Source: an uncultured Clostridia bacterium
GTDB taxonomy: Bacteria > Bacillota > Clostridia > Christensenellales > CAG-138
Reading direction: 5' to 3'
Assembly (NCBI GenBank): GCA_947168855.1
Contig: CAMVNO010000005.1
Location: forward strand, 88,439 to 152,438
DNA: 64,000 nucleotides
A program made the position numbers and the translations under genes. The notes beneath the pieces are model-generated. The model had not been told where the DNA came from. It did not search any database and worked only from the letters and a program-made list of their open reading frames with translations. Within the stretch, counting starts at the first letter, position 1, and every line of letters begins with the position of its first letter. This document shows positions 1 through 64,000 of the stretch, piece after piece.

Positions 1-1692
1 TCGGGCCGCAGTTCCTCCGGAACCCGATCCGCGTCCGCGCAGAAGCGCAGCACGTCCGGCAGTTCCAATCAGCCTCCGAAGAAACGGAAGCGCAGGCGCA
101 AAAAGACGCGCCGCCTGCTCCTGATCGCCGTTTCGTTCCTCGTCTTTGCCGTTGCGGTGCTGATCGCGGCGATCCTGCTTGCGGGCAACTGCGGCAAGGG
201 CTGCAAGTCCTCTCACGGTACGCCCGTACCGACCGATCCGAACGCATCCGCAACGCCCGACGCACTCGAAACGCCCGTGCCCGTGACCGACGAAACCGTG
301 ATCTCGCACGACGCCGTGATCGAAGGCGTACAGCTTCGGGATCTGACGGTCGGCAGCGCGCGTGAACGCGTAAAGACCGCGCTTGCGGCAAAGCGCGACT
401 CGTTCGATATCACCGTCTCCTACGAAAGCTACGAACCGCTGTCCCTGAACGCGGATACGATCGGGCTTGGATACAGCGAAGCGGACCTTGAGGACGCGCT
501 GGTCGCCGCCGCGCGCGGCACGGAGCCCTCGATCTCGGTTCCGATGACCTTTGACGGCGAGATGCTTCGGAATGCGCTCTATGAGCTGAACGACAAGATT
601 CCGAACCACGCGGTCAACGCGAAGGCGGAGGTCAAGTATAAGACCAACAAGGTCGGCGACGCGAAATACTATCAGCCGTACTGGGATTTCACCGCCGGAA
701 CGAACGGCGCGAAGATCGACTTTGCCGCGCTGGAGGACGAGATCTCCGAGGCGATCCGGTCCGGCAACTATACCGCATCCCTGACGCCGTCCGTGACGGT
801 GTCCGAGCCGGAGATCACGCTCGACACGCTGAAGAGCCAGCTTACCCTGCTCGGAAGCTATTCGACGAGCTACTATTTCAAGGGCTCGACCTCCACGGAT
901 CCCGCGCTGGTGGAAAACCGCATGGGACGCGACACGAACATCACCAAGGCGATCGGCATGATGCAGGTCACGGAACTGAGACCGGGCAGGTCCTTCAGCT
1001 TCAACAAGACCACCGGCGACCGCTCGGAAAAGAAGGGCTGGGCGCTTGCGAACGCCATTCAGGACCAGACCTACACGAAGGAGCCCGGCGGCGGCGTGTG
1101 TCAGGTCAGCACGACGATCTTCAACGCCTGCCTTCGCGCGGGGATCACCAGCTTCACCCGGCGCGGGCACAGCATTCCGTCCGACTACGTGACCAAGAAT
1201 TTCCGGGACGGTCTCGGCTTCGACGCGACCGTGGACTCCGGTCATATCGATTTCGGTTTCAAGAACGATACCGGTCACACGGTCTACATGTTCATCTATA
1301 TCTCCAAGAACAAGGACAGCGCCCGCAAGAAGAACATCAATGTGGAGATCTACGGACAAAAGGAAGAAGGCGTCGAATACCGCTGCCGTAACGAGATCAT
1401 CGAAGAAACCTTCTGGAAGGACGATCCGAGCAAGTTCGAATACGTCTATGTGAACACGCTCCCGGCGGGAAAGCAGGTCCAGGTCCGCAACGCGCACGAC
1501 GGCTACGTGGTCAAGACCTACTTGGATAAATACAAGGACGGGCATTTCGTCAAGACCGTGCGCACGGAGGAAACGATCTACAAGGTCATCTATCCGAAGT
1601 ACAACGTCGGCATCGCCGATCCGACGCCCGTGCCGACCAAGTCCCCGAAACCGACGAGCACACCGGACGATTACGATTCCGACGAGCCGTAA
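1..1692 (+). CDS. VanW family protein, membrane anchored; 5' end probably upstream of window
   Basis: Frame 1 is open from base 1 (basic KKRKRRRKKTRR, then hydrophobic LLLIAVSFLVFAVAVLIAAILLAG) and runs into listed ORF 157..1692. VanW-type block GGGVCQVSTTIFNACLRAG...GHSIPSDY. Pro/Thr/Ser-rich C-terminal tail. Confidence 0.8.
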   Translation, partial: SGRSSSGTRSASAQKRSTSGSSNQPPKKRKRRRKKTRRLLLIAVSFLVFAVAVLIAAILLAGNCGKGCKSSHGTPVPTDPNASATPDALETPVPVTDETVISHDAVIEGVQLRDLTVGSARERVKTALAAKRDSFDITVSYESYEPLSLNADTIGLGYSEADLEDALVAAARGTEPSISVPMTFDGEMLRNALYELNDKIPNHAVNAKAEVKYKTNKVGDAKYYQPYWDFTAGTNGAKIDFAALEDEISEAIRSGNYTASLTPSVTVSEPEITLDTLKSQLTLLGSYSTSYYFKGSTSTDPALVENRMGRDTNITKAIGMMQVTELRPGRSFSFNKTTGDRSEKKGWALANAIQDQTYTKEPGGGVCQVSTTIFNACLRAGITSFTRRGHSIPSDYVTKNFRDGLGFDATVDSGHIDFGFKNDTGHTVYMFIYISKNKDSARKKNINVEIYGQKEEGVEYRCRNEIIEETFWKDDPSKFEYVYVNTLPAGKQVQVRNAHDGYVVKTYLDKYKDGHFVKTVRTEETIYKVIYPKYNVGIADPTPVPTKSPKPTSTPDDYDSDEP

Positions 1693-1706
1693 GCTCCGAA
1701 AACAGC

Positions 1707-1751
1707 AGAGGGTGTTCAGAAACAGCTATTTGTTTCCGAACACCCTCTTTA
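1707..1751 (+). terminator. Intrinsic terminator hairpin downstream of the VanW gene
   Basis: AGAGGGTGTTCAGAAAC-loop-GTTTCCGAACACCCTCT followed by TTT. A near-identical hairpin recurs at 28436..28480. Confidence 0.6.
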
Positions 1752-1944
1752 TGAATTCTCGCTTCGCTCCGTGAATTGTCCTTTGGACATGAATTGCGCC
1801 TTCCGACGCATGAATTGACGGCAAAGCCGTCATGAAGGTCGGTTTTCCGAATGGAAAACCATCCATAATGACAATTCCATTGTCAATTCATGCCGATAGG
1901 CAATTCATGGCGCAGCCAATTCATGCAGCCGTACTGCAATTCAT
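1751..1944. repeat. Inverted pair of tandem mini-hairpin arrays (ATGAATTG x4, then CAATTCAT x4)
   Basis: Constant word at 1751, 1771, 1789, 1810 (ATGAATT orientation) and at 1884, 1901, 1917, 1937 (AATTCAT orientation). Each word is separated by a different short hairpin (TGTCCtttGGACA, TGCGccttccgaCGCA, GACGGcaaaGCCGTC, TGCCgataGGCA, TGGCgcaGCCA, TGCAGccgtaCTGCA). Central hairpin GGTTTTCCgaatGGAAAACC. Confidence 0.85.
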
Positions 1945-1945
1945 A

Positions 1946-1976
1946 GGGGATGTTAAGAACCGTTCTTAACATCCCC
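1946..1976. terminator. Long perfect hairpin between convergent genes
   Basis: GGGGATGTTAAGAAC / GTTCTTAACATCCCC arms followed by ATTTTCTTT. Confidence 0.5.
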
Positions 1977-1983
1977 ATTTTCT

Positions 1984-2754
1984 TTATCCTTCGATCCCGA
2001 ACGCCCGGAAGCTGTTTTCAAACAGCGCTTCCGATATCGGCTCCGGATCCATGCCCCTGATCTCCGCAAGCTTCTGAAGCGTCAGCGTGATGCGCCTCGG
2101 ATCGTTGCGCGTGCCGCGGAACGGCACCGGCGTCATGTACGGGCAGTCCGTTTCGATCAGAAGCCGGTCCAAAGGAAGCTTTCCTGCGATCTCCCATTGG
2201 TGCACCGCGTTTTTGAACGTCAGCGCCCCGCCGAACGCGATATAGAGCCCGAGGTCGATGCACTCCCTCGCGATCTCGTAACTTGCCGAGAAGCAGTGCA
2301 TCACGCCCGAGAGGTTCCCGCGGTACTGCCGCAGAAGGTCCATCGTGTCGCCGTGCGCCTCGCGGTCGTGGATGATGACCGGCGCGTGAAGTTCTTTCGC
2401 CAACGCAAGCTGCGCGTCGAAGCAGGTCCGCTGCACGTCGCGCGGGGAGAAATCGTAGTGGTAGTCGAGCCCGATCTCGCCGATCGCTTTCATGCGCTCG
2501 TGCCCGAGCGCTTCCCGGATCCTTTCGAGCGTTTCCGGGCGAAATTCGTCCGCCGAATGCGGATGCACGCCGGCGCTGCCGTACAGATACGGCACGCGCG
2601 CAACGAGTTCGACCACGCGGTCGATGCCCGCCTCGTCGCAGCAGGCTTCCATGACATGCGCGATCCCGGCTTCGGGCAGCGCGGCGATCAGGCTTTCGCG
2701 GTCCGCGTCAAACTGCTCGTCCAATAGATGCGCATGGGTGTCGAAGATCCGCAT
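1984..2754 (-). CDS. tatD: TatD family metal-dependent hydrolase/DNase
   Basis: MRIFDTHAHL..., GEIGLDYHY, PVIIHDREAH, LLIETDCPYMTP motifs. Start overlaps the metG stop (TGATG). Confidence 0.9.
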   Translation of the reverse strand: MRIFDTHAHLLDEQFDADRESLIAALPEAGIAHVMEACCDEAGIDRVVELVARVPYLYGSAGVHPHSADEFRPETLERIREALGHERMKAIGEIGLDYHYDFSPRDVQRTCFDAQLALAKELHAPVIIHDREAHGDTMDLLRQYRGNLSGVMHCFSASYEIARECIDLGLYIAFGGALTFKNAVHQWEIAGKLPLDRLLIETDCPYMTPVPFRGTRNDPRRITLTLQKLAEIRGMDPEPISEALFENSFRAFGIEG

Positions 2755-4703
2755 CAGCGCACCACCCAGCCGGGCGTCAGCGCCTTTTCGGGCGTCACGA
2801 ACGCAAGCTCCTTATCCTCGGGATCGGACGCGCAGAGGATCATGCCGTGGCTTTCGACGCCGCAGAGCGTGACGGGCTTGAGGTTCGCCACGACCACGAC
2901 CGTCTTGCCGATGAGGTCCTCCGGCTTGTACCAGTTCTTGATGCCGGACACGACCGTGCGCTGCTCGCTGCCGATGTCGATCGTCAGCTTCAGAAGCTTC
3001 TTCGCGCGCTTGACTTCTTCGCACGCCGTGACCTTTCCGAGGCGGAGATCCATCTTCGCAAACTCGTCGTACGTGATCTCGTCCTTGATCGGCAGAACCG
3101 CCGGCGCTTCGGGCTTCTGCGGCTTCTGCTTCGCCATGAGCGCTTCCGCCTGCTCCATCACGACCTTCGGATCGAGCCGTGCAAACAGGATCTCCGGCTT
3201 TTCGGCGACCTTGTTTCCGGTCTCCGGATAGACGCCGAAGGTCATCAGCGAGTCGATCGTGCGCGGTTCCGTGCCGAGCTGTCCGAAGATATGCTCCGCG
3301 GTCTTCGGCAAAAACGGCGCAAGAAGGTTCGCGCCGATCGAAATGCTTTCGATCAGGTTATAGAGTACCTCCGAAAGGCGATCCGCCTTTTCGGGGTCCT
3401 TACTAAGCACCCACGGCGCGGTCTCGTCGATGTACTTGTTGCTGCGGCGGAAGATGTTGAAGATCTCGTTCAGCGCGTCGGCGATCCGCAGATCGTCCAT
3501 CGCCTTTTTCACGCGCGGATACGCCGTCGTCGCCACAAGCTTCAGCTCGTCGTCGACCGGCTCCGCGGCGTCCGTGCGCCGGACCTCTCCGCCGAAATAT
3601 TTATTGCTCATCGCGACCGTGCGGTTCACGAGATTGCCGAGCGTGTTCGCAAGGTCCGCGTTGAGCCGCTCGATCAGCACGTCCCACGTGATCGAGCCGT
3701 CGTTGTCGTACGGCATCTCGTGCAGCACGTAGTAGCGCACCGCGTCCACGCCGAACAGCTCAACAAGGTCGTCGGCATACATGACGTTTCCCTTGGATTT
3801 CGACATCTTGCCCTCGCCCTGCAGAAGCCACGGGTGACCGAAGACCGTCTTCGGCAGCGGCAGGTCCAGCGACATCAGGAAGATCGGCCAGTAGATCGTG
3901 TGGAAGCGGATGATGTCCTTTCCGATCACGTGCAGGTCGGCAGGCCAGAGCTTTTGGAACAGCTCGGAGGATTCGCCGCCGCATTCGTAGCCGATGCAGG
4001 TGATGTAGTTCGCGAGCGCGTCGAGCCAGACGTAGACGACGTGCTTCGGATCGAAGTCGACCGGAATGCCCCACTTGAACGACGTGCGCGATACGCACAG
4101 ATCCTGCAGTCCCGGCAGCAGGAAGTTGTTCATCATCTCGTTCTTGCGCGACACGGGCTTGATGAAATCGGGATGCGTGTTGATGTAGTCGATCAGGCGG
4201 TCGGCGTACTTGCTCATCTTGAAGAAGTACGCTTCCTCCTTCGCGGGCTGCACCTCTCTGCCGCAGTCGGGACACTTGCCGTCCACAAGCTGCGAGGGCG
4301 TGAAGAACGATTCGCAGGGCACGCAGTACATGCCTTCGTAATATCCCTTATAGATATCGCCCTTGTCGTACATGTATTTGAAGATCTTCTGGACGGTCCT
4401 CACGTGGTCCTCGTCCGTCGTGCGGATAAAGCGGTCGTAGCTCGTGCCGACGAGATCCCAGATGCGCTTGATCTCGCCCGCGACGTTGTCGACGTACTCC
4501 TTGGGCGTCACGCCCGCCGCCTTCGCTTTTTCCTCGATCTTCTGACCGTGCTCGTCCGTGCCGGTCTGCAGGTATACGTCGTAGCCCTCATAGCGCTTCC
4601 ACCGCGCGATGGAGTCCGAAAGGATCGCCTCGTAGGTGTTGCCGATGTGCGGCTTGCCGGACGCGTACGCGATCGCGGTCGTCATGTAATATTTCTGTCT
4701 CAT
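2754..4703 (-). CDS. metG: Methionine--tRNA ligase with C-terminal tRNA-binding (EMAP/Trbp111-like) domain
   Basis: YMTTAIAYASGKPHIGN (HIGH-type) and KMSKSKGN (KMSKS) motifs. Start moved to ATG 4703, preceded by AAGGAGAGGG; the listed ORF start 4808 has no SD. Confidence 0.95.
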   Translation of the reverse strand: MRQKYYMTTAIAYASGKPHIGNTYEAILSDSIARWKRYEGYDVYLQTGTDEHGQKIEEKAKAAGVTPKEYVDNVAGEIKRIWDLVGTSYDRFIRTTDEDHVRTVQKIFKYMYDKGDIYKGYYEGMYCVPCESFFTPSQLVDGKCPDCGREVQPAKEEAYFFKMSKYADRLIDYINTHPDFIKPVSRKNEMMNNFLLPGLQDLCVSRTSFKWGIPVDFDPKHVVYVWLDALANYITCIGYECGGESSELFQKLWPADLHVIGKDIIRFHTIYWPIFLMSLDLPLPKTVFGHPWLLQGEGKMSKSKGNVMYADDLVELFGVDAVRYYVLHEMPYDNDGSITWDVLIERLNADLANTLGNLVNRTVAMSNKYFGGEVRRTDAAEPVDDELKLVATTAYPRVKKAMDDLRIADALNEIFNIFRRSNKYIDETAPWVLSKDPEKADRLSEVLYNLIESISIGANLLAPFLPKTAEHIFGQLGTEPRTIDSLMTFGVYPETGNKVAEKPEILFARLDPKVVMEQAEALMAKQKPQKPEAPAVLPIKDEITYDEFAKMDLRLGKVTACEEVKRAKKLLKLTIDIGSEQRTVVSGIKNWYKPEDLIGKTVVVVANLKPVTLCGVESHGMILCASDPEDKELAFVTPEKALTPGWVVR

Positions 4704-4704
4704 A

Positions 4705-6147
4705 TCATTCCCTCTCCTTGTTCCTGTCAGTATAAGAAGCCTTTGCCGTTTTGTCAATGATGAAAATCCACGGAGAAAGACCGCCCGCCGCCGTGCGGCG
4801 TTTTTCACACAGCGAAAGCTTCGGATTCTCTTTGATCAGCCGTTCCAGCAGCTTCGCGTCCGCGGTGTAAAGCACGGCTTTTCCGCCGTCGTTCAGAAAG
4901 TACGGAAGCCGCCGGAGAAACTTTGCGTACAGCGTTTCGTTCTCCTTATGCGAGCCCACGCGCGTGCCGAACGGAAGGTTCGAAATCACGAGGTCCGCGC
5001 CCTCCTTTGCCTCAAAGTGCAGGATGTCGCGGCAGATGAACCGCGCGCGGCTTCCTGCCGCCTTGGCGTTTTCCCGCGCGATCCGGATCGCCGTGCTGCT
5101 CTTGTCCACGCCGGTGAGCGCTCTGCAATGCGCCTGTTCCTCACACGCAAACAGCAGCGAGCCGGATCCGCAGAACGGATCGAACACATTGGGACGCGCC
5201 GTCCTCACAAGCGACAGCGCCCAGCGGCTCAGCGCGTAGCCGAGCGCCGGATGGATCGACGCGGGCAGCGTGCCCGTGCGCCAGCGGTAGCGAAGGTCCT
5301 TCACGTTCCAGAGCTTCCAATAGAGGTCGCACCGGTCGTTCCGCGAGTCGATCCGAAGCTCGCAATCGTACGCCGACGGGTTGTTCTGCCCGGGAAGCAG
5401 CGCCTTGAGCTTTTCGATGAACCCGCTGCGGTCCTTTAAGTATCCGCGGATCTCGATGCGGTAATACGTTCCGATGCACTCCTTTGCCGCCGCAGCGATC
5501 GCCCTCGGCTCCATCGGCACGTCAAACGCGATCGGCAGCAGCGCTTCTGTCATGCAGTTTGCGCGATAGATCCCGGCGATCTCGGCGGTCACGACGCGCA
5601 CCGCGTCGCCCTGCACTGTTCCCGAAAACCCGAGCGAGGCAAGCTCGTCTTTGAGTTCCGCCGCAAAGCCCTTCGGCGCAAAGCACAGGATCTCGCGCGG
5701 GGCGGAAAGCGTCTCGAGCGTGCTTTCCGGCGCCGTTTCAAACCGCTGCGTCGCCTTTTCGTACGCGATCGTGATCTCGGCGATATGCTTGTCCGTTTCA
5801 ACCGATCCGGAGACCGGGATGCGGTACGACAGCAGCGCGTCCTTTGCGCCGAGCCTGCCCAGCGCCAGGATGAGGCTCGGCACCGTAAAGAGCGTCGTTT
5901 CCGTTTCGAGCGCGTGCGAAAGGATCGGCACGTCCGCTTCGTTTTCAAGCGCGCCGATCAGGCGATACACGTTCTTGCGCACCTTGGGCTGTTCGCTTCC
6001 CGCAAGCGCGGAAAGGATCGCGCGGTCATGCAGCTCCGCCTCGATCTCCGCTCTGCCCTGCTTGGTCTTTGCGATCGCGCAGAGCGCGGACAGCGCTTCC
6101 GTTGCGCTTTCGCCGTTCAGTTGTTCAAAAAGCGCCGGTACCGTCAT
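4705..6147 (-). CDS. Class I SAM-dependent RNA methyltransferase (UPF0020/RlmL-like) with helical-repeat N-terminus
   Basis: FDPFCGSGSLL (SAM motif I) and VISNLPFGTRVG (NPPY-like motif IV). 4-nt overlap with the murG stop. Confidence 0.7.
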   Translation of the reverse strand: MTVPALFEQLNGESATEALSALCAIAKTKQGRAEIEAELHDRAILSALAGSEQPKVRKNVYRLIGALENEADVPILSHALETETTLFTVPSLILALGRLGAKDALLSYRIPVSGSVETDKHIAEITIAYEKATQRFETAPESTLETLSAPREILCFAPKGFAAELKDELASLGFSGTVQGDAVRVVTAEIAGIYRANCMTEALLPIAFDVPMEPRAIAAAAKECIGTYYRIEIRGYLKDRSGFIEKLKALLPGQNNPSAYDCELRIDSRNDRCDLYWKLWNVKDLRYRWRTGTLPASIHPALGYALSRWALSLVRTARPNVFDPFCGSGSLLFACEEQAHCRALTGVDKSSTAIRIARENAKAAGSRARFICRDILHFEAKEGADLVISNLPFGTRVGSHKENETLYAKFLRRLPYFLNDGGKAVLYTADAKLLERLIKENPKLSLCEKRRTAAGGLSPWIFIIDKTAKASYTDRNKERE

Positions 6148-7208
6148 GCGTTCGCCGCTTCGCGGATGAGCTTGAGGATCGTCTCGGTGCCGTCGACGCC
6201 CTCGGCGTTTTTCATGGTCTCAAAATAGCTTTCCCGCGCCGCATACAGCGCGTTGACCTCCCGAAGAACGGAATCCGCGCTGACCTCGTCCGCAAGGAGC
6301 ACGCGCGCGTAGCCGCGCTTTTTGAAGTACTCCGCGTTCAGCTCCTGGTCGCCGCGGGTGGAGGCGCCGGACAGCGGCAGCAGCAGCATCGGCTTTTTGA
6401 GCGCCAGAAGCTCGAACACGGCGTTCGCCCCCGCGCGGGACACGACGACGTCCGCAAGCGCGAAGAGGTCCGCCATCTCGTCGCCGATGTATTCGTACTG
6501 CACATAGCCGGGCGCCTTGACGCGCTCGTCCAGCTTGCCCTTGCCGCAAAGATGCACCACGTCGAAGGTTTTCAACAATTCCGGAAGCGCTTCGCGCACG
6601 GCGACGTTGACCGCGACCGCGCCGAGACTGCCGCCGGTGACGAGCAGCACGGGCTTTATTCCGGAAAGCCCCGTGAACGCAAGCGCATGACTGCGCGAGC
6701 CGCGGTAAAGCTCCGGACGGATCGGCGTGCCGGTGTGCACGCCCTTGTTTCCCTTCACATACGGCACGGTGTCCGAAAACGTGACCAGCACCTTGTCGGC
6801 AAAGCGCGCATCGATCCTGTTCGCCAACCCCGGCGTATAGTCCGATTCGTGCGTCAGCACGGGGCAGATCCCCTTCGCCGCCGCCACCACGGGCACGGAA
6901 ACGTAGCCGCCCTTCGAAAACAGCACGGCGGGTCTGAGATTCTTTAAGATGCGTTTTGCCTGATGGTACCCCTTTTGCACATGGAACGGCATCGTGAGCG
7001 TCTTGAGGCTCGCGTAGCGCCGCAGCTTGCCGGAGTCGATCTCGTGATACGTCACGTACGGAACCGAAGCGACGAGGTCCTTTTCCATGCCGGACGTGCC
7101 GATATAGTGGATGTCCCATTCCGCGCGGTCGAGCCGTTCGATCAGCGCAAGGTTCGGCGTCACATGTCCTGCCGTGCCGCCGCCCGTAAAGACGATGGTT
7201 TTCTTCAT
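6144..7208 (-). CDS. murG: UDP-N-acetylglucosamine--N-acetylmuramyl-(pentapeptide) pyrophosphoryl-undecaprenol GlcNAc transferase
   Basis: MKKTIVFTGGGTAGHVTPNLAL N-terminus, LVTGGSLGA, typical MurG length. Confidence 0.93.
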   Translation of the reverse strand: MKKTIVFTGGGTAGHVTPNLALIERLDRAEWDIHYIGTSGMEKDLVASVPYVTYHEIDSGKLRRYASLKTLTMPFHVQKGYHQAKRILKNLRPAVLFSKGGYVSVPVVAAAKGICPVLTHESDYTPGLANRIDARFADKVLVTFSDTVPYVKGNKGVHTGTPIRPELYRGSRSHALAFTGLSGIKPVLLVTGGSLGAVAVNVAVREALPELLKTFDVVHLCGKGKLDERVKAPGYVQYEYIGDEMADLFALADVVVSRAGANAVFELLALKKPMLLLPLSGASTRGDQELNAEYFKKRGYARVLLADEVSADSVLREVNALYAARESYFETMKNAEGVDGTETILKLIREAANA

Positions 7209-7266
7209 ATCGTTTTCCCCCCGATCCTATCCTATGCGTACAAAAGACGTCTTTTCCCCATTTCAC

Positions 7267-7437
7267 GACGGCTCTGCCGTCAATTCATGTGCGAAGCGCA
7301 ATTCATTCATCCGCGAAAAGCGTCCCGCTTTTCTGCGCGTCCACCTCATCCGCCTTACGGCACCTTCTCCTCGAAGGAGAAGGCTTTTGGCTGCGCACAA
7401 TTCACGCGCCGTAAGGCATATCGCGGCAAAGCAGCCG
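7267..7437. repeat. Mosaic intergenic repeat (AATTCAT mini-hairpins + CCTCATCCGCC/GGCACCTTC element + CATATCGCGGCAAAGC word)
   Basis: GACGGctctGCCGTC-AATTCA-TGTGCGaaGCGCA-ATTCATTCATCCGCG..., CCACCTCATCCGCCTTACGGCACCTTCTCCtcgaAGGAGAAGGC, CAATTCAC, GGCATATCGCGGCAAAGC. The same words occur at other loci in this window. Confidence 0.8.
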
Positions 7438-7441
7438 CTCC

Positions 7442-10054
7442 TTACTCTCCGCTGCCGCTCGACGACAGCAGCGCCAGCTTCGTTTCGCCGGCCTTGGTCA
7501 GATCGTCGTCCTTCAGAAGCACGCGGGCGATGACGAATTTCATCAGCGAATATTCCTCCGGCAGGTTTTCCATGTCGAGCTCGAGCATGACCAGCACCAG
7601 ACGTTCGTCCTCCGGATCGACCGCGGAACCGTCCTTCTTCGCCTGACGGAAGCCGATGAACCACGCGATCTCCTTCTTTGCCTGAGAATTCTTGTCCTTC
7701 TTGTTGCCGACCTCCGCGGTCCCCGTCTTGCCCGAAATGATGAAGGAGCGCACGCCGAGGTTTCTGCCGGTGCCGCCGTGCTCCTGCGGCGATTTGCAGA
7801 CGCCGATCATCATGTTCGCCATGGCCTGGGCGTTCGATTCGGAGCAGATCGTTTTCCATACCTCTGTTTCGGTATGGCGGTACGTTTCGGTGTAGTTCTG
7901 CCCCTCCGCCTGCCAGATCGACTCGACGATGTGCGGAACCGGCGCCTTGCCGCCGTTGCGGAACGCGGCGATGTAGCACGCCATCTGCAGCGGCGTCACC
8001 AGAAGCTCGCCCTGTCCGTAGCCGCTCATCGCAAGCAGGTTGTACGTCTCGGTGCTGCCCTCGTTCTTGATCTGCGATTTCTGCGCGGGCAGATCGAACG
8101 GAACGTTCTCGCCCATGCCGATAAACGAAAGGTATTCCTTGAACCGGTCCCAGCCGAGCTTCAGCGCCAGCCATGCGAAAAAGATATTGTCCGAGTCGAT
8201 GATGCTCGATTCCATATTCATCGGCGTGTGACGGTTGGAGCTGCCGGTACGCGTGATCTCGTCGATGCCGGTGTAGGCATAGGTGCCCTTCTTGACCTCC
8301 CAGACGTCCTTGTAGCCGCCGCCCGGCGTCTTGTAGCGGGCGTTGTGGATGTGCTGCATCTCCTCCTGCGGGAAGGTCGTGTTCGGCGTGACCGTGCCCG
8401 CCTCCAGCGAGCCCGCGCCGGTGAACGGCTTGAACGTCGATCCGGGCGCGTAAAGACCCTGAATCGCGCGGTTCAACATCGGCGTCTGCGGGTCGACCTT
8501 CAGCGCTTCGAACGCTTCGGTGCCGACGGCGCCGCGGCTGAACGCCTCCACGTCGTAATCCGGGAACGAATACAGCGCCTGAACCGCGCCGGAATGCGGA
8601 TTCATCACGATGACCGTGCCGGAGATGTTGTCCGTGTAGACGACGGTCTTCACAACCTCCTCAACCCGCTGCTGCATCTTGATGTCCAGCGTCAGGTGCA
8701 GGTCCTGTCCGTCCTTCGCCGGGTTGTTGTACAGCGTCTGACGGTTCGTGCCGTCGATGCCCTGAATGTACGCGTAGCCGCCCTTCTCACCGCGCAGGAT
8801 CCGTTCGTACTGCTGCTCCAGTCCCGCGTAGCCCAGCCAGCTGTCCTTCTCATATGCGTCCAGATCCTCTTCGGTGAACGTATACGAGCTGTATTCCTCG
8901 TCCTTTTTCTTCTTGTCGTCGGATTTCTTTTCGTCCGCATCCGCCTGTTTGTCCGGATCGGCGGTCTCCTCGGGCGCCGCGGTTTCCTCGGGCGTTGCGG
9001 ACTCCTCGGGCGCTTCGGTCTCTTCCGGCGCTTCGGACTCTTCCGGCGCTTCGGACTCTTCCGGCGCTTCGGTCTCCTCCGGCTCGGCGGTCGTCTCCGT
9101 CTCCTTGGGCTTGTCCGCGCTTGCGCTCTTGGCGTCGCGGGCGTTGCGGAGCTTTTCAAGGTCCTTCCACGTCGCCTTCCACATGACCGCCGCAAAACCC
9201 AAAAGATGGGACGCGCTGCGTCCGTACGGGTATGCGCGGAAGCGTGTGGAGGTCATGGCGCCGTTGCGGTCGATGCCGATGCCGGTGATGCTCAGAAGCC
9301 GCTCCTCCAGCGTATCGTCCACCTGATCTGGATAGAGCTTTGCGATAACAGCGGAAGAATTCTTGCTGTAGATCGCGTCGTGCACGATCTTTTCATATTC
9401 ATCCTGCGGCGTGCCGGAGGGCTTCAGGATCGGGATCGAAAGGATCTGCTTTAAGACCTCTTCCTTTTCCTCCTCCGGGATCTGGTTCGGAACACAGAAC
9501 ACCGTGACCGGGGAGAGGTTCTTGACCAGCAGCTCGCCGTTGCAGTCGAAGATCTCGCCGCGCTTCGGATAGTTGACGCCGACCAGCAGCTTGTCCCCCC
9601 ACTCCATCGTCGGGAAGATCAGCGCCGGCGTCCATTGAATGCCCCAGCGTCCGTTTTCATAGAGCGCGTTGATCGTGTAGTCGTTGACCATCTCGCCCAA
9701 TGCGGTATTGTAGGTCATCTGAAAATCGACGGAGCTCGTGATCGAAGCGTCCGACACCGTCCGCACGATGTAGCTGATTTCCCTAAGCCCCACCGCGTCA
9801 AAAATCTGCTGATACTTTTCGGCAAACTCCTTGGCGGAAATCATCGGATCGCCCGGCTTCGTATCGTTGCCGGTCGTGTTCTTCACGGAGTCGGACAGCA
9901 GATCGAACGCCGCCCCGTAGCTGCCCTCCGCAATGTATTCGATAAATTCCAGACAGACGTCACTGCCTTTTCCGTGCGCGCTCGCACAGCCGACCGGCAG
10001 CGCCGCGCCGAACAGCATGAGCAGAATCAATATAAAGCAAATCCCTTTTTTCAC
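7442..10054 (-). CDS. Class B penicillin-binding protein (transpeptidase) with NTF2-like N-terminal domain and acidic repeat insert
   Basis: SxxK (GSTFKP), SxN (SDN) and KTG (KTGTAE) motifs. N-terminal signal/anchor MKKGICFILILLMLFGAAL. Internal EAPEESEAPEE repeats. Confidence 0.9.
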   Translation of the reverse strand: MKKGICFILILLMLFGAALPVGCASAHGKGSDVCLEFIEYIAEGSYGAAFDLLSDSVKNTTGNDTKPGDPMISAKEFAEKYQQIFDAVGLREISYIVRTVSDASITSSVDFQMTYNTALGEMVNDYTINALYENGRWGIQWTPALIFPTMEWGDKLLVGVNYPKRGEIFDCNGELLVKNLSPVTVFCVPNQIPEEEKEEVLKQILSIPILKPSGTPQDEYEKIVHDAIYSKNSSAVIAKLYPDQVDDTLEERLLSITGIGIDRNGAMTSTRFRAYPYGRSASHLLGFAAVMWKATWKDLEKLRNARDAKSASADKPKETETTAEPEETEAPEESEAPEESEAPEETEAPEESATPEETAAPEETADPDKQADADEKKSDDKKKKDEEYSSYTFTEEDLDAYEKDSWLGYAGLEQQYERILRGEKGGYAYIQGIDGTNRQTLYNNPAKDGQDLHLTLDIKMQQRVEEVVKTVVYTDNISGTVIVMNPHSGAVQALYSFPDYDVEAFSRGAVGTEAFEALKVDPQTPMLNRAIQGLYAPGSTFKPFTGAGSLEAGTVTPNTTFPQEEMQHIHNARYKTPGGGYKDVWEVKKGTYAYTGIDEITRTGSSNRHTPMNMESSIIDSDNIFFAWLALKLGWDRFKEYLSFIGMGENVPFDLPAQKSQIKNEGSTETYNLLAMSGYGQGELLVTPLQMACYIAAFRNGGKAPVPHIVESIWQAEGQNYTETYRHTETEVWKTICSESNAQAMANMMIGVCKSPQEHGGTGRNLGVRSFIISGKTGTAEVGNKKDKNSQAKKEIAWFIGFRQAKKDGSAVDPEDERLVLVMLELDMENLPEEYSLMKFVIARVLLKDDDLTKAGETKLALLSSSGSGE
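8964..9089 (-). repeat. Seven in-frame 18-nt tandem repeats inside the PBP gene (E-[AT]-P-E-E-[ST] units)
   Basis: Plus-strand units GGTCTCCTCGGGCGCCGC / GGTTTCCTCGGGCGTTGC / GGACTCCTCGGGCGCTTC / GGTCTCTTCCGGCGCTTC / GGACTCTTCCGGCGCTTC x2 / GGTCTCCTCCGGCTCGGC. Confidence 0.9.
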
Positions 10055-10180
10055 AATCCTGTCTCCGGGTCATAAATTTCCGTTTATCATTATAACAGAT
10101 GAAATGCAATTTGTGTTGTTTTTTTATGATCGTTTTCAAAAAAGACGCTTTTCATCCGCATTTTCTTCATACGATAAACC

Positions 10181-10756
10181 ATGGACCCTGTGATTTTGTT
10201 TCTTCTGCTTGCCGGGATCGGCGTTTCGCTGTTCTCGGGAAATGCCGACGGCGTGCTGACCGCGCTGCAAAACGGCGCGTCCGACGCCGTTCAGACCGTG
10301 CTGCGCATCTCGGGCGCGTATCTTCTCTGGATGGGGCTTTTGAACATTGCGGAAAAAGCGGGACTCATCCGGGCGCTGAGCCGGCTTCTGTCGCCGGTGC
10401 TCTCGCTGCTGTTCCCGAAGGCAGGCGGCGCGCGGGAGGCGATCGCTCTGAATCTTGCCGCCAACATGCTGGGCATGGGCAACGCCGCGACGCCGTACGG
10501 GCTTTCCGCCATGCGGCTCTTAAGCGAAACGAACCCGCGTCCCGGCGTCGCTACCGACGAGATGTGCGTGCTGCTCGTTCTGAACGCCTCATGCCTGGAG
10601 CTGTTCCCCGCAACGCTCGTGGGCTTACGGGCAAGCTTCGGCTCCGCGCGTCCCGCCGCGGTCGTGCTGCCGACGTTTTTGTCCTCGCTTTCGGCAACGC
10701 TTGTCGCCGTGATCCTGTGCCTCGTTTTCACACGTCCATGCCGATCGCGATCCTGA
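10181..10756 (+). CDS. spmA: Spore maturation protein A (nucleoside-recognition domain membrane protein)
   Basis: Polytopic membrane protein with the typical SpmA N-terminus (...GVLTALQNGASDAVQTVLRISGAYLLWMGLLNIAEKAGL). Followed by an overlapping spmB. Confidence 0.8.
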   Translation: MDPVILFLLLAGIGVSLFSGNADGVLTALQNGASDAVQTVLRISGAYLLWMGLLNIAEKAGLIRALSRLLSPVLSLLFPKAGGAREAIALNLAANMLGMGNAATPYGLSAMRLLSETNPRPGVATDEMCVLLVLNASCLELFPATLVGLRASFGSARPAAVVLPTFLSSLSATLVAVILCLVFTRPCRSRS

Positions 10757-11244
10757 TCCTGCTTCTTCTGCTGTACGCCGCCGTCCGGCGCGTTCCCGTG
10801 TTCGACGCGTTTCGCGAGGGCGCGGCGCGGGCGATCCCGCTTCTCAAAACGATCCTGCCGACGCTTGCGGTGTTTTCCGCCGCCATGTCGCTGTTTCGCG
10901 CAGGTGGGGCGTTCGATCTTCTGTCGTCGTTCCTGTCCCCCGCCGCGAACGCGCTCGGCGTCGACAGCGCGCTTCTGCCGCTCATTCTGGTCCGCCCGGT
11001 TTCCGGCAGCGCCGCAATCGCCGCGCTGTCGGATCTCTTCACGCAGTACGGTCCCGATTCGCGCATCGGCTACACCGCTAGCGTGCTTCTGGGCTCGTCC
11101 GAAACGGTCTTCTATACGCTCGCGCTGTATTTCGGCAGCGTCGGGATCAAAAAGACGCGCTTCGCCGTGCCCGCCGCGCTGCTCTCCCTGCTCACCTCCG
11201 TCGTAACGGGGCTTTTGTTCTCCTCGCTGTTCTTCTCCCCCTGA
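10738..11244 (+). CDS. spmB: Spore maturation protein B
   Basis: Only the last 169 codons of listed ORF 10099..11244 look real (MPIAILILLLLLYAA...RPVSGSAAIAALSDLF...). ATG 10738 overlaps the spmA end by 19 nt. Confidence 0.8.
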   Translation: MPIAILILLLLLYAAVRRVPVFDAFREGAARAIPLLKTILPTLAVFSAAMSLFRAGGAFDLLSSFLSPAANALGVDSALLPLILVRPVSGSAAIAALSDLFTQYGPDSRIGYTASVLLGSSETVFYTLALYFGSVGIKKTRFAVPAALLSLLTSVVTGLLFSSLFFSP

Positions 11245-11386
11245 TCTGTCCGCCCCGCGCGTTTTTCACCATATACAGGGGTTCTGAGATCGCGTCAGGC
11301 CCCGTCATGTCCTCGCGCGCGTTATGACCGACTGACGGAACGTCGCCCGTTATTTCTTTACTATTATTATTTATTTCCCCATCATC

Positions 11387-11490
11387 TGGTGACCGGGGTG
11401 GGGTCACCTCGTGACCGGGGAGGGGGTCAGGACGTGACAATGCGGTTGTCATCTCGTGACCGGGGGTCCCCTCATTTCGTGACAAATCGC
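11387..11490. repeat. Tandem mini-hairpin array with constant word (T)CGTGAC
   Basis: tgGTGACCggggtggGGTCACc / tcGTGACCggggagggGGTCAgga / cGTGACAatgcggTTGTCAtc / tcGTGACCgggggtcccctcattt / cGTGACaaatcgc, period 21-24 nt. Preceded by an AT-rich stretch at 11351..11380. Confidence 0.8.
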
Positions 11491-11660
11491 TCCGCCCTCC
11501 GTTTCTTCGCTTTGAACACAGCACGACCCCCCGGGCAGCTTTCCCGGAAAAAGTCCGGTTTCGGAAGGACGGCGAAACCGCGGTTTTTCGTGGACAATTC
11601 GGGAAAGGTGTGATATGATATGATTGAAAATATGCAGGATTGTCCGGAGGCAAACAAGCT

Positions 11661-13232
11661 ATGTTGATCGACAACCGAATCCTCGTCGGCAAGGGCGAGA
11701 CCGAAGCCTTTATCCGTCCCGAAATGGCGAACCGCCACGGCATGATCGCCGGCGCGACCGGCACGGGCAAGACCATCACCCTGAAGGTCATGGCGGAATC
11801 GTTCTCCGACCTCGGCGTGCCGGTATTCTTAGCGGACGTCAAGGGCGATCTAAGTGGCTGCTGCAAACCCGGCGAGATGACCGAAAAGATCGCGTCGCGG
11901 CTGACCGGCATCGGCATCGACCCCGAAGGCTTTCCCATGCGGCGGTACCCCGTGCGCTTCTGGGACGTGTACGGCGAGGGCGGACATCCCGTGCGCACGA
12001 CCGTTTCCGAGATGGGCGCGGAGTTGCTTGCCCGGCTTCTGAACCTTTCCGACGTGCAGACCGGCGTGCTGTCGATCGCGTTCCGTGTGGCGGACGACAA
12101 CGGCTGGCTGCTCATAGACCTCAAGGACCTGCGCGCGATGGTCGCCTACATCACCGAGCACGCGGCGGAGCTTCTGCATACGTACGGCAATATTTCAAAA
12201 CAGTCCGCAGGCGCGATCCAGCGCGCGCTCCTGCAGCTTGAGGACGCGGGCGGCAACCTGTTCTTCGGCGAACCCGCGATCGACCTCAATGACTGGATGC
12301 AGGTCGACGAGGACGGCAGAGGCTATATCAACGTGTTCCACTGCGCAAAGCTCTATCAGAGCCCGCTGCTTTACTCGACCTTTATGCTGTGGCTTCTTGC
12401 GGAGCTTTTCGAGCAGCTTCCGGAGGTCGGCGATCTCGAAAAGCCGAAGCTCGTGTTTTTCTTTGATGAGGCGCATCTCCTGTTTTCCGACGCGAAGCGT
12501 GCGCTGAAGAGCAAGGTCGAGCAGGTCGTGAAGCTGATCCGCTCGAAGGGCGTCGGCGTCTATTTCATCTCGCAGCAGCCGAGCGATCTGCCGGATCCGG
12601 TGCTTGCGCAGCTATCTAACCGCGTACAGCACGCGCTGCGCGCCTACACGCCCGCCGAGCAGAAGGCGATCAAGACCGCCGCGGCGACGTTCCGCGTGAA
12701 CCCGGAGTTCGACACCGAGGAGGTGCTTTCGGAGCTCGGCACCGGCGAAGCGCTGGTGAGCTTTCTGGATGAGAAGGGACGCCCGTCGATCGTCGAGCGC
12801 TGCACGATCCTGCCGCCGCAGTCGATGATGGGCATGATCGACGACGAGCGCCGGAAGAGCGAGATCATGGCGGACACGCTCTACGGCAAGTATGACGAGC
12901 CGGTCGACAACGAATCCGCCTATGAGATCCTGACCGGCAAAGCGCAGGAGGAAGCCGAAGAGAAGGCCGAGGCGGAACGCGAGGAAGCCGAAGCGAAGGA
13001 GCGCGAACGGCAGGAGAAGGAAGAAGCCAGGGCGAAGGAAAAGGCGGAAAAGGAAGAAGCCAAAGCGAAGGAAAAAGCCGAAAAGGAAGCGCTGCGCGAA
13101 AAGGCGAAGAAGAAAAAGAAGACGACCTCCGCGCTCGGCAAGGTCGCAAACTCCACGATGAATTCGATCGGCAGAGAGGTCGGAAAATCGCTGTACCGCG
13201 GGCTTTTGGGCACGCTGAAAAAACTGTTCTGA
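11661..13232 (+). CDS. DUF853 / HerA-like P-loop ATPase (YjgR family) with K/E-rich C-terminal tail
   Basis: [16 protein letters not shown]alker [12 protein letters not shown]alker B. Start set to ATG 11661 after GGAGG. Confidence 0.85.
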
Positions 13233-13247
13233 CGAAAGGAGAACGCC

Positions 13248-13829
13248 ATGCCGCAATACTGTGAAAACTGCATGAAGCTTGTCGAAGGATCCGTCTGCCC
13301 GCGCTGCAGAAACAGAAAGCTCCGCGCGGTCGAGCCCGGCGATTTCTGCCTCGTTGCAGAGGTGCACTATATGCAGGCGGAGATGCTCAAGGAGCTTTTC
13401 CGCGACAACGACATTCCCTGCACGGACCGGTCCGTGCTCGGCGCGGGGATCACCGTGAACCTCGGCGTCAATGTTGGGCTTGTCCGGCTGTACGTGCCGT
13501 ATGACCGCCTCGATTTTGCAAAGGAGCTCTATCGCGTCTATTTCAACAGCCCGGTCCAGCCCGAGGAACCCGAACCGGAGCGCGAGCTGCTCATCGGACA
13601 CGTCTACCGCCATTTCAAGGGCGGGCTGTACCGCGTCGAGGACGTGGCGAAGCATTCGGAAACGCTCGAGGAGTACGTCGTCTACCGCAAGCTGTACGGC
13701 GACCGCTCGCTGTGGATCCGTCCGAAGGCGATGTTTTTGTCCCAGGTCGACCGCGAGAAGTATCCCGACGCCATGCAGGAATACCGCTTCGAGCCGTACG
13801 ACGGCGAAGGCGCCGAAGAGACTGAATAA
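13248..13829 (+). CDS. DUF1653 domain protein with N-terminal CxxC..CxxC zinc-ribbon segment
   Basis: YRHFKGGLYRVEDVAKHSETLEEYVVYRKLYGDRSLWIRPKAMF matches my recollection of DUF1653. N-terminus CENC...CPRC. SD GAAAGGAG. Confidence 0.65.
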   Translation: MPQYCENCMKLVEGSVCPRCRNRKLRAVEPGDFCLVAEVHYMQAEMLKELFRDNDIPCTDRSVLGAGITVNLGVNVGLVRLYVPYDRLDFAKELYRVYFNSPVQPEEPEPERELLIGHVYRHFKGGLYRVEDVAKHSETLEEYVVYRKLYGDRSLWIRPKAMFLSQVDREKYPDAMQEYRFEPYDGEGAEETE

Positions 13830-13858
13830 TCGCTTCGATTTCGCATATTCTTACAAAT

Positions 13859-13886
13859 GCTGTATACGCTGTTATACAGCGTTTTT
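13859..13886 (+). terminator. Intrinsic terminator of the DUF1653 gene
   Basis: GCTGTATAcgctgtTATACAGC followed by GTTTTT. Confidence 0.6.
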
Positions 13887-13941
13887 GCATGGTTTTTCAC
13901 GGTATACGATGTAAAATCCGTGTCAAATATTCATGGAATGT

Positions 13942-13970
13942 TTGCATTTTTCGGCACGCGGTGCTATACT
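13942..13970 (+). promoter_or_regulatory. Sigma-70-like promoter TTGCAT-17 nt-TATACT
   Basis: -35 at 13942..13947 and -10 at 13965..13970 with exact 17-nt spacing. No protein gene follows on this strand. Confidence 0.45.
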
Positions 13971-13976
13971 CGGAAT

Positions 13977-14097
13977 CGCCATCGAGAGTGCGCGAGAGAC
14001 AAGCTTTATGACCGCACAGCAACCTGCCTGAGTAAGGTGCTAAAACTTGTTGATGGCATGTCAAAACCATTCCGTCCCGCTCGTCCGGGACTTTTTT
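13977..14097 (+). ncRNA. Candidate ~120-nt stand-alone structured small RNA or orphan riboswitch-like element (family not recognised)
   Basis: Bounded by the promoter above and the terminator GTCCCGctcgtcCGGGAC+TTTTTT (14074..14097). Long-range closing helix CGGAATCGCCATC (13971..13983) / GATGGC...ATTCCG (14052..14074). Internal helices GTGCG/CGCAC and ACAAG/CTTGT. Confidence 0.35.
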
Positions 14098-14102
14098 GTT
14101 GC

Positions 14103-14132
14103 AAAAAATCGGCAGGAGTTTTCCCTGCCGAT
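14103..14132 (-). terminator. Intrinsic terminator of gene 14145..15677
   Basis: On the minus strand: AATCGGCAGGgaaaactCCTGCCGATT followed by TTTTTT. Confidence 0.6.
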
Positions 14133-14144
14133 TATGTATTCCGT

Positions 14145-15677
14145 TCAGTTTTCGGGACGCGGCTTCACATGCAGATCGCCGTCCCAGTCGCGGTATTCGG
14201 GAACATACTTCTTGCCCGTCGCGGCGTTCACATAGACCGTGTCCGCAACCCAGCCAGTGTTGATGCCGACCCAGAAGAACTCGTCGTTCGCGTAGTGCTC
14301 GGCATACTTCAGTACGCCGTCCTCAAAGCCCAGTTCGTAGACCGTGCCGTCCTCAAGAATGATGTCCATTGTGCAGTAGTGCCCGTCCGCAACCGCGTTG
14401 ACGTCGACATTCTTGACGGCTTTTCCGTGCGTGTCGCCGTCATACGTGCCGAGCGCCGTCATCAGCTCCTCGCCGATCTGTCTTGCGACCGTTTCGTATT
14501 CCGCACCGCCCATCATCTCATACGGGATCGCTAAAAGATCCTCGCACGGGACGGCGCAGTCCAGCCGGATCACGTCGTGCGAATACGCGGACACCGTCAT
14601 TTCAAATTGATCGCCGGTGATCACCCAGCAGTCCTCGCGCGCGCCGCTGTCGTCGCGATAGAAGGTTGCCTTGAAATCCCCCTGCTTTGCGTCTTGACCG
14701 GAAAGCCGGTTATACAGACGATACAGCAGCGAGGTGATCGTTCTGTCGCTCACCATTTGGTTCTCTCCGAATGTCGGCGGCTCGGCTTTCACAAAGTTTC
14801 TCGGATATGCAGGCGTTTCATAGTCGATCTGGATGTCCGCAAGGAAGTATTCGCATTCGAGCATCGCATGCTGGTTCGGATAGACCGCGAATTGCCAGAG
14901 TTGATCGCCGCAGTAGGAGAACGCAAGGCATTCGTCCGTTTCGGTCGTAAGCATATAAACGCCCTCGTGCATCCATTGATTGTTGTTATCGCGATACAGC
15001 ACCGCGGATTTGTAACCGAGCTTTTCCGCAAGCCGCAGCGCGTCCTTTTCACGGTCAAGCGTTACTGTTTTCGGGTACGTCAGAAGATCGGCGCAAAGTA
15101 CTTTCCAATTCGTCTCGGAGAACGATACGATATAGTTTCCCGCGGGATCGGTCACGCGGAGAACGGTATCGCGGTCGCCGTCCTTGTCGGTATACACGAC
15201 CACACTCGCTTCTTCGAGCGTGTAGCCCGTCAGTGTCTCATACGACTGTTCGAATACTTTCTCAGTAAACTGCTTTGCCGCCTGTTTTGCAAGATCCTCC
15301 TGCTCCCGACTCGGTCTCGATACGTCCCAAAGCATCAGGTTTGCTGCGGGACAACTGCCTGTCCGAACGGGGATCACATACTGTCTGCGCTGCTCCACCC
15401 ACTCCGAGATCTCGGAAATCTCTTTTGCGGAGAGCTGCTTCGCCTCCGGCGTGGGCGTGGGTTTCGTGAGATCCTGCGACGATTCGTTTTCGTCCCCTGC
15501 CGCCGCGGCATTCGACTCGTTCATCTCCTCCTTCGCCTCCGCGACGGTCGAGAACGATCTTCCTTCCTTGGAGAATTTGATCACGCCGGTGAGCAGAAGA
15601 CCGGACAGAATTCCGATGCACAGCACGCCGCAGAGCGCGATCAAAAGCACTTTGTGTTTCGTAACGATTTTTGTCAT
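14145..15677 (-). CDS. Membrane-anchored extracytoplasmic protein of unknown function
   Basis: Start moved to ATG 15677 (SD AAGGAGG). N-terminal anchor KHKVLLIALCGVLCIGILSGLLLTGVI. No domain recognised. Confidence 0.6.
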   Translation of the reverse strand: MTKIVTKHKVLLIALCGVLCIGILSGLLLTGVIKFSKEGRSFSTVAEAKEEMNESNAAAAGDENESSQDLTKPTPTPEAKQLSAKEISEISEWVEQRRQYVIPVRTGSCPAANLMLWDVSRPSREQEDLAKQAAKQFTEKVFEQSYETLTGYTLEEASVVVYTDKDGDRDTVLRVTDPAGNYIVSFSETNWKVLCADLLTYPKTVTLDREKDALRLAEKLGYKSAVLYRDNNNQWMHEGVYMLTTETDECLAFSYCGDQLWQFAVYPNQHAMLECEYFLADIQIDYETPAYPRNFVKAEPPTFGENQMVSDRTITSLLYRLYNRLSGQDAKQGDFKATFYRDDSGAREDCWVITGDQFEMTVSAYSHDVIRLDCAVPCEDLLAIPYEMMGGAEYETVARQIGEELMTALGTYDGDTHGKAVKNVDVNAVADGHYCTMDIILEDGTVYELGFEDGVLKYAEHYANDEFFWVGINTGWVADTVYVNAATGKKYVPEYRDWDGDLHVKPRPEN

Positions 15678-15715
15678 GGCTTTTGCCTCCTTTCTACGGT
15701 GCCATCGTAGCACGG

Positions 15716-15759
15716 AACATGTAACAGAGTCATCACAGAGTTGTAAGAGAGTTGTAAAA
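15716..15759 (-). promoter_or_regulatory. Candidate response-regulator operator: four 11-nt phased direct repeats
   Basis: Minus strand reads TTTTACAACTC TCTTACAACTC TGTGATGACTC TGTTACATGTT. It ends 39 nt upstream of start codon 15677. Confidence 0.5.
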
Positions 15760-15800
15760 TGTCGGAGCCATCGGCGCGATATTCACCCGCGAAGCGGATA

Positions 15801-16925
15801 TCACTGCGCCGCATCCGCAAACTTTACCGTCGCGGTCGTGCCCTTGCCGGGTTCGGAGGTGTACCGCAGCGTTGCGCCGTGCAGCGCGGCGATCTCGTGG
15901 CAAAGCGGCACGCCGAGCCCGCTGCGGACCGACGGATTCCTTGCGTGCGTCGGGTCGTTGACATAGCGAAGCTGCTCGGGCGTCATGCCGGAGCCGCGGT
16001 CGACGATCTCGATCACGCCGGGCGAAGCGTTCAACAGCACCGGAGACCCCGGCGCGGACGCCTTGACCGCATTGCCGATCAGGTTGCCGAGCAGGCTCAG
16101 CATCAGCGCGCGGTCGGCGGTCAGCTCGTTCCATTGCACATCGGTCTCGAGCGTGGGATACGTCTGCCTGAGGTGCGCCGCAAGCGCCGCAAGGTCCACG
16201 CGCTCGGGGCGGAACACGTTCTTTCGCGCGTCGGCAAGGGTCAGTAGCTTTTGCGAGATCTCGCCGAGCCGCTCGCTCTCCGAGACGATATAGCTTGCCG
16301 CCGTATGCTGCTGCTCGGGTGTGAGCTTGGCGCGTTCCAGAAGCTCGCCGTAGCCGCGGATGACCGTCAGCGGCGTGCGAAGCTCGTGCGCAAGGCGTTC
16401 GACCGGACGGTTGATCCGCTCCTGCATGACGTACAGCGCCGCCGCAACGCCGCAGGTCAGCAGCGTGCAGAGGAGCGTCGAGCCGATCGCCTGCCACGTG
16501 AGCCTTTGCACGACTTCGGTCGTGTCCAGTCCGTAGCGCAGCCATACGCCGTCCGAAAGCGTATCGGTGATCGTCAGAACGGTACGCCCGTCCCGCGTGA
16601 TCCAACGCACCTTCCCGACCTCCGTTTCCGGCGGAACGGGTTCGGTCGCGACCCATGTTTCCCGTCCTTTGCCCAACGCGAACGTCGCGCCGCCGCTGTC
16701 GTAGACCGCGTAACCGCGCGCGTACTTTTTGCGCGCCTCGTCCGGGATCTTCTCAAACAGCCCGTCGACCGAGAGCGCAAGCGCCTTTTCCTCGCCGAGC
16801 GCGCGCGATTCGACCGAGCCGATCGTCATGCGAATGTTCGGGATCACCAGACAAAGCATGCTGACGAACAGCACGGCTGCGACCAGCAGAACGGTCCATA
16901 AATAACTTTTTTGTCTGAGCTTCAC
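15801..16925 (-). CDS. Sensor histidine kinase (HisKA + HATPase_c)
   Basis: H-box HELRTPLTVIRGY, N-box GNLIGNAVKAS, G-boxes DRGSGM and GLGVPLC. GTG 16925 overlaps the regulator stop (GTGA). Confidence 0.85.
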   Translation of the reverse strand: MKLRQKSYLWTVLLVAAVLFVSMLCLVIPNIRMTIGSVESRALGEEKALALSVDGLFEKIPDEARKKYARGYAVYDSGGATFALGKGRETWVATEPVPPETEVGKVRWITRDGRTVLTITDTLSDGVWLRYGLDTTEVVQRLTWQAIGSTLLCTLLTCGVAAALYVMQERINRPVERLAHELRTPLTVIRGYGELLERAKLTPEQQHTAASYIVSESERLGEISQKLLTLADARKNVFRPERVDLAALAAHLRQTYPTLETDVQWNELTADRALMLSLLGNLIGNAVKASAPGSPVLLNASPGVIEIVDRGSGMTPEQLRYVNDPTHARNPSVRSGLGVPLCHEIAALHGATLRYTSEPGKGTTATVKFADAAQ

Positions 16926-17575
16926 GGCGTTTCCTCGAACCGGTATCCGAGCCGGTAGATCGTCTTGATCCGGTCGTCCATGCCGAGCTTTTTGCGAAGC
17001 CGCTGGATATGCACGTCGATCGTGCGCGACTCGCCCAGAAACGATACGTCCCACGCTTCGCGCATCAGCCGCTGCCGCGACAGCGCGATGTTGCGGTTCT
17101 TGACGAGAACCTCCAGAAGCGCGTATTCCTGCATGGTCAGCTCCACCGGAACGCCGCCCTTCGTCACCGTTTTTGCCTCAAAGTCGATCTCGATGTCGTC
17201 GACGTGATAGCGGCTTTCGCTCTTGTGCGTGCGGCGCAGCACCGCCTCCACGCGCAACAAAAGCTCCGTCATTTCAAACGGCTTCACGATGTAATCGTCC
17301 GCGCCGCGCTCGAAACCCTTGACCTTGTCCGCCGTTTCGCCGAGCGCCGTCAGAAAGATCGCCGGCGTGCCCTTGAGCTTTTCATAGACCGAAAACCCGT
17401 CGGTGTCCGGCAGCATCACGTCAAGGATCAGAAGATCGACCGGCGTCGTCGCGGCGATCGAAAGCGCTTCCTTTCCGGTGAACGCCTGCACCGCCGTGTG
17501 TCCCACCATGCCGAGGTTCAGCGCAACGAGATCGTTGATCGCTTTTTCATCCTCCAAAACCAAAATCCGTGCCAT
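16922..17575 (-). CDS. OmpR/PhoB-family response regulator
   Basis: MARILVLEDE...DLLILDVMLPDTDG receiver plus winged-helix C-terminus (IKTIYRLGYRF). Start moved to ATG 17575 after GAGGAGGGG. Confidence 0.92.
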   Translation of the reverse strand: MARILVLEDEKAINDLVALNLGMVGHTAVQAFTGKEALSIAATTPVDLLILDVMLPDTDGFSVYEKLKGTPAIFLTALGETADKVKGFERGADDYIVKPFEMTELLLRVEAVLRRTHKSESRYHVDDIEIDFEAKTVTKGGVPVELTMQEYALLEVLVKNRNIALSRQRLMREAWDVSFLGESRTIDVHIQRLRKKLGMDDRIKTIYRLGYRFEETP

Positions 17576-17591
17576 ATGCCCCTCCTCAGGT

Positions 17592-17627
17592 CTATTGTAA
17601 CATAATAGTTGTAACAAAGAAGTAAAA
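17592..17627 (-). promoter_or_regulatory. Candidate autoregulatory operator/promoter of the two-component operon
   Basis: Minus strand reads TTTTACTTCTT TGTTACAACTA tta TGTTACAATAG. The last unit contains a TACAAT -10-like hexamer. Confidence 0.45.
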
Positions 17628-17629
17628 CA

Positions 17630-17712
17630 TGCGGCTTTGCCGCAATTCATGACCGCAGGTCAATTCATGTGCGCAGCACAATTCATGCCGCAGGCAATTC
17701 ATCCGCGAACGG
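17630..17712. repeat. Tandem AATTCAT mini-hairpin array
   Basis: GCAATTCA-TGACCgcaGGTCA-ATTCA-TGTGCgcaGCACA-ATTCA-TGCCgcaGGCA-ATTCATCCGCG. Confidence 0.85.
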
Positions 17713-17741
17713 GCTGCCGAGGACGTCAGCCCCTACAATAC

Positions 17742-17848
17742 TCCTCATCCGCCTCCGCTCACGCTTCGGCACCTTCCCCACATCAGGGGGAAGGCTTGTA
17801 TGGAGGCTTCCCCTTGAGGAGAAGCTCCGCCGCAGGCGGTGATGAGGT
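17742..17848. repeat. Composite palindromic element (CCTCATCCGCC ... GGCGGTGATGAGG flanking two CCTTCCCC-type hairpins)
   Basis: CCTCATCCGCC...GGCACCTTCCCCacatcaGGGGGAAGGC...GCTTCCCCttgaGGAGAAGC...GGCGGTGATGAGG. Related copies at 7358..7405, 19700..19745 and 54722..54836. Confidence 0.75.
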
Positions 17849-17889
17849 GGTATCAATTCCAATTCTCCGCAGGAGAATCCACTTGCCGC

Positions 17890-19290
17890 TCAATATCCCT
17901 TCCGCACGTCGATCACCGTGCCATCGATCGCGTTGATCGAGAGCATGGGCTCGTACGGATAGGTGCTTTCGGTCGTTTCGATATAGTCCTCGACCTCGGT
18001 GCGCGTGTTGACGCCGTAGAAGTTCCACACCGGCACGAGCAGCGCGCTGCCCCACTCGTTCGGCTCCTGAATGCGCTGCAATGTAAGCTCGACGCGGTCG
18101 ATGTCGTATTGATTCTGCGTCGTTGCGCCGTACTTGAGGTCCGGCTCGGTGATGTTCATTGCGGCGGCAAATTTCGTGTTGACCATCTTGATATAGATCT
18201 CCATGATCCTGTCAAACGGCAGCAGATTTGCGTTCTCCACGACCGTGTCGCAGACCTTAACCGGCGCGTGCCAGTCCATGCCGGCAATGCCATCGCGGTC
18301 CATCCAGAACAACAGCATTTCATATTCCCACATCGGACCCCAGATATCCGTCGAGTCCCACGTTTGCCCCCGGATAAACGACGTATTCACGCCGTTGACC
18401 GTGCGCACGCATTTCACCCAATACATCGGATCGTCCGGCTGTTCCTTGACCTGATCCGGCGCGTACAGGACCGACCAGACCGCAAAGTCGTCCATTCCGT
18501 TCTGTTTGAGGAACGCTTCGACGTCCGCTTTCGCCTGCTGCGGCGCGTAGCTGCCGTTTTGATACGTGTCGGGAACCGGGAAGCATTCGATCTCATCCGG
18601 GCGGCTCTTGACCTTCCCGTATATCAGATACGCACCCTTCCTGCTTCCCAGCGGAGAATCCGGGTCTGTGTTCAGCAAAACGAACCAGCGGTCCATTGCC
18701 TTCGTATACGCTTCGATGCCCAAGGAGGTGGATTCGTGAGAAACCGGTCCGTTTGCGCCGTTTGTCACATAGTTGTGCGCGATCGTCTGTTGCTCGCCGT
18801 AACAGCGGACCGGCTCGATGGAATCCGGAGCGTCGGCATAGCTTGCCTTCAGCCGTTCGATCTCCGCCTTGACGTCGGCAAGGCTTTCCGCACCGTGTTC
18901 ACGGCTGTATGCCTGCTCGTCCGAAATGTTTTCCGAAAGGTATTTGATGCGCTCTGCGATCTGCGTCTTTGTATAGGTGCGATCGAGATAATAGAACTCC
19001 GCATCGCCGCACAGGTTTTGAAACAGGGTCCGGATGAACGCCGGATCGAAGCCGCTCGGCTCGACGCGCACGATCGGGATCGCCGAAACGTCCGGCACCA
19101 GCACCTTTGCATCGAGATTCAGGACAAAATGCCCCTCCGCAAGATCGGCGTGATACCGATACGTCTCCGGGATCTGATACCGTTCCCGAAGCGACGGCAG
19201 AGGCGGCACGGTATACCCGTCGCCGTCGGTCTGCGTCCACCCGACCGTATCCTCCTCGGGCGCAGGCGTGGTCTTCGCCATTTCGAGCAT
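17890..19290 (-). CDS. Large exported protein of unknown function (mature part of an interrupted lipoprotein gene)
   Basis: Listed 466-aa ORF. It is in frame with an upstream lipoprotein signal peptide, separated from it by a single TAG (see 19303..19386). Confidence 0.65.
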   Translation of the reverse strand: MLEMAKTTPAPEEDTVGWTQTDGDGYTVPPLPSLRERYQIPETYRYHADLAEGHFVLNLDAKVLVPDVSAIPIVRVEPSGFDPAFIRTLFQNLCGDAEFYYLDRTYTKTQIAERIKYLSENISDEQAYSREHGAESLADVKAEIERLKASYADAPDSIEPVRCYGEQQTIAHNYVTNGANGPVSHESTSLGIEAYTKAMDRWFVLLNTDPDSPLGSRKGAYLIYGKVKSRPDEIECFPVPDTYQNGSYAPQQAKADVEAFLKQNGMDDFAVWSVLYAPDQVKEQPDDPMYWVKCVRTVNGVNTSFIRGQTWDSTDIWGPMWEYEMLLFWMDRDGIAGMDWHAPVKVCDTVVENANLLPFDRIMEIYIKMVNTKFAAAMNITEPDLKYGATTQNQYDIDRVELTLQRIQEPNEWGSALLVPVWNFYGVNTRTEVEDYIETTESTYPYEPMLSINAIDGTVIDVRKGY

Positions 19291-19302
19291 GGCGACCGTA
19301 TC

Positions 19303-19386
19303 CTATTGCGGCACAAAGTCCTCCGTCGGCGTGGGCTGACAGGCAAGAAGCAGCAAGCAGAGCAAAAGTACGGCGATTCGTTTCAT
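19303..19386 (-). pseudogene. Lipoprotein signal-peptide segment ending in an in-frame TAG, detached from ORF 17890..19290
   Basis: ATG 19386 (SD GGGGGAA) encodes MKRIAVLLLCLLLLACQPTPTEDFVPQ, then TAG at 19305..19303. Four codons later, in the same frame, is ATG 19290. Confidence 0.6.
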
Positions 19387-19440
19387 GGCATCGTTCCCCC
19401 ATTCTGTTTTTCAAGATGAGAATAGCATCGAAATTCGTCC

Positions 19441-19484
19441 GAAACGTCACAGAAGTGTCACCGAGTTGTAACAGAGTTGTAAAA
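19441..19484 (-). promoter_or_regulatory. Candidate response-regulator operator: four 11-nt phased direct repeats
   Basis: Minus strand reads TTTTACAACTC TGTTACAACTC GGTGACACTTC TGTGACGTTTC. It ends 55 nt upstream of ATG 19386. Confidence 0.5.
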
Positions 19485-19485
19485 A

Positions 19486-19933
19486 AAGATTCTCCGATCT
19501 CTCGGAGAATCTTCCCGAACGTGCCCGCAGGGAACACATCATCTGTGTAGGGACGGGCATTGCCCGTCCGTCAAAAAGCGGTGCGGACGGCTGATAGCCG
19601 TCCCTACGGATATCATGCAGGCGCTCACATCCGTTCCGGCACCTTGGCGTTGACCGCGGCTTCGTTACAGAGGCAGATCGCGCGCTTCCCGCGCGTACCA
19701 TGGTACCCCCTTCCCCATGCTGTCGCAGGGGAAGGCTTTGGGGTGCGCGAATATAAAAAAGATTCTCCGAGAAATCGGAGAATCTTCCGAGACGTTTCCG
19801 CAGGGAACACATCATCTGTGTAGGGACGGGCATTGCCCGTCCGTCAAAAAGCGGTGCGGACGGCTGATAGCCGTCCCTACGGATATCATGCAGGCGCTCA
19901 CATCCGTTCCGGCACCTTGGCGTTGACCGCGGC
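19486..19933. repeat. 273-bp-period tandem duplication covering the proS 3' end, its terminator and a hairpin-rich element
   Basis: 19525..19660 is identical to 19798..19933 (136 nt). Flanking terminator hairpins GATTCTCCGAtctcTCGGAGAATC (19488..) and GATTCTCCGAgaaaTCGGAGAATC (19760..) are related. Confidence 0.9.
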
Positions 19934-21637
19934 GATCAGCTCTTTGACCTTGGCGGCGACCGTGTCGGCTGCGCCGTCGATCGCGATGTCCTCACGGAAG
20001 GACTTGTCGCGCGCGGCAAGCTCGAACGCGTTCCGTCCGAGCGTCTTCGGGGAAACAACCACGCGCACCGGCGCGCCTAAAAGGTCCGCATCGGAGAACA
20101 TGACGCCCGCGGAAACGGGACGATCGTCGTACAGCACCTCGACGCCCATGGCTTCGAGTTCGCCGCAGAGCTTGTCGGCGGCTTCGCGGACCGCGGAATC
20201 GTCAATACGCAGCGCGCAGATCTCGACCTGCCACGGCGCGATCGTGATCGGCCAGATGGGACCGTAATCGTCGTGATGCGCCTCGCACACGGAAGCGATG
20301 AGACGCCCGACGCCGATGCCGTAGCAGCCCATGATCGGGTTCTTGCGCTCGCCGTTTTCCGCGTCGTAGGTCATGCCCATCGCCTCGGTATAGCGCTTGC
20401 CGAGCTGGAAGATGTTGCCGACCTCGATGCCGCGGCGCACCTTTAAGCTGTGCTTGCCGCAGTTCGGGCAAACGCCGCCCTCGACCGCTTTCGCAAGGTC
20501 GATGAATCCGGTGGTTTCGGGCAGATCGCGCGCAGGCGTGAAGCCGGCGAGGTGATATTCGGGCTTGTTCGCGCCACAGACAAGGTTCGTTGCGCCCACG
20601 AGCGAGCGATCGAACAGGACCGTCGCCTTGGTTTCGAGGTTGACCGGACCGATGTTGCCCGCCGCGAGGTTCGCGTTCTCGACGTCGACCGCCGGATGGA
20701 TCTCGGCTTTGAGGAAATTCGTCAGCTTGGTCTCGTTGACCTCCTTGTCGCCGCGCAGGAAAATCAGCACATACGAATCGTCCGCGTTGCGCTGATAGAC
20801 GACCGCCTTGCAGGTCTTTGCATCGTCGACCTTCAGGAGCTTTCCGACCTCCTCGATCGTCTTGGCGTCGCCGGTAAAGACCTCGGTGAGCGGTTCGAGC
20901 GTTTCGTCCGCGGTGTTTTCGGTGATGGCGTCGCACGCCTCCATGTTCGCGCGGAAGCCGCAGTCCGGGCAAATCACGATGGAATCCTCGCCGATGTCGG
21001 TCAAAAGCATGAATTCGTGGCTGACCTTGCCGCCCATCATGCCGGAATCCGACTTGACCGCAAGCACCTCGGGCACGCCCGCGCGGGCGTAGATGCGCTC
21101 ATACGCGCGATAGGCGCGGTCATAGTACGCCTCGAGGTCCTCCTGCGAGGTGTGGAACGAATACGCGTCCTTCATCGTGAACTCGCGTACGCGAATGAGA
21201 CCGCCTCTTGCGCGCGGTTCGTCGCGGAATTTGGTCTGGATCTGATAGATCATGAACGGATACTTCTGATACGTGCCCGCCACGTTCATCGCCATCTGCA
21301 CCGCCGCCTCCTCGTGCGTCATGCCGAGGACCATGTCGGCGCCGCCGCGGTCCTTGAACCGAAGAAGCTCCTTGCCGATGGAATCGAATCTGCCCGAGCT
21401 CTGCCAGAGCGTTGCGGGCATGACGACCGGGAACAGGACCTCCTGCCCGTCGATCGCGTCCATCTCTTCTCTGAGGATCTGCTCGATCTTGTTCTGGATC
21501 CGCTTTGCCGGCGTGAACAGCGAATAGATGCCGTTGCCGACCTGCTTCATATAACCGCCGCGCGTCATGAGATTCTGGCTCTCGATGTCGAACGCGCGTT
21601 CCTTGAACCGTTCGCCCAAAATGTTCTTTACTTTCAT
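19898..21637 (-). CDS. proS: Proline--tRNA ligase (bacterial type with INS editing domain)
   Basis: Class II aaRS motifs (FRDEPRARGGLIRVREFTMKDAYSF) and C-terminal anticodon-binding domain. Start moved to ATG 21637 after GGAGGAA. Confidence 0.95.
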   Translation of the reverse strand: MKVKNILGERFKERAFDIESQNLMTRGGYMKQVGNGIYSLFTPAKRIQNKIEQILREEMDAIDGQEVLFPVVMPATLWQSSGRFDSIGKELLRFKDRGGADMVLGMTHEEAAVQMAMNVAGTYQKYPFMIYQIQTKFRDEPRARGGLIRVREFTMKDAYSFHTSQEDLEAYYDRAYRAYERIYARAGVPEVLAVKSDSGMMGGKVSHEFMLLTDIGEDSIVICPDCGFRANMEACDAITENTADETLEPLTEVFTGDAKTIEEVGKLLKVDDAKTCKAVVYQRNADDSYVLIFLRGDKEVNETKLTNFLKAEIHPAVDVENANLAAGNIGPVNLETKATVLFDRSLVGATNLVCGANKPEYHLAGFTPARDLPETTGFIDLAKAVEGGVCPNCGKHSLKVRRGIEVGNIFQLGKRYTEAMGMTYDAENGERKNPIMGCYGIGVGRLIASVCEAHHDDYGPIWPITIAPWQVEICALRIDDSAVREAADKLCGELEAMGVEVLYDDRPVSAGVMFSDADLLGAPVRVVVSPKTLGRNAFELAARDKSFREDIAIDGAADTVAAKVKELIAAVNAKVPERM

Positions 21638-21676
21638 AGGTTCCTCCAAAGTCATAATTCTGTTTCAAAAAGCGCT

Positions 21677-21739
21677 GTCATTCCGAGCCGCAGGCGAAGA
21701 ATCCGCAGGATCCTTCGTCGCTCCGCTCTTCAGGATGAC
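21677..21739. repeat. Compound palindromic element between the GNAT gene and proS
   Basis: GTCATTCCGAG-CCGCAGGC-GAAGAATCCgcaGGATCCTTC-...-CTTCAGGATGAC. Confidence 0.6.
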
Positions 21740-21757
21740 ACCGATGAAAAGCCGTTT

Positions 21758-22471
21758 TCAATCCCGCTCTTCGTACATCCAGTAGAGCTCGTTGTCCGAG
21801 ACGACCATGCCGAGGCTCTCCTGCAGCTTGCGCGAGGCGTTGTTGGTCGTGTAGATCTGTCCGTAGGGCGTCCACCCGCGGGAAAGCGCGAGATTATGCA
21901 GCGCAATCTCCAGCGCGGAACCGATGCCGAGCCGCCGGAATTGCGGCAAAACCTCCAGCATGCCGCCGGAGCCGTCGCCGTGGAAGCCGATGAACCCCGC
22001 AAGCGCCCCGTCGCGGTACGCCGCCAGCACGTCGCCCTGTTCGATGCGCTCCCGATAGCGCTTCGGATCGCCGTCCGGATCGTAGACCGACAGCAGAAAC
22101 GGCAGTTCTTCCTTCGGAAACGGACGGATCTCGCAGACCGGCGGGACCGGGATCGGCTCTTTGCCGGGATAGTACGCCTGCCAGCATGCCGCCGCGTGGT
22201 TGATGGTCGGAAATGTTTCGAACACCGCGTCGCGCGAAGCCTCGTTATGCGCCACGAACAGGCAAATGCTTTCCGGAACCGTCTTCAGCGCGCGCCTGCC
22301 CGCCTCGACCGTGTCCGACACGACGAGACAGAAGCGCTCCGCCTCGGTGAGCAGCACCGCGTCCGGTTCGGCGTACAGGACCCTGGCGGTTTTCCGCCTA
22401 ATTGCCTCGATCATGTCGATACGGATCGTTTTATCCCGTTCGAGGTACGCAAGGATCTCCTGTTCGTTCAC
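21758..22471 (-). CDS. GNAT family N-acetyltransferase
   Basis: C-terminal acetyl-CoA fold (LEVLPQFRRLGIGSALE). GTG 22471 overlaps the upstream stop (GTGA). Confidence 0.8.
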   Translation of the reverse strand: MNEQEILAYLERDKTIRIDMIEAIRRKTARVLYAEPDAVLLTEAERFCLVVSDTVEAGRRALKTVPESICLFVAHNEASRDAVFETFPTINHAAACWQAYYPGKEPIPVPPVCEIRPFPKEELPFLLSVYDPDGDPKRYRERIEQGDVLAAYRDGALAGFIGFHGDGSGGMLEVLPQFRRLGIGSALEIALHNLALSRGWTPYGQIYTTNNASRKLQESLGMVVSDNELYWMYEERD

Positions 22472-23349
22472 GGCGTGACCCCCTTTACATCCTTCGAAAA
22501 ATGCTGATAGTCCGGCTCTTTGAAATCGCCGCCCCACTTCCAGCCATGCTTTCTGAACAGCTTGTAGCACAGATCGTCCTTCGTGATCATGCCGGGACGC
22601 AGGTTCGTCCGGTCCAGATACGGCTCGCTTTCTTTCGGTGAAAAGCTGCCGTCCGGCTTCACATACGGATTCTCGACCGGATTTACGTCGATCGCCGTGC
22701 CATAGCTGTGGCGCGAAAAATACTTCTTGCCGGTGACGCGGCGGCAGCAGTACGCCGAGGTATTGTCCGCCGACATCGAAAGCCCGTCGGAAAACGGCTG
22801 CCCGAAATCGTCTAAAAGCCTTACCGAGCGCAGCGGATACTGCGCGTCATACAGCGCCTCGAAGATCTCGATCACGTCGTTTGCGACCTTCCTGTGCACC
22901 AGAAGCTCGCCTTCATGCTCCGCGCCGTCGAAATCGACGTACAGGATATGCACGTAGCGCAGATCGTCGAGCTTCACCGGCGCGTCCTTCGGGTTTTCCG
23001 GATAGCTCATGCCGACGACGTACGCCTTGAGCGCTTCGGTCGGCGCGCAGTACCAGAACGCCTCGTTTGTTTCGGACGCCGTGATCTTCTCACCGCGGTA
23101 CGGGTTCGGCGTCGGCGTGGGCTCCGGCGTGGGTTCCGGGGTCGGCTCCGGAGTCGGCGCAGGCGTGGGCACGGGCGGAAGCGTTTCCGGCACTGCCGTT
23201 TCGGGCGCCCGGATCACATCGTCCTCCTCAAGAGGCGCAGCCGTCGCGGCCTCGACCGCCGGCGGGTCCGTCACATTGGGAGCCGGATTCGGTTGTGCGC
23301 TGCAGGCAAGCAAAAGCGTTGCAAGGAGCAGCGGAAGAAATCGTTTCAT
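22468..23349 (-). CDS. M15-family (VanY-like) D-Ala-D-Ala carboxypeptidase lipoprotein
   Basis: Signal plus lipobox MKRFLPLLLATLLLAC, PT-rich linker (PTPEPTPEPTPEP), HSYGTAIDVNP and GWKWGGDF...DYQHF motifs. Confidence 0.85.
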   Translation of the reverse strand: MKRFLPLLLATLLLACSAQPNPAPNVTDPPAVEAATAAPLEEDDVIRAPETAVPETLPPVPTPAPTPEPTPEPTPEPTPTPNPYRGEKITASETNEAFWYCAPTEALKAYVVGMSYPENPKDAPVKLDDLRYVHILYVDFDGAEHEGELLVHRKVANDVIEIFEALYDAQYPLRSVRLLDDFGQPFSDGLSMSADNTSAYCCRRVTGKKYFSRHSYGTAIDVNPVENPYVKPDGSFSPKESEPYLDRTNLRPGMITKDDLCYKLFRKHGWKWGGDFKEPDYQHFSKDVKGVTP

Positions 23350-23459
23350 AAAGGTGAGTATACCGCAAATATTCACGCTTGTACAGAGCTTTTCCTCTGT
23401 TTTTTCATATAAAAAAAGGGAGCCGCACGTGTTCATGCGACTCCCGAAAACATCATATG

Positions 23460-24410
23460 CTATTTCAGTTCGAGCTTTTTAAGCTGCTGCTTTGCAAGAT
23501 GCTCCCTTCTGCGCTGACCGCTGACGACGACATAGACCATCATGATGATCGTGATAACGTACGGGATCGCTTCGGTAAGGTCGGAACTGATGATTCCCTG
23601 CAGCTGCAAGCCCAGCGCGCTGAAAAAGCCGAACATCAGCGCGGCAAGATACACCTTGCCCGGATGCGCTGCTCCGAAGATAACGCAGGCGAACGCGATG
23701 TATCCGCGGGAATCGCTCATGCCCTCGACGAACGTACCGTTCAGTTTGCCAAGCGACAGGTGCGCGCCCGCAAGCCCGCAGAACACGCCGCACAGGATCG
23801 ACGCGACCCATTTCATCTTTTCGGGATCCTTGCCCGCAGTCCGCAGCGTTTCGGGCGATTCGCCGGAGGCGCGGATCCAAAAGCCCGTCGGCGTCCGGTA
23901 CACAAACAGCCACATCAGAATGACCAACACCCATGTAAGATACACAAACAGAGAATGTCCGCTGATCACATTGTCGAGGAACGGAATGTCCTTTATAAGA
24001 GGAATATGGATATTGTGCAGATACGCCGCGCCCCGAATACCGTCCGAGCCGAACAGTGAGCGGCTCAGATACGCCGTAATACCCATGGCAAAGGTGTTCA
24101 GTGCGCAGCCGATGATGAACTCGTCGGATCTCAGCTTCACGGTGAACAGCGCGAAGAACAGGCCGATCACGATGCCGAACACCATGGCGGCAAGGATACC
24201 GAGCGCAGCACTGGCAAGATAGTAGCTCACGGCAGCCGCAACGAACGCGCCCATCAGGATCATGCCGTCCATGCCGATGTTCATGATACCCGCATGCTCG
24301 GTCATGAGTCCGCCCAATGCGGCGAGCGCGACCGGTGTAGCGGTTCCAAGCATCTGACTGAGCGTACTGGAAGCGATCTTTGCAAAATTCGTCCATGTGA
24401 ACTCATTCAT
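23460..24410 (-). CDS. ABC transporter permease (BMP/nucleoside uptake family, YufQ/NupQ-like)
   Basis: Polytopic membrane protein. Start ATG 24410 overlaps the upstream permease by 8 nt. Confidence 0.88.
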   Translation of the reverse strand: MNEFTWTNFAKIASSTLSQMLGTATPVALAALGGLMTEHAGIMNIGMDGMILMGAFVAAAVSYYLASAALGILAAMVFGIVIGLFFALFTVKLRSDEFIIGCALNTFAMGITAYLSRSLFGSDGIRGAAYLHNIHIPLIKDIPFLDNVISGHSLFVYLTWVLVILMWLFVYRTPTGFWIRASGESPETLRTAGKDPEKMKWVASILCGVFCGLAGAHLSLGKLNGTFVEGMSDSRGYIAFACVIFGAAHPGKVYLAALMFGFFSALGLQLQGIISSDLTEAIPYVITIIMMVYVVVSGQRRREHLAKQQLKKLELK

Positions 24411-25488
24411 TTGCGGTGCCTCCTTCCCTGCGTGCAAGGACATCCCGTTCGGCAGCACGTTTCTCCCTTGCCTTCCGGATCGCTGCGCGGATGCCCTTTT
24501 CACCCGCCATGCAGAAAATCACGACCGTCTGAAGGATCCAGTAGATCTGGATCGGCACGCCGACGCTCTGCATGCCCATTGCACCGATCTTCAAAATCGC
24601 GAAGATCAGCGAGATGATGATTGTCGGCAGCGGCTGATACTGCGCGATCATCGCGACCATCAGTCCTTCAAAGTAATACTCGTTCGACACCGCTGTCGTT
24701 TTGAAGATCCGCTCCGCACCGTAAACGCGGAACATGCCGACGAGCCCGCACATCATGCCGGAAACGACCATCGCGGCGATTACGAGGCGGTCCGCCTTAA
24801 TCCCGGCAAAGCGGGCAAACCGCGGATTGTCGCCGGTCAGACGCATTTCGTAGCCCTTGGTCGTCTTTTGCAGGATGTACCAGACGAGGAACGTCAGCAC
24901 GGCGGAGATAATGATCGCTGTGGAAAGGTTTGAACTCCGGATCAGCGTCGTGAACCGGTATGCCTCGGGAACGATGATCCCTTCCGCATTGACGGAATTC
25001 TTCCACGGTCCCTTTGCAAAGTATACGCAGAGGAATACGGCGATCGAGTTCATCATGATCGTGGTGATGACCTCGTTGACTTTGAGCTTGACCTTTAAGA
25101 TGCCCGGAATGAACGCGTAGAACCCGCCGACCGCGACCGCGCCGAGGATGGCGCAGGGGATTGCGAGCCAAGGTGTGACGCCGTCCATCAATGTTCCGAT
25201 ACGCGATGCAACCAGCGCGCCCAAGAGCAGCTGTCCCTCACCGCCGACGTTGAAGATACCGGCACGGCTGCCGACGTCGCAGGCAAGTCCGCACAGGCAC
25301 AGCACCATCGCGTATTCAAGGGTATCGCCGATATGCCTCCAGCTTGAGAACACGCCGTCTATCAGCGCGCCGTACGCGCGGAGCGGACTGCGTCCGGTGA
25401 TCGCGATGATGCCTGCGCCGATCAGAAGCGCGACGGAGAGACTGATCACAAGCGCGATCAGATAACCGTAATCAAACCGTTTCTTCAT
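24403..25488 (-). CDS. ABC transporter permease (YufP/NupP-like)
   Basis: Polytopic membrane protein. 4-nt overlap with the ATPase gene. Confidence 0.88.
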   Translation of the reverse strand: MKKRFDYGYLIALVISLSVALLIGAGIIAITGRSPLRAYGALIDGVFSSWRHIGDTLEYAMVLCLCGLACDVGSRAGIFNVGGEGQLLLGALVASRIGTLMDGVTPWLAIPCAILGAVAVGGFYAFIPGILKVKLKVNEVITTIMMNSIAVFLCVYFAKGPWKNSVNAEGIIVPEAYRFTTLIRSSNLSTAIIISAVLTFLVWYILQKTTKGYEMRLTGDNPRFARFAGIKADRLVIAAMVVSGMMCGLVGMFRVYGAERIFKTTAVSNEYYFEGLMVAMIAQYQPLPTIIISLIFAILKIGAMGMQSVGVPIQIYWILQTVVIFCMAGEKGIRAAIRKAREKRAAERDVLARREGGTANE

Positions 25489-27014
25489 GCCTTCGCCCCC
25501 TCTCCGGTGCCGGTCATGTAGAGACCGATCTCCTCCTTGGTGATCTCATCCGCCTTGAACTCGCCGGTGATCTTTCCCTCATACAGCGTAATGATGCGGT
25601 CGGACAGGCGAAAGACCTCGTCAAGGTCCGCGGAGCTAAGGAGAATCGCCGCGCCCGCGTTGCGCTGCTCGATGATTCGCGTATGGAAGAATTCCATTGC
25701 GCCGATGTCCACGCCGCGCGTCGGCTGTGAGATGACCAGCACCGGCGTGTCGAAGCTGAACTCGCGCGCGACGACGACCTTCTGCATGTTGCCGCCGGAC
25801 ATCGAGCCGACCTCGGTGTGGATGCCGGCGCCGCGGATGTCGAATTTTTCATACAGCTCCTCGGCGTAGCGATCGACCGTCGAACGCCGCTGATGGAAGC
25901 CGAACAGATTGAAGCGTTTTTCCTTTTGTTTGCCGACGAGCAGGTTGTCCGAAACCGAAGCGACCTTGTCGACGCCGGTCGAAAGCCGGTCCTCCGGCAC
26001 GTGCGAAAGTCCCAAAGCGCGGATCTCGCCGGGCGTTTTGCCCGTCGCGTCGGTCCCGCAGACGGTCACGTGACCGCGGTTGATCTTCCGCATGCCGGTG
26101 ATCGCTTCCAAAAGCTCGCTCTGCCCGTTGCCCTCAATCGCCGCGATGCCCAATACCTCGCCCTTTCGGACGGAAAGCGACACGCCGCGTACCGCGGGCA
26201 GACCGCGATTGTCCGCAACGTAGAGGTCGTCGACCTCGATCGCGACGTCGCCCGGCGTTCCGGTCTTTTCGAGATGATCGAACAGCACGGGACGTCCCAC
26301 CATCATGGACGCAAGCTTCTTTTCATCCACGTCGCAGGTGTTTTCGACGCCGACGAGCTTGCCCTGCCGCATAACGCCGACGCGGTCGGAGATCGCCATG
26401 ACCTCATAAAGCTTGTGGGTGATGATGATGACCGTCATTTCCTTTTCGCGCACGATGCGGCGGATAACCTCGAAGAGCTCGTCCGTTTCCTGCGGCGTCA
26501 GCACCGCCGTCGGCTCGTCCAGAATCAGAATGTCCGCGCCGCGATACAGCGTTTTCAGGATCTCCACACGCTGCTGTAAGCCCACGGAGATGTCCCGCAC
26601 TTCGGCGGACGGATCGACCTCAAGCCCGTATTCCTTTACGAGCTCGCGCGTCAGCTTTTCGGCTTTTTTATTGTCGAACAGTACGCCGGCGTTTTTCGGT
26701 TCTCTGCCCAGAACGATGTTCTGCGCGACCGTGAACGACGGAACCAGCATGAAATGCTGATGCACCATGCCGATGCCGCGGTCGATCGCCGCCTTCGGAG
26801 AAAAGTCCGTGACCTTTTCGCCGCGTACATACAGATTTCCCGCCGTCGGCGTGTTGATGCCGTACAGGATGTTCATCAGCGTGGACTTGCCCGCGCCGTT
26901 TTCACCGACCAAAGCGAACACCTCGCCGTTTCGGATCGAAAGCGAGATGTCGTCGTTCGCGAGCACGCCCGGAAACTCCATGGAAATGTGTTCAAATCGG
27001 ATCTCGTCCGTCAA
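25485..27014 (-). CDS. ABC transporter ATP-binding protein with duplicated ATPase domains
   Basis: GENGAGKST Walker A, LSVGLQQRVEI and MSGGNMQKV signature-like motifs, ILILDEPT. I prefer TTG 27014, preceded by GGAGGAGGGG. Confidence 0.9.
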   Translation of the reverse strand: MTDEIRFEHISMEFPGVLANDDISLSIRNGEVFALVGENGAGKSTLMNILYGINTPTAGNLYVRGEKVTDFSPKAAIDRGIGMVHQHFMLVPSFTVAQNIVLGREPKNAGVLFDNKKAEKLTRELVKEYGLEVDPSAEVRDISVGLQQRVEILKTLYRGADILILDEPTAVLTPQETDELFEVIRRIVREKEMTVIIITHKLYEVMAISDRVGVMRQGKLVGVENTCDVDEKKLASMMVGRPVLFDHLEKTGTPGDVAIEVDDLYVADNRGLPAVRGVSLSVRKGEVLGIAAIEGNGQSELLEAITGMRKINRGHVTVCGTDATGKTPGEIRALGLSHVPEDRLSTGVDKVASVSDNLLVGKQKEKRFNLFGFHQRRSTVDRYAEELYEKFDIRGAGIHTEVGSMSGGNMQKVVVAREFSFDTPVLVISQPTRGVDIGAMEFFHTRIIEQRNAGAAILLSSADLDEVFRLSDRIITLYEGKITGEFKADEITKEEIGLYMTGTGEGAKA

Positions 27015-27126
27015 GTGATCCCCTCCTCCTTCATGCGTATCCACGCAAATTTTGCGGGGCGCTGAGGCCGCCGTCCGCAAAAAAGGCGGAAGCCGCCCGA
27101 ACGAGCAGCTTCCGCACACTGCATAT

Positions 27127-28113
27127 TTATCTTGTCGTATTGACCTTAATCTCGCCGGAAGCGATCTTTGCCGCCAGCTCATCGACCTTTGCCTTTATGT
27201 CGTCCGGGATTTGCTGCTTTGCGCCTGCTTCGCCGTAGCCGATTCCGATATAGCCGTTGGACATATCGGCGACCCAGGTCGTGCCGAGCTGAGACTTGTC
27301 GCCCGAAAGGAGTTTCTTGACCGCGTCATAGATCGACTTCCCGACTTCTTTCTGCATCGAGCAGATGATGACGTCGTCGTTGATGTATTTCTGGTCGGAG
27401 TCGACGCCGATCGCATAGAAGCCGCCCTCCTGCGCCGCCTCGAACACGCCGTCGCCCGCCTTGGAAGCGACCTGGAAGATTACGTCCGCGCCGCGATCGT
27501 GCAGAACATTTGCGCAATCCTTGCCCTTCGCCGGATCGTCCCAGCTGTTCGCGTAGTTGATCTCGACTTTGATCGACGGATCATAGTATTCCGCGCCTTG
27601 CTTGTATCCCACGATGAAATCATTGATCGTGATGTCGTCCGCGCCGCCGACCGCGCCGACCGTGCCGGTCTTGCTCATCGCAGCCGCGATGTAACCCGCA
27701 AGGAACGAGCCCTCGTTTTGCGCATAGGTGATGTTCAGCAGGTTTTTGATCGGCTCATAGGTCGCGTTGTCGATCCAGATAAAGTTGACGTCAGGATAAT
27801 CCGGCGCAACTTTTTCGATTTCTTCAAACTCGTAACCAACGCAAATGACGATGTTGGACTTGTCTGCCGCGTTCTTCATCTGCATCGTCCAGCCTTCGTT
27901 GTTGCATTCGATGTACTTGACTTCAACCTGGTCCGCAAAGTCCTTTGCAAGACGTTCGCCGCCCAGCTTGGACTGGTCATAGAACGAACGGTCGCCGAAC
28001 TGACCGGCAACGACGATCGTCACGACGGTCTTATCGGAATCGCCCTTCTTGCACGCGGCAAAGCAGCCGAGCGTCAGCACCAGCACCAACAGCAATGCGA
28101 TGATTTTTTTCAT
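27127..28113 (-). CDS. BMP-family ABC substrate-binding lipoprotein (purine nucleoside binding type)
   Basis: MKKIIALLLVLVLTLGCFAAC lipobox. Start ATG 28113 after AGGAGGA. Confidence 0.9.
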   Translation of the reverse strand: MKKIIALLLVLVLTLGCFAACKKGDSDKTVVTIVVAGQFGDRSFYDQSKLGGERLAKDFADQVEVKYIECNNEGWTMQMKNAADKSNIVICVGYEFEEIEKVAPDYPDVNFIWIDNATYEPIKNLLNITYAQNEGSFLAGYIAAAMSKTGTVGAVGGADDITINDFIVGYKQGAEYYDPSIKVEINYANSWDDPAKGKDCANVLHDRGADVIFQVASKAGDGVFEAAQEGGFYAIGVDSDQKYINDDVIICSMQKEVGKSIYDAVKKLLSGDKSQLGTTWVADMSNGYIGIGYGEAGAKQQIPDDIKAKVDELAAKIASGEIKVNTTR

Positions 28114-28261
28114 TTCTTTATCCTCCTGAGAATTGCCCTTTCCGGGTACGATATCAGTATAATACGAATCTTTCGCTTTTTCAACCCGCATTTTCTCGCA
28201 AAACGCACATGGACCGGGGAACGGCGGCGCATACTAAGCAAAACGAAAGGAGGTCCAGGCG

Positions 28262-28426
28262 ATGGAACGAAACGATCAGCAGATCGGCTGCGAAGTCGAA
28301 AGCTGCCGCTATAACGAGCAGGGAAAGCATTGCGCCCTCAGGAGCATCTGCGTCCGCCCTGCGTGGGGTTGCTCGTCCGAACGTGAGAACGAGAGCCTCT
28401 GCGGCTCCTACGAGCACCGGAACTGA
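28262..28426 (+). CDS. DUF1540-like small cysteine-rich protein (54 aa); not in the supplied ORF track
   Basis: SD AAAGGAGG 8 nt upstream. MERNDQQIGCEVESCRYNEQGKHCALRSICVRPAWGCSSERENESLCGSYEHRN. Followed by terminator 28436..28480. Confidence 0.7.
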   Translation: MERNDQQIGCEVESCRYNEQGKHCALRSICVRPAWGCSSERENESLCGSYEHRN

Positions 28427-28435
28427 AATACAAAA

Positions 28436-28480
28436 AGGAGTGTTCAGAAACCGTTTTGTGTTTCTGAACACCCTCTTTAT
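28436..28480 (+). terminator. Intrinsic terminator, second copy of the GTGTTCAGAAAC hairpin family
   Basis: GGAGTGTTCAGAAACcgttttgtGTTTCTGAACACCCTC followed by TTTAT. Confidence 0.6.
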
Positions 28481-28493
28481 CCCCTTTTGCCGA

Positions 28494-28865
28494 TTACTTG
28501 CCGAAGATCAGGTCCACGTTCTCCGTGTCCTCATGCAGCGTCAGCGTGCTGCCGTCGAACTGGAAATCGTACAGATCAACGCCGTGTGTGGAAAGCTTCA
28601 CAACGCTGCCGTCCAGCGCCCAGTTGAGCCCGTCGGTCGTTTCGCCCTCATACGTCATCGCCGCGGTTCCGTCCTCGTTAAACGTGAACGACATTGTAAA
28701 ACCGAGCTGACTTGCATCGACCTTGATGCCGCTCGCCTTTGCGCCCGTCAGATTCCATGTGCCGGGGATCTCAACCGGCTCGGACGGCTTCGAACTGCCT
28801 GCGCATGCCGCAAAGCAAACGGTCAGCAGAACAACTGCCAACAGCCATGCCATTGTTTTTTTCAT
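28494..28865 (-). CDS. Small lipocalin-like lipoprotein
   Basis: MKKTMAWLLAVVLLTVCFAAC lipobox. GTWNLTG...beta-rich body typical of lipocalin-like domains. Confidence 0.6.
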   Translation of the reverse strand: MKKTMAWLLAVVLLTVCFAACAGSSKPSEPVEIPGTWNLTGAKASGIKVDASQLGFTMSFTFNEDGTAAMTYEGETTDGLNWALDGSVVKLSTHGVDLYDFQFDGSTLTLHEDTENVDLIFGK

Positions 28866-28935
28866 GATCATACTCCTCCTTTAATAATGGATACAATTCA
28901 GTATACTGCATTTTTGTCCGTTTTTCAACCTGTTT

Positions 28936-29949
28936 TTATACGGATCTGTCTGCAAGACACACCGCAAACGCGGTCGGGATCGATTGGCTGCCGTCCGAGC
29001 GAATGAAATCCTTTACGCCCTCCCCCGCGACGTCCGCGGCATAGACGCGCATATGCCATTCGATATGCGTAAAAACGTGCTTCGCCGTATAGCGCATCAG
29101 ATCGCCCAAGGGGTGCAGACCGCGCGCCGTGAGCCATGCCGCTGCCTCCGCAGTCGAAAGCATGCCCGGCACGTTCGGAAGCTCGTAGAGCCCGCCGAGA
29201 AGTCCTTTGTCCGGGCGTTTCAGAAGCAGCGGCGCGCCCCATTCGTACAGCGCGAAGACCGTACGGTCCTCGATCGTGCGCGGTTTTTTCGGCACCTTGT
29301 TCGGCAGCAGCCCCGCCGTGCCCGCCGCGCGCGCTTTGCAGACGTCCTTCAGCGGACAATCGCCGCACAGCGGCTGTCCGTTCGGCACACAGACGGTCGC
29401 GCCGAGCTCCATGAAAGCCTGATTGAACATGCCCGGATCATTCGGCATGACGGCGGAAAGCGCGTCGAACACGCGCGTTTTCACCTTGGGATCGGCGACG
29501 TCGGACGGATCGTTTGTAAGCCTTGCGTACACGCGCAGCACGTTGCCGTCGACGGCGGGCACACGCTCGCCGTATGCGATCGAGGCGATCGCGCCCGCGG
29601 TATAGCTGCCGATGCCCGGCAGCGTCAGCAGCGTTTCATAGCGGTCCGGCATGCGTCCCGAGAACCGTTCGCATACGATCCCGGCGGCTTTTTTCAGATT
29701 CTTTGCGCGCGAATAATACCCGAGCCCCTGCCAAAGCAAAAGGAGCCGGTCGTCGGAGACCGCGGCAAGCGCCGAAACGTCCGGCAACTCTTTGAGAAAG
29801 CGCTCGTAGTACGGGATGACCGCCGCAACGCGCGTCTGCTGCAGCATGATTTCGCTTACCCAGATCGCGTACGGATCGCGCGTGTTCCGCCACGGCAGAT
29901 CGCGGTGATGCCCTGGATACCAGTTCATAAGAAGATCGACGTATTCCAT
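28936..29949 (-). CDS. mutY: A/G-specific adenine DNA glycosylase
   Basis: HhH-GPD (LPGIGSYTAGAIASIA), Fe-S cluster loop CxxxxxxCxxCxxxxxC, NUDIX-like C-terminus. Confidence 0.9.
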   Translation of the reverse strand: MEYVDLLMNWYPGHHRDLPWRNTRDPYAIWVSEIMLQQTRVAAVIPYYERFLKELPDVSALAAVSDDRLLLLWQGLGYYSRAKNLKKAAGIVCERFSGRMPDRYETLLTLPGIGSYTAGAIASIAYGERVPAVDGNVLRVYARLTNDPSDVADPKVKTRVFDALSAVMPNDPGMFNQAFMELGATVCVPNGQPLCGDCPLKDVCKARAAGTAGLLPNKVPKKPRTIEDRTVFALYEWGAPLLLKRPDKGLLGGLYELPNVPGMLSTAEAAAWLTARGLHPLGDLMRYTAKHVFTHIEWHMRVYAADVAGEGVKDFIRSDGSQSIPTAFAVCLADRSV

Positions 29950-30058
29950 GCAGAAAGTATATCATAGCGAAGCCGCTTTTGCAAAGGGTTCGTCCCTTGA
30001 CTTTGTCATGCGGAACGGATATACTCATTGTGCCGAAAGCAAATCGCGTCCCGCAAGG

Positions 30059-30210
30059 GGACATATCGCGGCAAAGCCAATTCATGACCGTCAGGTCAAT
30101 TCATTCGCCGCAGGCGAAACTCATATGGATGAATTGTGCTTCGCACATGAATTGCGGGCTTGCCGCATGAATTGATGCAGGCATCATGAATTGCGCTTCG
30201 CGCATGAAAC
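30059..30210. repeat. Inverted pair of mini-hairpin arrays (CAATTCAT x2, then ATGAATTG x4) preceded by CATATCGCGGCAAAGC
   Basis: Words at 30078 and 30097 (AATTCAT orientation) and at 30129, 30147, 30167, 30186 (ATGAATT orientation). Inserts: TGACCgtcaGGTCA, TCGCCgcaGGCGA, TGTGCttcGCACA, TGCGGgcttgCCGCA, TGATGCaGGCATCA, TGCGCttcGCGCA. Confidence 0.85.
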
Positions 30211-30238
30211 CAGAATCATCAAATCCGAGGTAACAACT

Positions 30239-30835
30239 ATGAACGAACAGGAAATCAGAGAACAGGTCAAAGAGGCGTTCGGCATCCTGATGAACGCGGC
30301 AAAGCCGGAAAAGGGCGCTCTCATCGTGCTCGGCTGCTCGACGAGCGAGATCTGCGGCAAACGCATCGGCTCGGGCTCGAGCGAGGAAGCGGCGAAGGCG
30401 GTGCTCGACGCGCTGCTGCCGCTCGTCAAAGAAGCGGGACTCGACCTTGCGGTGCAGGGATGCGAGCATATCAACCGCTCGCTGTGCTGTTCGCGCGCGA
30501 CGATGAAAAAATACGGGCTTCAGCAGGTCTGGGTAAAGCCGTGGCTGCATGCCGGCGGCGCCTGCGTGACCGGCGCGTACGAGCGCATTGAAGACGCAGT
30601 CATGGTCGAAAACCTGAACGGGCAGGCAACCCTCGGCATCGACATCGGCGACACGCTGATCGGCATGCATCTGCATTGCGTGGCGGTACCGGTGCACAGT
30701 CCTTTGCGCCGCATCGGCGAAGCGAACCTTGTGATGGCGTTCTCGCGTCCGAAGTATGTGGGCGGACCGAGAGCGCAATACGACAACGTGCCGGTAGGGA
30801 GCGACGCGCATACGCAGCGGAAAACAGCCGAGTGA
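30239..30835 (+). CDS. TIGR01440/UPF0340 family protein (YwlG-like)
   Basis: MNEQEIREQVKEAF...LIVLGCSTSEI...VQGCEHINR motifs as I recall for this family. Start moved to ATG 30239. Confidence 0.8.
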   Translation: MNEQEIREQVKEAFGILMNAAKPEKGALIVLGCSTSEICGKRIGSGSSEEAAKAVLDALLPLVKEAGLDLAVQGCEHINRSLCCSRATMKKYGLQQVWVKPWLHAGGACVTGAYERIEDAVMVENLNGQATLGIDIGDTLIGMHLHCVAVPVHSPLRRIGEANLVMAFSRPKYVGGPRAQYDNVPVGSDAHTQRKTAE

Positions 30836-30920
30836 TCCGGCACCGGATCGGATCCGATGATAAAAAGGGCTTCGCGCCCTTTTTTGTTGAAAAAAGTTTC
30901 GGAAGAATTGAAAAAAACCT

Positions 30921-30949
30921 TTGCTATTCAGCGCAGAATAGTTTATACT
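30921..30949 (+). promoter_or_regulatory. Sigma-70-like promoter TTGCTA-17 nt-TATACT
   Basis: Exact 17-nt spacer. Lies just after terminator AAAAAGGGCttcgcGCCCTTTTTT (30862..30886). Confidence 0.45.
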
Positions 30950-30955
30950 TGAGAG

Positions 30956-31208
30956 GATGTCCGAATTCGGGTCTGTGGTTGCAAGTCGATGCCAGTCGCA
31001 GGCGAAACGATCCACATAAGCGGGCCAAAGCGCCCGTGAGCATGGTGCGGCTTAGAAGTAAGTCCGGCCGGCGGTATTCCGCCGAGAGGGGCAGTAGTGG
31101 GGAGCAAGGCTTATGAGCGAACCCTCCTGCCGGCGAGTGTGGGGGCAAAGACCAGGTCAGCCGAAGACGGAGATCAAAAATATCCAATTCGCGAAGGGAA
31201 AAATCATC
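30956..31208 (+). promoter_or_regulatory. ~250-nt GC-rich structured 5' leader upstream of the zinc-ribbon gene (family not recognised)
   Basis: No SD-preceded ORF until ATG 31209. Many local helices (CCGAATTCGG, TGTGG...CCACA, GCGGGCcaaaGCGCCCG, GGCGGtattCCGCC, CCCTCC...GGGGG). Confidence 0.35.
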
Positions 31209-31487
31209 ATGTACGAAGACAGAACACTGGTTTGCAGAGACTGCGGCAAGGAATTCATTTTCAGCGCGGGCGAGCAGGAATTTTACGCAAAGAACGATTT
31301 TAAAAACGACCCCGTCCGCTGCCCGGAATGCCGGAGAGCACGTAAGAACGCCGCGCGCAATCAGAGCCGTGAGATGTTCGACGCCGTCTGCGCCTCCTGC
31401 GGCAAGCCGACCAAGGTGCCGTTCCAGCCGAGAAACGACAAGCCGATCTATTGCTCGGAGTGCTTTGCAGCACGCCGCGGCAGATAA
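31209..31487 (+). CDS. Small zinc-ribbon protein (three CxxC pairs)
   Basis: MYEDRTLVCRDCGKEF...RCPECRR...CASCGK...YCSECF. Bidirectional terminator at 31504..31533. Confidence 0.7.
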   Translation: MYEDRTLVCRDCGKEFIFSAGEQEFYAKNDFKNDPVRCPECRRARKNAARNQSREMFDAVCASCGKPTKVPFQPRNDKPIYCSECFAARRGR

Positions 31488-31503
31488 GAGCGAAACCCGA
31501 CAC

Positions 31504-31533
31504 AAAAGCGGACAGCTTCGGCTGTCCGCTTTT
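31504..31533. terminator. Bidirectional intrinsic terminator
   Basis: AAAAGCGGACAGCttcgGCTGTCCGCTTTT between convergent genes. Confidence 0.7.
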
Positions 31534-31561
31534 ATCGGTTTTCAAAGAATGTTCGTTCGGT

Positions 31562-31975
31562 TCAGCGTCTGGACAGATAGGCAATGCCGCCGGTCGCCGC
31601 AACGATCGCCACTGCGATCAGCGTAATAATCAGGGCAAGCGCAAACACGCACCAATAGGACCGCGCGTAATTGCGGCGGTTGATATTGCTGTCGCTGAAA
31701 GAGAAAACGATCAGGCAAATGAAGCCGACAATCGGAATTGCGAACAGCAGGGTATATCCGAAATATGCCCATGCGCCCAACGGACGGAATCGCTCCGGAA
31801 GATCGCTCTCCGTGATCTGTCTGTGCTGGATGACGATCGGCTGCGTCGCCGGAACCGTCCGATCCTGTTTTTCCTGTGACGCGGATTGACCCGCGCCTTG
31901 ATCGTTTTTTGCTCCGCAGTAGGGGCAAAACACGACGCCATCATCGACTTTCTTTCCGCAATTGGAACAAAACAC
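31562..31975 (-). CDS. Zinc-ribbon domain membrane protein
   Basis: MFCSNCGKKVDDGVVFCPYCGAK N-terminus plus hydrophobic helices. Confidence 0.7.
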   Translation of the reverse strand: MFCSNCGKKVDDGVVFCPYCGAKNDQGAGQSASQEKQDRTVPATQPIVIQHRQITESDLPERFRPLGAWAYFGYTLLFAIPIVGFICLIVFSFSDSNINRRNYARSYWCVFALALIITLIAVAIVAATGGIAYLSRR

Positions 31976-32176
31976 GCTTTTCCCTCCCTTGATTCAGTCG
32001 CAGCTGTTCTGCTGAAATTATACAAAAAAACCGCGAATCCTGTCAATACCGGATCCGAAACCGGCGAATAAAGCGCAGCAGCGACCGAATTACTTTTCCT
32101 CTCCGGGCGACACCGTTTGCACGTTTTCAACGTCTTTATCAGTGAACGGCCGTGAAAAACCCAAGGAGTAACCCTT

Positions 32177-32689
32177 ATGAAAGATGTAACCGAAACCTTC
32201 AACACCGTATACGACGCGACGTTTCGCGAGCTGATGCGCTGTTGCCTTCTCAAAGTGCCGATCGAGGACGCGCGTGATCTTTTGCAGAACACCTATACGC
32301 AGTTCTATCGCACGCTTGTGAAGAAGGGCAGCGGCGCGATCCGCGATCCGAAGGCGTATCTTATCACGACGCTGAAGCATGAAATTGCAAGCTACTACCG
32401 ATCCGGCGCAAAGCGAAAGACGGTTTCGCTCGAGCTCGTTCCGGATGAACCCGACGACGTGTCCGTCGAGGAATTAAGCCTCGATCACGCGGCGATCGCC
32501 GACATTCTGGAGCGCTTGAAAAGCGAACCGGAGCTGACGCAGCGCATGTTCATTCTGTATTACGGATACGGCATGAAGTTAGGCGACATCGCAAAGGAAA
32601 CGGGCACGTCGGCGGTCGTTGTGAAAAGCAGACTCGCCCGCGTGCGCAGAAAACTCAGAACATCCTTCGGAGAGGAGAACACATTATGA
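32177..32689 (+). CDS. ECF-type RNA polymerase sigma-70 factor
   Basis: Region 2 (DLLQNTYTQFY) and region 4 HTH (GMKLGDIAKETGTSAVVVKSRLARVRRKL). 4-nt overlap with the next gene. Confidence 0.85.
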   Translation: MKDVTETFNTVYDATFRELMRCCLLKVPIEDARDLLQNTYTQFYRTLVKKGSGAIRDPKAYLITTLKHEIASYYRSGAKRKTVSLELVPDEPDDVSVEELSLDHAAIADILERLKSEPELTQRMFILYYGYGMKLGDIAKETGTSAVVVKSRLARVRRKLRTSFGEENTL

Positions 32690-34311
32690 CAAAGACATCC
32701 GAACAGCTCCTGTCCTTTGCGGAAAACGAGCTGATGCAAAAAGAATCCATTCGCCGCGCGGTGCTTTCCGAGGCGCCCGCGAAGCAAAAGACGCCGATCG
32801 CGTGGACAAGGATCCTGCTGCCGATCGCGGCTTGCCTGGTGCTTGCCGTCGGCACGGTTTTTCTGATCCCGTCGGCAAGGGCGGAGGTCCTTTCGTGGTT
32901 CGGCGTATCGCGTCCCGCGGATTACCTGACGACGGACCCGAGCGAACGTCCCGACGTTCCGGAGCTCGATTCGCTGATCGCGTCGCCTGCCGCAAACGAG
33001 GACGTCGTTACGATCCCGATCGACCGCACCGATTCCGAGGCGGTCAACAGCGAAGGCGCGATGAAGGTCTCGGCATTTCTGCACGAGAACTGCGACGTCG
33101 AGCTCGGCGACGCCATGTTCGACGGGAAAGCCCTTTATCAGACGATCCGGCTGAACGGACTTTCCGGTCTGTATCTGCTGGAACAGTGGACCGGCAGCCG
33201 CACGATGGCGGTTCCCGTCGATCCCTACGCGGTGTGGGGATTGTATGAGAACGGTCCCGAAGAGGAATATCTCTCCGGCGAAAAGACGCTGTATGAATGG
33301 CCGGAAAGCTGGATCATGTACGAGATGCCGGACGGTACGCGCTTCGGCGGCATGCTCGATCTGACTTCTTCGATCGACGGGCATCTGGACCATCTGGACG
33401 AGATGGGGCTTTTGGTCGAGGATCAGACGGAGGAGCAGAAACAAGCGGTCGACGCGGAAAACCGCGCTTACCTCATGCAGAACGGACTGATGGCTTCCGC
33501 TGAAATGTTCCCGCTTGATTATGAAAAGTACCTTGACGCCGACGGCAATCTGACGGCGAAAGTCTACTACGTCGTCAAGGTCATCGAAGAAGACCGCGGC
33601 GACGGAAGCTATGTGCCGGATACCGAGCTCTATAACGCCGAAATCGGCACGATCACGGTCAATATGAAAGCGTATCAGAACATCGGAGCGACCGAGGTCA
33701 CCGCGAGCAATGCATCCGTGGTCTGGGGCGCGGAAACGGTTGTCGTCAGCAAATCGGACGTTGATTTCGGAGATCCGGACGATCACTACGAAGACGATCG
33801 CATTTCGCTGTATAAGCAGCGCGTTTCGACGGAAGGCGTTACAATGACCGCCGAAACGGAGAATGCGGAATTCAGCGCGCTGGGAATCAAAAACTTCAAG
33901 ATCCGCATTGCCGTTCCGGAATCCTGGACGCGTGAGAACCGCGAAGCGCTTGCCGATTCGCTGACATTCAATGTCCTGCTCAACGGTGAAAGCGGCGACT
34001 GGTTTACCAATCCATATAATTGCAAAGTGGAAGACGACGGCACTTTGCTGTATGAATTACTCGATATCGTAAACATGCCGTACGAGATGATTGGATCGAT
34101 CAAAACGATCACATTTATCCCGGTCATCCATTCCATCGAAACGATGGATATTTATCATCAGTATGACAACGGTACGAAATCGAAACCGCTCGGAACGTTG
34201 GATCCCGAATACGGCGTAACGGAATGGAGCGCACCCGGCGCAAATTCCAGTCAATATAAAACGACCACAACCGAGTTCCCGCAGTATGCGATCACGCTGC
34301 ATGTGAACTGA
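32686..34311 (+). CDS. Putative anti-sigma factor: single-pass membrane protein with large extracytoplasmic domain (DUF4179-like N-terminus)
   Basis: Translationally coupled to the sigma gene. TM helix ILLPIAACLVLAVGTVFLI about 40 residues from the N-terminus. Confidence 0.6.
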   Translation: MTKTSEQLLSFAENELMQKESIRRAVLSEAPAKQKTPIAWTRILLPIAACLVLAVGTVFLIPSARAEVLSWFGVSRPADYLTTDPSERPDVPELDSLIASPAANEDVVTIPIDRTDSEAVNSEGAMKVSAFLHENCDVELGDAMFDGKALYQTIRLNGLSGLYLLEQWTGSRTMAVPVDPYAVWGLYENGPEEEYLSGEKTLYEWPESWIMYEMPDGTRFGGMLDLTSSIDGHLDHLDEMGLLVEDQTEEQKQAVDAENRAYLMQNGLMASAEMFPLDYEKYLDADGNLTAKVYYVVKVIEEDRGDGSYVPDTELYNAEIGTITVNMKAYQNIGATEVTASNASVVWGAETVVVSKSDVDFGDPDDHYEDDRISLYKQRVSTEGVTMTAETENAEFSALGIKNFKIRIAVPESWTRENREALADSLTFNVLLNGESGDWFTNPYNCKVEDDGTLLYELLDIVNMPYEMIGSIKTITFIPVIHSIETMDIYHQYDNGTKSKPLGTLDPEYGVTEWSAPGANSSQYKTTTTEFPQYAITLHVN

Positions 34312-34510
34312 ATCCGTAAATGACGAAAGCGCTTCCCGCAAAGGAAGCGCTTTTTGTGTATCAGACGGAATAATCCAAATCAATCCGTCAAATTCAGCGA
34401 CATGCGCGGTGAATTTGACACCTTGCAGTTTCCGCCGCCCGGTGCAGCTTGTCTGCATAGGCGGGAACTGAAAACCAGTCTGTTGAAAACCCGGTTTTCA
34501 ACAGACTGAA

Positions 34511-35452
34511 TTAATAGAAGGTTGCAACCGGCTGTTCCGGTTCGGTCGAAGGCGCAAAGGAATGCACCGAAAGCACCGGACCCTTTTTGCCGTAGATGTT
34601 CGAGAACTTCACGTTGATCGTGCCCTCGACGATCCCCCAGCTCTTGTGCTTGACGGACTTTGCCATATCCCACTTGCACACGAGCGGGCAGTAGGCGATG
34701 TCCGCCTCGCAGCAGGTCATGATGTGGCGCCCCGCAAGGAACGTGTCCTTCGGCATGCGCATGTTGTTTGCGCAAAGCCCCTTATAGCGGACCGTCTTGC
34801 CCTCGTACTTTGCGGGCTCGTCGACCAGATCGCGGTAGAAGAGCGCATAGTCCTTGTCGTCGATCTCGATCACGTCGGCGTTGATATCGAACGGCAGCGG
34901 ATCCTCGATGTCGTCCTCCACGCTCGTGCCGTCGGTGAGATCGTAAACGATCTGCGCCCCGCGGGAGATGCCGCGCACGAGCTTGTGCAGCTCCATTCTG
35001 TCCTGCTCCGGCTCGACGCGCGTGAAGATCACGAGCTCCGCGGTGGTCAGCTTGTCCACAACGAGCTGCCGCATGTTTGCGTTGAACGCCGCGATCGTGC
35101 TCGCGTCGACCATCATCGTCTCCTGCGCGATGCCCCAGTTGTCCGGCAGGCGGTCAAAGAGATCGTTCATCTGCCACATGCCGTTGTACTCGATCATGAC
35201 GCGCGTCGCCGCCGCCTTACGCTGCCACAGGGACAGGTTCGCGGGCGTCAGCTCCGCAGGGCTGTCGACCGTGTGGATCGTGACGTTGTTGATTGAGAAG
35301 CGCGAAGGCACAAGCTCCTCCTCGCCCTCCTCGCACAGGATGACCAGCGTGCGCTGTCCCTCGTTGAAGCCGGGATCCTCGAGCATCGACTGCAAGAACG
35401 TCGTCTTGCCCGCGTCGAGAAAGCCCGTGAATAAGAAGACCGGAAGCATCAT
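34511..35452 (-). CDS. CobW/G3E-like P-loop protein lacking the CxCC motif, with Cys-rich DUF1980-like C-terminal domain
   Basis: TGFLDAGKTTF Walker A. C-terminal HIMTCCEADIAYCPLVCKW. Starts 6 nt after the upstream CobW stop. Confidence 0.75.
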   Translation of the reverse strand: MMLPVFLFTGFLDAGKTTFLQSMLEDPGFNEGQRTLVILCEEGEEELVPSRFSINNVTIHTVDSPAELTPANLSLWQRKAAATRVMIEYNGMWQMNDLFDRLPDNWGIAQETMMVDASTIAAFNANMRQLVVDKLTTAELVIFTRVEPEQDRMELHKLVRGISRGAQIVYDLTDGTSVEDDIEDPLPFDINADVIEIDDKDYALFYRDLVDEPAKYEGKTVRYKGLCANNMRMPKDTFLAGRHIMTCCEADIAYCPLVCKWDMAKSVKHKSWGIVEGTINVKFSNIYGKKGPVLSVHSFAPSTEPEQPVATFY

Positions 35453-35458
35453 GGCCGC

Positions 35459-36679
35459 TTACTCCGTAAAGAGCGCCTTCAAAGCGTCTTCGTTCATCTT
35501 CGAGCCGATCACGCAGAGCCGCCCGATCACGCCCGCAGAACCTCTGCGGATCTCAACCTCGCCGGGCACGTGGTCAAAGTGGATCCATCTGTCGCCGTCC
35601 GCCGCGGGGACCACGCCCTTTGCGCGGAGCACCGTGCCGTAGGTCGCCGTATCGTCGAGCTTTGCGATCTTTGCGCGGATCTCGTCCTCGGTGAAGCGGT
35701 GCATTGTCTCAACGCCCCAGCTAGAAAACACCTCGTCCGCGTCGTGTCCGTGGTGATGGTGATGATGATGGTGCTCGTGCTCCTCGTCCTCATCATCGTG
35801 ATGGTGGTGGTGGCAATGCTCGTGCTCGTCATCGTCGTCATCGTCATCATGGTGATGGTGGCAGCATTCGTGCTCCTCGTCCTCATCGTCGTGATGGTGG
35901 TGATGGCAGCATTCGTGCTCCTCGTCCTCATCGTCGTGATGGTGGTGGCAATGCTCATGCTCGTCCTCATCATCGTCGTCGTGATGATGGTGGTGATGGC
36001 ATTCGCATTCCGGATCGTCGCACTCGTCCTCGTCGTGGTGATGATGCTGCTCCGCTTTGAGCGCCTCCATGTGCGCCTTCAGCGTATCGCGGCTTTCGAT
36101 CGCCTTGACAAGATCCGCGCCCGCAAGCGAATCCCACGGCGCGGCGACGACCGTCGCCTCCGGGTTCAGCTCGCGCACCATGTCAAGGACTTCCTTGAGA
36201 CGCTCTTCGGAAACGTCCTGCGAACGGCTCAGGATCACACAGTCCGCGGCTTCGATCTGGTTCACGTAGAACTCGCCGAAGTTCTTGCGGTAGACGCGCG
36301 CCTTCTTGGCGTCGACGACCGCGATGCAGCTATTGATCACGACGTCGTCGGTGAGAACGCCGCTGACCGCGCGCTTGACGTCAGAGAGCTTTCCGACGCC
36401 GGACGGCTCGATCAGGATGCGGTCCGGATGGAACTCCTTCAGCACCTTTTTCAGCGCTTCGGAAAAATCGCCAACGAGCGAGCAGCAGATACAGCCGGAG
36501 TTCATCTCCGTGATCTCGATGCCCGCCTCCTGCAGAAATGCGCCGTCGATGCCGATCTCGCCGAATTCGTTTTCGATCAGCACGAGCTTTTCGCCGTTGA
36601 AGCCGTCCGCGATCAGTTTTTTAATGAGCGTCGTCTTGCCTGCGCCTAAGAACCCGCTGAAAATATCAATCTTCGTCAT
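35459..36679 (-). CDS. CobW-family (COG0523) GTPase metallochaperone with giant His/Cys/Asp/Glu insert
   Basis: GFLGAGKTTL Walker A, SGCICCSL (CxCC), IEPSGV, CobW_C-like end (YGTVLRAKGVV). Confidence 0.9.
   Translation of the reverse strand: MTKIDIFSGFLGAGKTTLIKKLIADGFNGEKLVLIENEFGEIGIDGAFLQEAGIEITEMNSGCICCSLVGDFSEALKKVLKEFHPDRILIEPSGVGKLSDVKRAVSGVLTDDVVINSCIAVVDAKKARVYRKNFGEFYVNQIEAADCVILSRSQDVSEERLKEVLDMVRELNPEATVVAAPWDSLAGADLVKAIESRDTLKAHMEALKAEQHHHHDEDECDDPECECHHHHHHDDDDEDEHEHCHHHHDDEDEEHECCHHHHHDDEDEEHECCHHHHDDDDDDDEHEHCHHHHHDDEDEEHEHHHHHHHHGHDADEVFSSWGVETMHRFTEDEIRAKIAKLDDTATYGTVLRAKGVVPAADGDRWIHFDHVPGEVEIRRGSAGVIGRLCVIGSKMNEDALKALFTE
35729..36050 (-). repeat. Coding low-complexity/tandem repeat: ~107-residue His-rich metal-binding insert
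   Basis: HHHHDEDECDDPECECHHHHHHDDDDEDEHEHCHHHHDDEDEEHECCHHHHHDDEDEEHECCHHHHDDDDDDDEHEHCHHHHHDDEDEEHEHHHHHHHHGH. My count is 44 His and 9 Cys. The 48-nt unit encoding HECCHHHH(H)DDEDEE is duplicated in tandem. Confidence 0.9.
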
Positions 36680-36758
36680 GTATATCCTTCTTTCCTTCGG
36701 GGTCTCCCCCGCCTTTTCTCGCCTGCTATCCTATCACACTTTGCGGAATTTGCAAGCA

Positions 36759-37655
36759 TTATATTGTAGATTTTTTGTGAGAATCGTCTATCATCCGCAA
36801 GCCGAAGCGCACGGCAAGCGAATCGGTCGGGCATGCGCGCGCGCACCGTCCGCAGCGGATGCATTCCGCGGAATTGAACTGCGCTTTCGGGTCGATGCCC
36901 ATCGGACAGACCGAAGCGCACTTGCCGCAGTCCACGCACTTTTCGGAATCGAAGCGCAGGTGCACGAGCGCGATGCGGTTGAAGCATCCGTAGATCGCGC
37001 CGAGCGGGCACAGATACCGGCAGAACGGACGGGAAATCAGAAGCGACAGCAGAAGCAGCGAAGCGAGCACGCCGACCTTCCACCAGAACAGGAAGCCGAG
37101 CTGTCCCCGAAGCGACGGATTCGCAAGCACCAGCGGGATCCCGCCGAACAGCGTACCCGACGGACACAGAAGCTTACAGAACCACGGCACGAGCACGCCT
37201 TTGAACGCCGATAAAAGCGGCAGCCCGATCACGAGCACGCCGAGCACGGCGTATTTGAGCCACCGAAGATACCGTTCGAAGCGGAACGTGCGGATCTTTT
37301 TGAAGAACGGAATGCGGTAAACAAGGTCCTGCACCCATCCGAACGGGCAGAGCCAGCCGCAGATCCAGCGTCCGAGCGTAAGTCCGAACAACAGCAAAAA
37401 ACCGAGCACGTAGAACGGGAACGCGGGCTTTTTCCAGCCGCCGTTCATGGTGTTTTGCAGGGAACCGATCGGACACGCACCGATCGCCGCGGGACAGGAA
37501 TAGCAGTTCAGCCCCGGCACGCAGACGGACTTTGTTTTGCCCTGCTCGATCGTACCGAGGAAGAAATGATGCAGTTTCGGGTTCATCAGAAGGAACGCCG
37601 CCGCCTGCACGGTCAGGCGTTTCCACTCGCCTTTCACACGCTTTGCCTTAGCCAA
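36759..37655 (-). CDS. NapH/MauN-type membrane 4Fe-4S polyferredoxin
   Basis: CYSCPAAIGACPIGSLQ, RWICGWLCPFGW, FCRYLCPLGA, plus C-terminal CVDCGKCASVCP and CIRCGRCARACP. Probable TTG start overlapping the micro-ORF end. Confidence 0.85.
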   Translation of the reverse strand: MAKAKRVKGEWKRLTVQAAAFLLMNPKLHHFFLGTIEQGKTKSVCVPGLNCYSCPAAIGACPIGSLQNTMNGGWKKPAFPFYVLGFLLLFGLTLGRWICGWLCPFGWVQDLVYRIPFFKKIRTFRFERYLRWLKYAVLGVLVIGLPLLSAFKGVLVPWFCKLLCPSGTLFGGIPLVLANPSLRGQLGFLFWWKVGVLASLLLLSLLISRPFCRYLCPLGAIYGCFNRIALVHLRFDSEKCVDCGKCASVCPMGIDPKAQFNSAECIRCGRCARACPTDSLAVRFGLRMIDDSHKKSTI

Positions 37656-37794
37656 TGCCGATACACTCCAGACAGATATGCGCCGCCTTTGTCAAAACGG
37701 ATGCGAACTGCCCCGAAAAGACGCCGTACAGCAGAAACGCCGTGCCCGCAAGCGCGAGCACGGTAAAGATGCAGATGCGAACGGACCGCTTCAT
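37648..37794 (-). CDS. 48-aa single-TM CXXC micro-protein (CD1871A-family-like); not in the supplied ORF track
   Basis: MKRSVRICIFTVLALAGTAFLLYGVFSGQFASVLTKAAHICLECIGIG. Its ATG overlaps the tlpA-like stop (ATGA) and its 3' end overlaps the start of the next gene. Confidence 0.7.
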   Translation of the reverse strand: MKRSVRICIFTVLALAGTAFLLYGVFSGQFASVLTKAAHICLECIGIG

Positions 37795-38375
37795 CCGAGC
37801 AGGTTGTCGACGGCCGCTTTCCATTGCTCGTAATCCATGCTTCCGATCACTTCTCCGCCGACCTCGTCTCCGTTCCTGTCAAAGAAGTACGTCGCGGGAA
37901 TGTACATGGAACGTTGGGACAGCGCAACGAGTCCGCCGACCGGTTCGAGCGCCGGATAGGTCACGCCGCATTCGGAGAGCGTCTCCTTTGCCGCCTCGAC
38001 CGAATTCGTCCCGACCAGTACGCCGAGAATCAGCACGTTCGGGTATTCCTGATGGATGCGTTCGAGTTCCGGCATTTCGCCCACGCACGGACCGCACCAT
38101 TCCGCCCAGCAGTTGACGATGATCAGATCGTAGTTCTCAAAGATCGTCTGATCGATCGGCTCGCCGTCGAGCGTCGTGCCGGAAAACGCCATGTCCGTGT
38201 TGAACGCGCCGCCCTGCGGCTCCGCGGGTTCCGCCGGTTCGGCAGGCGCGTCCGTCACGACGGGTTCCGGCGCCTGCGTTTCGATCGGTTCGGGCTCCGT
38301 ATGCGGTCCCGGCAGCTTGCAGCCCGCCGCCGCAAGAAGCGCCAGGCAGAGAACAATTGCAAATAAGCGTTTCAT
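37791..38375 (-). CDS. TlpA/ResA-like thiol:disulfide oxidoreductase lipoprotein
   Basis: MKRLFAIVLCLALLAAAGC lipobox and WAEWCGPCVGEMPEL thioredoxin active site. Start moved to ATG 38375. Confidence 0.88.
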   Translation of the reverse strand: MKRLFAIVLCLALLAAAGCKLPGPHTEPEPIETQAPEPVVTDAPAEPAEPAEPQGGAFNTDMAFSGTTLDGEPIDQTIFENYDLIIVNCWAEWCGPCVGEMPELERIHQEYPNVLILGVLVGTNSVEAAKETLSECGVTYPALEPVGGLVALSQRSMYIPATYFFDRNGDEVGGEVIGSMDYEQWKAAVDNLLG

Positions 38376-38472
38376 ATGAACAATTCTCCTTTTTGTCATG
38401 TCAAATTTTGATTTATTGTACCACATCGACCGCCGTTTGAAAACTTTTTTTCAAAAGTTTGTCGATCCCCTC

Positions 38473-38524
38473 TTGACAACTGCGGAAAAAGCGTTATAAT
38501 TGTGTATGCACAGTAAGCACAATT
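38473..38524 (+). promoter_or_regulatory. Near-consensus promoter TTGACA-16 nt-TATAAT overlapped by a 7-bp inverted repeat (candidate GntR/YtrA-type operator)
   Basis: -35 at 38473..38478, -10 at 38495..38500. AATTGTG (38498..38504) / CACAATT (38518..38524). Confidence 0.5.
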
Positions 38525-38538
38525 TACAAGGAGGATGT

Positions 38539-39402
38539 ATGAAGATTCTCGAAATCAAAGATCTCCGCAAAGCATATCCGGGCTTTCTTCTGGACGGCGT
38601 CGGCTTCGACGTGGAGGAAGGCAGCATCATGGGCTTTATCGGACGCAACGGCGCGGGCAAGACCACGACGATCAAGAGCGTGCTGAATCTGGTCCACGCG
38701 GACGGCGGCACGGTGCTGTTCGAGGGGCAGGACCTTTGGGCGAACGAAACCGTCTGCAAAAAGCGCATCGGTCTGGTGCTCGGCGAGTTCAATTATTATA
38801 AGCGCAAGAAGCTGAAGGCGATCGCAGCGGTCACGAAGCAGTTCTATGAGGAATGGGACGAAGAAACATATCAGACGCTTCTCTCCCGCTTCTCCCTCGA
38901 CCCCGAAAAGAAGATCAACGAGCTTTCTCAGGGCATGCGGGTGAAGTTCGCGCTGGCGCTTGCGCTGTCGCACCGGGCAAAGCTGCTGATCCTCGACGAG
39001 CCGACGAGCGGGCTCGACCCCGTCTCCCGCGACGAGCTTCTGGACATTTTCCGCGACATCATCGAGGACGGCGAGCACAGCATCCTGTTCTCGACGCACA
39101 TCATCTCGGACCTTGAAAAATGCGCGGACTACATCACGTACATTAAGGGCGGCAGGATCGTCGTTTCGACCGACGCCGATTCTTTCAAGGACGCGTACCG
39201 GCTTGTCTCCGGAGAGACGGAAGACCTCGGGCAGTTCCGCCCGCTTTTGATCGGATACCGTGCGCACGCGTTCGGCTTTACGGGACTGATGCGCCGCGAG
39301 GACGCGGAACACGCCGAGGGACTCAAGGTCGCTCCGGCGGACATGGAATCCATTATGATCTACACGGAAAAGGAGGACGGCCATGAAAGCGCTGCTCAGT
39401 AA
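38539..39402 (+). CDS. ABC transporter ATP-binding protein
   Basis: GRNGAGKTT, LSQGMRVKFALA, LLILDEPTSGLD. Start ATG 38539 after AAGGAGG. Confidence 0.9.
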   Translation: MKILEIKDLRKAYPGFLLDGVGFDVEEGSIMGFIGRNGAGKTTTIKSVLNLVHADGGTVLFEGQDLWANETVCKKRIGLVLGEFNYYKRKKLKAIAAVTKQFYEEWDEETYQTLLSRFSLDPEKKINELSQGMRVKFALALALSHRAKLLILDEPTSGLDPVSRDELLDIFRDIIEDGEHSILFSTHIISDLEKCADYITYIKGGRIVVSTDADSFKDAYRLVSGETEDLGQFRPLLIGYRAHAFGFTGLMRREDAEHAEGLKVAPADMESIMIYTEKEDGHESAAQ

Positions 39403-40078
39403 AGAATTCAAGCTCTGTGTGCATCCTGCGCTGTTCATCTATCTTGCGCTGATCCTGATGCTGCTCATTCCGAACTATCCGTACCTCGTTTCGTGCTTCT
39501 TCGTCTGCAACGGGATCTTCTTCTGCTTCCAGCAGGCGCGTGAAAACGGCGACGCGATGTACACTGCGATGCTTCCGGTCAGCAAGGCGCAGACGGTCAA
39601 GGCGCGCGTCTGGTTTGTCGTCATCATCGAGATGATCGACATCGTGCTCATGGCGGGTATGTGCGCGTTCGCGCTCGTCGCCATGCCGGAAACGAACGGC
39701 GGCGGCACGGACCACAGTCTCTCCCTCATTGCCTTTGCGCTCGTGCTGTATGCGATCTTCAATCTGATCTTCCTGCCGAGCTTCTATAAGACCGGCTACA
39801 AGGCGGGCTCGGCGTTCTTAAAGAGCGCGGTCGGCATCTGGCTCTGGCTCATCCCCTGCGAAGGGCTGATGATCGCGTCCCATGCGATCGCGGACAGCAA
39901 CTTGGATATTGCGTTCTTCCGCTTTCTCCATGAGAACGTCGACTGCATGCCGAAGACGGCCGAGGCTCTGACGGTGCAGGCAATCCTCTTCGGTGCGGGG
40001 CTTCTCCTCTACGTCGTCTGCACGCTGCTTGCGACGAAGATTTCTGTGAAACGCTACGAAAAGGTCAGCGTCGCATGA
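39383..40078 (+). CDS. ABC-2 type transporter permease
   Basis: Six predicted hydrophobic helices. Overlaps the ATPase gene by 20 nt and the GntR gene by 4 nt. Confidence 0.7.
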   Translation: MKALLSKEFKLCVHPALFIYLALILMLLIPNYPYLVSCFFVCNGIFFCFQQARENGDAMYTAMLPVSKAQTVKARVWFVVIIEMIDIVLMAGMCAFALVAMPETNGGGTDHSLSLIAFALVLYAIFNLIFLPSFYKTGYKAGSAFLKSAVGIWLWLIPCEGLMIASHAIADSNLDIAFFRFLHENVDCMPKTAEALTVQAILFGAGLLLYVVCTLLATKISVKRYEKVSVA

Positions 40079-40440
40079 ACCTGTCCGTCAACCCGAACGA
40101 CAAAACGCCGATCTACCGGCAGCTCTATGAGCAGATCGCAAGCGAGGTGCTCTCGGGCGCGCTTGCGCCCTATACCCCGCTGCCGCCGATCCGAACGGTA
40201 TCGAAGGAGCTCGGCGTTTCCATGATTACGGTGCGCGGCGCGTGGGAGATGCTCGAACGCGACGGATACCTTCTGACGCGCGCGGGCAGCGGATGCTTCG
40301 TTGCCCCGATCAACGACGCGCACCGTCGAGACCGGGTGGACGAGCGGCTTTCCGCCGCCGTCGACGCGCTCGTTTCCGACGCAAAATCCCTCGGCGTGGA
40401 CCGCGACACGCTGCTTTCCATGATCGAAGAACGGTTCTGA
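40075..40440 (+). CDS. GntR-family (YtrA-subfamily size) transcriptional regulator
   Basis: PIYRQLYEQIASEVLSGALAPYTPLPPIRTVSKELGVSMITVRGAWEMLERDGYL winged HTH. Short 121-aa protein. Confidence 0.88.
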   Translation: MNLSVNPNDKTPIYRQLYEQIASEVLSGALAPYTPLPPIRTVSKELGVSMITVRGAWEMLERDGYLLTRAGSGCFVAPINDAHRRDRVDERLSAAVDALVSDAKSLGVDRDTLLSMIEERF

Positions 40441-40628
40441 ACCGTCTCATCCGCCGCAGACGATCCCCCCAATAAACAATGAATAATGAATACTGAAAAC
40501 GGAAAAATTGATGCAGATTTTCCTGCGAAAAACCCTTCTGCGACCGGCTCTCTTGTGCGACGGAAGGATCGTCCCGCATACGGAAAGCAGGAAGGTTCAC
40601 GCTCACATGCAGGTAAAGGAAAAAACCA

Positions 40629-41408
40629 ATGAAACGCATTTTACAAAACCGCTTGGCAAAATACTTACTTCTGACATTTGCAATCACCTGGAGTTTTTGG
40701 GTCGCGGACGCCGTTCTGGTAAAAGCAACCGCGCTGAAAGCCTCGGACATTGTTCCGATGATTCTGTTTACGCTCGGCGGTTTCGGACCGACCGTCGCCG
40801 CCTGTTTCTGTCTGCCCGGCGGATTCTCGTGGAAAAAGCTCGGCGCATTTCTGAAAGCGCATAAGAAAAAGCGGCTGTGGTTCTTGGGATTGTTTCCCGC
40901 GCTGGTGATTGTCTTTTTTGCGCTGAACGCAACCGGATTGATACCGACCCTGCCGCAATCCCCTGCTGCGATTCTCGTTACGGCGCTTATCACGTTTTTA
41001 ACCGCGGCAGTTCTGTACGGCGGAAACGAAGAATGGGGCTGGCGCGGCACCATGCACCCGATCCTTGCCGAAAGGCTTCCCGCCTGGATTGTTCCGGCGA
41101 TCGTCGGCGTCGTTTGGGTCTGCTGGCATATCCCGCTGTGGTTCATCGAAGGCGATTCCCATCAAAGCATGTCGTTCCTTTCCTTCGCAATCCTCGGAAT
41201 GGCGTTAAGCTACTGGCTTTCGGCGGTTTACGATATGACTGGTTCCGTGCTCTGCTGCATGGCGCTGCATGGATTGGTCAATACGCTGATGGGTCTGCTG
41301 ACGATTGAAAGCAATTCCGTTTTCTACTGGATCGGTCTTGCCGTTTTGACCGCCGCTGCCGTTTGCTTCAGCATTTACGCACACCGGAAAAGCGCAAAAT
41401 TGCAATAA
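40629..41408 (+). CDS. CPBP-family intramembrane glutamic endopeptidase (CAAX/Abi)
   Basis: GGNEEWGWRG (EExxxR) and HGLVNT motifs, polytopic. Confidence 0.85.
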   Translation: MKRILQNRLAKYLLLTFAITWSFWVADAVLVKATALKASDIVPMILFTLGGFGPTVAACFCLPGGFSWKKLGAFLKAHKKKRLWFLGLFPALVIVFFALNATGLIPTLPQSPAAILVTALITFLTAAVLYGGNEEWGWRGTMHPILAERLPAWIVPAIVGVVWVCWHIPLWFIEGDSHQSMSFLSFAILGMALSYWLSAVYDMTGSVLCCMALHGLVNTLMGLLTIESNSVFYWIGLAVLTAAAVCFSIYAHRKSAKLQ

Positions 41409-41419
41409 TTCTTCGCAAT

Positions 41420-41455
41420 AAAACAGGACGGTTTGCGCCGTCCTGTTTTGTTTTT
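41420..41455. terminator. Bidirectional intrinsic terminator
   Basis: AAAACAGGACGGtttgcgCCGTCCTGTTTTGTTTTT. Confidence 0.7.
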
Positions 41456-41459
41456 CATA

Positions 41460-43382
41460 TTAACTCAGTTCGGATGTGCCCGTGCAGAGCTCATAATACT
41501 TGCCGCGCTGAGCTAAAAGCGCGTTGTGGTCGCCGCGCTCGATGATCCTTCCGTGCTCGAGCACCATGATGCAGTCGGAATTTCGGACCGTGCTGAGCCG
41601 GTGCGCGATCACGAAGACCGTGCGTCCCTTCATCAGCGCGTCCATGCCCTTTTCAATGTGCTTCTCGGTGCGGGTGTCGATGGAGCTCGTCGCTTCGTCC
41701 AGGATCAGCACCGGCGGGTCGGAGACCGCGGCTCTTGCGATCGCGATGAGCTGCCGCTGTCCCTGCGATAGGTTCGCGCCGTCGGCGACGAGCTGCGTCT
41801 GATAACCCTCGGGCAGATGCGTGATGAAGAAGTCTGCGTTCGCGATCTTCGCTGCTTCGATGCACTCCTCGTCGGTTGCGTCCAGTCTGCCGTAGCGGAT
41901 GTTTTCCATGACCGTGCCGGAGAAGAGATGCGTGTCCTGCAGCACCATGCCGAGCGAGCTTCGGAGCGCGTTCTTTTTGATCTCGCGGACCGGGATGCCG
42001 TCATAGGTGATCGTGCCGTCCGCGATGTCGTAGAAGCGGTTGATGAGGTTTGTGATCGTCGTCTTGCCCGCGCCTGTGGAGCCGACAAACGCGATCTTCT
42101 GCCCCGGATGCGCGTACAGCGTGACGTCGGTCAGGACCTGCTTTTTGCCGTCATAGGAGAAGTCGACGTCGGCGAACTTGACCTCGCCGCGCAGCGGGAT
42201 CAGCTCGTTATCACGCTTCCAGGCCCAGTGCCCGGTGCGGCGGTCGGTCTCTTTGAGCGTTCCGTCCTTCTCCTCGACGCGGACCAGCGTGACCGTGCCC
42301 TCGTCGACCTCGGCGGGCATGTCGATGAGCGCAAAGATGCGCTCCGCGCCCGCAAGCGCAAGGAGGATCGAGTTGAACTGCTGCGAGATCTGAGAAATGC
42401 GGTTACTGACCTGCCGCACAAACTGCAGCGACGCGATCAGCGCGCTGCCCTCCACCAGGAACGCCTGATGCGAGGCGAACCAGGTGTTTTCGAGCAGGAA
42501 CTCCTCCCCCGGCACCGGCGCCGCCAGCAGCACGCCGACGGTGCAAGTGATGGCATAGAAGATGTGGGAGATGTTGTTCATCAGCGGACCGACGATGCTT
42601 GCGTAGGTGTTCGCGTCGGTCGCGACCTTGCAGAGCTCGTCGTTGTGGACCTTGAAGCCCGCCTTCGCCTTATCCTCGTGGGTAAAGACCTTGACGACTT
42701 TCTGGCCTTCTATCATCTCCTCGATGTAGCCGTTGACAGCCGCCAGCTCGTACTGCTGTTTTTTGAAGTTCTTCCGGCTCTTTTTGGTGACGCCGCGCAT
42801 CACATAAAATACGGTTACGCCCATGCAGATCATGATGAACACGACCGGGATGGACAGCGACGCCATCAGCCCGAATACGAAGACCAGCGAGGAGATCGAA
42901 ATCAGCATCTGCGTGATCGAATGATGCAGCAGCTCGTTGACCGCCTCGGTATCGTTGGTGTAATAGCTCATCAGCTCGCCGTGCGTGCGTCCGTCGAAGA
43001 ACGAGATCGGGAGCGACTGCATCTTCTCGAACATCTCCTTGCGCAGCGCGCACATGACGCGCGCGGAACAGGAGAGCATCAGCCGGTTCAGCAGGAAGTT
43101 GGTGACGACGGCGATCGCGTACAGGATCGACATGCCGATGAGCAGCGCGGCGTACTTTGCCATATCCGCGCCGATCCCGGCTTCGAGCACCTTGACGAGC
43201 TGCTTTGTCATCAGCACCGCGTAGTTGGACGCGGCGGAGTACGCAAGGATCGAAATGATCGAAACGATCAGGATCCCGGTGCAGTTTTTGAAATAGCGGA
43301 ACAGGCGAAGGAGCGTTTTCAGCGGCTTTTCGGCGCGCTTTCCGCCCATCTTGCTGTTGAAGGAGCTTCCTCTCGGCGGCAT
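41460..43382 (-). CDS. ABC exporter, fused permease/ATPase (heterodimer subunit)
   Basis: Six-TM domain plus GSTGAGKTT, LSQGQRQLIAIARA, LILDEATSSID. Confidence 0.9.
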   Translation of the reverse strand: MPPRGSSFNSKMGGKRAEKPLKTLLRLFRYFKNCTGILIVSIISILAYSAASNYAVLMTKQLVKVLEAGIGADMAKYAALLIGMSILYAIAVVTNFLLNRLMLSCSARVMCALRKEMFEKMQSLPISFFDGRTHGELMSYYTNDTEAVNELLHHSITQMLISISSLVFVFGLMASLSIPVVFIMICMGVTVFYVMRGVTKKSRKNFKKQQYELAAVNGYIEEMIEGQKVVKVFTHEDKAKAGFKVHNDELCKVATDANTYASIVGPLMNNISHIFYAITCTVGVLLAAPVPGEEFLLENTWFASHQAFLVEGSALIASLQFVRQVSNRISQISQQFNSILLALAGAERIFALIDMPAEVDEGTVTLVRVEEKDGTLKETDRRTGHWAWKRDNELIPLRGEVKFADVDFSYDGKKQVLTDVTLYAHPGQKIAFVGSTGAGKTTITNLINRFYDIADGTITYDGIPVREIKKNALRSSLGMVLQDTHLFSGTVMENIRYGRLDATDEECIEAAKIANADFFITHLPEGYQTQLVADGANLSQGQRQLIAIARAAVSDPPVLILDEATSSIDTRTEKHIEKGMDALMKGRTVFVIAHRLSTVRNSDCIMVLEHGRIIERGDHNALLAQRGKYYELCTGTSELS

Positions 43383-45187
43383 TACGCGTTCGCCTCCTCT
43401 CTGACCTGCGATTCATAGACCTCGCGGTAGATCTCGCTGCGCACAAGCAGCTCGGCGTGTTTGCCGACGTCGGAGATCCTGCCGTGCTCCATGACGATGA
43501 TCTGATCCGCGTCCATCACGGACGTGATCCGCTGCGCGATGACGATCTTGGTCATGTCGGTGAGCTTTTTTAGACCGTCCCGGATCCTCGCCTCGGTCGC
43601 GGTGTCAACCGCGCTCGTCGAGTCGTCGAGGATCAGGATCTTCGGTTTTTTCAAAAGCGCGCGGGCGATGCACAGCCGCTGCTTCTGTCCGCCGGACACG
43701 TTGCAGCCGCCCTGCCCAAGGTCGGTGTCGTACCCGTCCGGGAACGCCGAAACGAAGCCGTCGGCGCACGCGATCCTACACGCCTCGCGGATCTCTTCGT
43801 CCGTGGCGTTCGGATCGCCCCAGCGCATGTTTTCCCGGATACTGCCCGAGAACAGCATGTTCTTCTGCAGCACCATCGAGACGCCGTCGCGGAGCGCCTT
43901 CAGGCTGTATTCGCGCACGTCGTGTCCCGACACGCGCACCGCGCCCGCAAGCACGTCATAAAGCCGCGGGATCATCTGCACGAGCGTCGATTTGCCCTCG
44001 CCCGTGCCGCCGATGACGCCGACCGTCTGCCCCGGCAGGATATGCAGGCTGATGTCCTTAAGATTCAGAACATCCGGATTGCCGGAGTACGAGAAATCGA
44101 CGTGATCGAACTCGATCTCGCCGGTCTCGACGACGAGATCGCTTTCGGGCGATTCGATGTCGATCTGCTCCTCAAAGACCTCGTTGATGCGGTCCAGAGA
44201 CGCGCGCATTCTCGAAAGCATGAGCGGGAACATCGAAACCATCTGCAGCGAAGCGATGACCTGCGTGGAGTAGCCGATCAGCGCGGTCAGCTCGCCGATG
44301 GGCAGATTCCCGTCCGGCGAAACGCTCATCCGCCCGCCGAACAGCCACAGCAGAATCGTCGCGCCCCACATCACGCCGAGCTGGATCGGACTCGCGAGGG
44401 AGAAGAGCTTCTGCGCGTAGATCTGCGTTTTCATCAGATCGTCGGCGCTCCTCTGGAACTTGCCGTTTTCATACGAGCCGCGCACGAACGACTTGACCAC
44501 GCGCATGCCGATCAGGTTCTCCTGCACAGCGCTGTTCATGGTGTCCATCTTTGTGAACATCATCTTGAACCGCTTGCGCCCGATGAACATAAAGAGCAGC
44601 ATCGGCGTCAGCACGAGCGGCAGCGCGATCACGAAGATGTACGACAGCTTCACATTGATGCGGAACGACATGACCGCCGCAAGCACCATCATGATCGGCG
44701 CGCGGAACATCATGCGAAGGAACATCTGGTACGTGTTCTGCAGGTTGTTGACGTCCGTCGTCGCGCGGATGACCAGCGACGAGGTCTGGAACCGGTCGGT
44801 GTTCCTGAACGAGAACTGCAGGATCTTGCCGAAGATCCGTTCGCGCAGGTTCTTCGCAAAGCCCATCGACGCCACTGCCGACGTGCGCGCGGCAAGCGCG
44901 CCGCACAGAAGCGACAGCAGCGACGCAAGCACCATCAGCCCGCCGACCCACAGCACGAACTGCAGATTGTTGCTGTACGGAAGATGCGAGATCACGCCCT
45001 GCAGCTGAAACTTGTCCACGCGGTACAGCCCGCCGTCGACGAGCGCCGCCATCAGAAGCGGGATCAGGATCTCGAGCGCGACCTCGAAGACGATCAGCAC
45101 CGGCGTCAGCACCGACGGCGTTACATAGCCCTTCACACACGGCTTGAGATGCTTGATTCCGGGTCCTTTTTTCTTTGTTTTTTCCAT
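43382..45187 (-). CDS. ABC exporter, fused permease/ATPase (heterodimer partner)
   Basis: GGTGEGKST, VSGGQKQRLCIARA, LILDDSTSAVD. Start moved to ATG 45187. 1-nt overlap (TAATG) with the downstream partner. Confidence 0.9.
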   Translation of the reverse strand: MEKTKKKGPGIKHLKPCVKGYVTPSVLTPVLIVFEVALEILIPLLMAALVDGGLYRVDKFQLQGVISHLPYSNNLQFVLWVGGLMVLASLLSLLCGALAARTSAVASMGFAKNLRERIFGKILQFSFRNTDRFQTSSLVIRATTDVNNLQNTYQMFLRMMFRAPIMMVLAAVMSFRINVKLSYIFVIALPLVLTPMLLFMFIGRKRFKMMFTKMDTMNSAVQENLIGMRVVKSFVRGSYENGKFQRSADDLMKTQIYAQKLFSLASPIQLGVMWGATILLWLFGGRMSVSPDGNLPIGELTALIGYSTQVIASLQMVSMFPLMLSRMRASLDRINEVFEEQIDIESPESDLVVETGEIEFDHVDFSYSGNPDVLNLKDISLHILPGQTVGVIGGTGEGKSTLVQMIPRLYDVLAGAVRVSGHDVREYSLKALRDGVSMVLQKNMLFSGSIRENMRWGDPNATDEEIREACRIACADGFVSAFPDGYDTDLGQGGCNVSGGQKQRLCIARALLKKPKILILDDSTSAVDTATEARIRDGLKKLTDMTKIVIAQRITSVMDADQIIVMEHGRISDVGKHAELLVRSEIYREVYESQVREEANA

Positions 45188-45289
45188 GGAAGACGATTCC
45201 ACCCCTATTGTTTCATTAAGATATTTATACCACAAAACGGCGGTTCCCGCAAGCGGTTCCCACCGGTTTTCGCCGCAGTTTCACAATCG

Positions 45290-45318
45290 TTGCGAAACGC
45301 GCCGCAGTCTGCTATACT
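45290..45318 (+). promoter_or_regulatory. Promoter TTGCGA-17 nt-TATACT placed 6 nt before the ATG (possible leaderless mRNA)
   Basis: -10 at 45313..45318, ATG at 45325. No SD in between. Confidence 0.4.
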
Positions 45319-45324
45319 GATGGC

Positions 45325-46152
45325 ATGGAAACAAGAGAAAACCGCATCGTCGCCGTCGACGTGGAAACCCCGAACGGCCGCGACGCCGCGATCTGTCAGA
45401 TCGGCATCGTCGTCGCGGAATACGGCGAGATCGTCAAAACCGAATCACACCTGATCGACCCCGAGGTCCCGTTTGACCCGGTCAACATCTCCATCCACGG
45501 CATCACGCCCGCGGACGTGCTGGGCGCGCCGAACTTTGCGCAGCTGTGGCCGCGGATCGCCGCGTACTTTGAAGACTCCGTCGTCGTTGCGCACAACGCC
45601 GCGTTCGACCTCGGCATGATCACGGCGACGCTCGAACGCTACGGCATTCCCGTGCCGGAGATCACCTACTGCTGCACCGTGCAGATGGCTAGAAGACGGT
45701 TTGCGCGCGAGGCCTACGGAAGCTACCGGCTCGATACGCTCTGCGCCGCGTTCGATATTCCCCTCACCGATCACCACGACGCGCTGTGCGACGCCATGGC
45801 ATGCTACCGGCTCTATCGCGAACTACTCTGCGATTTCGGTCCCGATCCGCGCGACATGCGCCCGTATCGAAAATGTGCAAAGCCCATGGAAAAGCCCGCC
45901 GGGCGGTTTTCGACCGAGTCGGAGATGGAGCGGGAGCTTCGGAAGCTCAGAGAGCTCCTCCTTGACGTGCATCCGGAGACCTTTCTGAACCCCGGCGATT
46001 CCATGGCGATCGCGCACTGGATGGACCGGCACGTCGAGCTCTCCTCCGAGCCGCCGTTCGACACGATCTTTCAATACCTCTACCGCATGATCTCGGATAA
46101 GCCGCTCTCCTGCGCCGAAGCGCAGGAGCTGTTCCGGCTGATCGGACAGTAA
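45325..46152 (+). CDS. DEDDh 3'-5' exonuclease (DnaQ/epsilon-like) with uncharacterised C-terminal domain
   Basis: VAVDVET (ExoI), AHNAAFDLG (ExoII), HHDALCDA (ExoIII). Confidence 0.8.
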   Translation: METRENRIVAVDVETPNGRDAAICQIGIVVAEYGEIVKTESHLIDPEVPFDPVNISIHGITPADVLGAPNFAQLWPRIAAYFEDSVVVAHNAAFDLGMITATLERYGIPVPEITYCCTVQMARRRFAREAYGSYRLDTLCAAFDIPLTDHHDALCDAMACYRLYRELLCDFGPDPRDMRPYRKCAKPMEKPAGRFSTESEMERELRKLRELLLDVHPETFLNPGDSMAIAHWMDRHVELSSEPPFDTIFQYLYRMISDKPLSCAEAQELFRLIGQ

Positions 46153-46244
46153 CGCGCCGCGTAGCGGCATATCGCGCCGTCAGGCATATCGCGCCCCGCA
46201 GGGGCATATTGCGTCCCGATAGGGACATATCGCGCCGTCAGGCA
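46153..46244. repeat. Tandem mini-hairpin array with constant word CATATCGCG
   Basis: CCGCgtaGCGG-CATATCGCG-CCgtcaGG-CATATCGCG-CCCCgcaGGGG-CATATTGCG-TCCCgataGGGA-CATATCGCG-CCgtcaGG-CAT. Confidence 0.85.
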
Positions 46245-46283
46245 TAAAAAGATCCTCCGCCGACGTGTGGAGGACCGTTTGTT

Positions 46284-46709
46284 TTATTCCCAGTTTCCCA
46301 TGATAAACGCGAGGACGTGGGTCTCGAAGGCGACGAAAAAGACGTCCTCGGTGAAATAATACGCGCCGATGTGCCCGTTGCAGCTACTGAGCCGGTCGAT
46401 CAGTGCTTGCTCGTCCTGTGCGCGGTAGACGGCGAGCGGTTCGCCGAGCTTATGCGTGATGCAGTCGATCACGTGTTTTGTGAGTCCGAACGAGGTGCTG
46501 CCGAGCCACTGCACGAGCGTCTGATAAAACGTCTCCTCGGCGGGGACCGGCGTGAACTGCTTAATATGATAATGCTTGCGGAACGCCTCCTCCCACCCGT
46601 CCTTCGTATAGGCGGAAACGCCGGCGTTTGAGTACCCGATCCACTCCGAAAGCGCGCTTGCAAGATCCAGGATGCCGTTCAGATAGGACGAAAGCCGTGT
46701 GTCTAACAT
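46284..46709 (-). CDS. Hypothetical cytoplasmic protein
   Basis: Start moved to ATG 46709 after GGGAGGTGG. No recognisable domain. Confidence 0.55.
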   Translation of the reverse strand: MLDTRLSSYLNGILDLASALSEWIGYSNAGVSAYTKDGWEEAFRKHYHIKQFTPVPAEETFYQTLVQWLGSTSFGLTKHVIDCITHKLGEPLAVYRAQDEQALIDRLSSCNGHIGAYYFTEDVFFVAFETHVLAFIMGNWE

Positions 46710-46822
46710 ATTTCCACCTCCCTGCCGTATCAGTATACCACAGATGCCGCAAAAATGCATTTGCAATTTGCATAAGAATTCGCTATAATATATGAGGAGT
46801 TATTTCGGAAGGAGGGAACGGC

Positions 46823-47116
46823 GTGGAACAGAAACAGCGCGGCGGGTTTTTCCTGTGCCTTCTGTGGCATGCGATCCTGTATTTTCTGTGGACGATCCCC
46901 GCTTGGATCTTTCTCGTACTGCACTTTACGATCGGACTGCCGATGACGTGGTTCTGGGTCGCGCTGGCGGCATGGGGCGCTGCGATCCTGCTCCGCACGC
47001 TTCTCGTGATCTTCGCGCGATACGGCAGCGCGCACCGCATTCCCGTTCCCGAAAACAAGAATCCGTACTCCGTCAAAGTGCGCGATCCGTACGCGGACGC
47101 GCGGAACAATCCATAG
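46823..47116 (+). CDS. Small integral membrane protein
   Basis: GTG start after GGAAGGAGGG. Three hydrophobic helices. Confidence 0.5.
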   Translation: MEQKQRGGFFLCLLWHAILYFLWTIPAWIFLVLHFTIGLPMTWFWVALAAWGAAILLRTLLVIFARYGSAHRIPVPENKNPYSVKVRDPYADARNNP

Positions 47117-47173
47117 GCGATCAAGGATTTGAACCTTTTTCGATAGCATCGACAAATTGAAAGGAGAAACACT

Positions 47174-48469
47174 ATGGGACTTATCAAAGCCGGTATCGGC
47201 GCATTGGGCGGCGTTCTTGCCGATCAGTGGAAAGAGTTTTTCTATTGTGAAGCGCTTCCGAAGGACGTACTGGTAACCAAGGGACAGAAGAGAGTGGGCA
47301 GCCGCTCCTCCAACACGAAGGGCAGCGACAATATCATTTCGAACGGGTCCGTTATCGCGGTCGCCGACGGTCAGTGCATGATCATCGTCGAGCAGGGCAA
47401 GGTCGTTGAGGTCTGCGCGGAGCCCGGCGAATTCGTCTATGATACCTCGACCGAGCCGAGCATCTTTGCGGGCAGCCTCGGTCAAAGTATTCTGCAGTCC
47501 TTCAAGACGCTCGGCCGCCGTTTCACGTTCGGCGGTGACACGGGCAAGGATCAGCGGGTGTATTATTTCAACACCAAGGAGATCATGGACAACAAGTTCG
47601 GCACGTCGAACCCGATCATGTTCCGCGTTGTCGATCACAACATCAACCTCGACATCGACGTGAGCCTGCGCTGCAACGGCGTCTACTCCTACAAGATGGT
47701 CGACCCGATCCTGTTCTACACGGAAGTCTGCGGCAACGTCTCCCAGGACTACCTGCGCAGCGAGATCGACGCGCAGCTGAAGACCGAGTTCGTCAATGCG
47801 CTGCAGCCCGCGATGGCGAAGATCTCCGAGCTGGAGGTCCGCCCGAATCAGGTTCCGGCGCACACCACCGAGCTGTGCGAGGCGATGAACGTTGAGCTAA
47901 GTAAGCTCTGGGGCGAGAAGAGAGGTCTTGAGGTCGTCTCCATCGCAATGAACCCGATCACGCTGACCGAAGAGGACGCGGAGATGATCAAGGCGGCGCA
48001 GCGCGCGGCGATCAACCGCGATCCGACGATGGCGGCGGCGACCATGACGCAGGCAAGCGCGGAAGCGATGAAGACCGCGGCCGGCAACGCAAACGGCGCA
48101 ATGACGGGCTTCATGGGCATGGGCATGGTCAACGGCGTCGGCGGCGCAATGGGCAGCAACACCGCGGCTCTGTTCCAGATGGGACAGCAGCAGAAGGAAG
48201 CGCAGGCACAGGCGGCGAACACCTGGACCTGCCCGACCTGCGGAAAACCCGCGACCGGCAATTTCTGCCCCGAGTGCGGCGCCAAGAAGCCCGCTCCCGC
48301 AGGCAGCTGGACCTGCGCGTGCGGCGCGGTGAACACCGGCAAGTTCTGCACGCAGTGCGGCACGAAGAAGCCCGAAGCGGCTGTTCGCCGCTGCCCGAAG
48401 TGCGGCTACACGCCCGCCGATCCGGCAATGAAGTTCTGCCCCGAATGCGGCACCCGCATTGACGGCTGA
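47174..48469 (+). CDS. SPFH/Band-7-like protein with C-terminal multi zinc-ribbon (COG4260 type, YdjI-like)
   Basis: MGLIKAGIGALGGVLADQWKEFFYCE N-terminus. C-terminus has four CxxC...CxxC ribbons (WTCPTCGK..FCPECG, WTCACG..FCTQCG, RCPKCG..FCPECG). Confidence 0.85.
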   Translation: MGLIKAGIGALGGVLADQWKEFFYCEALPKDVLVTKGQKRVGSRSSNTKGSDNIISNGSVIAVADGQCMIIVEQGKVVEVCAEPGEFVYDTSTEPSIFAGSLGQSILQSFKTLGRRFTFGGDTGKDQRVYYFNTKEIMDNKFGTSNPIMFRVVDHNINLDIDVSLRCNGVYSYKMVDPILFYTEVCGNVSQDYLRSEIDAQLKTEFVNALQPAMAKISELEVRPNQVPAHTTELCEAMNVELSKLWGEKRGLEVVSIAMNPITLTEEDAEMIKAAQRAAINRDPTMAAATMTQASAEAMKTAAGNANGAMTGFMGMGMVNGVGGAMGSNTAALFQMGQQQKEAQAQAANTWTCPTCGKPATGNFCPECGAKKPAPAGSWTCACGAVNTGKFCTQCGTKKPEAAVRRCPKCGYTPADPAMKFCPECGTRIDG

Positions 48470-48591
48470 GGAATTCCGAACACACAATCCCGACGCGGAG
48501 GGTGCGGAACAGCTCCGCACCCTCTGTTTGTCAACGCGGTATTGAAAACCCGGCCGGATGAACGCGTTCACCGGACCGAAAGGAGTATGAA

Positions 48592-49704
48592 ATGCCACAG
48601 CAATTATTGGAATACAGATGCCCTGCCTGCGGCGCGTCCCTGCAGTTTGACAGCGGATCGCAGCAGGTTGTCTGCCCGTACTGTGACTCGTCGTTTTCCC
48701 CGCAGGATCTGATCGATTACGACAGCTTCCTCAAAGAGGACGCCAAAAACGAGACGAGCGATCCGTGGTCGAAGGACGCGGAGCGCTGGGAAAAGGACGA
48801 GGCGACCGGCCTCAACGTGTACACCTGCGCCGCCTGCGGCGGCGAAGTGCTCGGCGACGATACGCTGGCGAGCGCGCGCTGCCCGTTCTGCGACAACACC
48901 GTCATCATGAAGCGGCAGTTCACCGGCGAATGGAAGCCGGACCTTGTGCTGCCGTTCAAGATGGACAAAAAAGCCGCGCAGGACGCGTTCCGCAAGCATC
49001 TGCACGGCAAAAAGCTTCTGCCGAACGCGTTCCGCTCGGAATCCTGCATTCAGGAAATCAAGGGGATCTACGTGCCGTTCTGGCTGTTCTCGTCGGAGGT
49101 CTCCACGAGCATGCGCTTCAAAGGTACGACCTCGCGTTCATGGACGGACGGAAGATACGACTACGTCGAAACCTCGAGCTACGCGCTGCTGCGCGCGGCG
49201 ACCGCGCAGTTCAACCGCATTCCGGTCGACGGATCGGAAAAGATGGACGACGCGCTGATGGATTCTCTGGAACCGTTCGATTTTTCCGAAGCGGTTGATT
49301 TCCAGACCGCGTACCTTTCGGGCTATTTCTCCGATCGCTACGACGTCGATTCGGACATCAGCGTCGCCCGCGCAAAGACGCGGTTCAACAAAACCATGGA
49401 GGGTCGGCTCGCTGCAACGACCGGCGGATTCAGCTCGGTCGCGGCGGAGAGCACAACGGTTTCGGAGCGCAACAACAAGCGCGAATACGCGCTGCTTCCG
49501 GTGTGGCTGCTGCACGTCAAATGGAAGGATCAGCTCTATACCTTTGCCATGAACGGACAGACCGGAAAGCTTGTCGGCAACCTGCCGCTCGATAAGGGAC
49601 GGCTTTGGAAATTCAGTCTGCTGTACGGCGGGATCTTTGCCGGGATCCTCGGCGGACTCGTCCTTCTCGGACATTTTCTCGGATGCGGAGGCGGATGCTT
49701 ATGA
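48592..49704 (+). CDS. TFIIB-type double zinc-ribbon protein with C-terminal TM helix (YdjG-like)
   Basis: YRCPACGASLQF...VCPYCDS and YTCAACGGEV...RCPFCDN. C-terminal FSLLYGGIFAGILGGLVLLGHFLG. Confidence 0.75.
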   Translation: MPQQLLEYRCPACGASLQFDSGSQQVVCPYCDSSFSPQDLIDYDSFLKEDAKNETSDPWSKDAERWEKDEATGLNVYTCAACGGEVLGDDTLASARCPFCDNTVIMKRQFTGEWKPDLVLPFKMDKKAAQDAFRKHLHGKKLLPNAFRSESCIQEIKGIYVPFWLFSSEVSTSMRFKGTTSRSWTDGRYDYVETSSYALLRAATAQFNRIPVDGSEKMDDALMDSLEPFDFSEAVDFQTAYLSGYFSDRYDVDSDISVARAKTRFNKTMEGRLAATTGGFSSVAAESTTVSERNNKREYALLPVWLLHVKWKDQLYTFAMNGQTGKLVGNLPLDKGRLWKFSLLYGGIFAGILGGLVLLGHFLGCGGGCL

Positions 49705-51740
49705 AACGACTGTTTTCTGTTTTATTGATCGCGCTTCTGATGGTCTTTCCCGTGCTGAGCGCGCAGGCGGAGGACGGACAATATGTGTATCTCGATGAAG
49801 AGCTCGGCGTCCTGTTCACAAGCGACGAGCTGAATGCGCTCAACGCGCGCGCAGCCGAAATCGCGGAAACGCGCGGCGTCGGCGTTTACTATTTCAATTA
49901 CGGCGCCGTGGAGGATCTTCCCTCCTATATCGAGGAATTTGCGGCGAAGCACGTCGTTGAGGACAACGCCCTCGTGTTCGGTCTCAATGCGGATTATTAC
50001 TATTTCCTGCAGATCGGCCCGATCGCCGAAGAAGCGCTGAACGACGACGTCTGCAACGGTCCGATCATGGATGCGTACCGTTCCGTGACCGGCGATGCGC
50101 CGCGCAAGCTGATGGCATATCTGAACGCGGCGGACGACGCGATCCAGGCGCATGAAATAGGTGAGACTGCGGCGACGGCGACCGGCGAAAAGGACGCGGA
50201 ATCCGTGCCGGAGTATATCGCTCTGACCGCGGGCGGCAAGCCGACGCTGGTCGATCACGCGAAGCTCCTGACCGACAGCCAGGCGGAAGCGCTGTCGAAG
50301 CGGCTTCAAACGATCGGCGACGCGTACCGGTGCGACGTTGTGATCGTGACCGTGCCGAGTCTCGGCAGCAAGACCTCCGAGGCGTATGCGGACGATTATT
50401 TTGACTACAACGGCTACGGCTACGGCGCAACGCCCGACGCGAACGGCACGACGATCAACGGCGACGGCGTCCTGCTGCTGCTCTCGATGGAGGACCGCGA
50501 TTTCGCGATCAGCACGAGCGGCTACGGGATCAGCGCGTTTACGGACTACGGCATTCAGAACTATCTGGAATCGGAATTCCTGCCGTACCTGCGTGATAAC
50601 GACTACAACGGCGGCTTCTCCGCCTTTGCAAACGCCTGCGAATTCCTGCTGAAAACCGCGCGCGAAGGCGTTCCGTACGACTATCGCCGCGTCTACGTCG
50701 ACGGATGGACCGATTCGCAGCTTTTGAGCTACAACGACCGCGCGGAGTCCGTCGCGAACCAGTACGATGTGGGGATCTATTTCCTCGAAAACCTCGCTCT
50801 GACCGACGCCGGCGCGTTCTGCACCGACTTCATAAAAAACCGCGCATTTGACTACAACGCGATCGTGCTTGTGCACGGCGCAAACGGATTCAGCATCCGG
50901 GCAGCGGGCGCTGTTGCCAACGCAAAGTTCACAAACGAAATGCTGAACGCCGTTGCGGACGCCGTCGAACCGTATTTCAACGCGAACGACACGCGCAGCG
51001 CATTGACCGCGTACATGGACAAATGCATCGCGATCGTCAGCGATTACGGGCATGTGATCGCAAACGGCGTGCTTTCGGACGAAGCGCGCAGCAGCGGGAA
51101 TCTCCGTTTGAAGCAGCTCTTCGAAGAGCACGGCATCGCGCTGTACTTCCTCTATGACGCCCAGGCAGCCGACCCGCAGACGCTTGCGACAGAGTTCCTG
51201 TCGGGCGGCACGGTCTATGAAGAAAACGCGGTCGTGCTCGGCGCAAACGCGTCGGGAAGCGCGGTCTCCGTAAAGGGCGACTACGCGAAGGAGAAGTTCA
51301 CCGAAAAGCGGATCAAAAAGCTCCGAAAAGAGGTCGATGCGTACCTGCCCGAAGGCAACGTTGAGGGCGCGGTCAACGCCTTTGCGGAGCGCAGCGAAAA
51401 GATCCTCACGTGGCGTCCCGTCAACTGGCTGACGCTTGCGATCTCCGTCATTGCGGGTCTGTTGTTCGGCTCCGTTCCTGCGAACGGGCTGAAGCGCCAG
51501 CTGACAAGCGTCAGCAAGCAGACGAACGCCGAGCGCTACATGGAGCCCGCGTCGTTTGTGATGACGCAGAACGCCAACATTCTGCTCGGCACAAAGACCT
51601 CGCGTTCGGTTCACGTCGTGCGCACCGAATCCTCCGGCGGCGGACGCAGCGGCGGAGGCGGAAGCAGCTTCCACGGCGGCAGCTCGACGCATACCTCGTC
51701 CTCCGGCGGCACGCACGGCGGACACAGCGGGAAATTCTGA
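49701..51740 (+). CDS. Secreted multi-TPM-domain protein with C-terminal TM helix and Gly/Ser/His-rich tail
   Basis: ATGA overlap with the upstream gene. Signal peptide MKRLFSVLLIALLMVFPVLSAQA. One canonical TPM segment (LVDHAKLLTDSQAEALSKRLQ...DVVIVTVPSL...GVLLLLSMEDRDFAISTSG) plus three degenerate copies. Confidence 0.8.
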   Translation: MKRLFSVLLIALLMVFPVLSAQAEDGQYVYLDEELGVLFTSDELNALNARAAEIAETRGVGVYYFNYGAVEDLPSYIEEFAAKHVVEDNALVFGLNADYYYFLQIGPIAEEALNDDVCNGPIMDAYRSVTGDAPRKLMAYLNAADDAIQAHEIGETAATATGEKDAESVPEYIALTAGGKPTLVDHAKLLTDSQAEALSKRLQTIGDAYRCDVVIVTVPSLGSKTSEAYADDYFDYNGYGYGATPDANGTTINGDGVLLLLSMEDRDFAISTSGYGISAFTDYGIQNYLESEFLPYLRDNDYNGGFSAFANACEFLLKTAREGVPYDYRRVYVDGWTDSQLLSYNDRAESVANQYDVGIYFLENLALTDAGAFCTDFIKNRAFDYNAIVLVHGANGFSIRAAGAVANAKFTNEMLNAVADAVEPYFNANDTRSALTAYMDKCIAIVSDYGHVIANGVLSDEARSSGNLRLKQLFEEHGIALYFLYDAQAADPQTLATEFLSGGTVYEENAVVLGANASGSAVSVKGDYAKEKFTEKRIKKLRKEVDAYLPEGNVEGAVNAFAERSEKILTWRPVNWLTLAISVIAGLLFGSVPANGLKRQLTSVSKQTNAERYMEPASFVMTQNANILLGTKTSRSVHVVRTESSGGGRSGGGGSSFHGGSSTHTSSSGGTHGGHSGKF

Positions 51741-51910
51741 GCCGAAAACCCGCATAAACTCTGCAATTCCACGCACGGTAGAGTCCGAAAAACGGATTCT
51801 ACCGTGTTTTTTCATACGGTAGAGCCGCGGCGCCGTTCAATAGATTGCCTTTTCAAAGTGCAGTCCTTTATACTATTTTTTGAAAATATGCCCATCAGAG
51901 GAGAAACCGT

Positions 51911-52795
51911 ATGCACGACTACATTCTGAGCTGCTGCTCCGCCGCCGACGTTACGCAGGAGAAGCTGGACGCAATGGACGTCCGCCTCCTCAAGAATGAT
52001 TTTTCGATGGACGGCGTGCCCTATAAGGACGATCTCGGCAAGACGATGTCCTACAAGGAATTCTATGACCGCATCCGCGCGGGACAGATCAGCGCGACAA
52101 GCCAGATCAATCCCGAAGAATACATTGAATATTTCACAAGGCTGTTTGAGGAGGAAGGCAAGGACATTCTGCACGTCTGCCTTTCGAGCGGGCTTTCCGG
52201 AACGTTCCAGTCCGCGCTCGCCGCGGCGGAAACGCTCAAAGAGCGCTTCCCGGAGCGCAAGCTCCTGATCGTCGATTCGCGCGGCGCGTCCTCCGGCTAC
52301 GGTCTTTTGATGGAAACCCTCGCAGGAATGCGCGACGAGGGCAAGACGATCGACGAGCTCTTTGACTGGGCGCTCAATAACCGCCTTCGCATCCAGCATC
52401 TGTTCTGCTCGACCACGCTGACCTATTATGTCCGCGGCGGACGCATCTCTCCCGCCGCCGGCAAGATCGGCAACCTTTTGGGCATCTGCCCCGTCATGCG
52501 CATGGACCATCCGGGACACCTTGCGATCCACTCGCGCGTGCGCACCAAGAAGCGCGCGCTGCGGGCGCTTGTCGATCAGATGGCGGAGCTTGCGGACGGC
52601 GGCGAGAACTATTCCGGCCGCTGTTTCATCAGCCATTCCGACTGCGAGGAGGACGCGCTGACCGTTAAGAAGATGGTCGAGGAGCGCTTCCCGCATATCG
52701 ACGGCGCGATCGAGGTCTACATGATCGGCATGACCATCGGCTGTCATTCCGGTCCCGGCACCGTCGCGGTGTTCTTCTTCGGAAAAGAACGATAA
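51911..52795 (+). CDS. DegV family fatty-acid-binding protein
   Basis: Typical DegV length and motifs (ATSQINPEEY, LSSGLSGTFQSA). Confidence 0.9.
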   Translation: MHDYILSCCSAADVTQEKLDAMDVRLLKNDFSMDGVPYKDDLGKTMSYKEFYDRIRAGQISATSQINPEEYIEYFTRLFEEEGKDILHVCLSSGLSGTFQSALAAAETLKERFPERKLLIVDSRGASSGYGLLMETLAGMRDEGKTIDELFDWALNNRLRIQHLFCSTTLTYYVRGGRISPAAGKIGNLLGICPVMRMDHPGHLAIHSRVRTKKRALRALVDQMAELADGGENYSGRCFISHSDCEEDALTVKKMVEERFPHIDGAIEVYMIGMTIGCHSGPGTVAVFFFGKER

Positions 52796-53010
52796 GCTTC
52801 GGACGGTTCGTCCGAACACACACACCCGCCGAGAGCGCCGGGCTTCGGTCCGGCGCTCTCAGACTGTCGTAAAAGGGGTCAGCCTGTTTGCGGCGAGGAC
52901 AAATAAAGGAATACTTGCCGGAAGAAAAGGCGCAAGTAACGCCTTTTCTTTTCATTATTTCGCCGCAAACGATCCGCCTTCCCGACAGCCTGGTCAGCGT
53001 GAAAAAAGCA

Positions 53011-53040
53011 TTGCATTTGCATCCGCGTTCACGGTATAAT
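53011..53040 (+). promoter_or_regulatory. Promoter TTGCAT-18 nt-TATAAT upstream of the LUD gene
   Basis: Hexamers at 53011..53016 and 53035..53040. Confidence 0.4.
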
Positions 53041-53066
53041 AAGGCATCATCAAACGGGAGGTCATT

Positions 53067-53696
53067 ATGGATCGGAATATCGAAAAGCGCAACGAACTGC
53101 TGGCGCAAAAGGTCATCAAGGGACTGGGCTCGCGCAACATGACGGGCTATTACGCAAAGGACCGCGAGGAGGCGAAGCGTATCGCGCTTTCCCTCATCCC
53201 CGAGGGCAGCTCGGTCACGATGGGCGGCGCGCTGAGCGCGCATGAGATCGGGCTCGTCGAAGCGGTGCAAACCGGCAATTACGTCTTCATCGACCGCGCG
53301 AAGTTCGAAAACCCGCGTGAAGCGATGCTCGCGGCATACGACGCGGACTGGTTTTTGTCGAGTGCGAACGCCATGACCGAGGACGGCGTGCTTGTCAACA
53401 TCGACGGCAACGCAAACCGCGTCTCATGCATTGCGAACGGTCCGAAGCACGTTCTCTTTATCGTCGGCATGAACAAGGTCTGCTCCGATATCGACGGCGC
53501 CATGAAGCGCGCTCGCAACGTCGCCGCGCCGATCAACGCGCAGCGCTTCGGGCTCAATACGCCCTGCTCCAAGACCGGCGCGTGCCAAAACTGCAAGTCC
53601 CCGGACACGATCTGCTGCCAGTTCCTCATCACGCGGTTTTCGCGGCATGCGGGACGCATCCACGTGATCCTGGTCAACGACGCGCTCGGCTTCTGA
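53067..53696 (+). CDS. LUD-domain (DUF162, YkgG/LutC-like) protein
   Basis: ...SSANAMTEDGVLVNIDGNANRVS...CKSPDTICC...ILVNDALGF, as I recall for LUD domain proteins. Confidence 0.8.
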   Translation: MDRNIEKRNELLAQKVIKGLGSRNMTGYYAKDREEAKRIALSLIPEGSSVTMGGALSAHEIGLVEAVQTGNYVFIDRAKFENPREAMLAAYDADWFLSSANAMTEDGVLVNIDGNANRVSCIANGPKHVLFIVGMNKVCSDIDGAMKRARNVAAPINAQRFGLNTPCSKTGACQNCKSPDTICCQFLITRFSRHAGRIHVILVNDALGF

Positions 53697-53713
53697 GCGA
53701 CGGAGGCAGCGAC

Positions 53714-54478
53714 ATGATTACATCGGCGTTTGACGACCGGTCGCCCGCAAAGATCAATCCGAAAATCAATGAAAACGCGCCGAAGGTGGGAGCGGTCATC
53801 TTCACGTTTTCGCATGTGATCGAACAGTATGTGACGGAGCACTATGCCTCTGAGAAGGTCGGAGAACTGCTGATGGCGCACGGCGCGAACCCTGTTTATG
53901 TCATTACCTGCCACGGCAAACAGTACGGGTTTTTCCGGACATGGGTCGGCGCGCCCGCCTGTGTCGGAACGGTCGAAGAGATCCGGGAGATCCTGAACAC
54001 AGATAAAATCATCCACTTCGGCGGTGCCGGCTGTCTCGACAAGGCAATCGCGAGAGGAAAGGTCATGATCCCGACCGAAGCGTACCGGGACGAGGGGACC
54101 TCGTACCACTATGCCCCGGCATCCGATTACATCAAAATCAAAAATGCGCCGATCGTGGAGGCGTTCATGAAGAAGAACGGGATCCCGTACGTTCTCGGAA
54201 AAACCTGGACGACGGACGCGTTCTATCGGGAAACCCGCGATCACTTTGAAGCGCGCAAGGCGGACGGATGCATCTCCGTGGAGATGGAAGGCTCCGCAGT
54301 GCAGGCGGTATGCGATTTCCGCGGGTTGGAGGTCTATATGTTCTTTACCGGCGGTGACCTCTTAGACGCGCCGGAATGGACGAACAGAAAAGAAGACGGT
54401 CAAATCAAGGACACGCAGCACGACGCCGGGCATTTCGACATCGCCCTTGCGCTTGCCGAGTATGTGTCAACCCGGTAG
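53714..54478 (+). CDS. PNP/UDP-family nucleoside phosphorylase
   Basis: Listed ORF 53426..54478 overlaps the LUD gene in another frame. The real start is ATG 53714 (MITSAFDD...). GGAGCL, RDEGTSYHY, ISVEMEGSA motifs. Confidence 0.85.
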   Translation: MITSAFDDRSPAKINPKINENAPKVGAVIFTFSHVIEQYVTEHYASEKVGELLMAHGANPVYVITCHGKQYGFFRTWVGAPACVGTVEEIREILNTDKIIHFGGAGCLDKAIARGKVMIPTEAYRDEGTSYHYAPASDYIKIKNAPIVEAFMKKNGIPYVLGKTWTTDAFYRETRDHFEARKADGCISVEMEGSAVQAVCDFRGLEVYMFFTGGDLLDAPEWTNRKEDGQIKDTQHDAGHFDIALALAEYVSTR

Positions 54479-54578
54479 ATCCGATCCTTTCAGCAGGTTT
54501 TCTGCACGAATGCCAAGTAAAAAACATCCCCTGCGGATGCATCGGACCGTTCCCCGGGGAGCGGTCCGATATTCTTAC

Positions 54579-54653
54579 CGGGCAGGTTCGCGGTTTTCAC
54601 AGCACAAGGACTGCATCCATGCGGTCCTCATCAACGACACGCTCGGGTTCTGA
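54579..54653 (+). pseudogene. Remnant of the 3' end of a second LUD-domain gene
   Basis: Encodes ..RFSQHKDCIHAVLINDTLGF*, compared with ..RFSRHAGRIHVILVNDALGF* at 53622..53696. The nucleotide alignment continues through TGAGCGA. Confidence 0.6.
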
Positions 54654-54714
54654 GCGAAGAGATACGAAAAAAGGGCTCCGAAGAGGCACTCTCTAAAAGG
54701 TGGTTTTCAAACGC

Positions 54715-55035
54715 ATCCAAAGGCCTTCCCCTTGAGGGGAAGGTGCCGAGGAACGAGGCGGATGAGGTGTCAGATTCGAGTAAGCAACACCTCATCAGTC
54801 AACTTCGTTGCCAGCTTCCCCTCAAGGGGAAGCCTTTTTTCATCAAAGGCGCGCTTATACACTACCTGCGGCGGTGATACCCTCCTTTGTCGGGACGCGC
54901 GCTTGGCTCTCCTGTGCAAGGGGAGCTGTCGAGGCTTGCCGAGACTGAGGGGTTGTAAAGCCGGCAGACCTGTACTCGACAACCCTTCCGTCTCGCTCCG
55001 CGATCCACCTCCCCTTGCACAGGGGAGGCAAGATG
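54715..55035. repeat. Cluster of composite palindromic intergenic elements
   Basis: GGCCTTCCCCttgaGGGGAAGGTGCC...GGCGGATGAGGTG...CACCTCATC...GCTTCCCCtcaaGGGGAAGC (54722..54836). Then CTCCTGTGCAAGGGGAG...CTCCCCTTGCACAGGGGAG (about 54910..55030). Confidence 0.75.
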
Positions 55036-55259
55036 CGCGCAACGGCATTTTCTATTTCCAAAAACAATCCAACGGTGTTAGGGGTGCCCCTTAAAGCAAA
55101 AGCCAGGGCGGTTTAACATCGGCTTTCGGCATTTGGAACACAAATGCACTGCTCGCTATTCTGTGCGACTGAAAGAAATGTGTGCAACTGACAGAAACCT
55201 ACCGAAGAAAAAACGTTTTCCGGAAAGTTTGCGTTTGAACTATACCGATAAGCTGGAAA

Positions 55260-56054
55260 TTATAGAGCCGCTAAAGACAAAATCATATCAGGGAGCACGA
55301 CATTCCTGCCATAGTCGTATTGTTCCTGTTGTTCGGGCGTTCGTCCTACCAAGGCCACTCCTGACGCAGAATTATCGGATACTACGAGCAATGCAATTCC
55401 CGGGAGTTCAAATAGTTTCGTCATCAAATAGAACGAACTCGTTTCCATTTCAATCAAATCTGTGTGAAAACTTCTAATCTCCTCCAAATGTGAATACTCC
55501 AGAGCGATCGAAGGCGTGCAAAAAACACTGGCTTTCCGAATATCGTATCCTTTCCTTTTACCGATGCCAATCACCCTATCAACATACTGCATGTCCGGAA
55601 CAACTTTTTCAAAAAGCATGTTTTCGTGAATGGATTCTTTCATAAGGTACGCATCTGCGTAGCTGCCTGATAAGGAAAATGACGGCGTACAAACATCCCC
55701 TACACGGAACGTTTCATTCAATCCGCCAACGGCACCGATGAAAATCAATCTCTTGAATGACAATTCCGCACATAAAGACAAATGATCGATCAGATTTCCG
55801 GCGGAGGATCCAATCTTGATCCATCCGATATTCAAATTGTCTTTCTCAACCGAGTACCCAGCAAGATAAGCCCCTTCTTTTAATGTTGTGACTTTGCATT
55901 TCTCGTCCATATTCAGTTTATATGGAGAAAAACTAGGTGCGACCACAAGCGCATCATAAGTAATCTCTTCTCTCAATCCAAAAGCTTGCGCCGCCATGTG
56001 CTCGGAATTGTACAGATGGAACTTATCAATAATTCTTTTTAATGATTCCTTCAT
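55260..56054 (-). CDS. PNP/UDP-family phosphorylase-like protein on an AT-rich island
   Basis: FIGAVGGL, IEMETSSF motifs. Start moved to ATG 56054 (SD GGAGAAAAG). A/T-rich codon third positions, unlike neighbouring genes. Confidence 0.75.
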   Translation of the reverse strand: MKESLKRIIDKFHLYNSEHMAAQAFGLREEITYDALVVAPSFSPYKLNMDEKCKVTTLKEGAYLAGYSVEKDNLNIGWIKIGSSAGNLIDHLSLCAELSFKRLIFIGAVGGLNETFRVGDVCTPSFSLSGSYADAYLMKESIHENMLFEKVVPDMQYVDRVIGIGKRKGYDIRKASVFCTPSIALEYSHLEEIRSFHTDLIEMETSSFYLMTKLFELPGIALLVVSDNSASGVALVGRTPEQQEQYDYGRNVVLPDMILSLAAL

Positions 56055-56202
56055 TCTTTTCTCCGAAAGCTCCAATTATTATGATTCATCTTATCACAAG
56101 TCTCGAAAGAATACAATATATAAGCACAGCCGACAAAAACCAACTGTGCTTTTGAAATACCCCATTGACAAAGTGCCTCGGAAGAGCCTTTTTTGCTTTT
56201 TA

Positions 56203-56733
56203 TCAGGAAAGTGCTGCGATCACGTCGTCGAGCGTTTCGGCAAAAGTGATACCCTTCAGTTTTTCCGGCGTAGAAAGCTCGGACGCGAGCATGCGGTCCA
56301 GAAGCATGCGAAGTCCCGTATAATACCCGTTCAGATCGTAAAGGATGCAGGGCGCGTCGAGATGATGCAAAGCGACCTTGCTCATGATCTCCGCGATCTC
56401 TTCGAGCGTGCCCGTGCCGCCCGGAAACGCGATGAACGCGTCGCCGAGCTCGATCATCTTCGCCTTGCGCTCGGACATATCCTGCGTGATATACAGCTTT
56501 GTGATCGCATCGTAGACGAAGCCCGCGTCCACAAAGAACTGCGGTTCGACGCCCGTCACCTTGCCGCCCGCTTTGAGCACGCTTTCCGCAAGCATGCCCA
56601 TGAGTCCGCAGCGCGAACCGCCGTACACGAGATCGTGTCCGTTGCTGCCGATCCACGTGCCGAGCGCGCGGACCGCGGACGCCAGCGCGGGGTCGTTCCC
56701 CGGCGTTGAGCCCAAATAAACCGTGATGTTCAT
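56203..56733 (-). CDS. LOG-family (TIGR00730) nucleotide phosphoribohydrolase
   Basis: VYGGSRCGLMG and PGGTGTLEE motifs. Start moved to ATG 56733. Confidence 0.88.
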   Translation of the reverse strand: MNITVYLGSTPGNDPALASAVRALGTWIGSNGHDLVYGGSRCGLMGMLAESVLKAGGKVTGVEPQFFVDAGFVYDAITKLYITQDMSERKAKMIELGDAFIAFPGGTGTLEEIAEIMSKVALHHLDAPCILYDLNGYYTGLRMLLDRMLASELSTPEKLKGITFAETLDDVIAALS

Positions 56734-56762
56734 AATGCCCTCTCTTTCAACCGACCGGGGCG

Positions 56763-57104
56763 TCAGCCTCGACGTGCCTCCTTCAAAGGCTTGTCCCAGT
56801 ACACCGTGCCGCCCGCCTGCCTGCAAAGCGCGTCGATATCCTCGCGAAACGTCTCCATCAGCATTGCCTCGCGCTTTCTCGAACGCCTGCCCGGCGCCTC
56901 GTACAGCACGTCGGAATAATACGCGTCATAGGAGACCGCAAAGTCGCTCTCGTCAATATGCGGGAAGAACGTCACCGCCGCCTCGTAGCGCACCGTGCCG
57001 TTTTCGGACGTTGCGATCAGCATGACCAGCGCCGCGTGGCGATGGATGCTGTTTGCAATACAGTCCGCCGCAAAATATTGTTCGTATACGTTGACCGTTA
57101 CCAT
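56763..57104 (-). CDS. Hypothetical protein
   Basis: ATG 57104 preceded by GAAAGGAAAAG. Positioned between the isomerase-like and LOG genes. No recognised domain. Confidence 0.55.
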   Translation of the reverse strand: MVTVNVYEQYFAADCIANSIHRHAALVMLIATSENGTVRYEAAVTFFPHIDESDFAVSYDAYYSDVLYEAPGRRSRKREAMLMETFREDIDALCRQAGGTVYWDKPLKEARRG

Positions 57105-57123
57105 GTTTGTCTTTTCCTTTCTG

Positions 57124-58179
57124 TTATACAACGACCTCGTAAGCGTCCTTCGCACCGTATTCGTTCAGCCGATACGGGCTCAGAATGCCGCGGTCGGTCA
57201 CCACGCCGGTCACGAGCTCCGGCGGCGTGATATCGAACGCCGGATAATATCCTTTCACGCCGTCGCGCGCGGTCCTGACGCCCATTGCCTCGAGCACGAA
57301 CGCCGGATTGCGAAACTCGATCTGCACGTCGCCGATTTTCGGATGCACGGTGTCCGGCACGCCCGTGACGTAGTACGGCACGCCGAGGTGCTTTGCCGCG
57401 ATCGCGATCTGAAACGTGCCGACCTTGTTGACGACGTGTCCGTCCATGGTGATCGCGTCCGCCGCCGAGGTGAACACATCCACATGCTCACGCTGCATGA
57501 CGAACGCCGGCATATTGTCCGTGATGACCGTCACGTCGAAGCCCATCTCGTAACACACCGTGGCGGTGAGCCGCGCGCCCTGAAAATACGGACGCGTTTC
57601 GGGGCAGAAGATGCGAAGGCGCTTCCCCCGCTCCCGTGATTCGCGCAGCATCATGCCGACGATCGTTTCCGCAAAGCACTGGGTGAGGATCGTGCCGTCG
57701 TCCGGGAATCTGTCGACCAGATGCGTCGCGATCTTCGCGATCTTCCGATAGCGGCTGTCGTTCGCTTCGACCGCGCGGCGTTTGATCGCCAGATCGACCG
57801 GTTCGCCGGACTTCCATGCCGCGTCCGCCGCAAGAAGCATCGTTTCGCACACGCGCGCCATGCGTTTTGCGGTCGTCGGACGCGCGGTACTGATCCGCTC
57901 CGCCGCGGCAGTGAGAAACGCGCGCTGCCGTTCTTCGCTTTCGTTCCGGCACTCATACGCCGCAAGCGCCATGCCCATCGCCGCAGCGGGATACGGGCCC
58001 GCGCTCTGCGTGACCATGTCCCGGATCGCCTGCGCAACCTCGCCGTGCGTTCTGCACGTTACGAACGACACCGTGCGCGGATAGCAGCGACGGTCGAGGA
58101 TGCGCACCGCGCCGTCCTCGTACCAGGCGATATTCTCATACTGCAGCATGAACGCAAGATCATGATCCGGTCTTTCCAT
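57124..58179 (-). CDS. IF-2B-family MtnA-like (methylthio)ribose-1-phosphate isomerase homolog, divergent N-terminal region
   Basis: Start moved to ATG 58179 (SD GGAGG). CPETRPYFQGARLTA, NKVGTFQIAIAAKHLGVPYYV, PAFDITPPELVTGVVTDRG. The N-terminal motif reads MVTQSAGPY where I recall canonical MtnA having M.VRGAPAIG. Confidence 0.78.
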   Translation of the reverse strand: MERPDHDLAFMLQYENIAWYEDGAVRILDRRCYPRTVSFVTCRTHGEVAQAIRDMVTQSAGPYPAAAMGMALAAYECRNESEERQRAFLTAAAERISTARPTTAKRMARVCETMLLAADAAWKSGEPVDLAIKRRAVEANDSRYRKIAKIATHLVDRFPDDGTILTQCFAETIVGMMLRESRERGKRLRIFCPETRPYFQGARLTATVCYEMGFDVTVITDNMPAFVMQREHVDVFTSAADAITMDGHVVNKVGTFQIAIAAKHLGVPYYVTGVPDTVHPKIGDVQIEFRNPAFVLEAMGVRTARDGVKGYYPAFDITPPELVTGVVTDRGILSPYRLNEYGAKDAYEVVV

Positions 58180-58342
58180 AACAGCCTCCGATTTGATTAT
58201 AAAGCCCAACCGCGCCTCTGTCCATGACTTTTTTTGAAAAAACCTTGCGTGCTGCAACCTTTTCTGATACAATGCAGTATATATTATGTACGGACGATGA
58301 TTCGTCAACATTTTTGAAATCAACAGAAAGGAACTGTATACG

Positions 58343-59083
58343 ATGAAAAAACTGATTGCAATTCTGCTTTGCAGCCTGATGCTCGTCGCGATCGCAGCCT
58401 GCGCAAAGACCCCCGAAAAACCCGCCGACGTCGCGAATGACGTTTCTGCTGAAGCCGAGCCCGTTTCGGAGCCCGTTGCCGGCGGCTGGGCGGTCGCGGA
58501 GGATAACACGATCACCGGAGAACGCAAGGCGATTTTCGACAAGGCGTTTGCAGAGCTGGTCGGCGTCGACTACGTGCCGGTTGCATGCCTCGGCACGCAG
58601 GTCGTTGCGGGAACCAATTACTGCTTCCTCGCAAAGGCGACCGTCGTCTACCCCGACGCAAAGCCGAAATACGTGCTTGTGTATGTGTATGCGGACCTTG
58701 AAGGCAACGCAACGATCATGAACATTGCCGACATGCCGGTCGTGCCGAACGGCGACGGAACGGCGGTCGAACCGATCGGTGACGAGACGCTCGACGGCGG
58801 CTGGGCGTTTGCAGAGGATCCGGCGATCACCGACGAGATCCGCGCAAAGCTTGAAAAGGCGCTGGCGGAGCTGGTCGGCGCAAGCTATGAGCCGATCGCA
58901 AACATCGCGACGCAGGTCGTTGCGGGAACGAACCGCTGCCTGCTGTGCAAGATTTCGCCGGTCGTACCGAATCCCGTGCCGCACTACGCGCTGGTCTATG
59001 TCTATGAAGACCTCGAAGGCGGCGCAGCGCTGCAGTTCGTGATCGACTTCGATTTCGGCGCGCTGTGCACCTACGGCGCATAA
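58343..59083 (+). CDS. Lipoprotein with two tandem stefin/cystatin-like domains
   Basis: MKKLIAILLCSLMLVAIAAC lipobox. GGW...TQVVAGTNYCFLAK... and GGW...TQVVAGTNRCLLCK...; QVVAG codons at 58598..58612 and 58913..58927. Confidence 0.75.
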   Translation: MKKLIAILLCSLMLVAIAACAKTPEKPADVANDVSAEAEPVSEPVAGGWAVAEDNTITGERKAIFDKAFAELVGVDYVPVACLGTQVVAGTNYCFLAKATVVYPDAKPKYVLVYVYADLEGNATIMNIADMPVVPNGDGTAVEPIGDETLDGGWAFAEDPAITDEIRAKLEKALAELVGASYEPIANIATQVVAGTNRCLLCKISPVVPNPVPHYALVYVYEDLEGGAALQFVIDFDFGALCTYGA

Positions 59084-59098
59084 CCACCGCATATCCGA

Positions 59099-59123
59099 CC
59101 TCCCCGCCCGGGGAGGTTTTTTC
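59099..59123 (+). terminator. Intrinsic terminator
   Basis: CCTCCCCgcccGGGGAGG followed by TTTTTT. Confidence 0.7.
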
Positions 59124-59190
59124 TTTGGGACTGGAATTCCCGCCGCAAATCGGGTATACTGATAAAAACACGGTATGATCGGAGGAACAT

Positions 59191-59952
59191 ATGCGGATCG
59201 CAGTCATTACGGGCGCGTCAAGCGGCATGGGCAGAGAATTTGCAAAGGCGGTCGACAAGGCGTTCGACCTCGACGAGCTTTGGGTGATCGCAAGGAGAGC
59301 CGAGCGGCTCGAATCGCTCAGATCGGAATGCAGAACGCCGGTGCGCGCGCTCGGCTGGGATCTTTCCGCGCCGGAGAATCAGCATGCGTACAAGGCGCTG
59401 CTCGAAGCGGAAAAGCCGGAGATCCGGATCCTCGTCAATGCGGCGGGCTACGGGCTGTTCGGCGCCGCCGGGGATCTTGACGTCGAAAACCAGCTCGGCA
59501 TCGTTGCGCTGAACGACACGGCGCTGTCCGCGATGTGCCTTCTTTCGCTCCCGTACATGCAAAACGGCGACACGATCGTGAACCTCGGCTCCAACTCGAG
59601 CTGGCAGCCCGTGCCGTACATGACGGTCTACGCGGCGTCGAAGGCGTATGTGCTGAGCTTTTCCCGCGCGCTCGGGCGCGAATTGAAGCCCCGCGGGATC
59701 CATGTACTGTGCGTCTGCCCCGGCTGGATCAAAACCGAGTTCTTCGACCGCGCGAAGCATGACGACACGATCCGCTATTTCGACCGCTGGTATACGGCAG
59801 AACAGGTTGTGGAACGCGCGATGAAAGACCTCAAAAAGAAAAAAACCGTCTCGATTCTCGGCTTCCCGGTGCGGATGCAGGTGCGGCTTGTGAAGCTTTT
59901 GCCCGTGAAGCTCGTCATGAACACCTGGTGCCGGCAGCAGGGAAAGGAATAA
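59191..59952 (+). CDS. SDR-family NAD(P)-dependent oxidoreductase
   Basis: ITGASSGMG, NAAG, YAASKAY motifs. Confidence 0.9.
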   Translation: MRIAVITGASSGMGREFAKAVDKAFDLDELWVIARRAERLESLRSECRTPVRALGWDLSAPENQHAYKALLEAEKPEIRILVNAAGYGLFGAAGDLDVENQLGIVALNDTALSAMCLLSLPYMQNGDTIVNLGSNSSWQPVPYMTVYAASKAYVLSFSRALGRELKPRGIHVLCVCPGWIKTEFFDRAKHDDTIRYFDRWYTAEQVVERAMKDLKKKKTVSILGFPVRMQVRLVKLLPVKLVMNTWCRQQGKE

Positions 59953-59953
59953 C

Positions 59954-60844
59954 ATGGGCATTATTCGAGCGATCACATCTTCCCTCGGCAGCGTTGCCAG
60001 GGAACAATGGAAAGAAGCGTTCTTCATGGATGCGCTTCCCGTCGACGTGCTGATGGCGCGCGGTCACAAGCACGTTTCCGGGCGCAGCGCCAACGACCGC
60101 ACGGACGACGAGGTCATCACAAGCGGTTCGCTGCTGTCCGTTGCGGACGGGCAGGCGCTCATCGTCGTTTCGCGCGGGAAGGTGGTCAACGTCGTGACCG
60201 AGCCCGGCGAACATGAGTACGTCGATCCGGACCGCCCCGCAGGCGTCGCGGGATATTTTCACGACGTCATCGAACGCGTCGGCTTCGGCGGCGGCGACGT
60301 GCAGCCGTTCCGGCAGCGCGTCTATTACATCAACACAAAGGAGTGTCACGGCAACGCATTCGAAACGCCCGCGCCGGTGTTTGTTCGCGTGCGCGACGAC
60401 AATATGGACGCGGACTTCGATCTGTCCGTTTCGCTTGCGGGCATGTATTCCTATCGCGTCGGGGATCCCGCCGCGCTGTATCACGCGATCGGCAACGTGC
60501 GGGAATCCTTTGAGCGAAAGGACCTGAAGCCGCAGCTGGATGCGGAGATCGTCTCCGCGCTTTCGGCAGCCGTCGGCACGCTGTTTCAAAGCGGGATCCG
60601 CCCGCACGAGCTTCCGAAGCATACAGCCGACCTTGCCGCAGCGGTGGCGGACGCGGTGCGCGACGGGTTTCTGAAGCGGTTCGGGCTCTCCATGCTCTCG
60701 ATCGCCTTTGACAAGCTGCAGATCGAGGAGATCTGGATGCTCAAAAACGCGCAGCGCGCCGCGATCCTCCGCGATCCCGAGATGGCGGCGGCGACGCTCG
60801 TCGACGCGACCGCGGAAGTGCTAAAAGACATTGCGGGAAGGTGA
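59954..60844 (+). CDS. SPFH/COG4260-type protein, paralog of 47174..48469 without the zinc-ribbon tail
   Basis: MGIIRAITSSLGSVAREQWKEAFFMDALPVDVL aligns with MGLIKAGIGALGGVLADQWKEFFYCEALPKDVL. SVADGQALIVV aligns with AVADGQCMIIV. Confidence 0.8.
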   Translation: MGIIRAITSSLGSVAREQWKEAFFMDALPVDVLMARGHKHVSGRSANDRTDDEVITSGSLLSVADGQALIVVSRGKVVNVVTEPGEHEYVDPDRPAGVAGYFHDVIERVGFGGGDVQPFRQRVYYINTKECHGNAFETPAPVFVRVRDDNMDADFDLSVSLAGMYSYRVGDPAALYHAIGNVRESFERKDLKPQLDAEIVSALSAAVGTLFQSGIRPHELPKHTADLAAAVADAVRDGFLKRFGLSMLSIAFDKLQIEEIWMLKNAQRAAILRDPEMAAATLVDATAEVLKDIAGR

Positions 60845-60919
60845 TACCTTCCCCTACGATCCGTTTTACCCGTAGGGGGCGTCGACCCCGACGCCCCGGC
60901 AATATGTAACATACCAAAA

Positions 60920-60941
60920 CCTCCCTGCGGGGAGGTTTTTG
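60920..60941 (+). terminator. Intrinsic terminator
   Basis: CCTCCCtgcGGGGAGG followed by TTTTTG. Confidence 0.65.
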
Positions 60942-60962
60942 CATGACGTCTTACAGGTGCAG

Positions 60963-61508
60963 TCAGTCCTTATACTTTGCCCGGATGCGGTTCAGCTTGA
61001 TCCCGCTGTGGATGATCATGTACAGATAGATCCCGAACATGACGCCGAAAAAGAAGCCGAAGAACGTGCTGAGTCTGCCCATGACGCCGTTCATCGCGTT
61101 GATCAGATTCGGGATCACGCAGCAGAGGAAGATCACCATGAGCGGGATCAGTCTGGTCCGCGTGACATGCTCTGCCATCTCCACACGGGAAGCGTTGTCA
61201 CTGAACAGCTCCTCCTCCCCCTCCGTCTTCGCCGCGCTTGCGGGTTTCCGGAAATACAGCCAGCCGAACAAGTGGAAAAAGTATTCCCAGCCGAAGTCCC
61301 TCAGCATCTGCAGGTATTCCTCGGTCTGCTCACCGTTCTTATAATCCAGCCGGTAAACGACGTCTTCCGGTTCGCAGGATTCAAACGTATAGAAACACGG
61401 CGACGTCATTTTGACGAGCTTCCAGCCGTTCTGGTGCTGCCTGCGGAGCCACAGTTCTTCGTCCTCATAGTCGGCGATCGTGTAAAAACGAATCTTGATT
61501 TTACGCAT
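60963..61508 (-). CDS. DUF2812 domain membrane protein
   Basis: YEDEELWLRRQHQNGWKLVKM N-terminal domain plus two C-terminal TM helices. 8-nt overlap with the padR gene. Confidence 0.75.
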   Translation of the reverse strand: MRKIKIRFYTIADYEDEELWLRRQHQNGWKLVKMTSPCFYTFESCEPEDVVYRLDYKNGEQTEEYLQMLRDFGWEYFFHLFGWLYFRKPASAAKTEGEEELFSDNASRVEMAEHVTRTRLIPLMVIFLCCVIPNLINAMNGVMGRLSTFFGFFFGVMFGIYLYMIIHSGIKLNRIRAKYKD

Positions 61509-61824
61509 CGATGTTCTCCCCCCTGCTGTTTTTGTAAAGTCGTTCGATCCTTTTGATCTCGATTCCCAGGACCTCTCTGCCGAGCTCCGTAAGCTGATAC
61601 AGCCGCCGCTTGTCCTCCTCGCTGTAAAAACGGATCAGCCCGTCCTTCTCCATCTTGGAAAGCGTTCCGTACATGGTCCCCGCGCCGATGACGACGGCGC
61701 CGCCGGTCAGTTTTTTTACCTGCTGGCTGATCCCGTATCCGTGCTGCGGCGTCTGCAGGCAAAACAGGATATAGAAGCCGGATTCGGTCATCGGAACGTA
61801 GACCTTTTTGATTTTATCGTTCAT
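61501..61824 (-). CDS. PadR-family transcriptional regulator
   Basis: FYILFCLQTPQHGYGISQQVKKLTGGAVVIGAGTMYGTLSKMEKDGLI. Start moved to ATG 61824. Confidence 0.88.
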   Translation of the reverse strand: MNDKIKKVYVPMTESGFYILFCLQTPQHGYGISQQVKKLTGGAVVIGAGTMYGTLSKMEKDGLIRFYSEEDKRRLYQLTELGREVLGIEIKRIERLYKNSRGENIDA

Positions 61825-61847
61825 AGGTCCTCCTTGACTATCTCGGT

Positions 61848-61894
61848 TCGATATATCGAGCTTCGATGTATATACTATATCGCACCTCGATATA
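61848..61894. promoter_or_regulatory. Candidate PadR operator region (TCGATATATCGA palindrome plus related half-sites)
   Basis: 12-bp perfect palindrome at 61848..61859. ATATCG/CGATAT half-sites repeat to 61894. Immediately upstream of the padR start. Confidence 0.4.
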
Positions 61895-61962
61895 CTTGTC
61901 AAGTGTTTTTATAAAAAAAGAGACACTTCTTTTTGAAGTGCCTCTGTGAAGTCGCTGCCGTC

Positions 61963-63144
61963 TTATTTCGCCGCCATCTTATAGATCGCTTCCATGTCGG
62001 ATTCACGGAGCACCATGGCGCTGCCGACCTTGCCGCCGACCGCGACCGCGCAGTTTTTCGCAAGGAGCTTCAGGTCGTCCTCGGAGGGCGAAACGCCGAG
62101 CTCCGAAAGATTTGTCGGCATGCCGATCGACCGGAAGAAATCTTCCGTCGCCTCGATGCCTTTGATCGCCGTCTCCTCGTCGGTTGGGCAGGGCTTTACG
62201 TCCATGACGTACATGGCAAACCGCACGAACCGATGCATGCAGTTGTGCATGACGTAGCGCGCCCAGCTTCCCCACATGGCGGTAAGCCCCGCGCCGTGGG
62301 TCACGTCGTACAGCGCGCCGAGCTCGTGCTCGAGCCGGTGGCACGCCCAGTCGCCCGCATCGTTGCCGCAGCCGGTGAGCCCGTTGTGCGAGAGCGAGCC
62401 CGCCCACATGATCTCCGCGCGGGCTTCGTAGTTTTCGGGGTCGTCCCGGAGCACGACGGCGTAGCGCATGACGGTTTTCAGAAGTCCCTCGGCGATCGCG
62501 TCGGTGAGCTCCATGCGGTGCCCGTTGACAAAATAGCGCTCCATCGTGTGCATCAGGATGTCCGAACAGCCCGCCGCAGTCTGATACGCGGGCAGCGTCT
62601 TCGTGAGCGCCGGATCCATCAGTGCGAACTTCGGGCGGCACAGGTCGCTGTTCACGCCGCGCTTCTTGTCCTCGTACGAGATGACGCTGCTGTCGCTCAT
62701 CTCGCTGCCGGACGCCGCAAGCGTCAGCACCACGCCGATCGGGAAGCACGCCTTCGGCGCGCGGGTGTGCTCATAGAGCTCTTTGACGTCCTTTTCCGGT
62801 TCCGCAAGCGCGTAGGCGATCGCCTTTGCCGAGTCGATGACGCTGCCGCCGCCGACTGCCAGAATGAAATCGACGCCGTACGCCTTGCACAGCTTCACGC
62901 CCTCATAGACCTTCTCGAGCCGCGGGTTCGGCACCACGCCGCCCAGCGATACATAGTCGATCTCCTCGGCGGTCAGCGAATCCTGCACACGCTTTAAAAG
63001 CCCGGACTTCACGGCGCTTTTGCCGCCGTAGTGGATCAGCACTTTTTTGCCGCCGAACGCCTTGACCATGGCGCCCGCGCTTATTTCCACGTCGTGACCG
63101 AACACGACCTTCGTAGGTGTATACAGGGTGAAATCTCCGTTCAT
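61963..63144 (-). CDS. Iron-containing (group III) alcohol dehydrogenase, butanol-dehydrogenase-like
   Basis: ILAVGGGSVIDSAKAIA and the His-rich metal site region (HTMERYF, HRLEHELG). Confidence 0.92.
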   Translation of the reverse strand: MNGDFTLYTPTKVVFGHDVEISAGAMVKAFGGKKVLIHYGGKSAVKSGLLKRVQDSLTAEEIDYVSLGGVVPNPRLEKVYEGVKLCKAYGVDFILAVGGGSVIDSAKAIAYALAEPEKDVKELYEHTRAPKACFPIGVVLTLAASGSEMSDSSVISYEDKKRGVNSDLCRPKFALMDPALTKTLPAYQTAAGCSDILMHTMERYFVNGHRMELTDAIAEGLLKTVMRYAVVLRDDPENYEARAEIMWAGSLSHNGLTGCGNDAGDWACHRLEHELGALYDVTHGAGLTAMWGSWARYVMHNCMHRFVRFAMYVMDVKPCPTDEETAIKGIEATEDFFRSIGMPTNLSELGVSPSEDDLKLLAKNCAVAVGGKVGSAMVLRESDMEAIYKMAAK

Positions 63145-63162
63145 AGCTGCCTCCTGATTTTA

Positions 63163-64000
63163 TTAAAATGCTTTGATGACCGATTGGTTCAATGCGCGGA
63201 TCAGCGCAAGCGCAAGCTCCACCGTTGCGTCGTAATCCGCTTCCGCCGCAATGCAGGCGGGTGTATGGATATAGCGCACGGGCACGCCGAGCACGATCGC
63301 GGGCGCGCCGAAAAGCTCGGATTGAATGATCGCCGCGTCGTTGCCGCCGCCCTCGCGGACCGCCGCCTGCGCGGGAATGCCCTTTTCGTTCGCCAGATCG
63401 AGCGCGTACCGCACAAACCGCGGATTGCAGATGACCGAGTTATCCATAAAGCGGATCATCGGTCCGTGCCCGAGCTTTGTCTGCATGGCATACGGCTCGC
63501 CGAAGGTATCGTCCGCGGGACAGCCCTCGAACACGAGCGCCGCATCGGGACGGATGCGGTTCGTCGTGACCTTGCAGCCGCGTTCGCCGACCTCCTCCTG
63601 CACCGACAGCGCGCCGACGACGTCGATCGCAAGGTCCTCGTCCGCGATGCGCCGCATGACCTCCAGAAGCGCCGCGCAGCCGATCCGGCAGTCGAACGCC
63701 TTGCCGAAAAGCAATCCGTGTTCTTCATCATACCGGAACGGCGCGTCCGGCACGACCGGCTCGCCGATGCGGATCCCGAAGGACTTCTCCGCCTCCTCTG
63801 CGCTTCGAGCCCCGATATCGACCGCAAGATCGCGGATCTCGGGCGTCCCCTGCCGCTCCTTTTCCGCCGCGCTCATAAAATGCGGCGGCTTGGCGACGAT
63901 CACCCCGGGGATCCATTTCCCCTCGCGATTACGGACCAGCACCCTTGTGCCGGGTAGCGTCGCGCGGTTCCATCCGCCGAGCGGCACAACGCGCAGCGTG
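63163..64000 (-). CDS. M42-family metallopeptidase (FrvX/CelM-like); 5' end beyond the window
   Basis: SVQEEVGERG and GGGNDAA motifs. The reading frame stays open through base 64000. Confidence 0.85.
   Translation of the reverse strand, partial: TLRVVPLGGWNRATLPGTRVLVRNREGKWIPGVIVAKPPHFMSAAEKERQGTPEIRDLAVDIGARSAEEAEKSFGIRIGEPVVPDAPFRYDEEHGLLFGKAFDCRIGCAALLEVMRRIADEDLAIDVVGALSVQEEVGERGCKVTTNRIRPDAALVFEGCPADDTFGEPYAMQTKLGHGPMIRFMDNSVICNPRFVRYALDLANEKGIPAQAAVREGGGNDAAIIQSELFGAPAIVLGVPVRYIHTPACIAAEADYDATVELALALIRALNQSVIKAF

What the first reader, a model, noticed from the sequence alone, without database searches (positions are those of the whole stretch)
1751..1944. Inverted pair of tandem mini-hairpin arrays: constant word AATTCAT(G) alternating with variable short hairpins
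Seen: four ATGAATTG words (1751, 1771, 1789, 1810) face four CAATTCAT words (1884, 1901, 1917, 1937) around a central hairpin GGTTTTCCgaatGGAAAACC. Between consecutive words sits a different 9-16 nt hairpin that nearly always begins TG and ends CA (TGTCCtttGGACA, TGCGccttccgaCGCA, TGCCgataGGCA, TGGCgcaGCCA, TGCAGccgtaCTGCA). The constant part is the spacer and the variable part is the palindrome, the reverse of CRISPR logic. The period is only 16-21 nt. The same grammar with other constant words (CATATCGCG, TCGTGAC) occurs at five further loci in this window. Inference: a REP/BIME-like family. Possible roles include RNA 3'-end protection, binding sites for a nucleoid protein or gyrase, or substrates of a REP-associated tyrosine transposase. 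The conserved TG..CA stems with compensatory variation argue for selection on structure rather than sequence. I do not know a described family with this architecture.
Basis: partly seen in the sequence, partly recalled or inferred. Interest (0 to 1): 0.7.

Follow-up and report, generated by a model that had tools for sequence, protein, structure and literature searches.

The report
Gene-less mini-hairpin word-array repeat element
This is one copy of a widespread, barely described intergenic repeat of gut and rumen Clostridia: a constant 9-letter word alternates with tiny hairpins, and fuller copies sit next to a small four-helix-bundle gene, which gives the orphan Gut-1 RNA motif its first genomic context.

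Summary
Window 1751-1944 holds four CATGAATTG-type words facing four CAATTCATG words around a central hairpin, and a short perfect hairpin sits between consecutive words.

It is the core of a discrete repeat of about 270 bp (1707-1976), bounded by two terminator-like hairpins. It lies between convergent VanW-like and tatD genes.

Arrays with the same 9-mer occur at three more loci in the window. They also occur in more than 110 loci of Clostridia MAGs with GC 34-65%.

One MAG carries two copies that are identical over 262 bp and sit in unrelated contexts. Related MAGs show presence/absence of such modules at orthologous sites.

Stems covary. On the CAATTCATG strand the loops are overwhelmingly C(GNA)G or C(GNNA)G, the DNA mini-hairpin signature, whatever the orientation of the host genes.

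The architecture is not undescribed. Rfam Gut-1 (RF01706) has the same grammar with other words, but the window copy scores only 17.9 bits against a threshold of 50.

New here: Gut-1 and these arrays sit directly upstream of, or around, PF05635/TIGR02436 four-helix-bundle (S23p/Avd-like) genes in 34 of 44 protein clusters. In ten sampled loci from other phyla and from a Clostridia isolate, genes of this family have short repeated words close by, inverted across the gene in at least five. The Coxiella 23S rRNA intervening sequence has a comparable layout.

The window copy has no such gene. Its function and mobility mechanism remain inferred.

The parts
1707..1748 (-). T1: terminal hairpin (18 pairs). 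Terminator-like on the - strand and the left imperfect terminal inverted repeat of the element.
   Evidence: Terminator scan. Conserved with 9 covarying pairs in A1 helix 1. Marks the boundary of the 262-bp identical repeat in L060/L071.
1751..1838 (-). Left arm: words ATGAATTC (1751), CGTGAATTG (1770), CATGAATTG (1788 and 1809) and decayed CATGAAGG (1831), interleaved with hairpins at 1759-1769, 1777-1789, 1795-1810 and 1816-1832. The canonical CAATTCATG reading is on the - strand.
   Evidence: covariation in helices 2-5.
1841..1860 (.). Central hairpin GGTTTTCC-gaat-GGAAAACC.
   Evidence: G-C to A-T compensatory change in L060/L071/L107 (helix 6). The same hairpin starts the half-element inserted in L069.
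1869..1944 (+). Right arm: hairpin 1869-1885, then CAATTCATG at 1884, 1901 and 1917 and CAATTCAT at 1937. The intervening hairpins are CC-GATA-GG, GC-GCA-GC and CAG-CCGTA-CTG.
   Evidence: covariation in helices 7-10.
1946..1976 (+). T2: terminal hairpin (14 pairs) followed by ATTTTCTTT. Terminator-like on the + strand and the right imperfect terminal inverted repeat.
   Evidence: Its 5' arm GGGGATGTTAAGAAC resembles the T1 arm GAGGGTGTTCAGAAAC. Marks the boundary of the repeat in L060/L071.
7281..7425 (+). Second locus of the family: CAATTCATG at 7281, CAATTCATT at 7299, CAATTCACG at 7398 and CATATCGCG at 7417, with a 'module 2' hairpin at 7340-7385. It lies between a PBP gene and a murG-like gene, both on the - strand.
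17643..17703 (+). Third locus: a single array of 4 words with hairpins ACC-GCA-GGT, TGC-GCA-GCA and CC-GCA-GG. Module 2 follows at 17740-17797. It lies between a DUF6034 gene and a response-regulator gene, both on the - strand.
30040..30209 (.). Fourth locus: a convergent pair with mixed words. (CAT)ATCGCG and CAATTCATG read on the + strand at 30040-30124, and CATGAATTG x4 on the + strand at 30128-30209. It lies between divergent mutY-like and DUF436 genes.
46153..46246 (+). Fifth locus: an array with the word CATATCGCG (x4-5) and C(GNA)G or C(GNNA)G hairpins. It sits between the stop codon of an RNase T-like exonuclease gene and a terminator-like hairpin (seen by eye; not scanned).

Best explanation
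The feature is the core of a discrete, gene-less copy (window about 1707-1976) of a family of intergenic repeat elements of gut and rumen Clostridia.

Shown:
- The element has two terminator-like end hairpins that are imperfect inverted repeats of each other. They enclose two arrays that diverge from a short centre.
- Each array is about four copies of a constant AT-rich word (CAATTCATG on the outward-reading strand). A short, perfect, GC-rich mini-hairpin follows each word.
- The stem sequence is free to vary, but the loop is usually C(GNA)G or C(GNNA)G on that same strand.
- The element exists as a dispersed unit, shows insertion/deletion differences between relatives, and keeps its stems by compensatory change.
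- It shares its grammar with the Rfam Gut-1 motif.
- In related genomes, arrays of the same family are the immediate upstream or flanking sequence of a PF05635/TIGR02436 four-helix-bundle (S23p/Avd-like) gene.

Inferred:
- The window copy is a non-autonomous, MITE-like or REP-like derivative of those gene-carrying cassettes. The cassettes parallel the S23p-encoding 23S rRNA intervening sequence, where an ORF is enclosed by inverted tandem short words.
- When the region is single-stranded, as DNA or as a read-through transcript, every unit snaps into a mini-hairpin. The two arms can also pair word to word into a compact rod of about 200 nt.
- At this site, between convergent genes, the end hairpins act as terminators in both directions. 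The rod acts as a barrier to 3' exonucleases or as a processing site.
- The strand-specific loop signature does not depend on the orientation of host genes. That points to a single-stranded, most likely DNA, intermediate or target in the element's own propagation, possibly with the pentameric S23p-like protein binding the repeated words.
For: Family and distribution:
About 113 of these are true arrays, nearly all in Clostridia MAGs with GC 0.34-0.65.
- 122 of 133 arrays lie outside ORFs of 110 aa or more, in tandem, convergent and divergent gene contexts.

Discreteness and mobility:
- L060 and L071, two contigs of one MAG, share only a 291-bp stretch, 262 bp of it identical. The stretch is bounded by the T1 and T2 hairpins and is 78% identical to window 1751-1990.
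- L063 has a 285-bp array module where window 36782-36794 has none.
- L069 has a half-element of about 190 bp where the window near 53000 has none.

Structure:
- 90% of cells are paired. 24 of 84 pairs changed on both sides, against 10.5 in shuffles (0 of 500 reach it) and 3-5 when partners are slid.
- Among 493 units, 88% have perfect stems of 4 bp or more. G..A loops number 225 against 4 T..C loops. The closing pair is 5'-C/G-3' in 205 of 218.
- This matches mini-hairpin DNA (GCGNAGC and GCGNNAGC; RNA versions are much less stable, PMC13037366; dependence on the closing pair, PMC3201870).

Gut-1 link:
- The window scores 17.9 bits against Gut-1 and shows the same grammar. The Gut-1 seed alignment shows inverted arrays.

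Protein link:
- PF05635 is the top recurrent neighbour, in 14 of the 120 loci retrieved (about 113 of them true arrays), and directly adjacent in 12.
- In a scan seeded by the protein alone, 34 of 44 clusters at 90% identity have an array within 400 bp. That is 64 arrays in 59 kb near the gene against 7 in 201 kb further away.
- Gut-1 hits above threshold lie 100-250 bp upstream of these genes.
- Ten of ten PF05635 genes sampled from plasmid records (nine from other phyla and one from the Clostridia isolate Monoglobus) have short repeated words close by. The words are clearly inverted across the gene in at least five; Monoglobus has an inverted repeat rather than a tandem array.
- The Coxiella intervening sequence has tandem heptamers, a 28-bp inverted-repeat stem and an S23p ORF (PMC4990558).
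Against: - No PF05635 gene is present in the 64-kb window, so a trans-acting partner in this genome is unproven.
- The protein has no catalytic domain, and no transposase or target-site duplication was found. Mobility is therefore inferred from copy identity and insertion/deletion differences only; recombination or gene conversion could give the same pattern.
- In most Clostridia loci both arms lie upstream of the gene rather than enclosing it. This differs from the intervening-sequence layout.
- Arrays are not regularly followed by terminators (10 of 143). There is no significant bias in orientation relative to genes (20 against 31). A terminator or RNA-stabiliser role is therefore local and not general.
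- C-G-closed G..A loops also stabilise RNA, so the preference for DNA over RNA is not proven.
- This particular copy has several non-canonical loops (AAA, CCGTA and an 8-nt loop).
Confidence: 0.55

Rival explanations
1. The arrays are genes for stand-alone small RNAs, which is how Rfam classes Gut-1. Each arm would be transcribed, and the repeated single-stranded word between stable hairpins would titrate or scaffold an RNA-binding protein, like a CsrB-type sponge with the motif in the linkers.
For: - Gut-1 was rated a certain RNA with covariation by its authors.
- T1 and T2 are oriented so as to terminate transcripts leaving the element outwards. Outward transcripts of both arms would carry the G..A loops.
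- Some loci (L066, L070) have a promoter-like sequence just upstream of the arrays (seen by eye).
Against: - No sigma-70-like promoter is found in or around the window element.
- Only 10 of 143 arrays have a same-strand terminator downstream.
- Triloops and GNYA loops are as common as GNRA (39 GNRA against 45 GNYA, and 253 triloops). This fits DNA hairpins better than RNA hairpins.
- The 27-nt modal centre is too short to hold two divergent promoters.
Confidence: 0.15
2. It is a classical REP/BIME-type system. The hairpins would be single-stranded-DNA substrates of a RAYT or IS200/IS605-type Y1 transposase encoded elsewhere in the genome.
For: - The arrays are dispersed, intergenic, mosaic units found in both orientations and as inverted pairs.
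- The strand-specific hairpin signature fits recognition as single-stranded DNA.
Against: - No transposase-like family recurs among the neighbours of about 113 loci. The family that is flanked by arrays, which is the criterion used to tie RAYTs to REPs, is PF05635 instead.
- The hairpin sequence is not conserved, whereas the linker is. This is the opposite of REP recognition.
- There is no conserved GTAG-like 5' tetranucleotide.
Confidence: 0.1
3. It is a purely local, host-evolved structure. It would be a bidirectional terminator or mRNA 3'-end protection region between convergent genes, expanded by slippage, with no mobility and no protein partner.
For: - It lies between convergent genes, with terminator-like hairpins at both ends.
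- Tandem duplication of units is visible in other loci (L113, L127 and L094).
Against: - The same 9-mer and the same whole element occur in many unrelated contexts and genomes.
- Two copies identical over 262 bp sit at unrelated loci of one MAG.
- There is a strong association with one protein family.
Confidence: 0.08
4. It is a CRISPR-like or TIGR-like guide array, or an array of type III antitoxin RNA repeats.
For: Constant and variable segments alternate in tandem.
Against: - The period is 16-21 nt and the variable segments are self-complementary.
- No cas, tas or toxin genes are adjacent.
- Arrays occur at many loci per genome, and no Rfam or PADLOC match supports this reading.
Confidence: 0.01

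Closest known systems
Gut-1 RNA motif (Rfam RF01706; Weinberg et al. 2010, Genome Biol 11:R31)
   Same: - The grammar is the same: three or more short hairpins, supported by covariation, separated by a constant AT-rich 7-nt word (GUGAAAU or GUGAUAU).
- The seed sequences show an inverted second array and a preceding terminator.
- It comes from gut Clostridia-type sequences.
- It sits upstream of the same PF05635 gene family.
   Different: - The word differs (CAUGAAUUG), so the window scores 17.9 bits against a threshold of 50.
- Gut-1 was described only as an orphan small RNA from human-gut metagenomes. No organism, gene association, inverted-pair architecture or dispersed gene-less copies were noted.
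23S rRNA intervening sequences that encode S23p (Coxiella, Leptospira; PMC4990558)
   Same: - They involve the same protein family (PF05635/TIGR02436, a pentameric four-helix bundle).
- They have inverted terminal repeats built from tandem short words (GACAGAT heptamers whose copy number varies).
- They are regarded as selfish elements of unknown mobility, and their RNA stem is cut by RNase III.
   Different: - The window element has no ORF and is not in an rRNA gene.
- Its words are interleaved with mini-hairpins, so word-to-word helices are only 9 bp.
- In most Clostridia loci both arms lie upstream of the gene instead of enclosing it.
REP/BIME elements with RAYT transposases (Enterobacteria, Pseudomonas)
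   Same: - They are abundant intergenic palindromic units arranged as mosaics and inverted pairs.
- They are found in 3' UTRs and between convergent genes.
- A single-copy gene flanked by the repeats is the proposed partner.
   Different: - In REPs the palindrome is the conserved part.
- The REP partner is a Y1 HUH transposase. Here the linker is conserved, the palindromes vary, and the associated protein is a small helical bundle with no nuclease motif.
Correia/NEMIS, RUP, BOX and ERIC-type bacterial MITEs
   Same: - They are non-autonomous repeats of 100-300 bp with terminal inverted repeats.
- They fold into long hairpins in transcripts.
- They can supply terminators or RNase III sites.
- They show presence/absence differences between strains.
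   Different: - Those elements have no internal word-plus-hairpin arrays.
- Correia elements have TA target duplications and an IHF site. No target duplication was seen here.
Mini-hairpin DNA, d(GCGNAGC) and d(GCGNNAGC), at single-strand initiation sites (phage G4 origin; RSF1010 ssiA and ssiB)
   Same: - The loop and closing-pair rule is the same, C(GNA)G or C(GNNA)G.
- The exact heptamers GCGAAGC and CCGAAGG are among the commonest units.
- ssiA and ssiB also lie on opposite strands as an inverted pair.
   Different: - Those are single functional hairpins in replicon origins recognised by primases.
- Here there are arrays of 3-11 hairpins at many chromosomal intergenic sites. No priming role has been tested.

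Membership tests
Rfam Gut-1 (RF01706) | Covariance-model score at or above the gathering threshold (50 bits) | tested here: not met
   The best window match, 1744-1821 on the + strand, scores 17.9 bits with E = 0.15-0.69. There is no hit at gathering threshold in the window. Arrays with the words GUGAAAU, GUGAUAU or AUGAUAU in L194, L196, L178, L138 and L127 score 51-77 bits.
Rfam Gut-1 (RF01706) | Three tandem hairpins separated by a constant purine-UGAWAU linker | tested here: met
   The cmscan alignment places window hairpins and words on the model's hairpins and GUGAAAU linkers. The word here is the variant CAUGAAUUG.
REP/BIME with RAYT | A conserved imperfect palindrome with a conserved 5' tetranucleotide as the repeated unit | tested here: not met
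   There are 335 distinct spacer sequences among 493 units. The constant part is the linker and not the palindrome.
REP/BIME with RAYT | A Y1 (IS200-like) transposase gene flanked by the repeats | tested here: inconclusive
   None of the ten largest recurrent ORF clusters in the 120 loci, the ones that were annotated, is a transposase. The window ORFs next to arrays are housekeeping genes. Whole genomes could not be searched.
S23p-type intervening sequence or PF05635 cassette | Inverted terminal arrays of short tandem words able to form a stem | tested here: met
   Four words face four words. The predicted minimum-energy fold pairs left words with right words. Equivalent arrays flank or precede PF05635 genes.
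S23p-type intervening sequence or PF05635 cassette | Contains or adjoins a PF05635/TIGR02436 ORF | tested here: not met
   No such ORF is present in the window. tblastn gives a best E of 0.007 at 13612-13761, which is a DUF1653 protein. The 65-nt centre of the element cannot encode one.
S23p-type intervening sequence or PF05635 cassette | Excision or processing of the stem by RNase III | not testable with these tools
   This needs RNA end mapping or an in-vitro RNase III assay.
MITE | Small, non-coding and multi-copy, with terminal inverted repeats | tested here: met
   The unit is about 262-291 bp. Its ends, AAGGGGMTGTTMARAAAC, are inverted. Two identical copies occur in one MAG, and homologues occur in the window, L107 and L069.
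MITE | Target-site duplication and a cognate transposase | tested here: not met
   No direct repeat flanks the copies in L060, L071 or the window, nor the insertions in L063 and L069. No transposase was identified.
CRISPR or TIGR arrays | Constant repeats of 23 nt or more, non-palindromic variable spacers, and adjacent cas or tas genes | tested here: not met
   The word is 9 nt, the variable parts are palindromic and 5-17 nt long, and the neighbours are VanW, tatD and metG.
Intrinsic terminators (the end hairpins only) | A GC-rich stem followed by a T-run | tested here: met
   T1 qualifies on the - strand and T2 on the + strand. Function was not tested.

The most novel reading that the evidence does not exclude
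PF05635/TIGR02436 four-helix-bundle (S23p/Avd-like) genes, together with their flanking inverted arrays of short words, would form one widespread and unrecognised class of selfish cassette. It would span Clostridia (words interleaved with DNA-type mini-hairpins, which includes Gut-1), cyanobacteria and Bacteroidota (plain heptamer or octamer arrays), and the 23S rRNA intervening sequences. The pentameric protein would bind the repeated words on single-stranded nucleic acid. The hundreds of gene-less arrays in Clostridia genomes, such as the one at 1751-1944, would be its non-autonomous derivatives, playing the part that REPs play for RAYTs but with a non-enzymatic partner.
Probability: 0.3. 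Interest if true: 0.8.

Novelty: new variant of a known kind. Interest (0 to 1): 0.62.

Why it matters
Gut-1 has stayed an orphan motif since 2010, with no organism, no neighbouring gene and no function assigned. S23p/PF05635 proteins have solved structures but no known role outside diversity-generating retroelements.

Tying three things together gives all of them a concrete, testable context:
- a large family of Clostridia repeats
- the Gut-1 motif
- PF05635 genes, for which the Coxiella 23S rRNA intervening sequence offers a literature parallel

The obvious tests are protein-to-word binding, RNase III processing and strain-level mobility.

The strand-specific C(GNA)G signature also suggests that 'extraordinarily stable' DNA mini-hairpins are used in vivo on a genomic scale.

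Practically, these arrays are frequent in gut and rumen MAGs. They are likely to affect transcript ends, assembly breaks and intergenic annotation.

Tried and rejected
- **Literature search for the 9-mer itself**: it returned only primer hits.
- **Searches for PF05635, TIGR02436, S23p, RF01706 and Gut-1**: no paper links the protein to such arrays, apart from the heptamer repeats described in the Coxiella intervening-sequence paper.
- **Rfam at gathering threshold** on the window and on 18 array-bearing loci: no family covers the CAATTCATG arrays.
- **Exact-protein look-up of the window's tatD product**: not on record, so the source genome could not be retrieved.
- **Hits in other phyla from the genome scan** (L003, L010, L025, L027, L085, L088, L117): these are plain tandem repeats without hairpins and were discarded.
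- **Viral contigs**: only 14 hits, so there is no sign of a phage vector.
- **Small RNA with its own terminator**: terminators are not enriched downstream of arrays, and no promoter is found in the window element.
- **Arms matched in word number**, as a test of obligatory arm-to-arm pairing: there is no correlation, because both arms simply have a mode of 4 words.
- **Orientation relative to flanking genes**: 20 same-sense against 31 opposite, not significant.
- **Coding potential**: the period varies from 16 to 21 nt, so frame is not kept, and the ORFs across the arrays (for example 17637..17936) are spurious.
- **PADLOC and PHROGs for the four-helix protein**: no hits.
- **Crude 7-mer sharing statistic for inverted flanks of PF05635 genes from other phyla**: it did not separate signal from AT-rich background. 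That claim therefore rests on direct reading of ten loci.
Full report
**Observation.**
- It lies in the 291-bp gap between a VanW-like gene (157..1692, + strand) and tatD (1984..2754, - strand), with metG next to tatD.
- The left arm has CATGAATTG at 1788 and 1809, one-mismatch copies at 1751 and 1770, and a decayed copy at 1831.
- The right arm has CAATTCATG at 1884, 1901 and 1917, and CAATTCAT at 1937.
- The central hairpin is at 1841-1860.
- Every gap between words holds a short perfect hairpin whose base uses the TG of one word and the CA of the next.
- This is not chance. Word counts exceed all 100 shuffles. A word-plus-hairpin detector finds the window's arrays and nothing in simulated sequence. 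Folding z-scores run from -6 to -8.

**Other loci in the window.**
- The same word forms arrays at 7281-7425, 17643-17703 and 30040-30209.
- A second word, CATATCGCG, forms an array at 46153-46246 and is mixed with CAATTCATG at 30040 and 7417.
- All of these are intergenic.
- The TCGTGAC locus at 11382-11480 is different, because its constant GTGAC/GTCAC is itself the stem.

**Distribution.**
- Seven hits in other phyla are plain tandem repeats. The rest are true arrays in Clostridia MAGs, mostly from rumen and gut, with GC from 0.34 to 0.65 and the identical 9-mer.
- The window itself is 80-88% identical over several kb to a sheep-rumen Clostridia MAG (L063) and to L069.
- Of 133 arrays, 122 lie outside long ORFs. 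They occur in tandem (51), convergent (17) and divergent (15) gene contexts.
- Orientation relative to gene sense shows no significant bias, 20 same against 31 opposite.
- The census gives 58 diverging pairs like the one in the finding, 16 converging pairs and 76 unpaired arrays. Arms mostly have four words, and the modal centre is 27 nt.

**A discrete, dispersed unit.**
- Window 1751-1990 aligns at 78% to two places in another MAG, L060 and L071.
- Those two 8-kb loci share nothing except a 291-bp stretch, 262 bp of it identical. The stretch starts at the T1-type hairpin and ends at the T2-type hairpin.
- Its two ends are imperfect inverted repeats, AAGGGGMTGTTMARAAAC. No target duplication is visible.
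- At two sites orthologous to the window, relatives carry extra modules. L063 has a 285-bp insertion, made of a nine-word array plus a second repeat module, where window 36782-36794 has none.
- L069 has a half-element of central hairpin, four words and a T1-type hairpin where the window near 53000 has none.
- Units also duplicate in tandem within arrays (L113, L127, L094).

**Structure.**
- On the five-sequence alignment of the element, 90% of cells pair.
- 24 of 84 pairs show changes on both sides, against 10.5 +/- 2.3 in shuffles (0 of 500 reach it) and 3-5 when partners are slid.
- Across 493 units from all loci, 88% have perfect stems of at least 4 bp, and loops are 3 nt (253) or 4 nt (151).
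- On the CAATTCATG strand the loops start with G and end with A 225 times, against 4 for the complementary T..C.
- Those G..A loops are closed by 5'-C/G-3' in 205 of 218 cases.
- GNRA and GNYA tetraloops are equally common (39 against 45).
- This is the rule for 'extraordinarily stable' mini-hairpin DNA, GCGNAGC and GCGNNAGC. The RNA versions melt far lower (PMC13037366), and the stability depends on the C-G closing pair (PMC3201870).
- The polarity follows the element and not the host genes, and it flips at the centre of inverted pairs. It therefore cannot be explained by one transcript crossing both arms. It points to the element's own single-stranded stage, more likely DNA than RNA. That last step is inference.

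**What is already known.**
- A permissive Rfam search aligns window 1744-1821 to the Gut-1 RNA motif at 17.9 bits, against a threshold of 50.
- The Gut-1 consensus is three hairpins separated by GUGAAAU. Its published seed alignment shows GUGAUAU arrays facing AUAUCAC arrays after a terminator.
- Its authors reported only that it occurs in human-gut metagenomes, and no later paper mentions it.
- So the grammar has been described, but only as an orphan small RNA. The window copy is a variant that falls below the family threshold.

**The protein link.**
- Clustering all ORFs in the 120 loci gives a 118-aa protein as the most recurrent family, present in 14 loci.
- It matches PF05635 (23S rRNA intervening-sequence protein; 87 bits), TIGR02436 (four helix bundle protein; 103 bits) and PDB 2RLD.
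- In 12 of those loci the gene directly adjoins arrays, usually in the order left arm, centre, right arm, about 20-60 nt, start codon.
- Two divergent members (L028, L096) are flanked by arrays of the same grammar with other words.
- A metagenome scan seeded only with the protein returned 80 loci in 44 clusters at 90% identity. 34 clusters have an array within 400 bp.
- That is 64 arrays in 59 kb near the gene against 7 in 201 kb further away, and none in 221 kb of simulated sequence.
- The words differ by lineage (AATTCAT, AAATCAT, ATTTCAT, ATTTCAC, ATATCAC, ATTTAGC, ATATCGA) and follow the pattern A-W-W-T-C/A-N.
- Gut-1 hits above threshold lie 100-250 bp upstream of these genes, often just after a tRNA gene.
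- Ten PF05635 genes were sampled from plasmid records. They come from Nostoc, Planktothrix, Euhalothece, Gloeocapsa, Pseudanabaena, Bernardetia, Chondrinema, Treponema and Chlorohelix, plus the Clostridia isolate Monoglobus.
- All ten have short repeated words next to the gene, without hairpins between the words. The words are clearly inverted across the gene in at least five, for example AATTCAAA x4 upstream and TTTGAATT x4 downstream in Nostoc. Monoglobus has an inverted repeat rather than a tandem array.
- These genes sit inside operons such as hsdS-hsdR and DUF1156-HEPN.
- The Coxiella 23S rRNA intervening sequence, which encodes a protein of this family, has tandem GACAGAT heptamers of variable number and a 28-bp inverted-repeat stem cut by RNase III. 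It is regarded as a selfish element of unknown mobility (PMC4990558).
- No PF05635 gene lies in the window.

**Interpretation.**
- Most likely (0.55), the finding is a gene-less, non-autonomous copy of this cassette family. It would be MITE-like or REP-like in behaviour, Gut-1-like in grammar, and akin to an intervening sequence in its relation to S23p.
- The anatomy, dispersal, insertion/deletion differences, covariation, loop signature and protein association are shown.
- Three things are inferred: that the copy derives from gene-bearing cassettes, that a single-stranded DNA stage sets the polarity, and what the copy does locally.
- The inferred local effect is that its end hairpins terminate transcription from both convergent genes, and that the rod of about 200 nt blocks exonucleases or is processed. 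The rod's predicted folding energy is -80 kcal/mol as RNA and -45 as DNA.
- The rivals are a stand-alone small RNA or protein sponge (0.15), a REP/RAYT system with an unseen transposase (0.10), a purely local terminator structure (0.08) and a CRISPR-like or TIGR-like array (0.01).

**Verdict.** The REP/BIME-like reading is partly right, and the claim that the architecture is undescribed is wrong because of Gut-1. The feature is a new variant of a known kind. Its value is that it links Gut-1 and a large Clostridia repeat family to S23p/Avd-like proteins, with the Coxiella intervening sequence as a literature parallel. Interest is scored at 0.62.

Noticed in passing
L215-L224 (plasmid-database loci): Ten PF05635/TIGR02436 'four helix bundle' genes were sampled: nine from cyanobacteria, Bacteroidota, Spirochaetota and Chloroflexota, and one from the Clostridia isolate Monoglobus. 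All have short (7-8 nt) repeated words close by, clearly inverted across the gene in at least five. They are inserted inside operons such as hsdS-hsdR, DUF1156-HEPN and RND adaptor-permease, or next to cas1 or a DNA methyltransferase.
   Followed up: partly
L138, L155, L178, L182, L196: In gut-metagenome loci the Gut-1 array plus the PF05635 gene lies immediately downstream of a tRNA gene and its terminator.
   Followed up: no
window 7340-7385, 17740-17797, 54725-54840: A second repeat module, CCTCATCCGCC ... GGCACCTTCYCC-loop-GGRGAAGGC, often adjoins the arrays. It occurs as an inverted pair near 54.7 kb. It is also part of the L063 insertion and is 90% identical to a stretch of L114.
   Followed up: partly
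window 28438-28478: A stand-alone terminator-like hairpin, GAGTGTTCAGAAAC...GTTTCTGAACACCCTC, is nearly identical in its arms to T1 of the element. The end hairpins therefore form a repeat family of their own.
   Followed up: no
window 11382-11480: An array of hairpins with the constant stem GTGAC(C)/(G)GTCAC and G-rich loops lies upstream of a HerA-like helicase gene (11628..13232). Its grammar differs from that of the finding.
   Followed up: partly
window 30962-31169 and 13976-14059: A raiA RNA motif (197 bits) and a SAM riboswitch (51 bits) are both on the + strand.
   Followed up: no
window 35753-36001: A 45-nt coding tandem repeat encodes a His/Asp/Glu/Cys-rich low-complexity stretch (HHHHDDEDEEHEC...) in what looks, by my reading of the translated sequence (not scanned against Pfam), like a CobW/COG0523-type GTPase gene (35459..36730, - strand).
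   Followed up: partly
window 8961-9092: An 18-nt coding repeat encodes (APEE[ST]E)n in the middle of the penicillin-binding-protein gene. The relaxed array detector flagged it falsely.
   Followed up: yes
L053 (JAFTKM010000008.1): Four CAATTCATG arrays lie on the same strand at a spacing of about 1 kb, which suggests one array in each successive intergenic gap of an operon-like region.
   Followed up: no
L063 about 4035 compared with window 36782-36794: The array insertion in L063 begins right after ATCAT. This half-word-like motif is also present at the empty site in the window, which hints at word-like microhomology at insertion points.
   Followed up: no

What the first reader, a model, noticed from the sequence alone, without database searches (positions are those of the whole stretch)
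34511..38375. Thioredoxin lipoprotein / CXXC micro-protein / NapH-like polyferredoxin / two CobW-type proteins: a compact redox-plus-metallochaperone cluster with no assigned function
Seen: five co-oriented minus-strand genes with almost no spacing. (1) A TlpA/ResA-like lipoprotein with a WCGPC site. (2) Its stop overlaps (ATGA) the start of a 48-codon single-TM ORF ending in ..ICLECIGIG. (3) That ORF overlaps the TTG start of a NapH/MauN-type membrane protein with CxxCP, GWLCPFG and two CxxCxxCxxxCP clusters. (4) After a 79-nt gap containing a TTGCAA...TAGGAT promoter-like sequence comes a COG0523 CobW GTPase (GAGKTT, GCICCS) with a very large His/Cys/acidic insert. (5) Six nt later is a second G3E-like P-loop protein with no CxCC motif whose C-terminus (HIMTCCEADIAYCPLVCKW) matches what I recall of DUF1980/TIGR03943 domains, normally partners of putative metal permeases. 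Inference: an extracytoplasmic thiol-redox module, wired across the membrane by an Fe-S protein, sits beside a cytoplasmic metal-delivery pair. It might reduce and hand over a thiophilic metal (Zn/Co/Ni/Cu), or mature an exported metalloprotein. I know of no characterised system with this composition.
Basis: partly seen in the sequence, partly recalled or inferred. Interest (0 to 1): 0.78.

Follow-up and report, generated by a model that had tools for sequence, protein, structure and literature searches.

The report
Two conserved gene modules, adjacent by chance
The five genes are real, but they are two separate, widely conserved and uncharacterised gene sets (a membrane iron-sulfur/thioredoxin trio and a metal-chaperone GTPase pair) that lie side by side only in this bacterium's closest relatives, so there is no evidence for a single five-gene system.

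Summary
The five genes are not co-conserved.

Module B is the COG0523 GTPase plus a G3E-like protein with a DUF1980_C domain.
- It is an invariant bicistron: the COG0523 gene lies directly upstream in 79 of 79 assessable genomes.
- It usually has its own promoter, and its neighbours vary.
- The redox trio sits beside it only in relatives whose last gene is at least about 90% identical. A relative at 80% has MreC/PBP genes there instead.

Module A is the Trx-like lipoprotein, the 48-aa CD1871A-family CXXC micro-protein and the NapH-like polyferredoxin.
- It is a conserved trio on its own, found in two gene orders.
- In 80 metagenome loci, 77 carry the micro-ORF, 71 carry the Trx-like gene, and none carries the GTPases.

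Likely functions, both inferred:
- Module A is probably an Fe-S-based route that carries reducing power across the membrane to an extracytoplasmic thioredoxin. It has six extra invariant Cys where NapH has its periplasmic loops. Some relatives have a selenocysteine in the Trx active site.
- Module B is probably a two-subunit nucleotide-dependent metallochaperone. The metal is unknown and no Zur box was found.

I found no published characterisation of either module.

The parts
38415..38443 (-). Promoter-like site upstream of module A: TTTTCA, 17 nt, TG-extended TACAAT.
   Evidence: The -35 and -10 elements are conserved in L001 and L003.
38436..38455 (.). 8-bp inverted repeat TTTGAAAA-N4-TTTTCAAA overlapping the -35 element. 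Possibly an operator.
   Evidence: Read. Partly conserved in L001 and L003. Function not tested.
37791..38375 (-). Module A, gene 1: Trx-fold (TlpA/ResA-like) probable lipoprotein with a WCGPC active site.
   Evidence: A Trx-like lipoprotein is present within 1.5 kb of the polyferredoxin gene in 71 of 80 loci.
37648..37794 (-). Module A, gene 2: 48-aa single-TM CD1871A-family micro-protein with the invariant C-terminus KAxxICLECIG(I/L)G.
   Evidence: NF040920 scores 50.3 bits against a cut-off of 32. Alignments. Present directly upstream of the polyferredoxin gene in 77 of 80 loci.
36759..37655 (-). Module A, gene 3: NapH-like membrane polyferredoxin with 18 invariant Cys. They form one CX5CX2CX6CP loop, three CX3CP motifs and two CX2CX2CX3CP motifs.
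   Evidence: Alignment with E. coli NapH. Charge and hydropathy analysis.
36728..36755 (-). Internal promoter-like site for module B: TTGCAA, 16 nt, TGnTAGGAT.
   Evidence: Conserved in L001 and L003. In other genomes the pair has its own TTGACA / TGnTATAAT promoter at the same relative position.
36698..36711 (-). Short GC hairpin in the 5' leader of the cobW gene. No T-run follows, so it is not a terminator.
   Evidence: The stem is kept and the loop varies in L001 and L003.
35459..36679 (-). Module B, gene 1: COG0523 GTPase. It has GAGKT, GCICC, a 103-aa His/Asp/Glu/Cys linker and a CobW_C domain with LRAKG (the RxKG motif).
   Evidence: The RxKG arginine-finger motif is described in PMC13001444.
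35753..36001 (-). 45-bp tandem repeat, 5.4 copies, encoding the metal-binding linker.
34511..35452 (-). Module B, gene 2: G3E-like P-loop domain without CxCC, fused to an OB-fold-like DUF1980_C domain. Invariant or near-invariant residues there are R242, M245, C247, C248, D251 and W272.
   Evidence: AF2 model with pLDDT 96.1. Foldseek matches.
34475..34509 (-). Intrinsic terminator that ends the unit.
   Evidence: 16-bp stem followed by a T-run.

Best explanation
The stretch holds two independent conserved modules. They became neighbours recently, in one narrow Oscillospirales lineage.

**Module A (38375-36759): Trx-like lipoprotein, 48-aa CXXC micro-subunit, NapH-like polyferredoxin**
This is most likely an iron-sulfur-based pathway that brings reducing equivalents across the membrane to an extracytoplasmic thioredoxin. 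That would make it an alternative to CcdA/DsbD. The inferred electron route is:
1. A cytoplasmic low-potential donor.
2. The two C-terminal [4Fe-4S] sites of the polyferredoxin.
3. The two NapH-type CX3CP motifs at the inner face.
4. Six extra invariant Cys (CX5CX2CX6CP plus a third CX3CP) in the two outer loops, together with the outward-facing CXXC of the micro-subunit.
5. The WCGPC site of the lipoprotein.
6. Oxidised envelope proteins.

Shown: the trio is conserved, it occurs in two gene orders, the Cys are invariant, and the extra Cys fall where NapH has no Cys. Inferred: the topology, the direction of electron flow, the donor and the substrates.

**Module B (36679-34511): a two-subunit G3E metallochaperone**
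One subunit is a canonical COG0523 GTPase with CxCC, a poly-His/Cys/acidic reservoir and an RxKG C-terminal domain. The other is always co-translated with it. It is a CxCC-less G3E paralogue whose OB-fold DUF1980_C domain carries an invariant CC..D motif.

The likely mechanism is that nucleotide-dependent pairing of the two G domains moves a thiophilic divalent metal between the CxCC site and the CC site, or on to a client. The metal is most plausibly Zn, but Ni or Co are not excluded.

Shown: obligate pairing, domain folds and conserved residues. Inferred: heterodimer formation, metal identity and clients.

In the window the two modules may be co-transcribed by read-through. An internal promoter, and the independence of the modules everywhere else, argue against a shared function.
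For: **The pair is independent of the trio**
- The cobW gene is directly upstream of the G3E-DUF1980_C gene in 79 of 79 assessable species genomes. The gaps are mostly 0-40 nt.
- No other neighbour is conserved around the pair.
- The pair has its own TTGACA / TGnTATAAT promoter, often preceded by a terminator.
- The trio is adjacent only in L001 (90% identical) and L003 (94%). L170 (80%) has MreC/PBP genes upstream, although the downstream synteny is kept.

**The trio is independent of the pair**
- It appears in 6 of 6 diverse contexts and in two gene orders.
- In 80 metagenome loci, 77 have the micro-ORF, 71 have the Trx-like gene and 0 have either GTPase.
- The Trx-like partners are lipoproteins with CGPC, CKPC or CGTC active sites. 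In L087 and L088 the site reads U-PGC, with TGA at the first Cys.

**Features of the polyferredoxin and micro-protein**
- 18 Cys are invariant across 32 sequences.
- NapH shares only two CX3CP motifs and the two ferredoxin motifs. The other six Cys align to NapH's loop regions.
- K+R counts place the N-terminus, the 98-130 loop and the C-terminus inside the cell.
- The micro-protein's N-terminus carries net +2 to +4 and its C-tail about 0.

**Features of the G3E-DUF1980_C protein and its partner**
- The AF2 model has pLDDT 96.1. The N-domain matches YjiA, HypB, MeaB and UreG. The C-domain matches the OB-fold N-domains of AsnRS/AspRS.
- The G domains of the two proteins are paralogous: 25% identity, E = 1e-10, with the CxCC loop deleted in gene 5.
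- The His-rich linker is universal in the partner COG0523: 35-171 aa with 10-55 His.
Against: **General**
- There are no experimental data, and no structural model of either complex.

**Module A**
- The single-sequence AF2 model of the polyferredoxin was unusable (pLDDT 52). Its topology therefore rests on hydropathy, the positive-inside rule and homology to NapH.
- The 35-76 loop has 3.3 K+R on average, which is ambiguous.
- Some micro-proteins have near-equal charge on both sides of the TM helix.
- The role of CX3CP motifs is unresolved even in NapH, NosR and RdhC (PMC5928378).
- I could not test whether genomes with the trio lack CcdA/DsbD.

**Module B**
- No Zur/Fur-type box or riboswitch was found. 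Metal and regulation are therefore unknown.
- Heterodimer formation is untested.

**Adjacency**
- In the window there is no terminator between the two modules. Co-expression, and a lineage-specific functional link, cannot be excluded.
Confidence: 0.62

Rival explanations
1. All five genes form one system in which the extracytoplasmic thiol/Fe-S module reduces a metal, or an exported metalloprotein, that the two GTPases load.
For: - The five genes are co-oriented, tightly spaced, have no terminator between genes 3 and 4, and end in one terminator.
- The arrangement is conserved in L001 and L003.
- A distant relative of the polyferredoxin, CcoG, is a cupric reductase (from my own knowledge; not checked here).
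Against: - The genes are not co-conserved. 0 of 80 trio loci carry the GTPases.
- About 78 pair loci at 47-54% identity lack the trio.
- L170 at 80% identity lacks the trio at this position.
- An internal promoter precedes the cobW gene.
- L001 and L003 are too closely related to the window for shared synteny to count as evidence.
Confidence: 0.08
2. Module A runs in the oxidative direction. The Trx-like lipoprotein forms disulfides in exported proteins and is re-oxidised by the polyferredoxin, in the way DsbB or VKOR re-oxidise DsbA.
For: - The same trio architecture would fit either direction of electron flow.
- To my knowledge, Clostridia generally lack DsbB.
Against: - The active sites are CGPC, CKPC, CGTC or U-PGC. 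These are thioredoxin/TlpA-like sites, not the CPHC of DsbA.
- The best family matches are reductive ones: StoA, ResA, TlpA and Trx.
- Low-potential ferredoxin-type clusters are poor electron sinks in strict anaerobes (general knowledge).
Confidence: 0.1
3. The polyferredoxin is an ordinary NapH/NosR-type quinol dehydrogenase that feeds a respiratory or detoxifying reductase. The Trx-like protein and the micro-protein would serve only to assemble it.
For: - It shares the membrane module of NapH: two CX3CP motifs plus two ferredoxin motifs (PMC5928378).
- NapH-like modules are used with many different partners (PMC8238504).
Against: - It scores far below the NapH family cut-offs: 76 against 213, and 65 against 234.
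- No reductase, cytochrome or FMN-binding gene is conserved next to it. The only conserved partners are the micro-protein and the Trx-like gene, plus in many loci a two-component system.
Confidence: 0.12
4. Module B is specifically a Zur-regulated response to zinc limitation, like ZigA or ZagA (YciC).
For: - It has the CxCC motif, an RxKG C-terminal domain and a His-rich linker, as in Zn-linked COG0523 proteins (PMC2770081, listed but not opened; PMC13001444).
Against: - It scores 82 bits against ZigA's cut-off of 600.
- No Zur-like palindrome was found in 67 upstream regions or in the window.
- No Zn-independent paralogue genes or Zn transporter genes lie nearby.
- The promoters look strong and constitutive.
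Confidence: 0.25

Closest known systems
NapH / NosR / RdhC (PceC) membrane module, i.e. the 'NapH-like' systems of Meheust et al. 2021 (PMC8238504)
   Same: - Four-helix membrane module with two CX3CP motifs at the inner face.
- Two C-terminal CX2CX2CX3CP ferredoxin motifs (PMC5928378).
- Proposed role in moving electrons across the membrane to an extracytoplasmic partner.
   Different: - Only 23% identical to E. coli NapH and far below the family cut-offs.
- It has six extra invariant Cys, namely a CX5CX2CX6CP loop and a third CX3CP, at the positions of NapH's periplasmic loops.
- Its conserved partners are a Trx-like lipoprotein and a 48-aa CXXC subunit. The described systems instead use NapG, an FMN-binding domain, a cytochrome or a reductase.
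CcdA/DsbD with ResA, StoA, TlpA or Etrx: the reductive extracytoplasmic thiol pathways
   Same: - A membrane component is paired with an extracytoplasmic, membrane-anchored Trx-fold protein that has a CXXC site.
- The likely role is to keep envelope cysteines (and possibly methionines) reduced.
   Different: - No CcdA/DsbD-type protein lies in or near the trio.
- The membrane component is an Fe-S protein, so the electron input would be ferredoxin-type one-electron chemistry rather than thioredoxin thiol exchange. This is conceptually closer to ferredoxin:thioredoxin reductase.
- The Trx protein scores below the cut-offs of ResA, StoA, TlpA and DsbE.
COG0523 metallochaperones (ZigA, ZagA/YciC, CobW, YjiA, Zng1)
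   Same: - Gene 4 has every hallmark: P-loop, CxCC, Walker B, a CobW_C domain with RxKG, and a His-rich linker.
   Different: - It scores below the cut-off of every named equivalog: CobW, ZigA and the YjiA-type model PRK11537.
- It is always followed by a second, CxCC-less G3E paralogue fused to DUF1980_C. I found no description of this arrangement.
DUF1980 / TIGR03943 (YcgQ, ScfB), the putative permease subunit paired with YcgR/ScfA
   Same: - The C-terminal 120 residues of gene 5 match PF21537 at 76 bits.
- They match TIGR03943 profile positions 90-220 of 221.
   Different: - Gene 5 lacks the membrane-anchoring N-terminal part of these proteins (my recollection of the family; not examined here) and has a G3E domain in its place.
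- The whole-protein score is just below the TIGR03943 cut-off: 81.1 against 88.8.
- No ScfA/YcgR-type permease gene is nearby.
- The function of ScfAB is itself unknown (PMC5584981).

Membership tests
CD1871A family CXXC micro-protein (NCBIfam NF040920) | HMM score above the curated cut-off; a small protein of about 40-50 aa with a C-terminal CXXC. | tested here: met
   Scores 50.3 bits against a cut-off of 32. The C-terminus ICLECIGIG is invariant across relatives.
NapH/MauN ferredoxin-type protein (TIGR02163; NapH equivalog NF007013) | HMM score above the curated cut-off. | tested here: not met
   Scores 76.2 against 213, and 64.8 against 234. It is 23% identical to E. coli NapH.
NapH/NosR/RdhC membrane module | Four membrane segments with two conserved CX3CP motifs (plus two 4Fe-4S motifs in NapH and NosR). 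| tested here: met
   C99/C103 and C212/C216 align with the two CX3CP motifs of NapH, and both ferredoxin motifs also align. Pfam Fer4_5 matches twice. The four segments are inferred from hydropathy only.
NapH-like flavinylation-associated system (PMC8238504) | An FMN-binding domain or an ApbE gene in the same protein or gene cluster. | tested here: not met
   Pfam finds no FMN_bind or ApbE domain in the five proteins. Neither appears among the conserved neighbours.
ResA / StoA / TlpA / DsbE thiol-disulfide oxidoreductases | HMM score above the curated cut-off of the named family. | tested here: not met
   StoA 39 against 210, ResA 38 against 170, TlpA 37 against 230, DsbE 34 against 123. Only the generic Trx-fold Pfam models pass.
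COG0523 (Pfam cobW + CobW_C) | P-loop GxxGxGKT, a CxCC motif, a CobW_C domain and an RxKG motif in the C-terminal domain. | tested here: met
   Gene 4 scores cobW 137.5 bits and CobW_C 34.2 bits. It has GAGKT, GCICC at residue 62 and LRAKG at residue 351. The RxKG motif is described in PMC13001444.
COG0523 (applied to gene 5) | A CxCC motif and a CobW_C domain. | tested here: not met
   The CxCC loop is deleted. There is no CobW_C match; DUF1980_C takes its place. Only the G3E fold is shared.
ZigA / CobW / YjiA-type equivalogs | HMM score above the curated cut-off. | tested here: not met
   ZigA 82 against 600, CobW 86 against 332, PRK11537 81 against 361.
TIGR03943 / DUF1980 putative permease subunit | Full-length HMM score above the cut-off; an N-terminal membrane part; an adjacent permease gene. 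| tested here: not met
   Scores 81.1 against 88.8, and only profile positions 90-220 are matched. The N-terminus is a soluble G3E domain. No conserved permease neighbour was found. The domain model PF21537 alone is met: 76 against 25.9.
Zur regulon member | A Zur operator in the promoter region. | tested here: inconclusive
   No shared palindrome was found in 67 upstream regions or in the window. The Zur motif of this clade is unknown to me, so absence is not proven.

The most novel reading that the evidence does not exclude
Module A would be a previously undescribed way of reducing extracytoplasmic disulfides, independent of CcdA/DsbD and widespread in gut Clostridia. A NapH-derived membrane Fe-S protein and a 48-aa CXXC micro-subunit would convert ferredoxin-type one-electron input into two-electron thiol chemistry at the outer face. 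In effect this would be a membrane-spanning ferredoxin:thioredoxin reductase.

Separately, the obligate fusion and pairing of DUF1980_C with COG0523 proteins would mark DUF1980_C as a metal-handling domain. By extension, the enigmatic ScfAB/YcgQR permeases, which are fitness genes in group A Streptococcus, would be metal transporters.
Probability: 0.33. Interest if true: 0.8.

Novelty: new variant of a known kind. Interest (0 to 1): 0.55.

Why it matters
**Module A.** Strict anaerobes of the gut must keep exported cysteines reduced. The known route (cytoplasmic thioredoxin, then CcdA/DsbD, then an extracytoplasmic Trx) has never been shown to be the only one. A trio conserved in at least several hundred metagenome contigs couples a Trx-like lipoprotein, in some lineages a selenoprotein, to a membrane Fe-S protein and a micro-subunit. 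That makes a ferredoxin-driven alternative directly testable. It would also give a first function to the extra Cys motifs of the NapH/NosR superfamily and to a conserved micro-protein.

**Module B.** This pair shows a COG0523 chaperone that always works with a second, degenerate G3E subunit. That bears on the open question of how COG0523 proteins hand over metal. It also gives the first functional hint for DUF1980.

**For the scan itself.** Tight, co-oriented spacing was not evidence of a shared function here.

Tried and rejected
**Tool attempts that failed**
- The alignment A1 (76 sequences, 29-54% identical to gene 5) was too diverse to give search patterns. I replaced it with A2.
The single-sequence run gave pLDDT 52 and pTM 0.30 and was discarded.
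- No multimer prediction is available, so neither complex could be modelled.

**Searches that found nothing useful**
- PDB sequence searches found no solved relative of DUF1980_C or of the polyferredoxin's membrane part.
- A Zur/Fur operator search by k-mer enrichment and palindromes, in 67 regions upstream of the cobW gene, found only sigma-A promoter elements and upstream terminators.
- Rfam gave only artefactual mir-598 hits inside the His-codon repeat.
- Clustering of neighbours around the pair found nothing conserved and nothing metal-related.

**Literature**
- Nothing on CD1871A.
- Nothing linking DUF1980 with COG0523.
- The one hit for the C. difficile locus tags refers to an unrelated ABC permease.
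- The PF12801/COG0348 search returned mostly noise.

**Idea considered and dropped**
- I considered that both G domains had lost the NKxD base-specificity motif. Both keep [STN]-[KRH]-x-[DE]-like variants, so I make no claim.
- The RYKG sequence in gene 5 (residues 222-225) resembles the RxKG finger but is not conserved in the family.

Full report
**1. Observation**

| Gene | Coordinates | Product | Key evidence |
|---|---|---|---|
| 1 | 37791-38375 | 194-aa probable lipoprotein, WCGPC site | Generic Trx-fold Pfam models pass. ResA, StoA, TlpA and DsbE all score below their curated cut-offs. |
| 2 | 37648-37794 | 48 aa, one TM helix, ends ICLECIGIG | NCBIfam NF040920 'CD1871A family CXXC motif-containing protein', 50.3 bits against a cut-off of 32. 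|
| 3 | 36759-37655 | 298 aa, TTG start | Fer4_5 and Fer4 domains. NapH/MauN is the best named family but scores far below cut-off: 76 against 213. |
| 4 | 35459-36679 | Complete COG0523 protein | cobW 137.5 bits and CobW_C 34.2 bits. GCICC at residue 62 and LRAKG at residue 351. |
| 5 | 34511-35452 | Weak G3E N-domain plus DUF1980_C | DUF1980_C 76 bits against 25.9. TIGR03943 81 bits, just under its cut-off of 88.8. |

- Gene 2's ATG overlaps the stop codon of gene 1 (ATGA).
- Gene 4 carries a 103-residue linker with 44 His, 47 Asp+Glu and 9 Cys. A 45-bp tandem repeat encodes it.
- The overlaps, the 79-nt gap with TTGCAA-16 nt-TGnTAGGAT and the 6-nt gap are all correct.
- A strong terminator follows gene 5, and a TG-extended promoter-like site precedes gene 1.
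- The flanking genes are unrelated. Downstream, an ECF-type sigma factor and a 541-aa protein are convergent. Upstream, an ABC/ABC-2/GntR unit is divergent.

**2. Are the five genes one unit? No.**

I profiled gene 5 against 1.84 billion representative proteins. It belongs to a sizeable family with this same architecture: 269 clusters (at 50% identity) with E below 1e-30. An alignment of family members (A2) was then scanned against one genome per GTDB species. It found at least 597 relatives, and the 80 best loci were fetched with 10-kb flanks. Most are Oscillospirales MAGs, and one is Ruminococcus flavefaciens.

- tblastn with the five window proteins shows the cobW gene directly upstream of the gene-5 homologue in 79 of 79 assessable loci. 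The gaps are mostly 0-40 nt.
- The Trx-like gene, the micro-protein gene and the polyferredoxin gene are adjacent only in L003 (94% identical). They are also adjacent in L001 (90%), which was fetched separately.
- Clustering all neighbouring ORFs found no other conserved neighbour. The recurrent neighbours are ordinary housekeeping genes.
- Upstream of the cobW gene, most loci have their own TTGACA / TGnTATAAT promoter, often after a terminator of the preceding gene. The window's TTGCAA / TGnTAGGAT site lies at the equivalent place and is conserved in L001 and L003.
- A relative at 80% identity (L170) keeps the pair and the downstream 541-aa/sigma genes, but has MreC and a PBP gene upstream instead of the trio.

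The juxtaposition is therefore recent and confined to close relatives.

**3. The trio is a conserved module by itself.**

Searches with the micro-protein, first alone and then as an alignment, returned 60 relatives. I looked up the contigs of six diverse ones.

- Every one shows the micro-protein gene next to a Fer4_5 polyferredoxin of about 280-300 aa and an AhpC-TSA/Redoxin gene.
- The order is Trx-micro-polyFd in L083, L084 and L085. It is micro-polyFd-Trx in L086, L087 and L088.
- None has a cobW gene nearby.

A metagenome scan with a polyferredoxin alignment found at least 587 relatives. Among the 80 best loci:

- 77 have an ORF ending C-x-x-C-[IV]-G-[IL]-G-stop directly upstream of the polyferredoxin gene.
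- 71 have a Trx-like gene within 1.5 kb.
- None has either GTPase within 5 kb.

The Trx-like partners are lipoproteins with variable linkers and CGPC, CKPC or CGTC sites. In L087 and L088 the first Cys codon is TGA (SPG-TGA-PGC). This is the signature of a selenocysteine active site. Conservation through a change of gene order is good evidence for a functional unit.

**4. Anatomy and likely mechanism of module A.**

Across 32 polyferredoxins, 18 Cys are invariant.

- Alignment with E. coli NapH shows what is shared: the two CX3CP motifs (C99/C103 and C212/C216) and the two ferredoxin motifs.
- NapH has no Cys at the CX5CX2CX6CP cluster (C45, C51, C54, C61) or at the third CX3CP (C160/C164).
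[quoted passage not shown] From my own knowledge of the NapH topology work, both termini and both CX3CP motifs face the cytoplasm.
- Hydropathy and K+R counts agree with that picture. The N-terminus, the 98-130 loop and the C-terminal part are positively charged, and the 152-185 segment is nearly uncharged.
- On this topology the six additional Cys lie in the two outer loops.
- The micro-protein has a positively charged N-terminus (+2 to +4) and a nearly neutral C-tail. This predicts an N-in, C-out orientation, with the invariant CXXC outside.

The only conserved extracytoplasmic client is a thioredoxin-type, reductive-looking lipoprotein. The most economical reading is therefore an electron path from cytoplasmic Fe-S clusters, through the membrane module, to an outer Cys-rich site built with the micro-subunit, and on to the Trx.

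This reading is inferred, and the polyferredoxin could not be modelled. The published survey of NapH-like systems describes FMN-binding, cytochrome and reductase partners, but not Trx-like partners (PMC8238504). I found no paper on the CD1871A family.

**5. Anatomy and likely mechanism of module B.**

- The partner COG0523 is highly conserved in its G domain (SGFLGAGKTT, ENEFGE, MNSGCICC, IEPSGVGKLS) and in its C-terminal domain (LRAKG).
- It always carries a His/Cys/acidic linker of 35-171 residues.
- LRAKG matches the RxKG 'self-GAP' arginine finger recently shown for ZigA and MigC (PMC13001444).
- Gene 5 models with very high confidence (pLDDT 96.1).
- Its N-domain superposes on YjiA, HypB, MeaB and UreG. 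Its C-domain resembles the OB-fold N-domains of AsnRS/AspRS.
- Its G domain is a paralogue of the cobW G domain (25% identity, E = 1e-10), with the CxCC loop deleted.
- Family-wide invariant or near-invariant residues are the P-loop, E41/G43, E88/N90/G91, and in the C-domain R242, M245, C247, C248, D251 and W272.

G3E proteins act as nucleotide-dependent dimers that bind metal at the interface (established for HypB and UreG). I therefore propose a heterodimeric chaperone in which metal passes between the CxCC site and the CC..D site.

Metal identity and regulation are open. No Zur-like operator, riboswitch or metal-related neighbour was found. Full-length DUF1980 proteins (YcgQ/ScfB) are of unknown function (PMC5584981).

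**6. Verdict.**

- The single-system interpretation is not supported.
- Each half is a genuine, conserved and apparently uncharacterised variant of a known kind of system.
- Co-transcription in this lineage remains possible, because no terminator separates the modules. A lineage-specific link is therefore not excluded, but nothing supports it.

Noticed in passing
L087:7021-7590 and L088:7097-7588: The Trx-like lipoprotein of the trio has an in-frame TGA exactly at the first Cys of the CXXC site (…FFSPG-TGA-PGC…). The gene callers split it into two ORFs. It is probably a selenocysteine (U-x-x-C) variant. I did not look for a SECIS element.
   Followed up: partly
window 35753-36001: The His/Asp/Glu/Cys linker of the COG0523 protein is encoded by a 45-bp tandem repeat (5.4 copies, 77-79% matches). 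Linker length varies from 35 to 171 aa among relatives, which suggests expansion and contraction of the repeat. The Rfam mir-598 hits in this stretch are artefacts of the repeat.
   Followed up: partly
window 38436-38455: An inverted repeat, TTTGAAAA-N4-TTTTCAAA, overlaps the -35 element of the module A promoter. It lies in the 125-nt divergent region shared with the ABC/GntR operon, whose promoter is a perfect TTGACA-16-TATAAT at 38473-38500. The core GAAAA…TTTTC is conserved in L001 and L003. It may be an operator, perhaps for the neighbouring GntR regulator.
   Followed up: partly
L090-L169 (for example L148:1969-2688 and L146:2860-4011); L097:2965-4077: An OmpR-type response regulator and a HAMP/HisKA histidine kinase lie next to the trio in about 50 of the 80 metagenome loci. 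In L097 the kinase gene sits between the polyferredoxin gene and the micro-protein gene. This suggests envelope-stress-type regulation in those lineages. Many of these loci are close relatives of each other, so the count overstates independence. The window has no such pair nearby.
   Followed up: partly
L003:6309-7367: The closest species-level relative appears to carry two tandem Trx-like genes upstream of the micro-protein gene. tblastn hits lie at 6309-6905 and 6903-7367.
   Followed up: no
window 36698-36711, and the 5' leaders of the cobW gene in many loci: A short GC-rich hairpin sits between the -10 element and the ribosome-binding site of the cobW gene. In the window, L001 and L003 the stem is kept and the loop varies. 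Many unrelated loci also have a small hairpin at this position. No Rfam family matches it. It could stabilise the 5' end or be regulatory.
   Followed up: no
window 31113-31487 and 31562-31975: Two small zinc-ribbon or treble-clef proteins (zf_Tbcl, Zn_Ribbon_1) lie about 3 kb downstream of the cluster, on opposite strands. I see no evident connection to the cluster.
   Followed up: no
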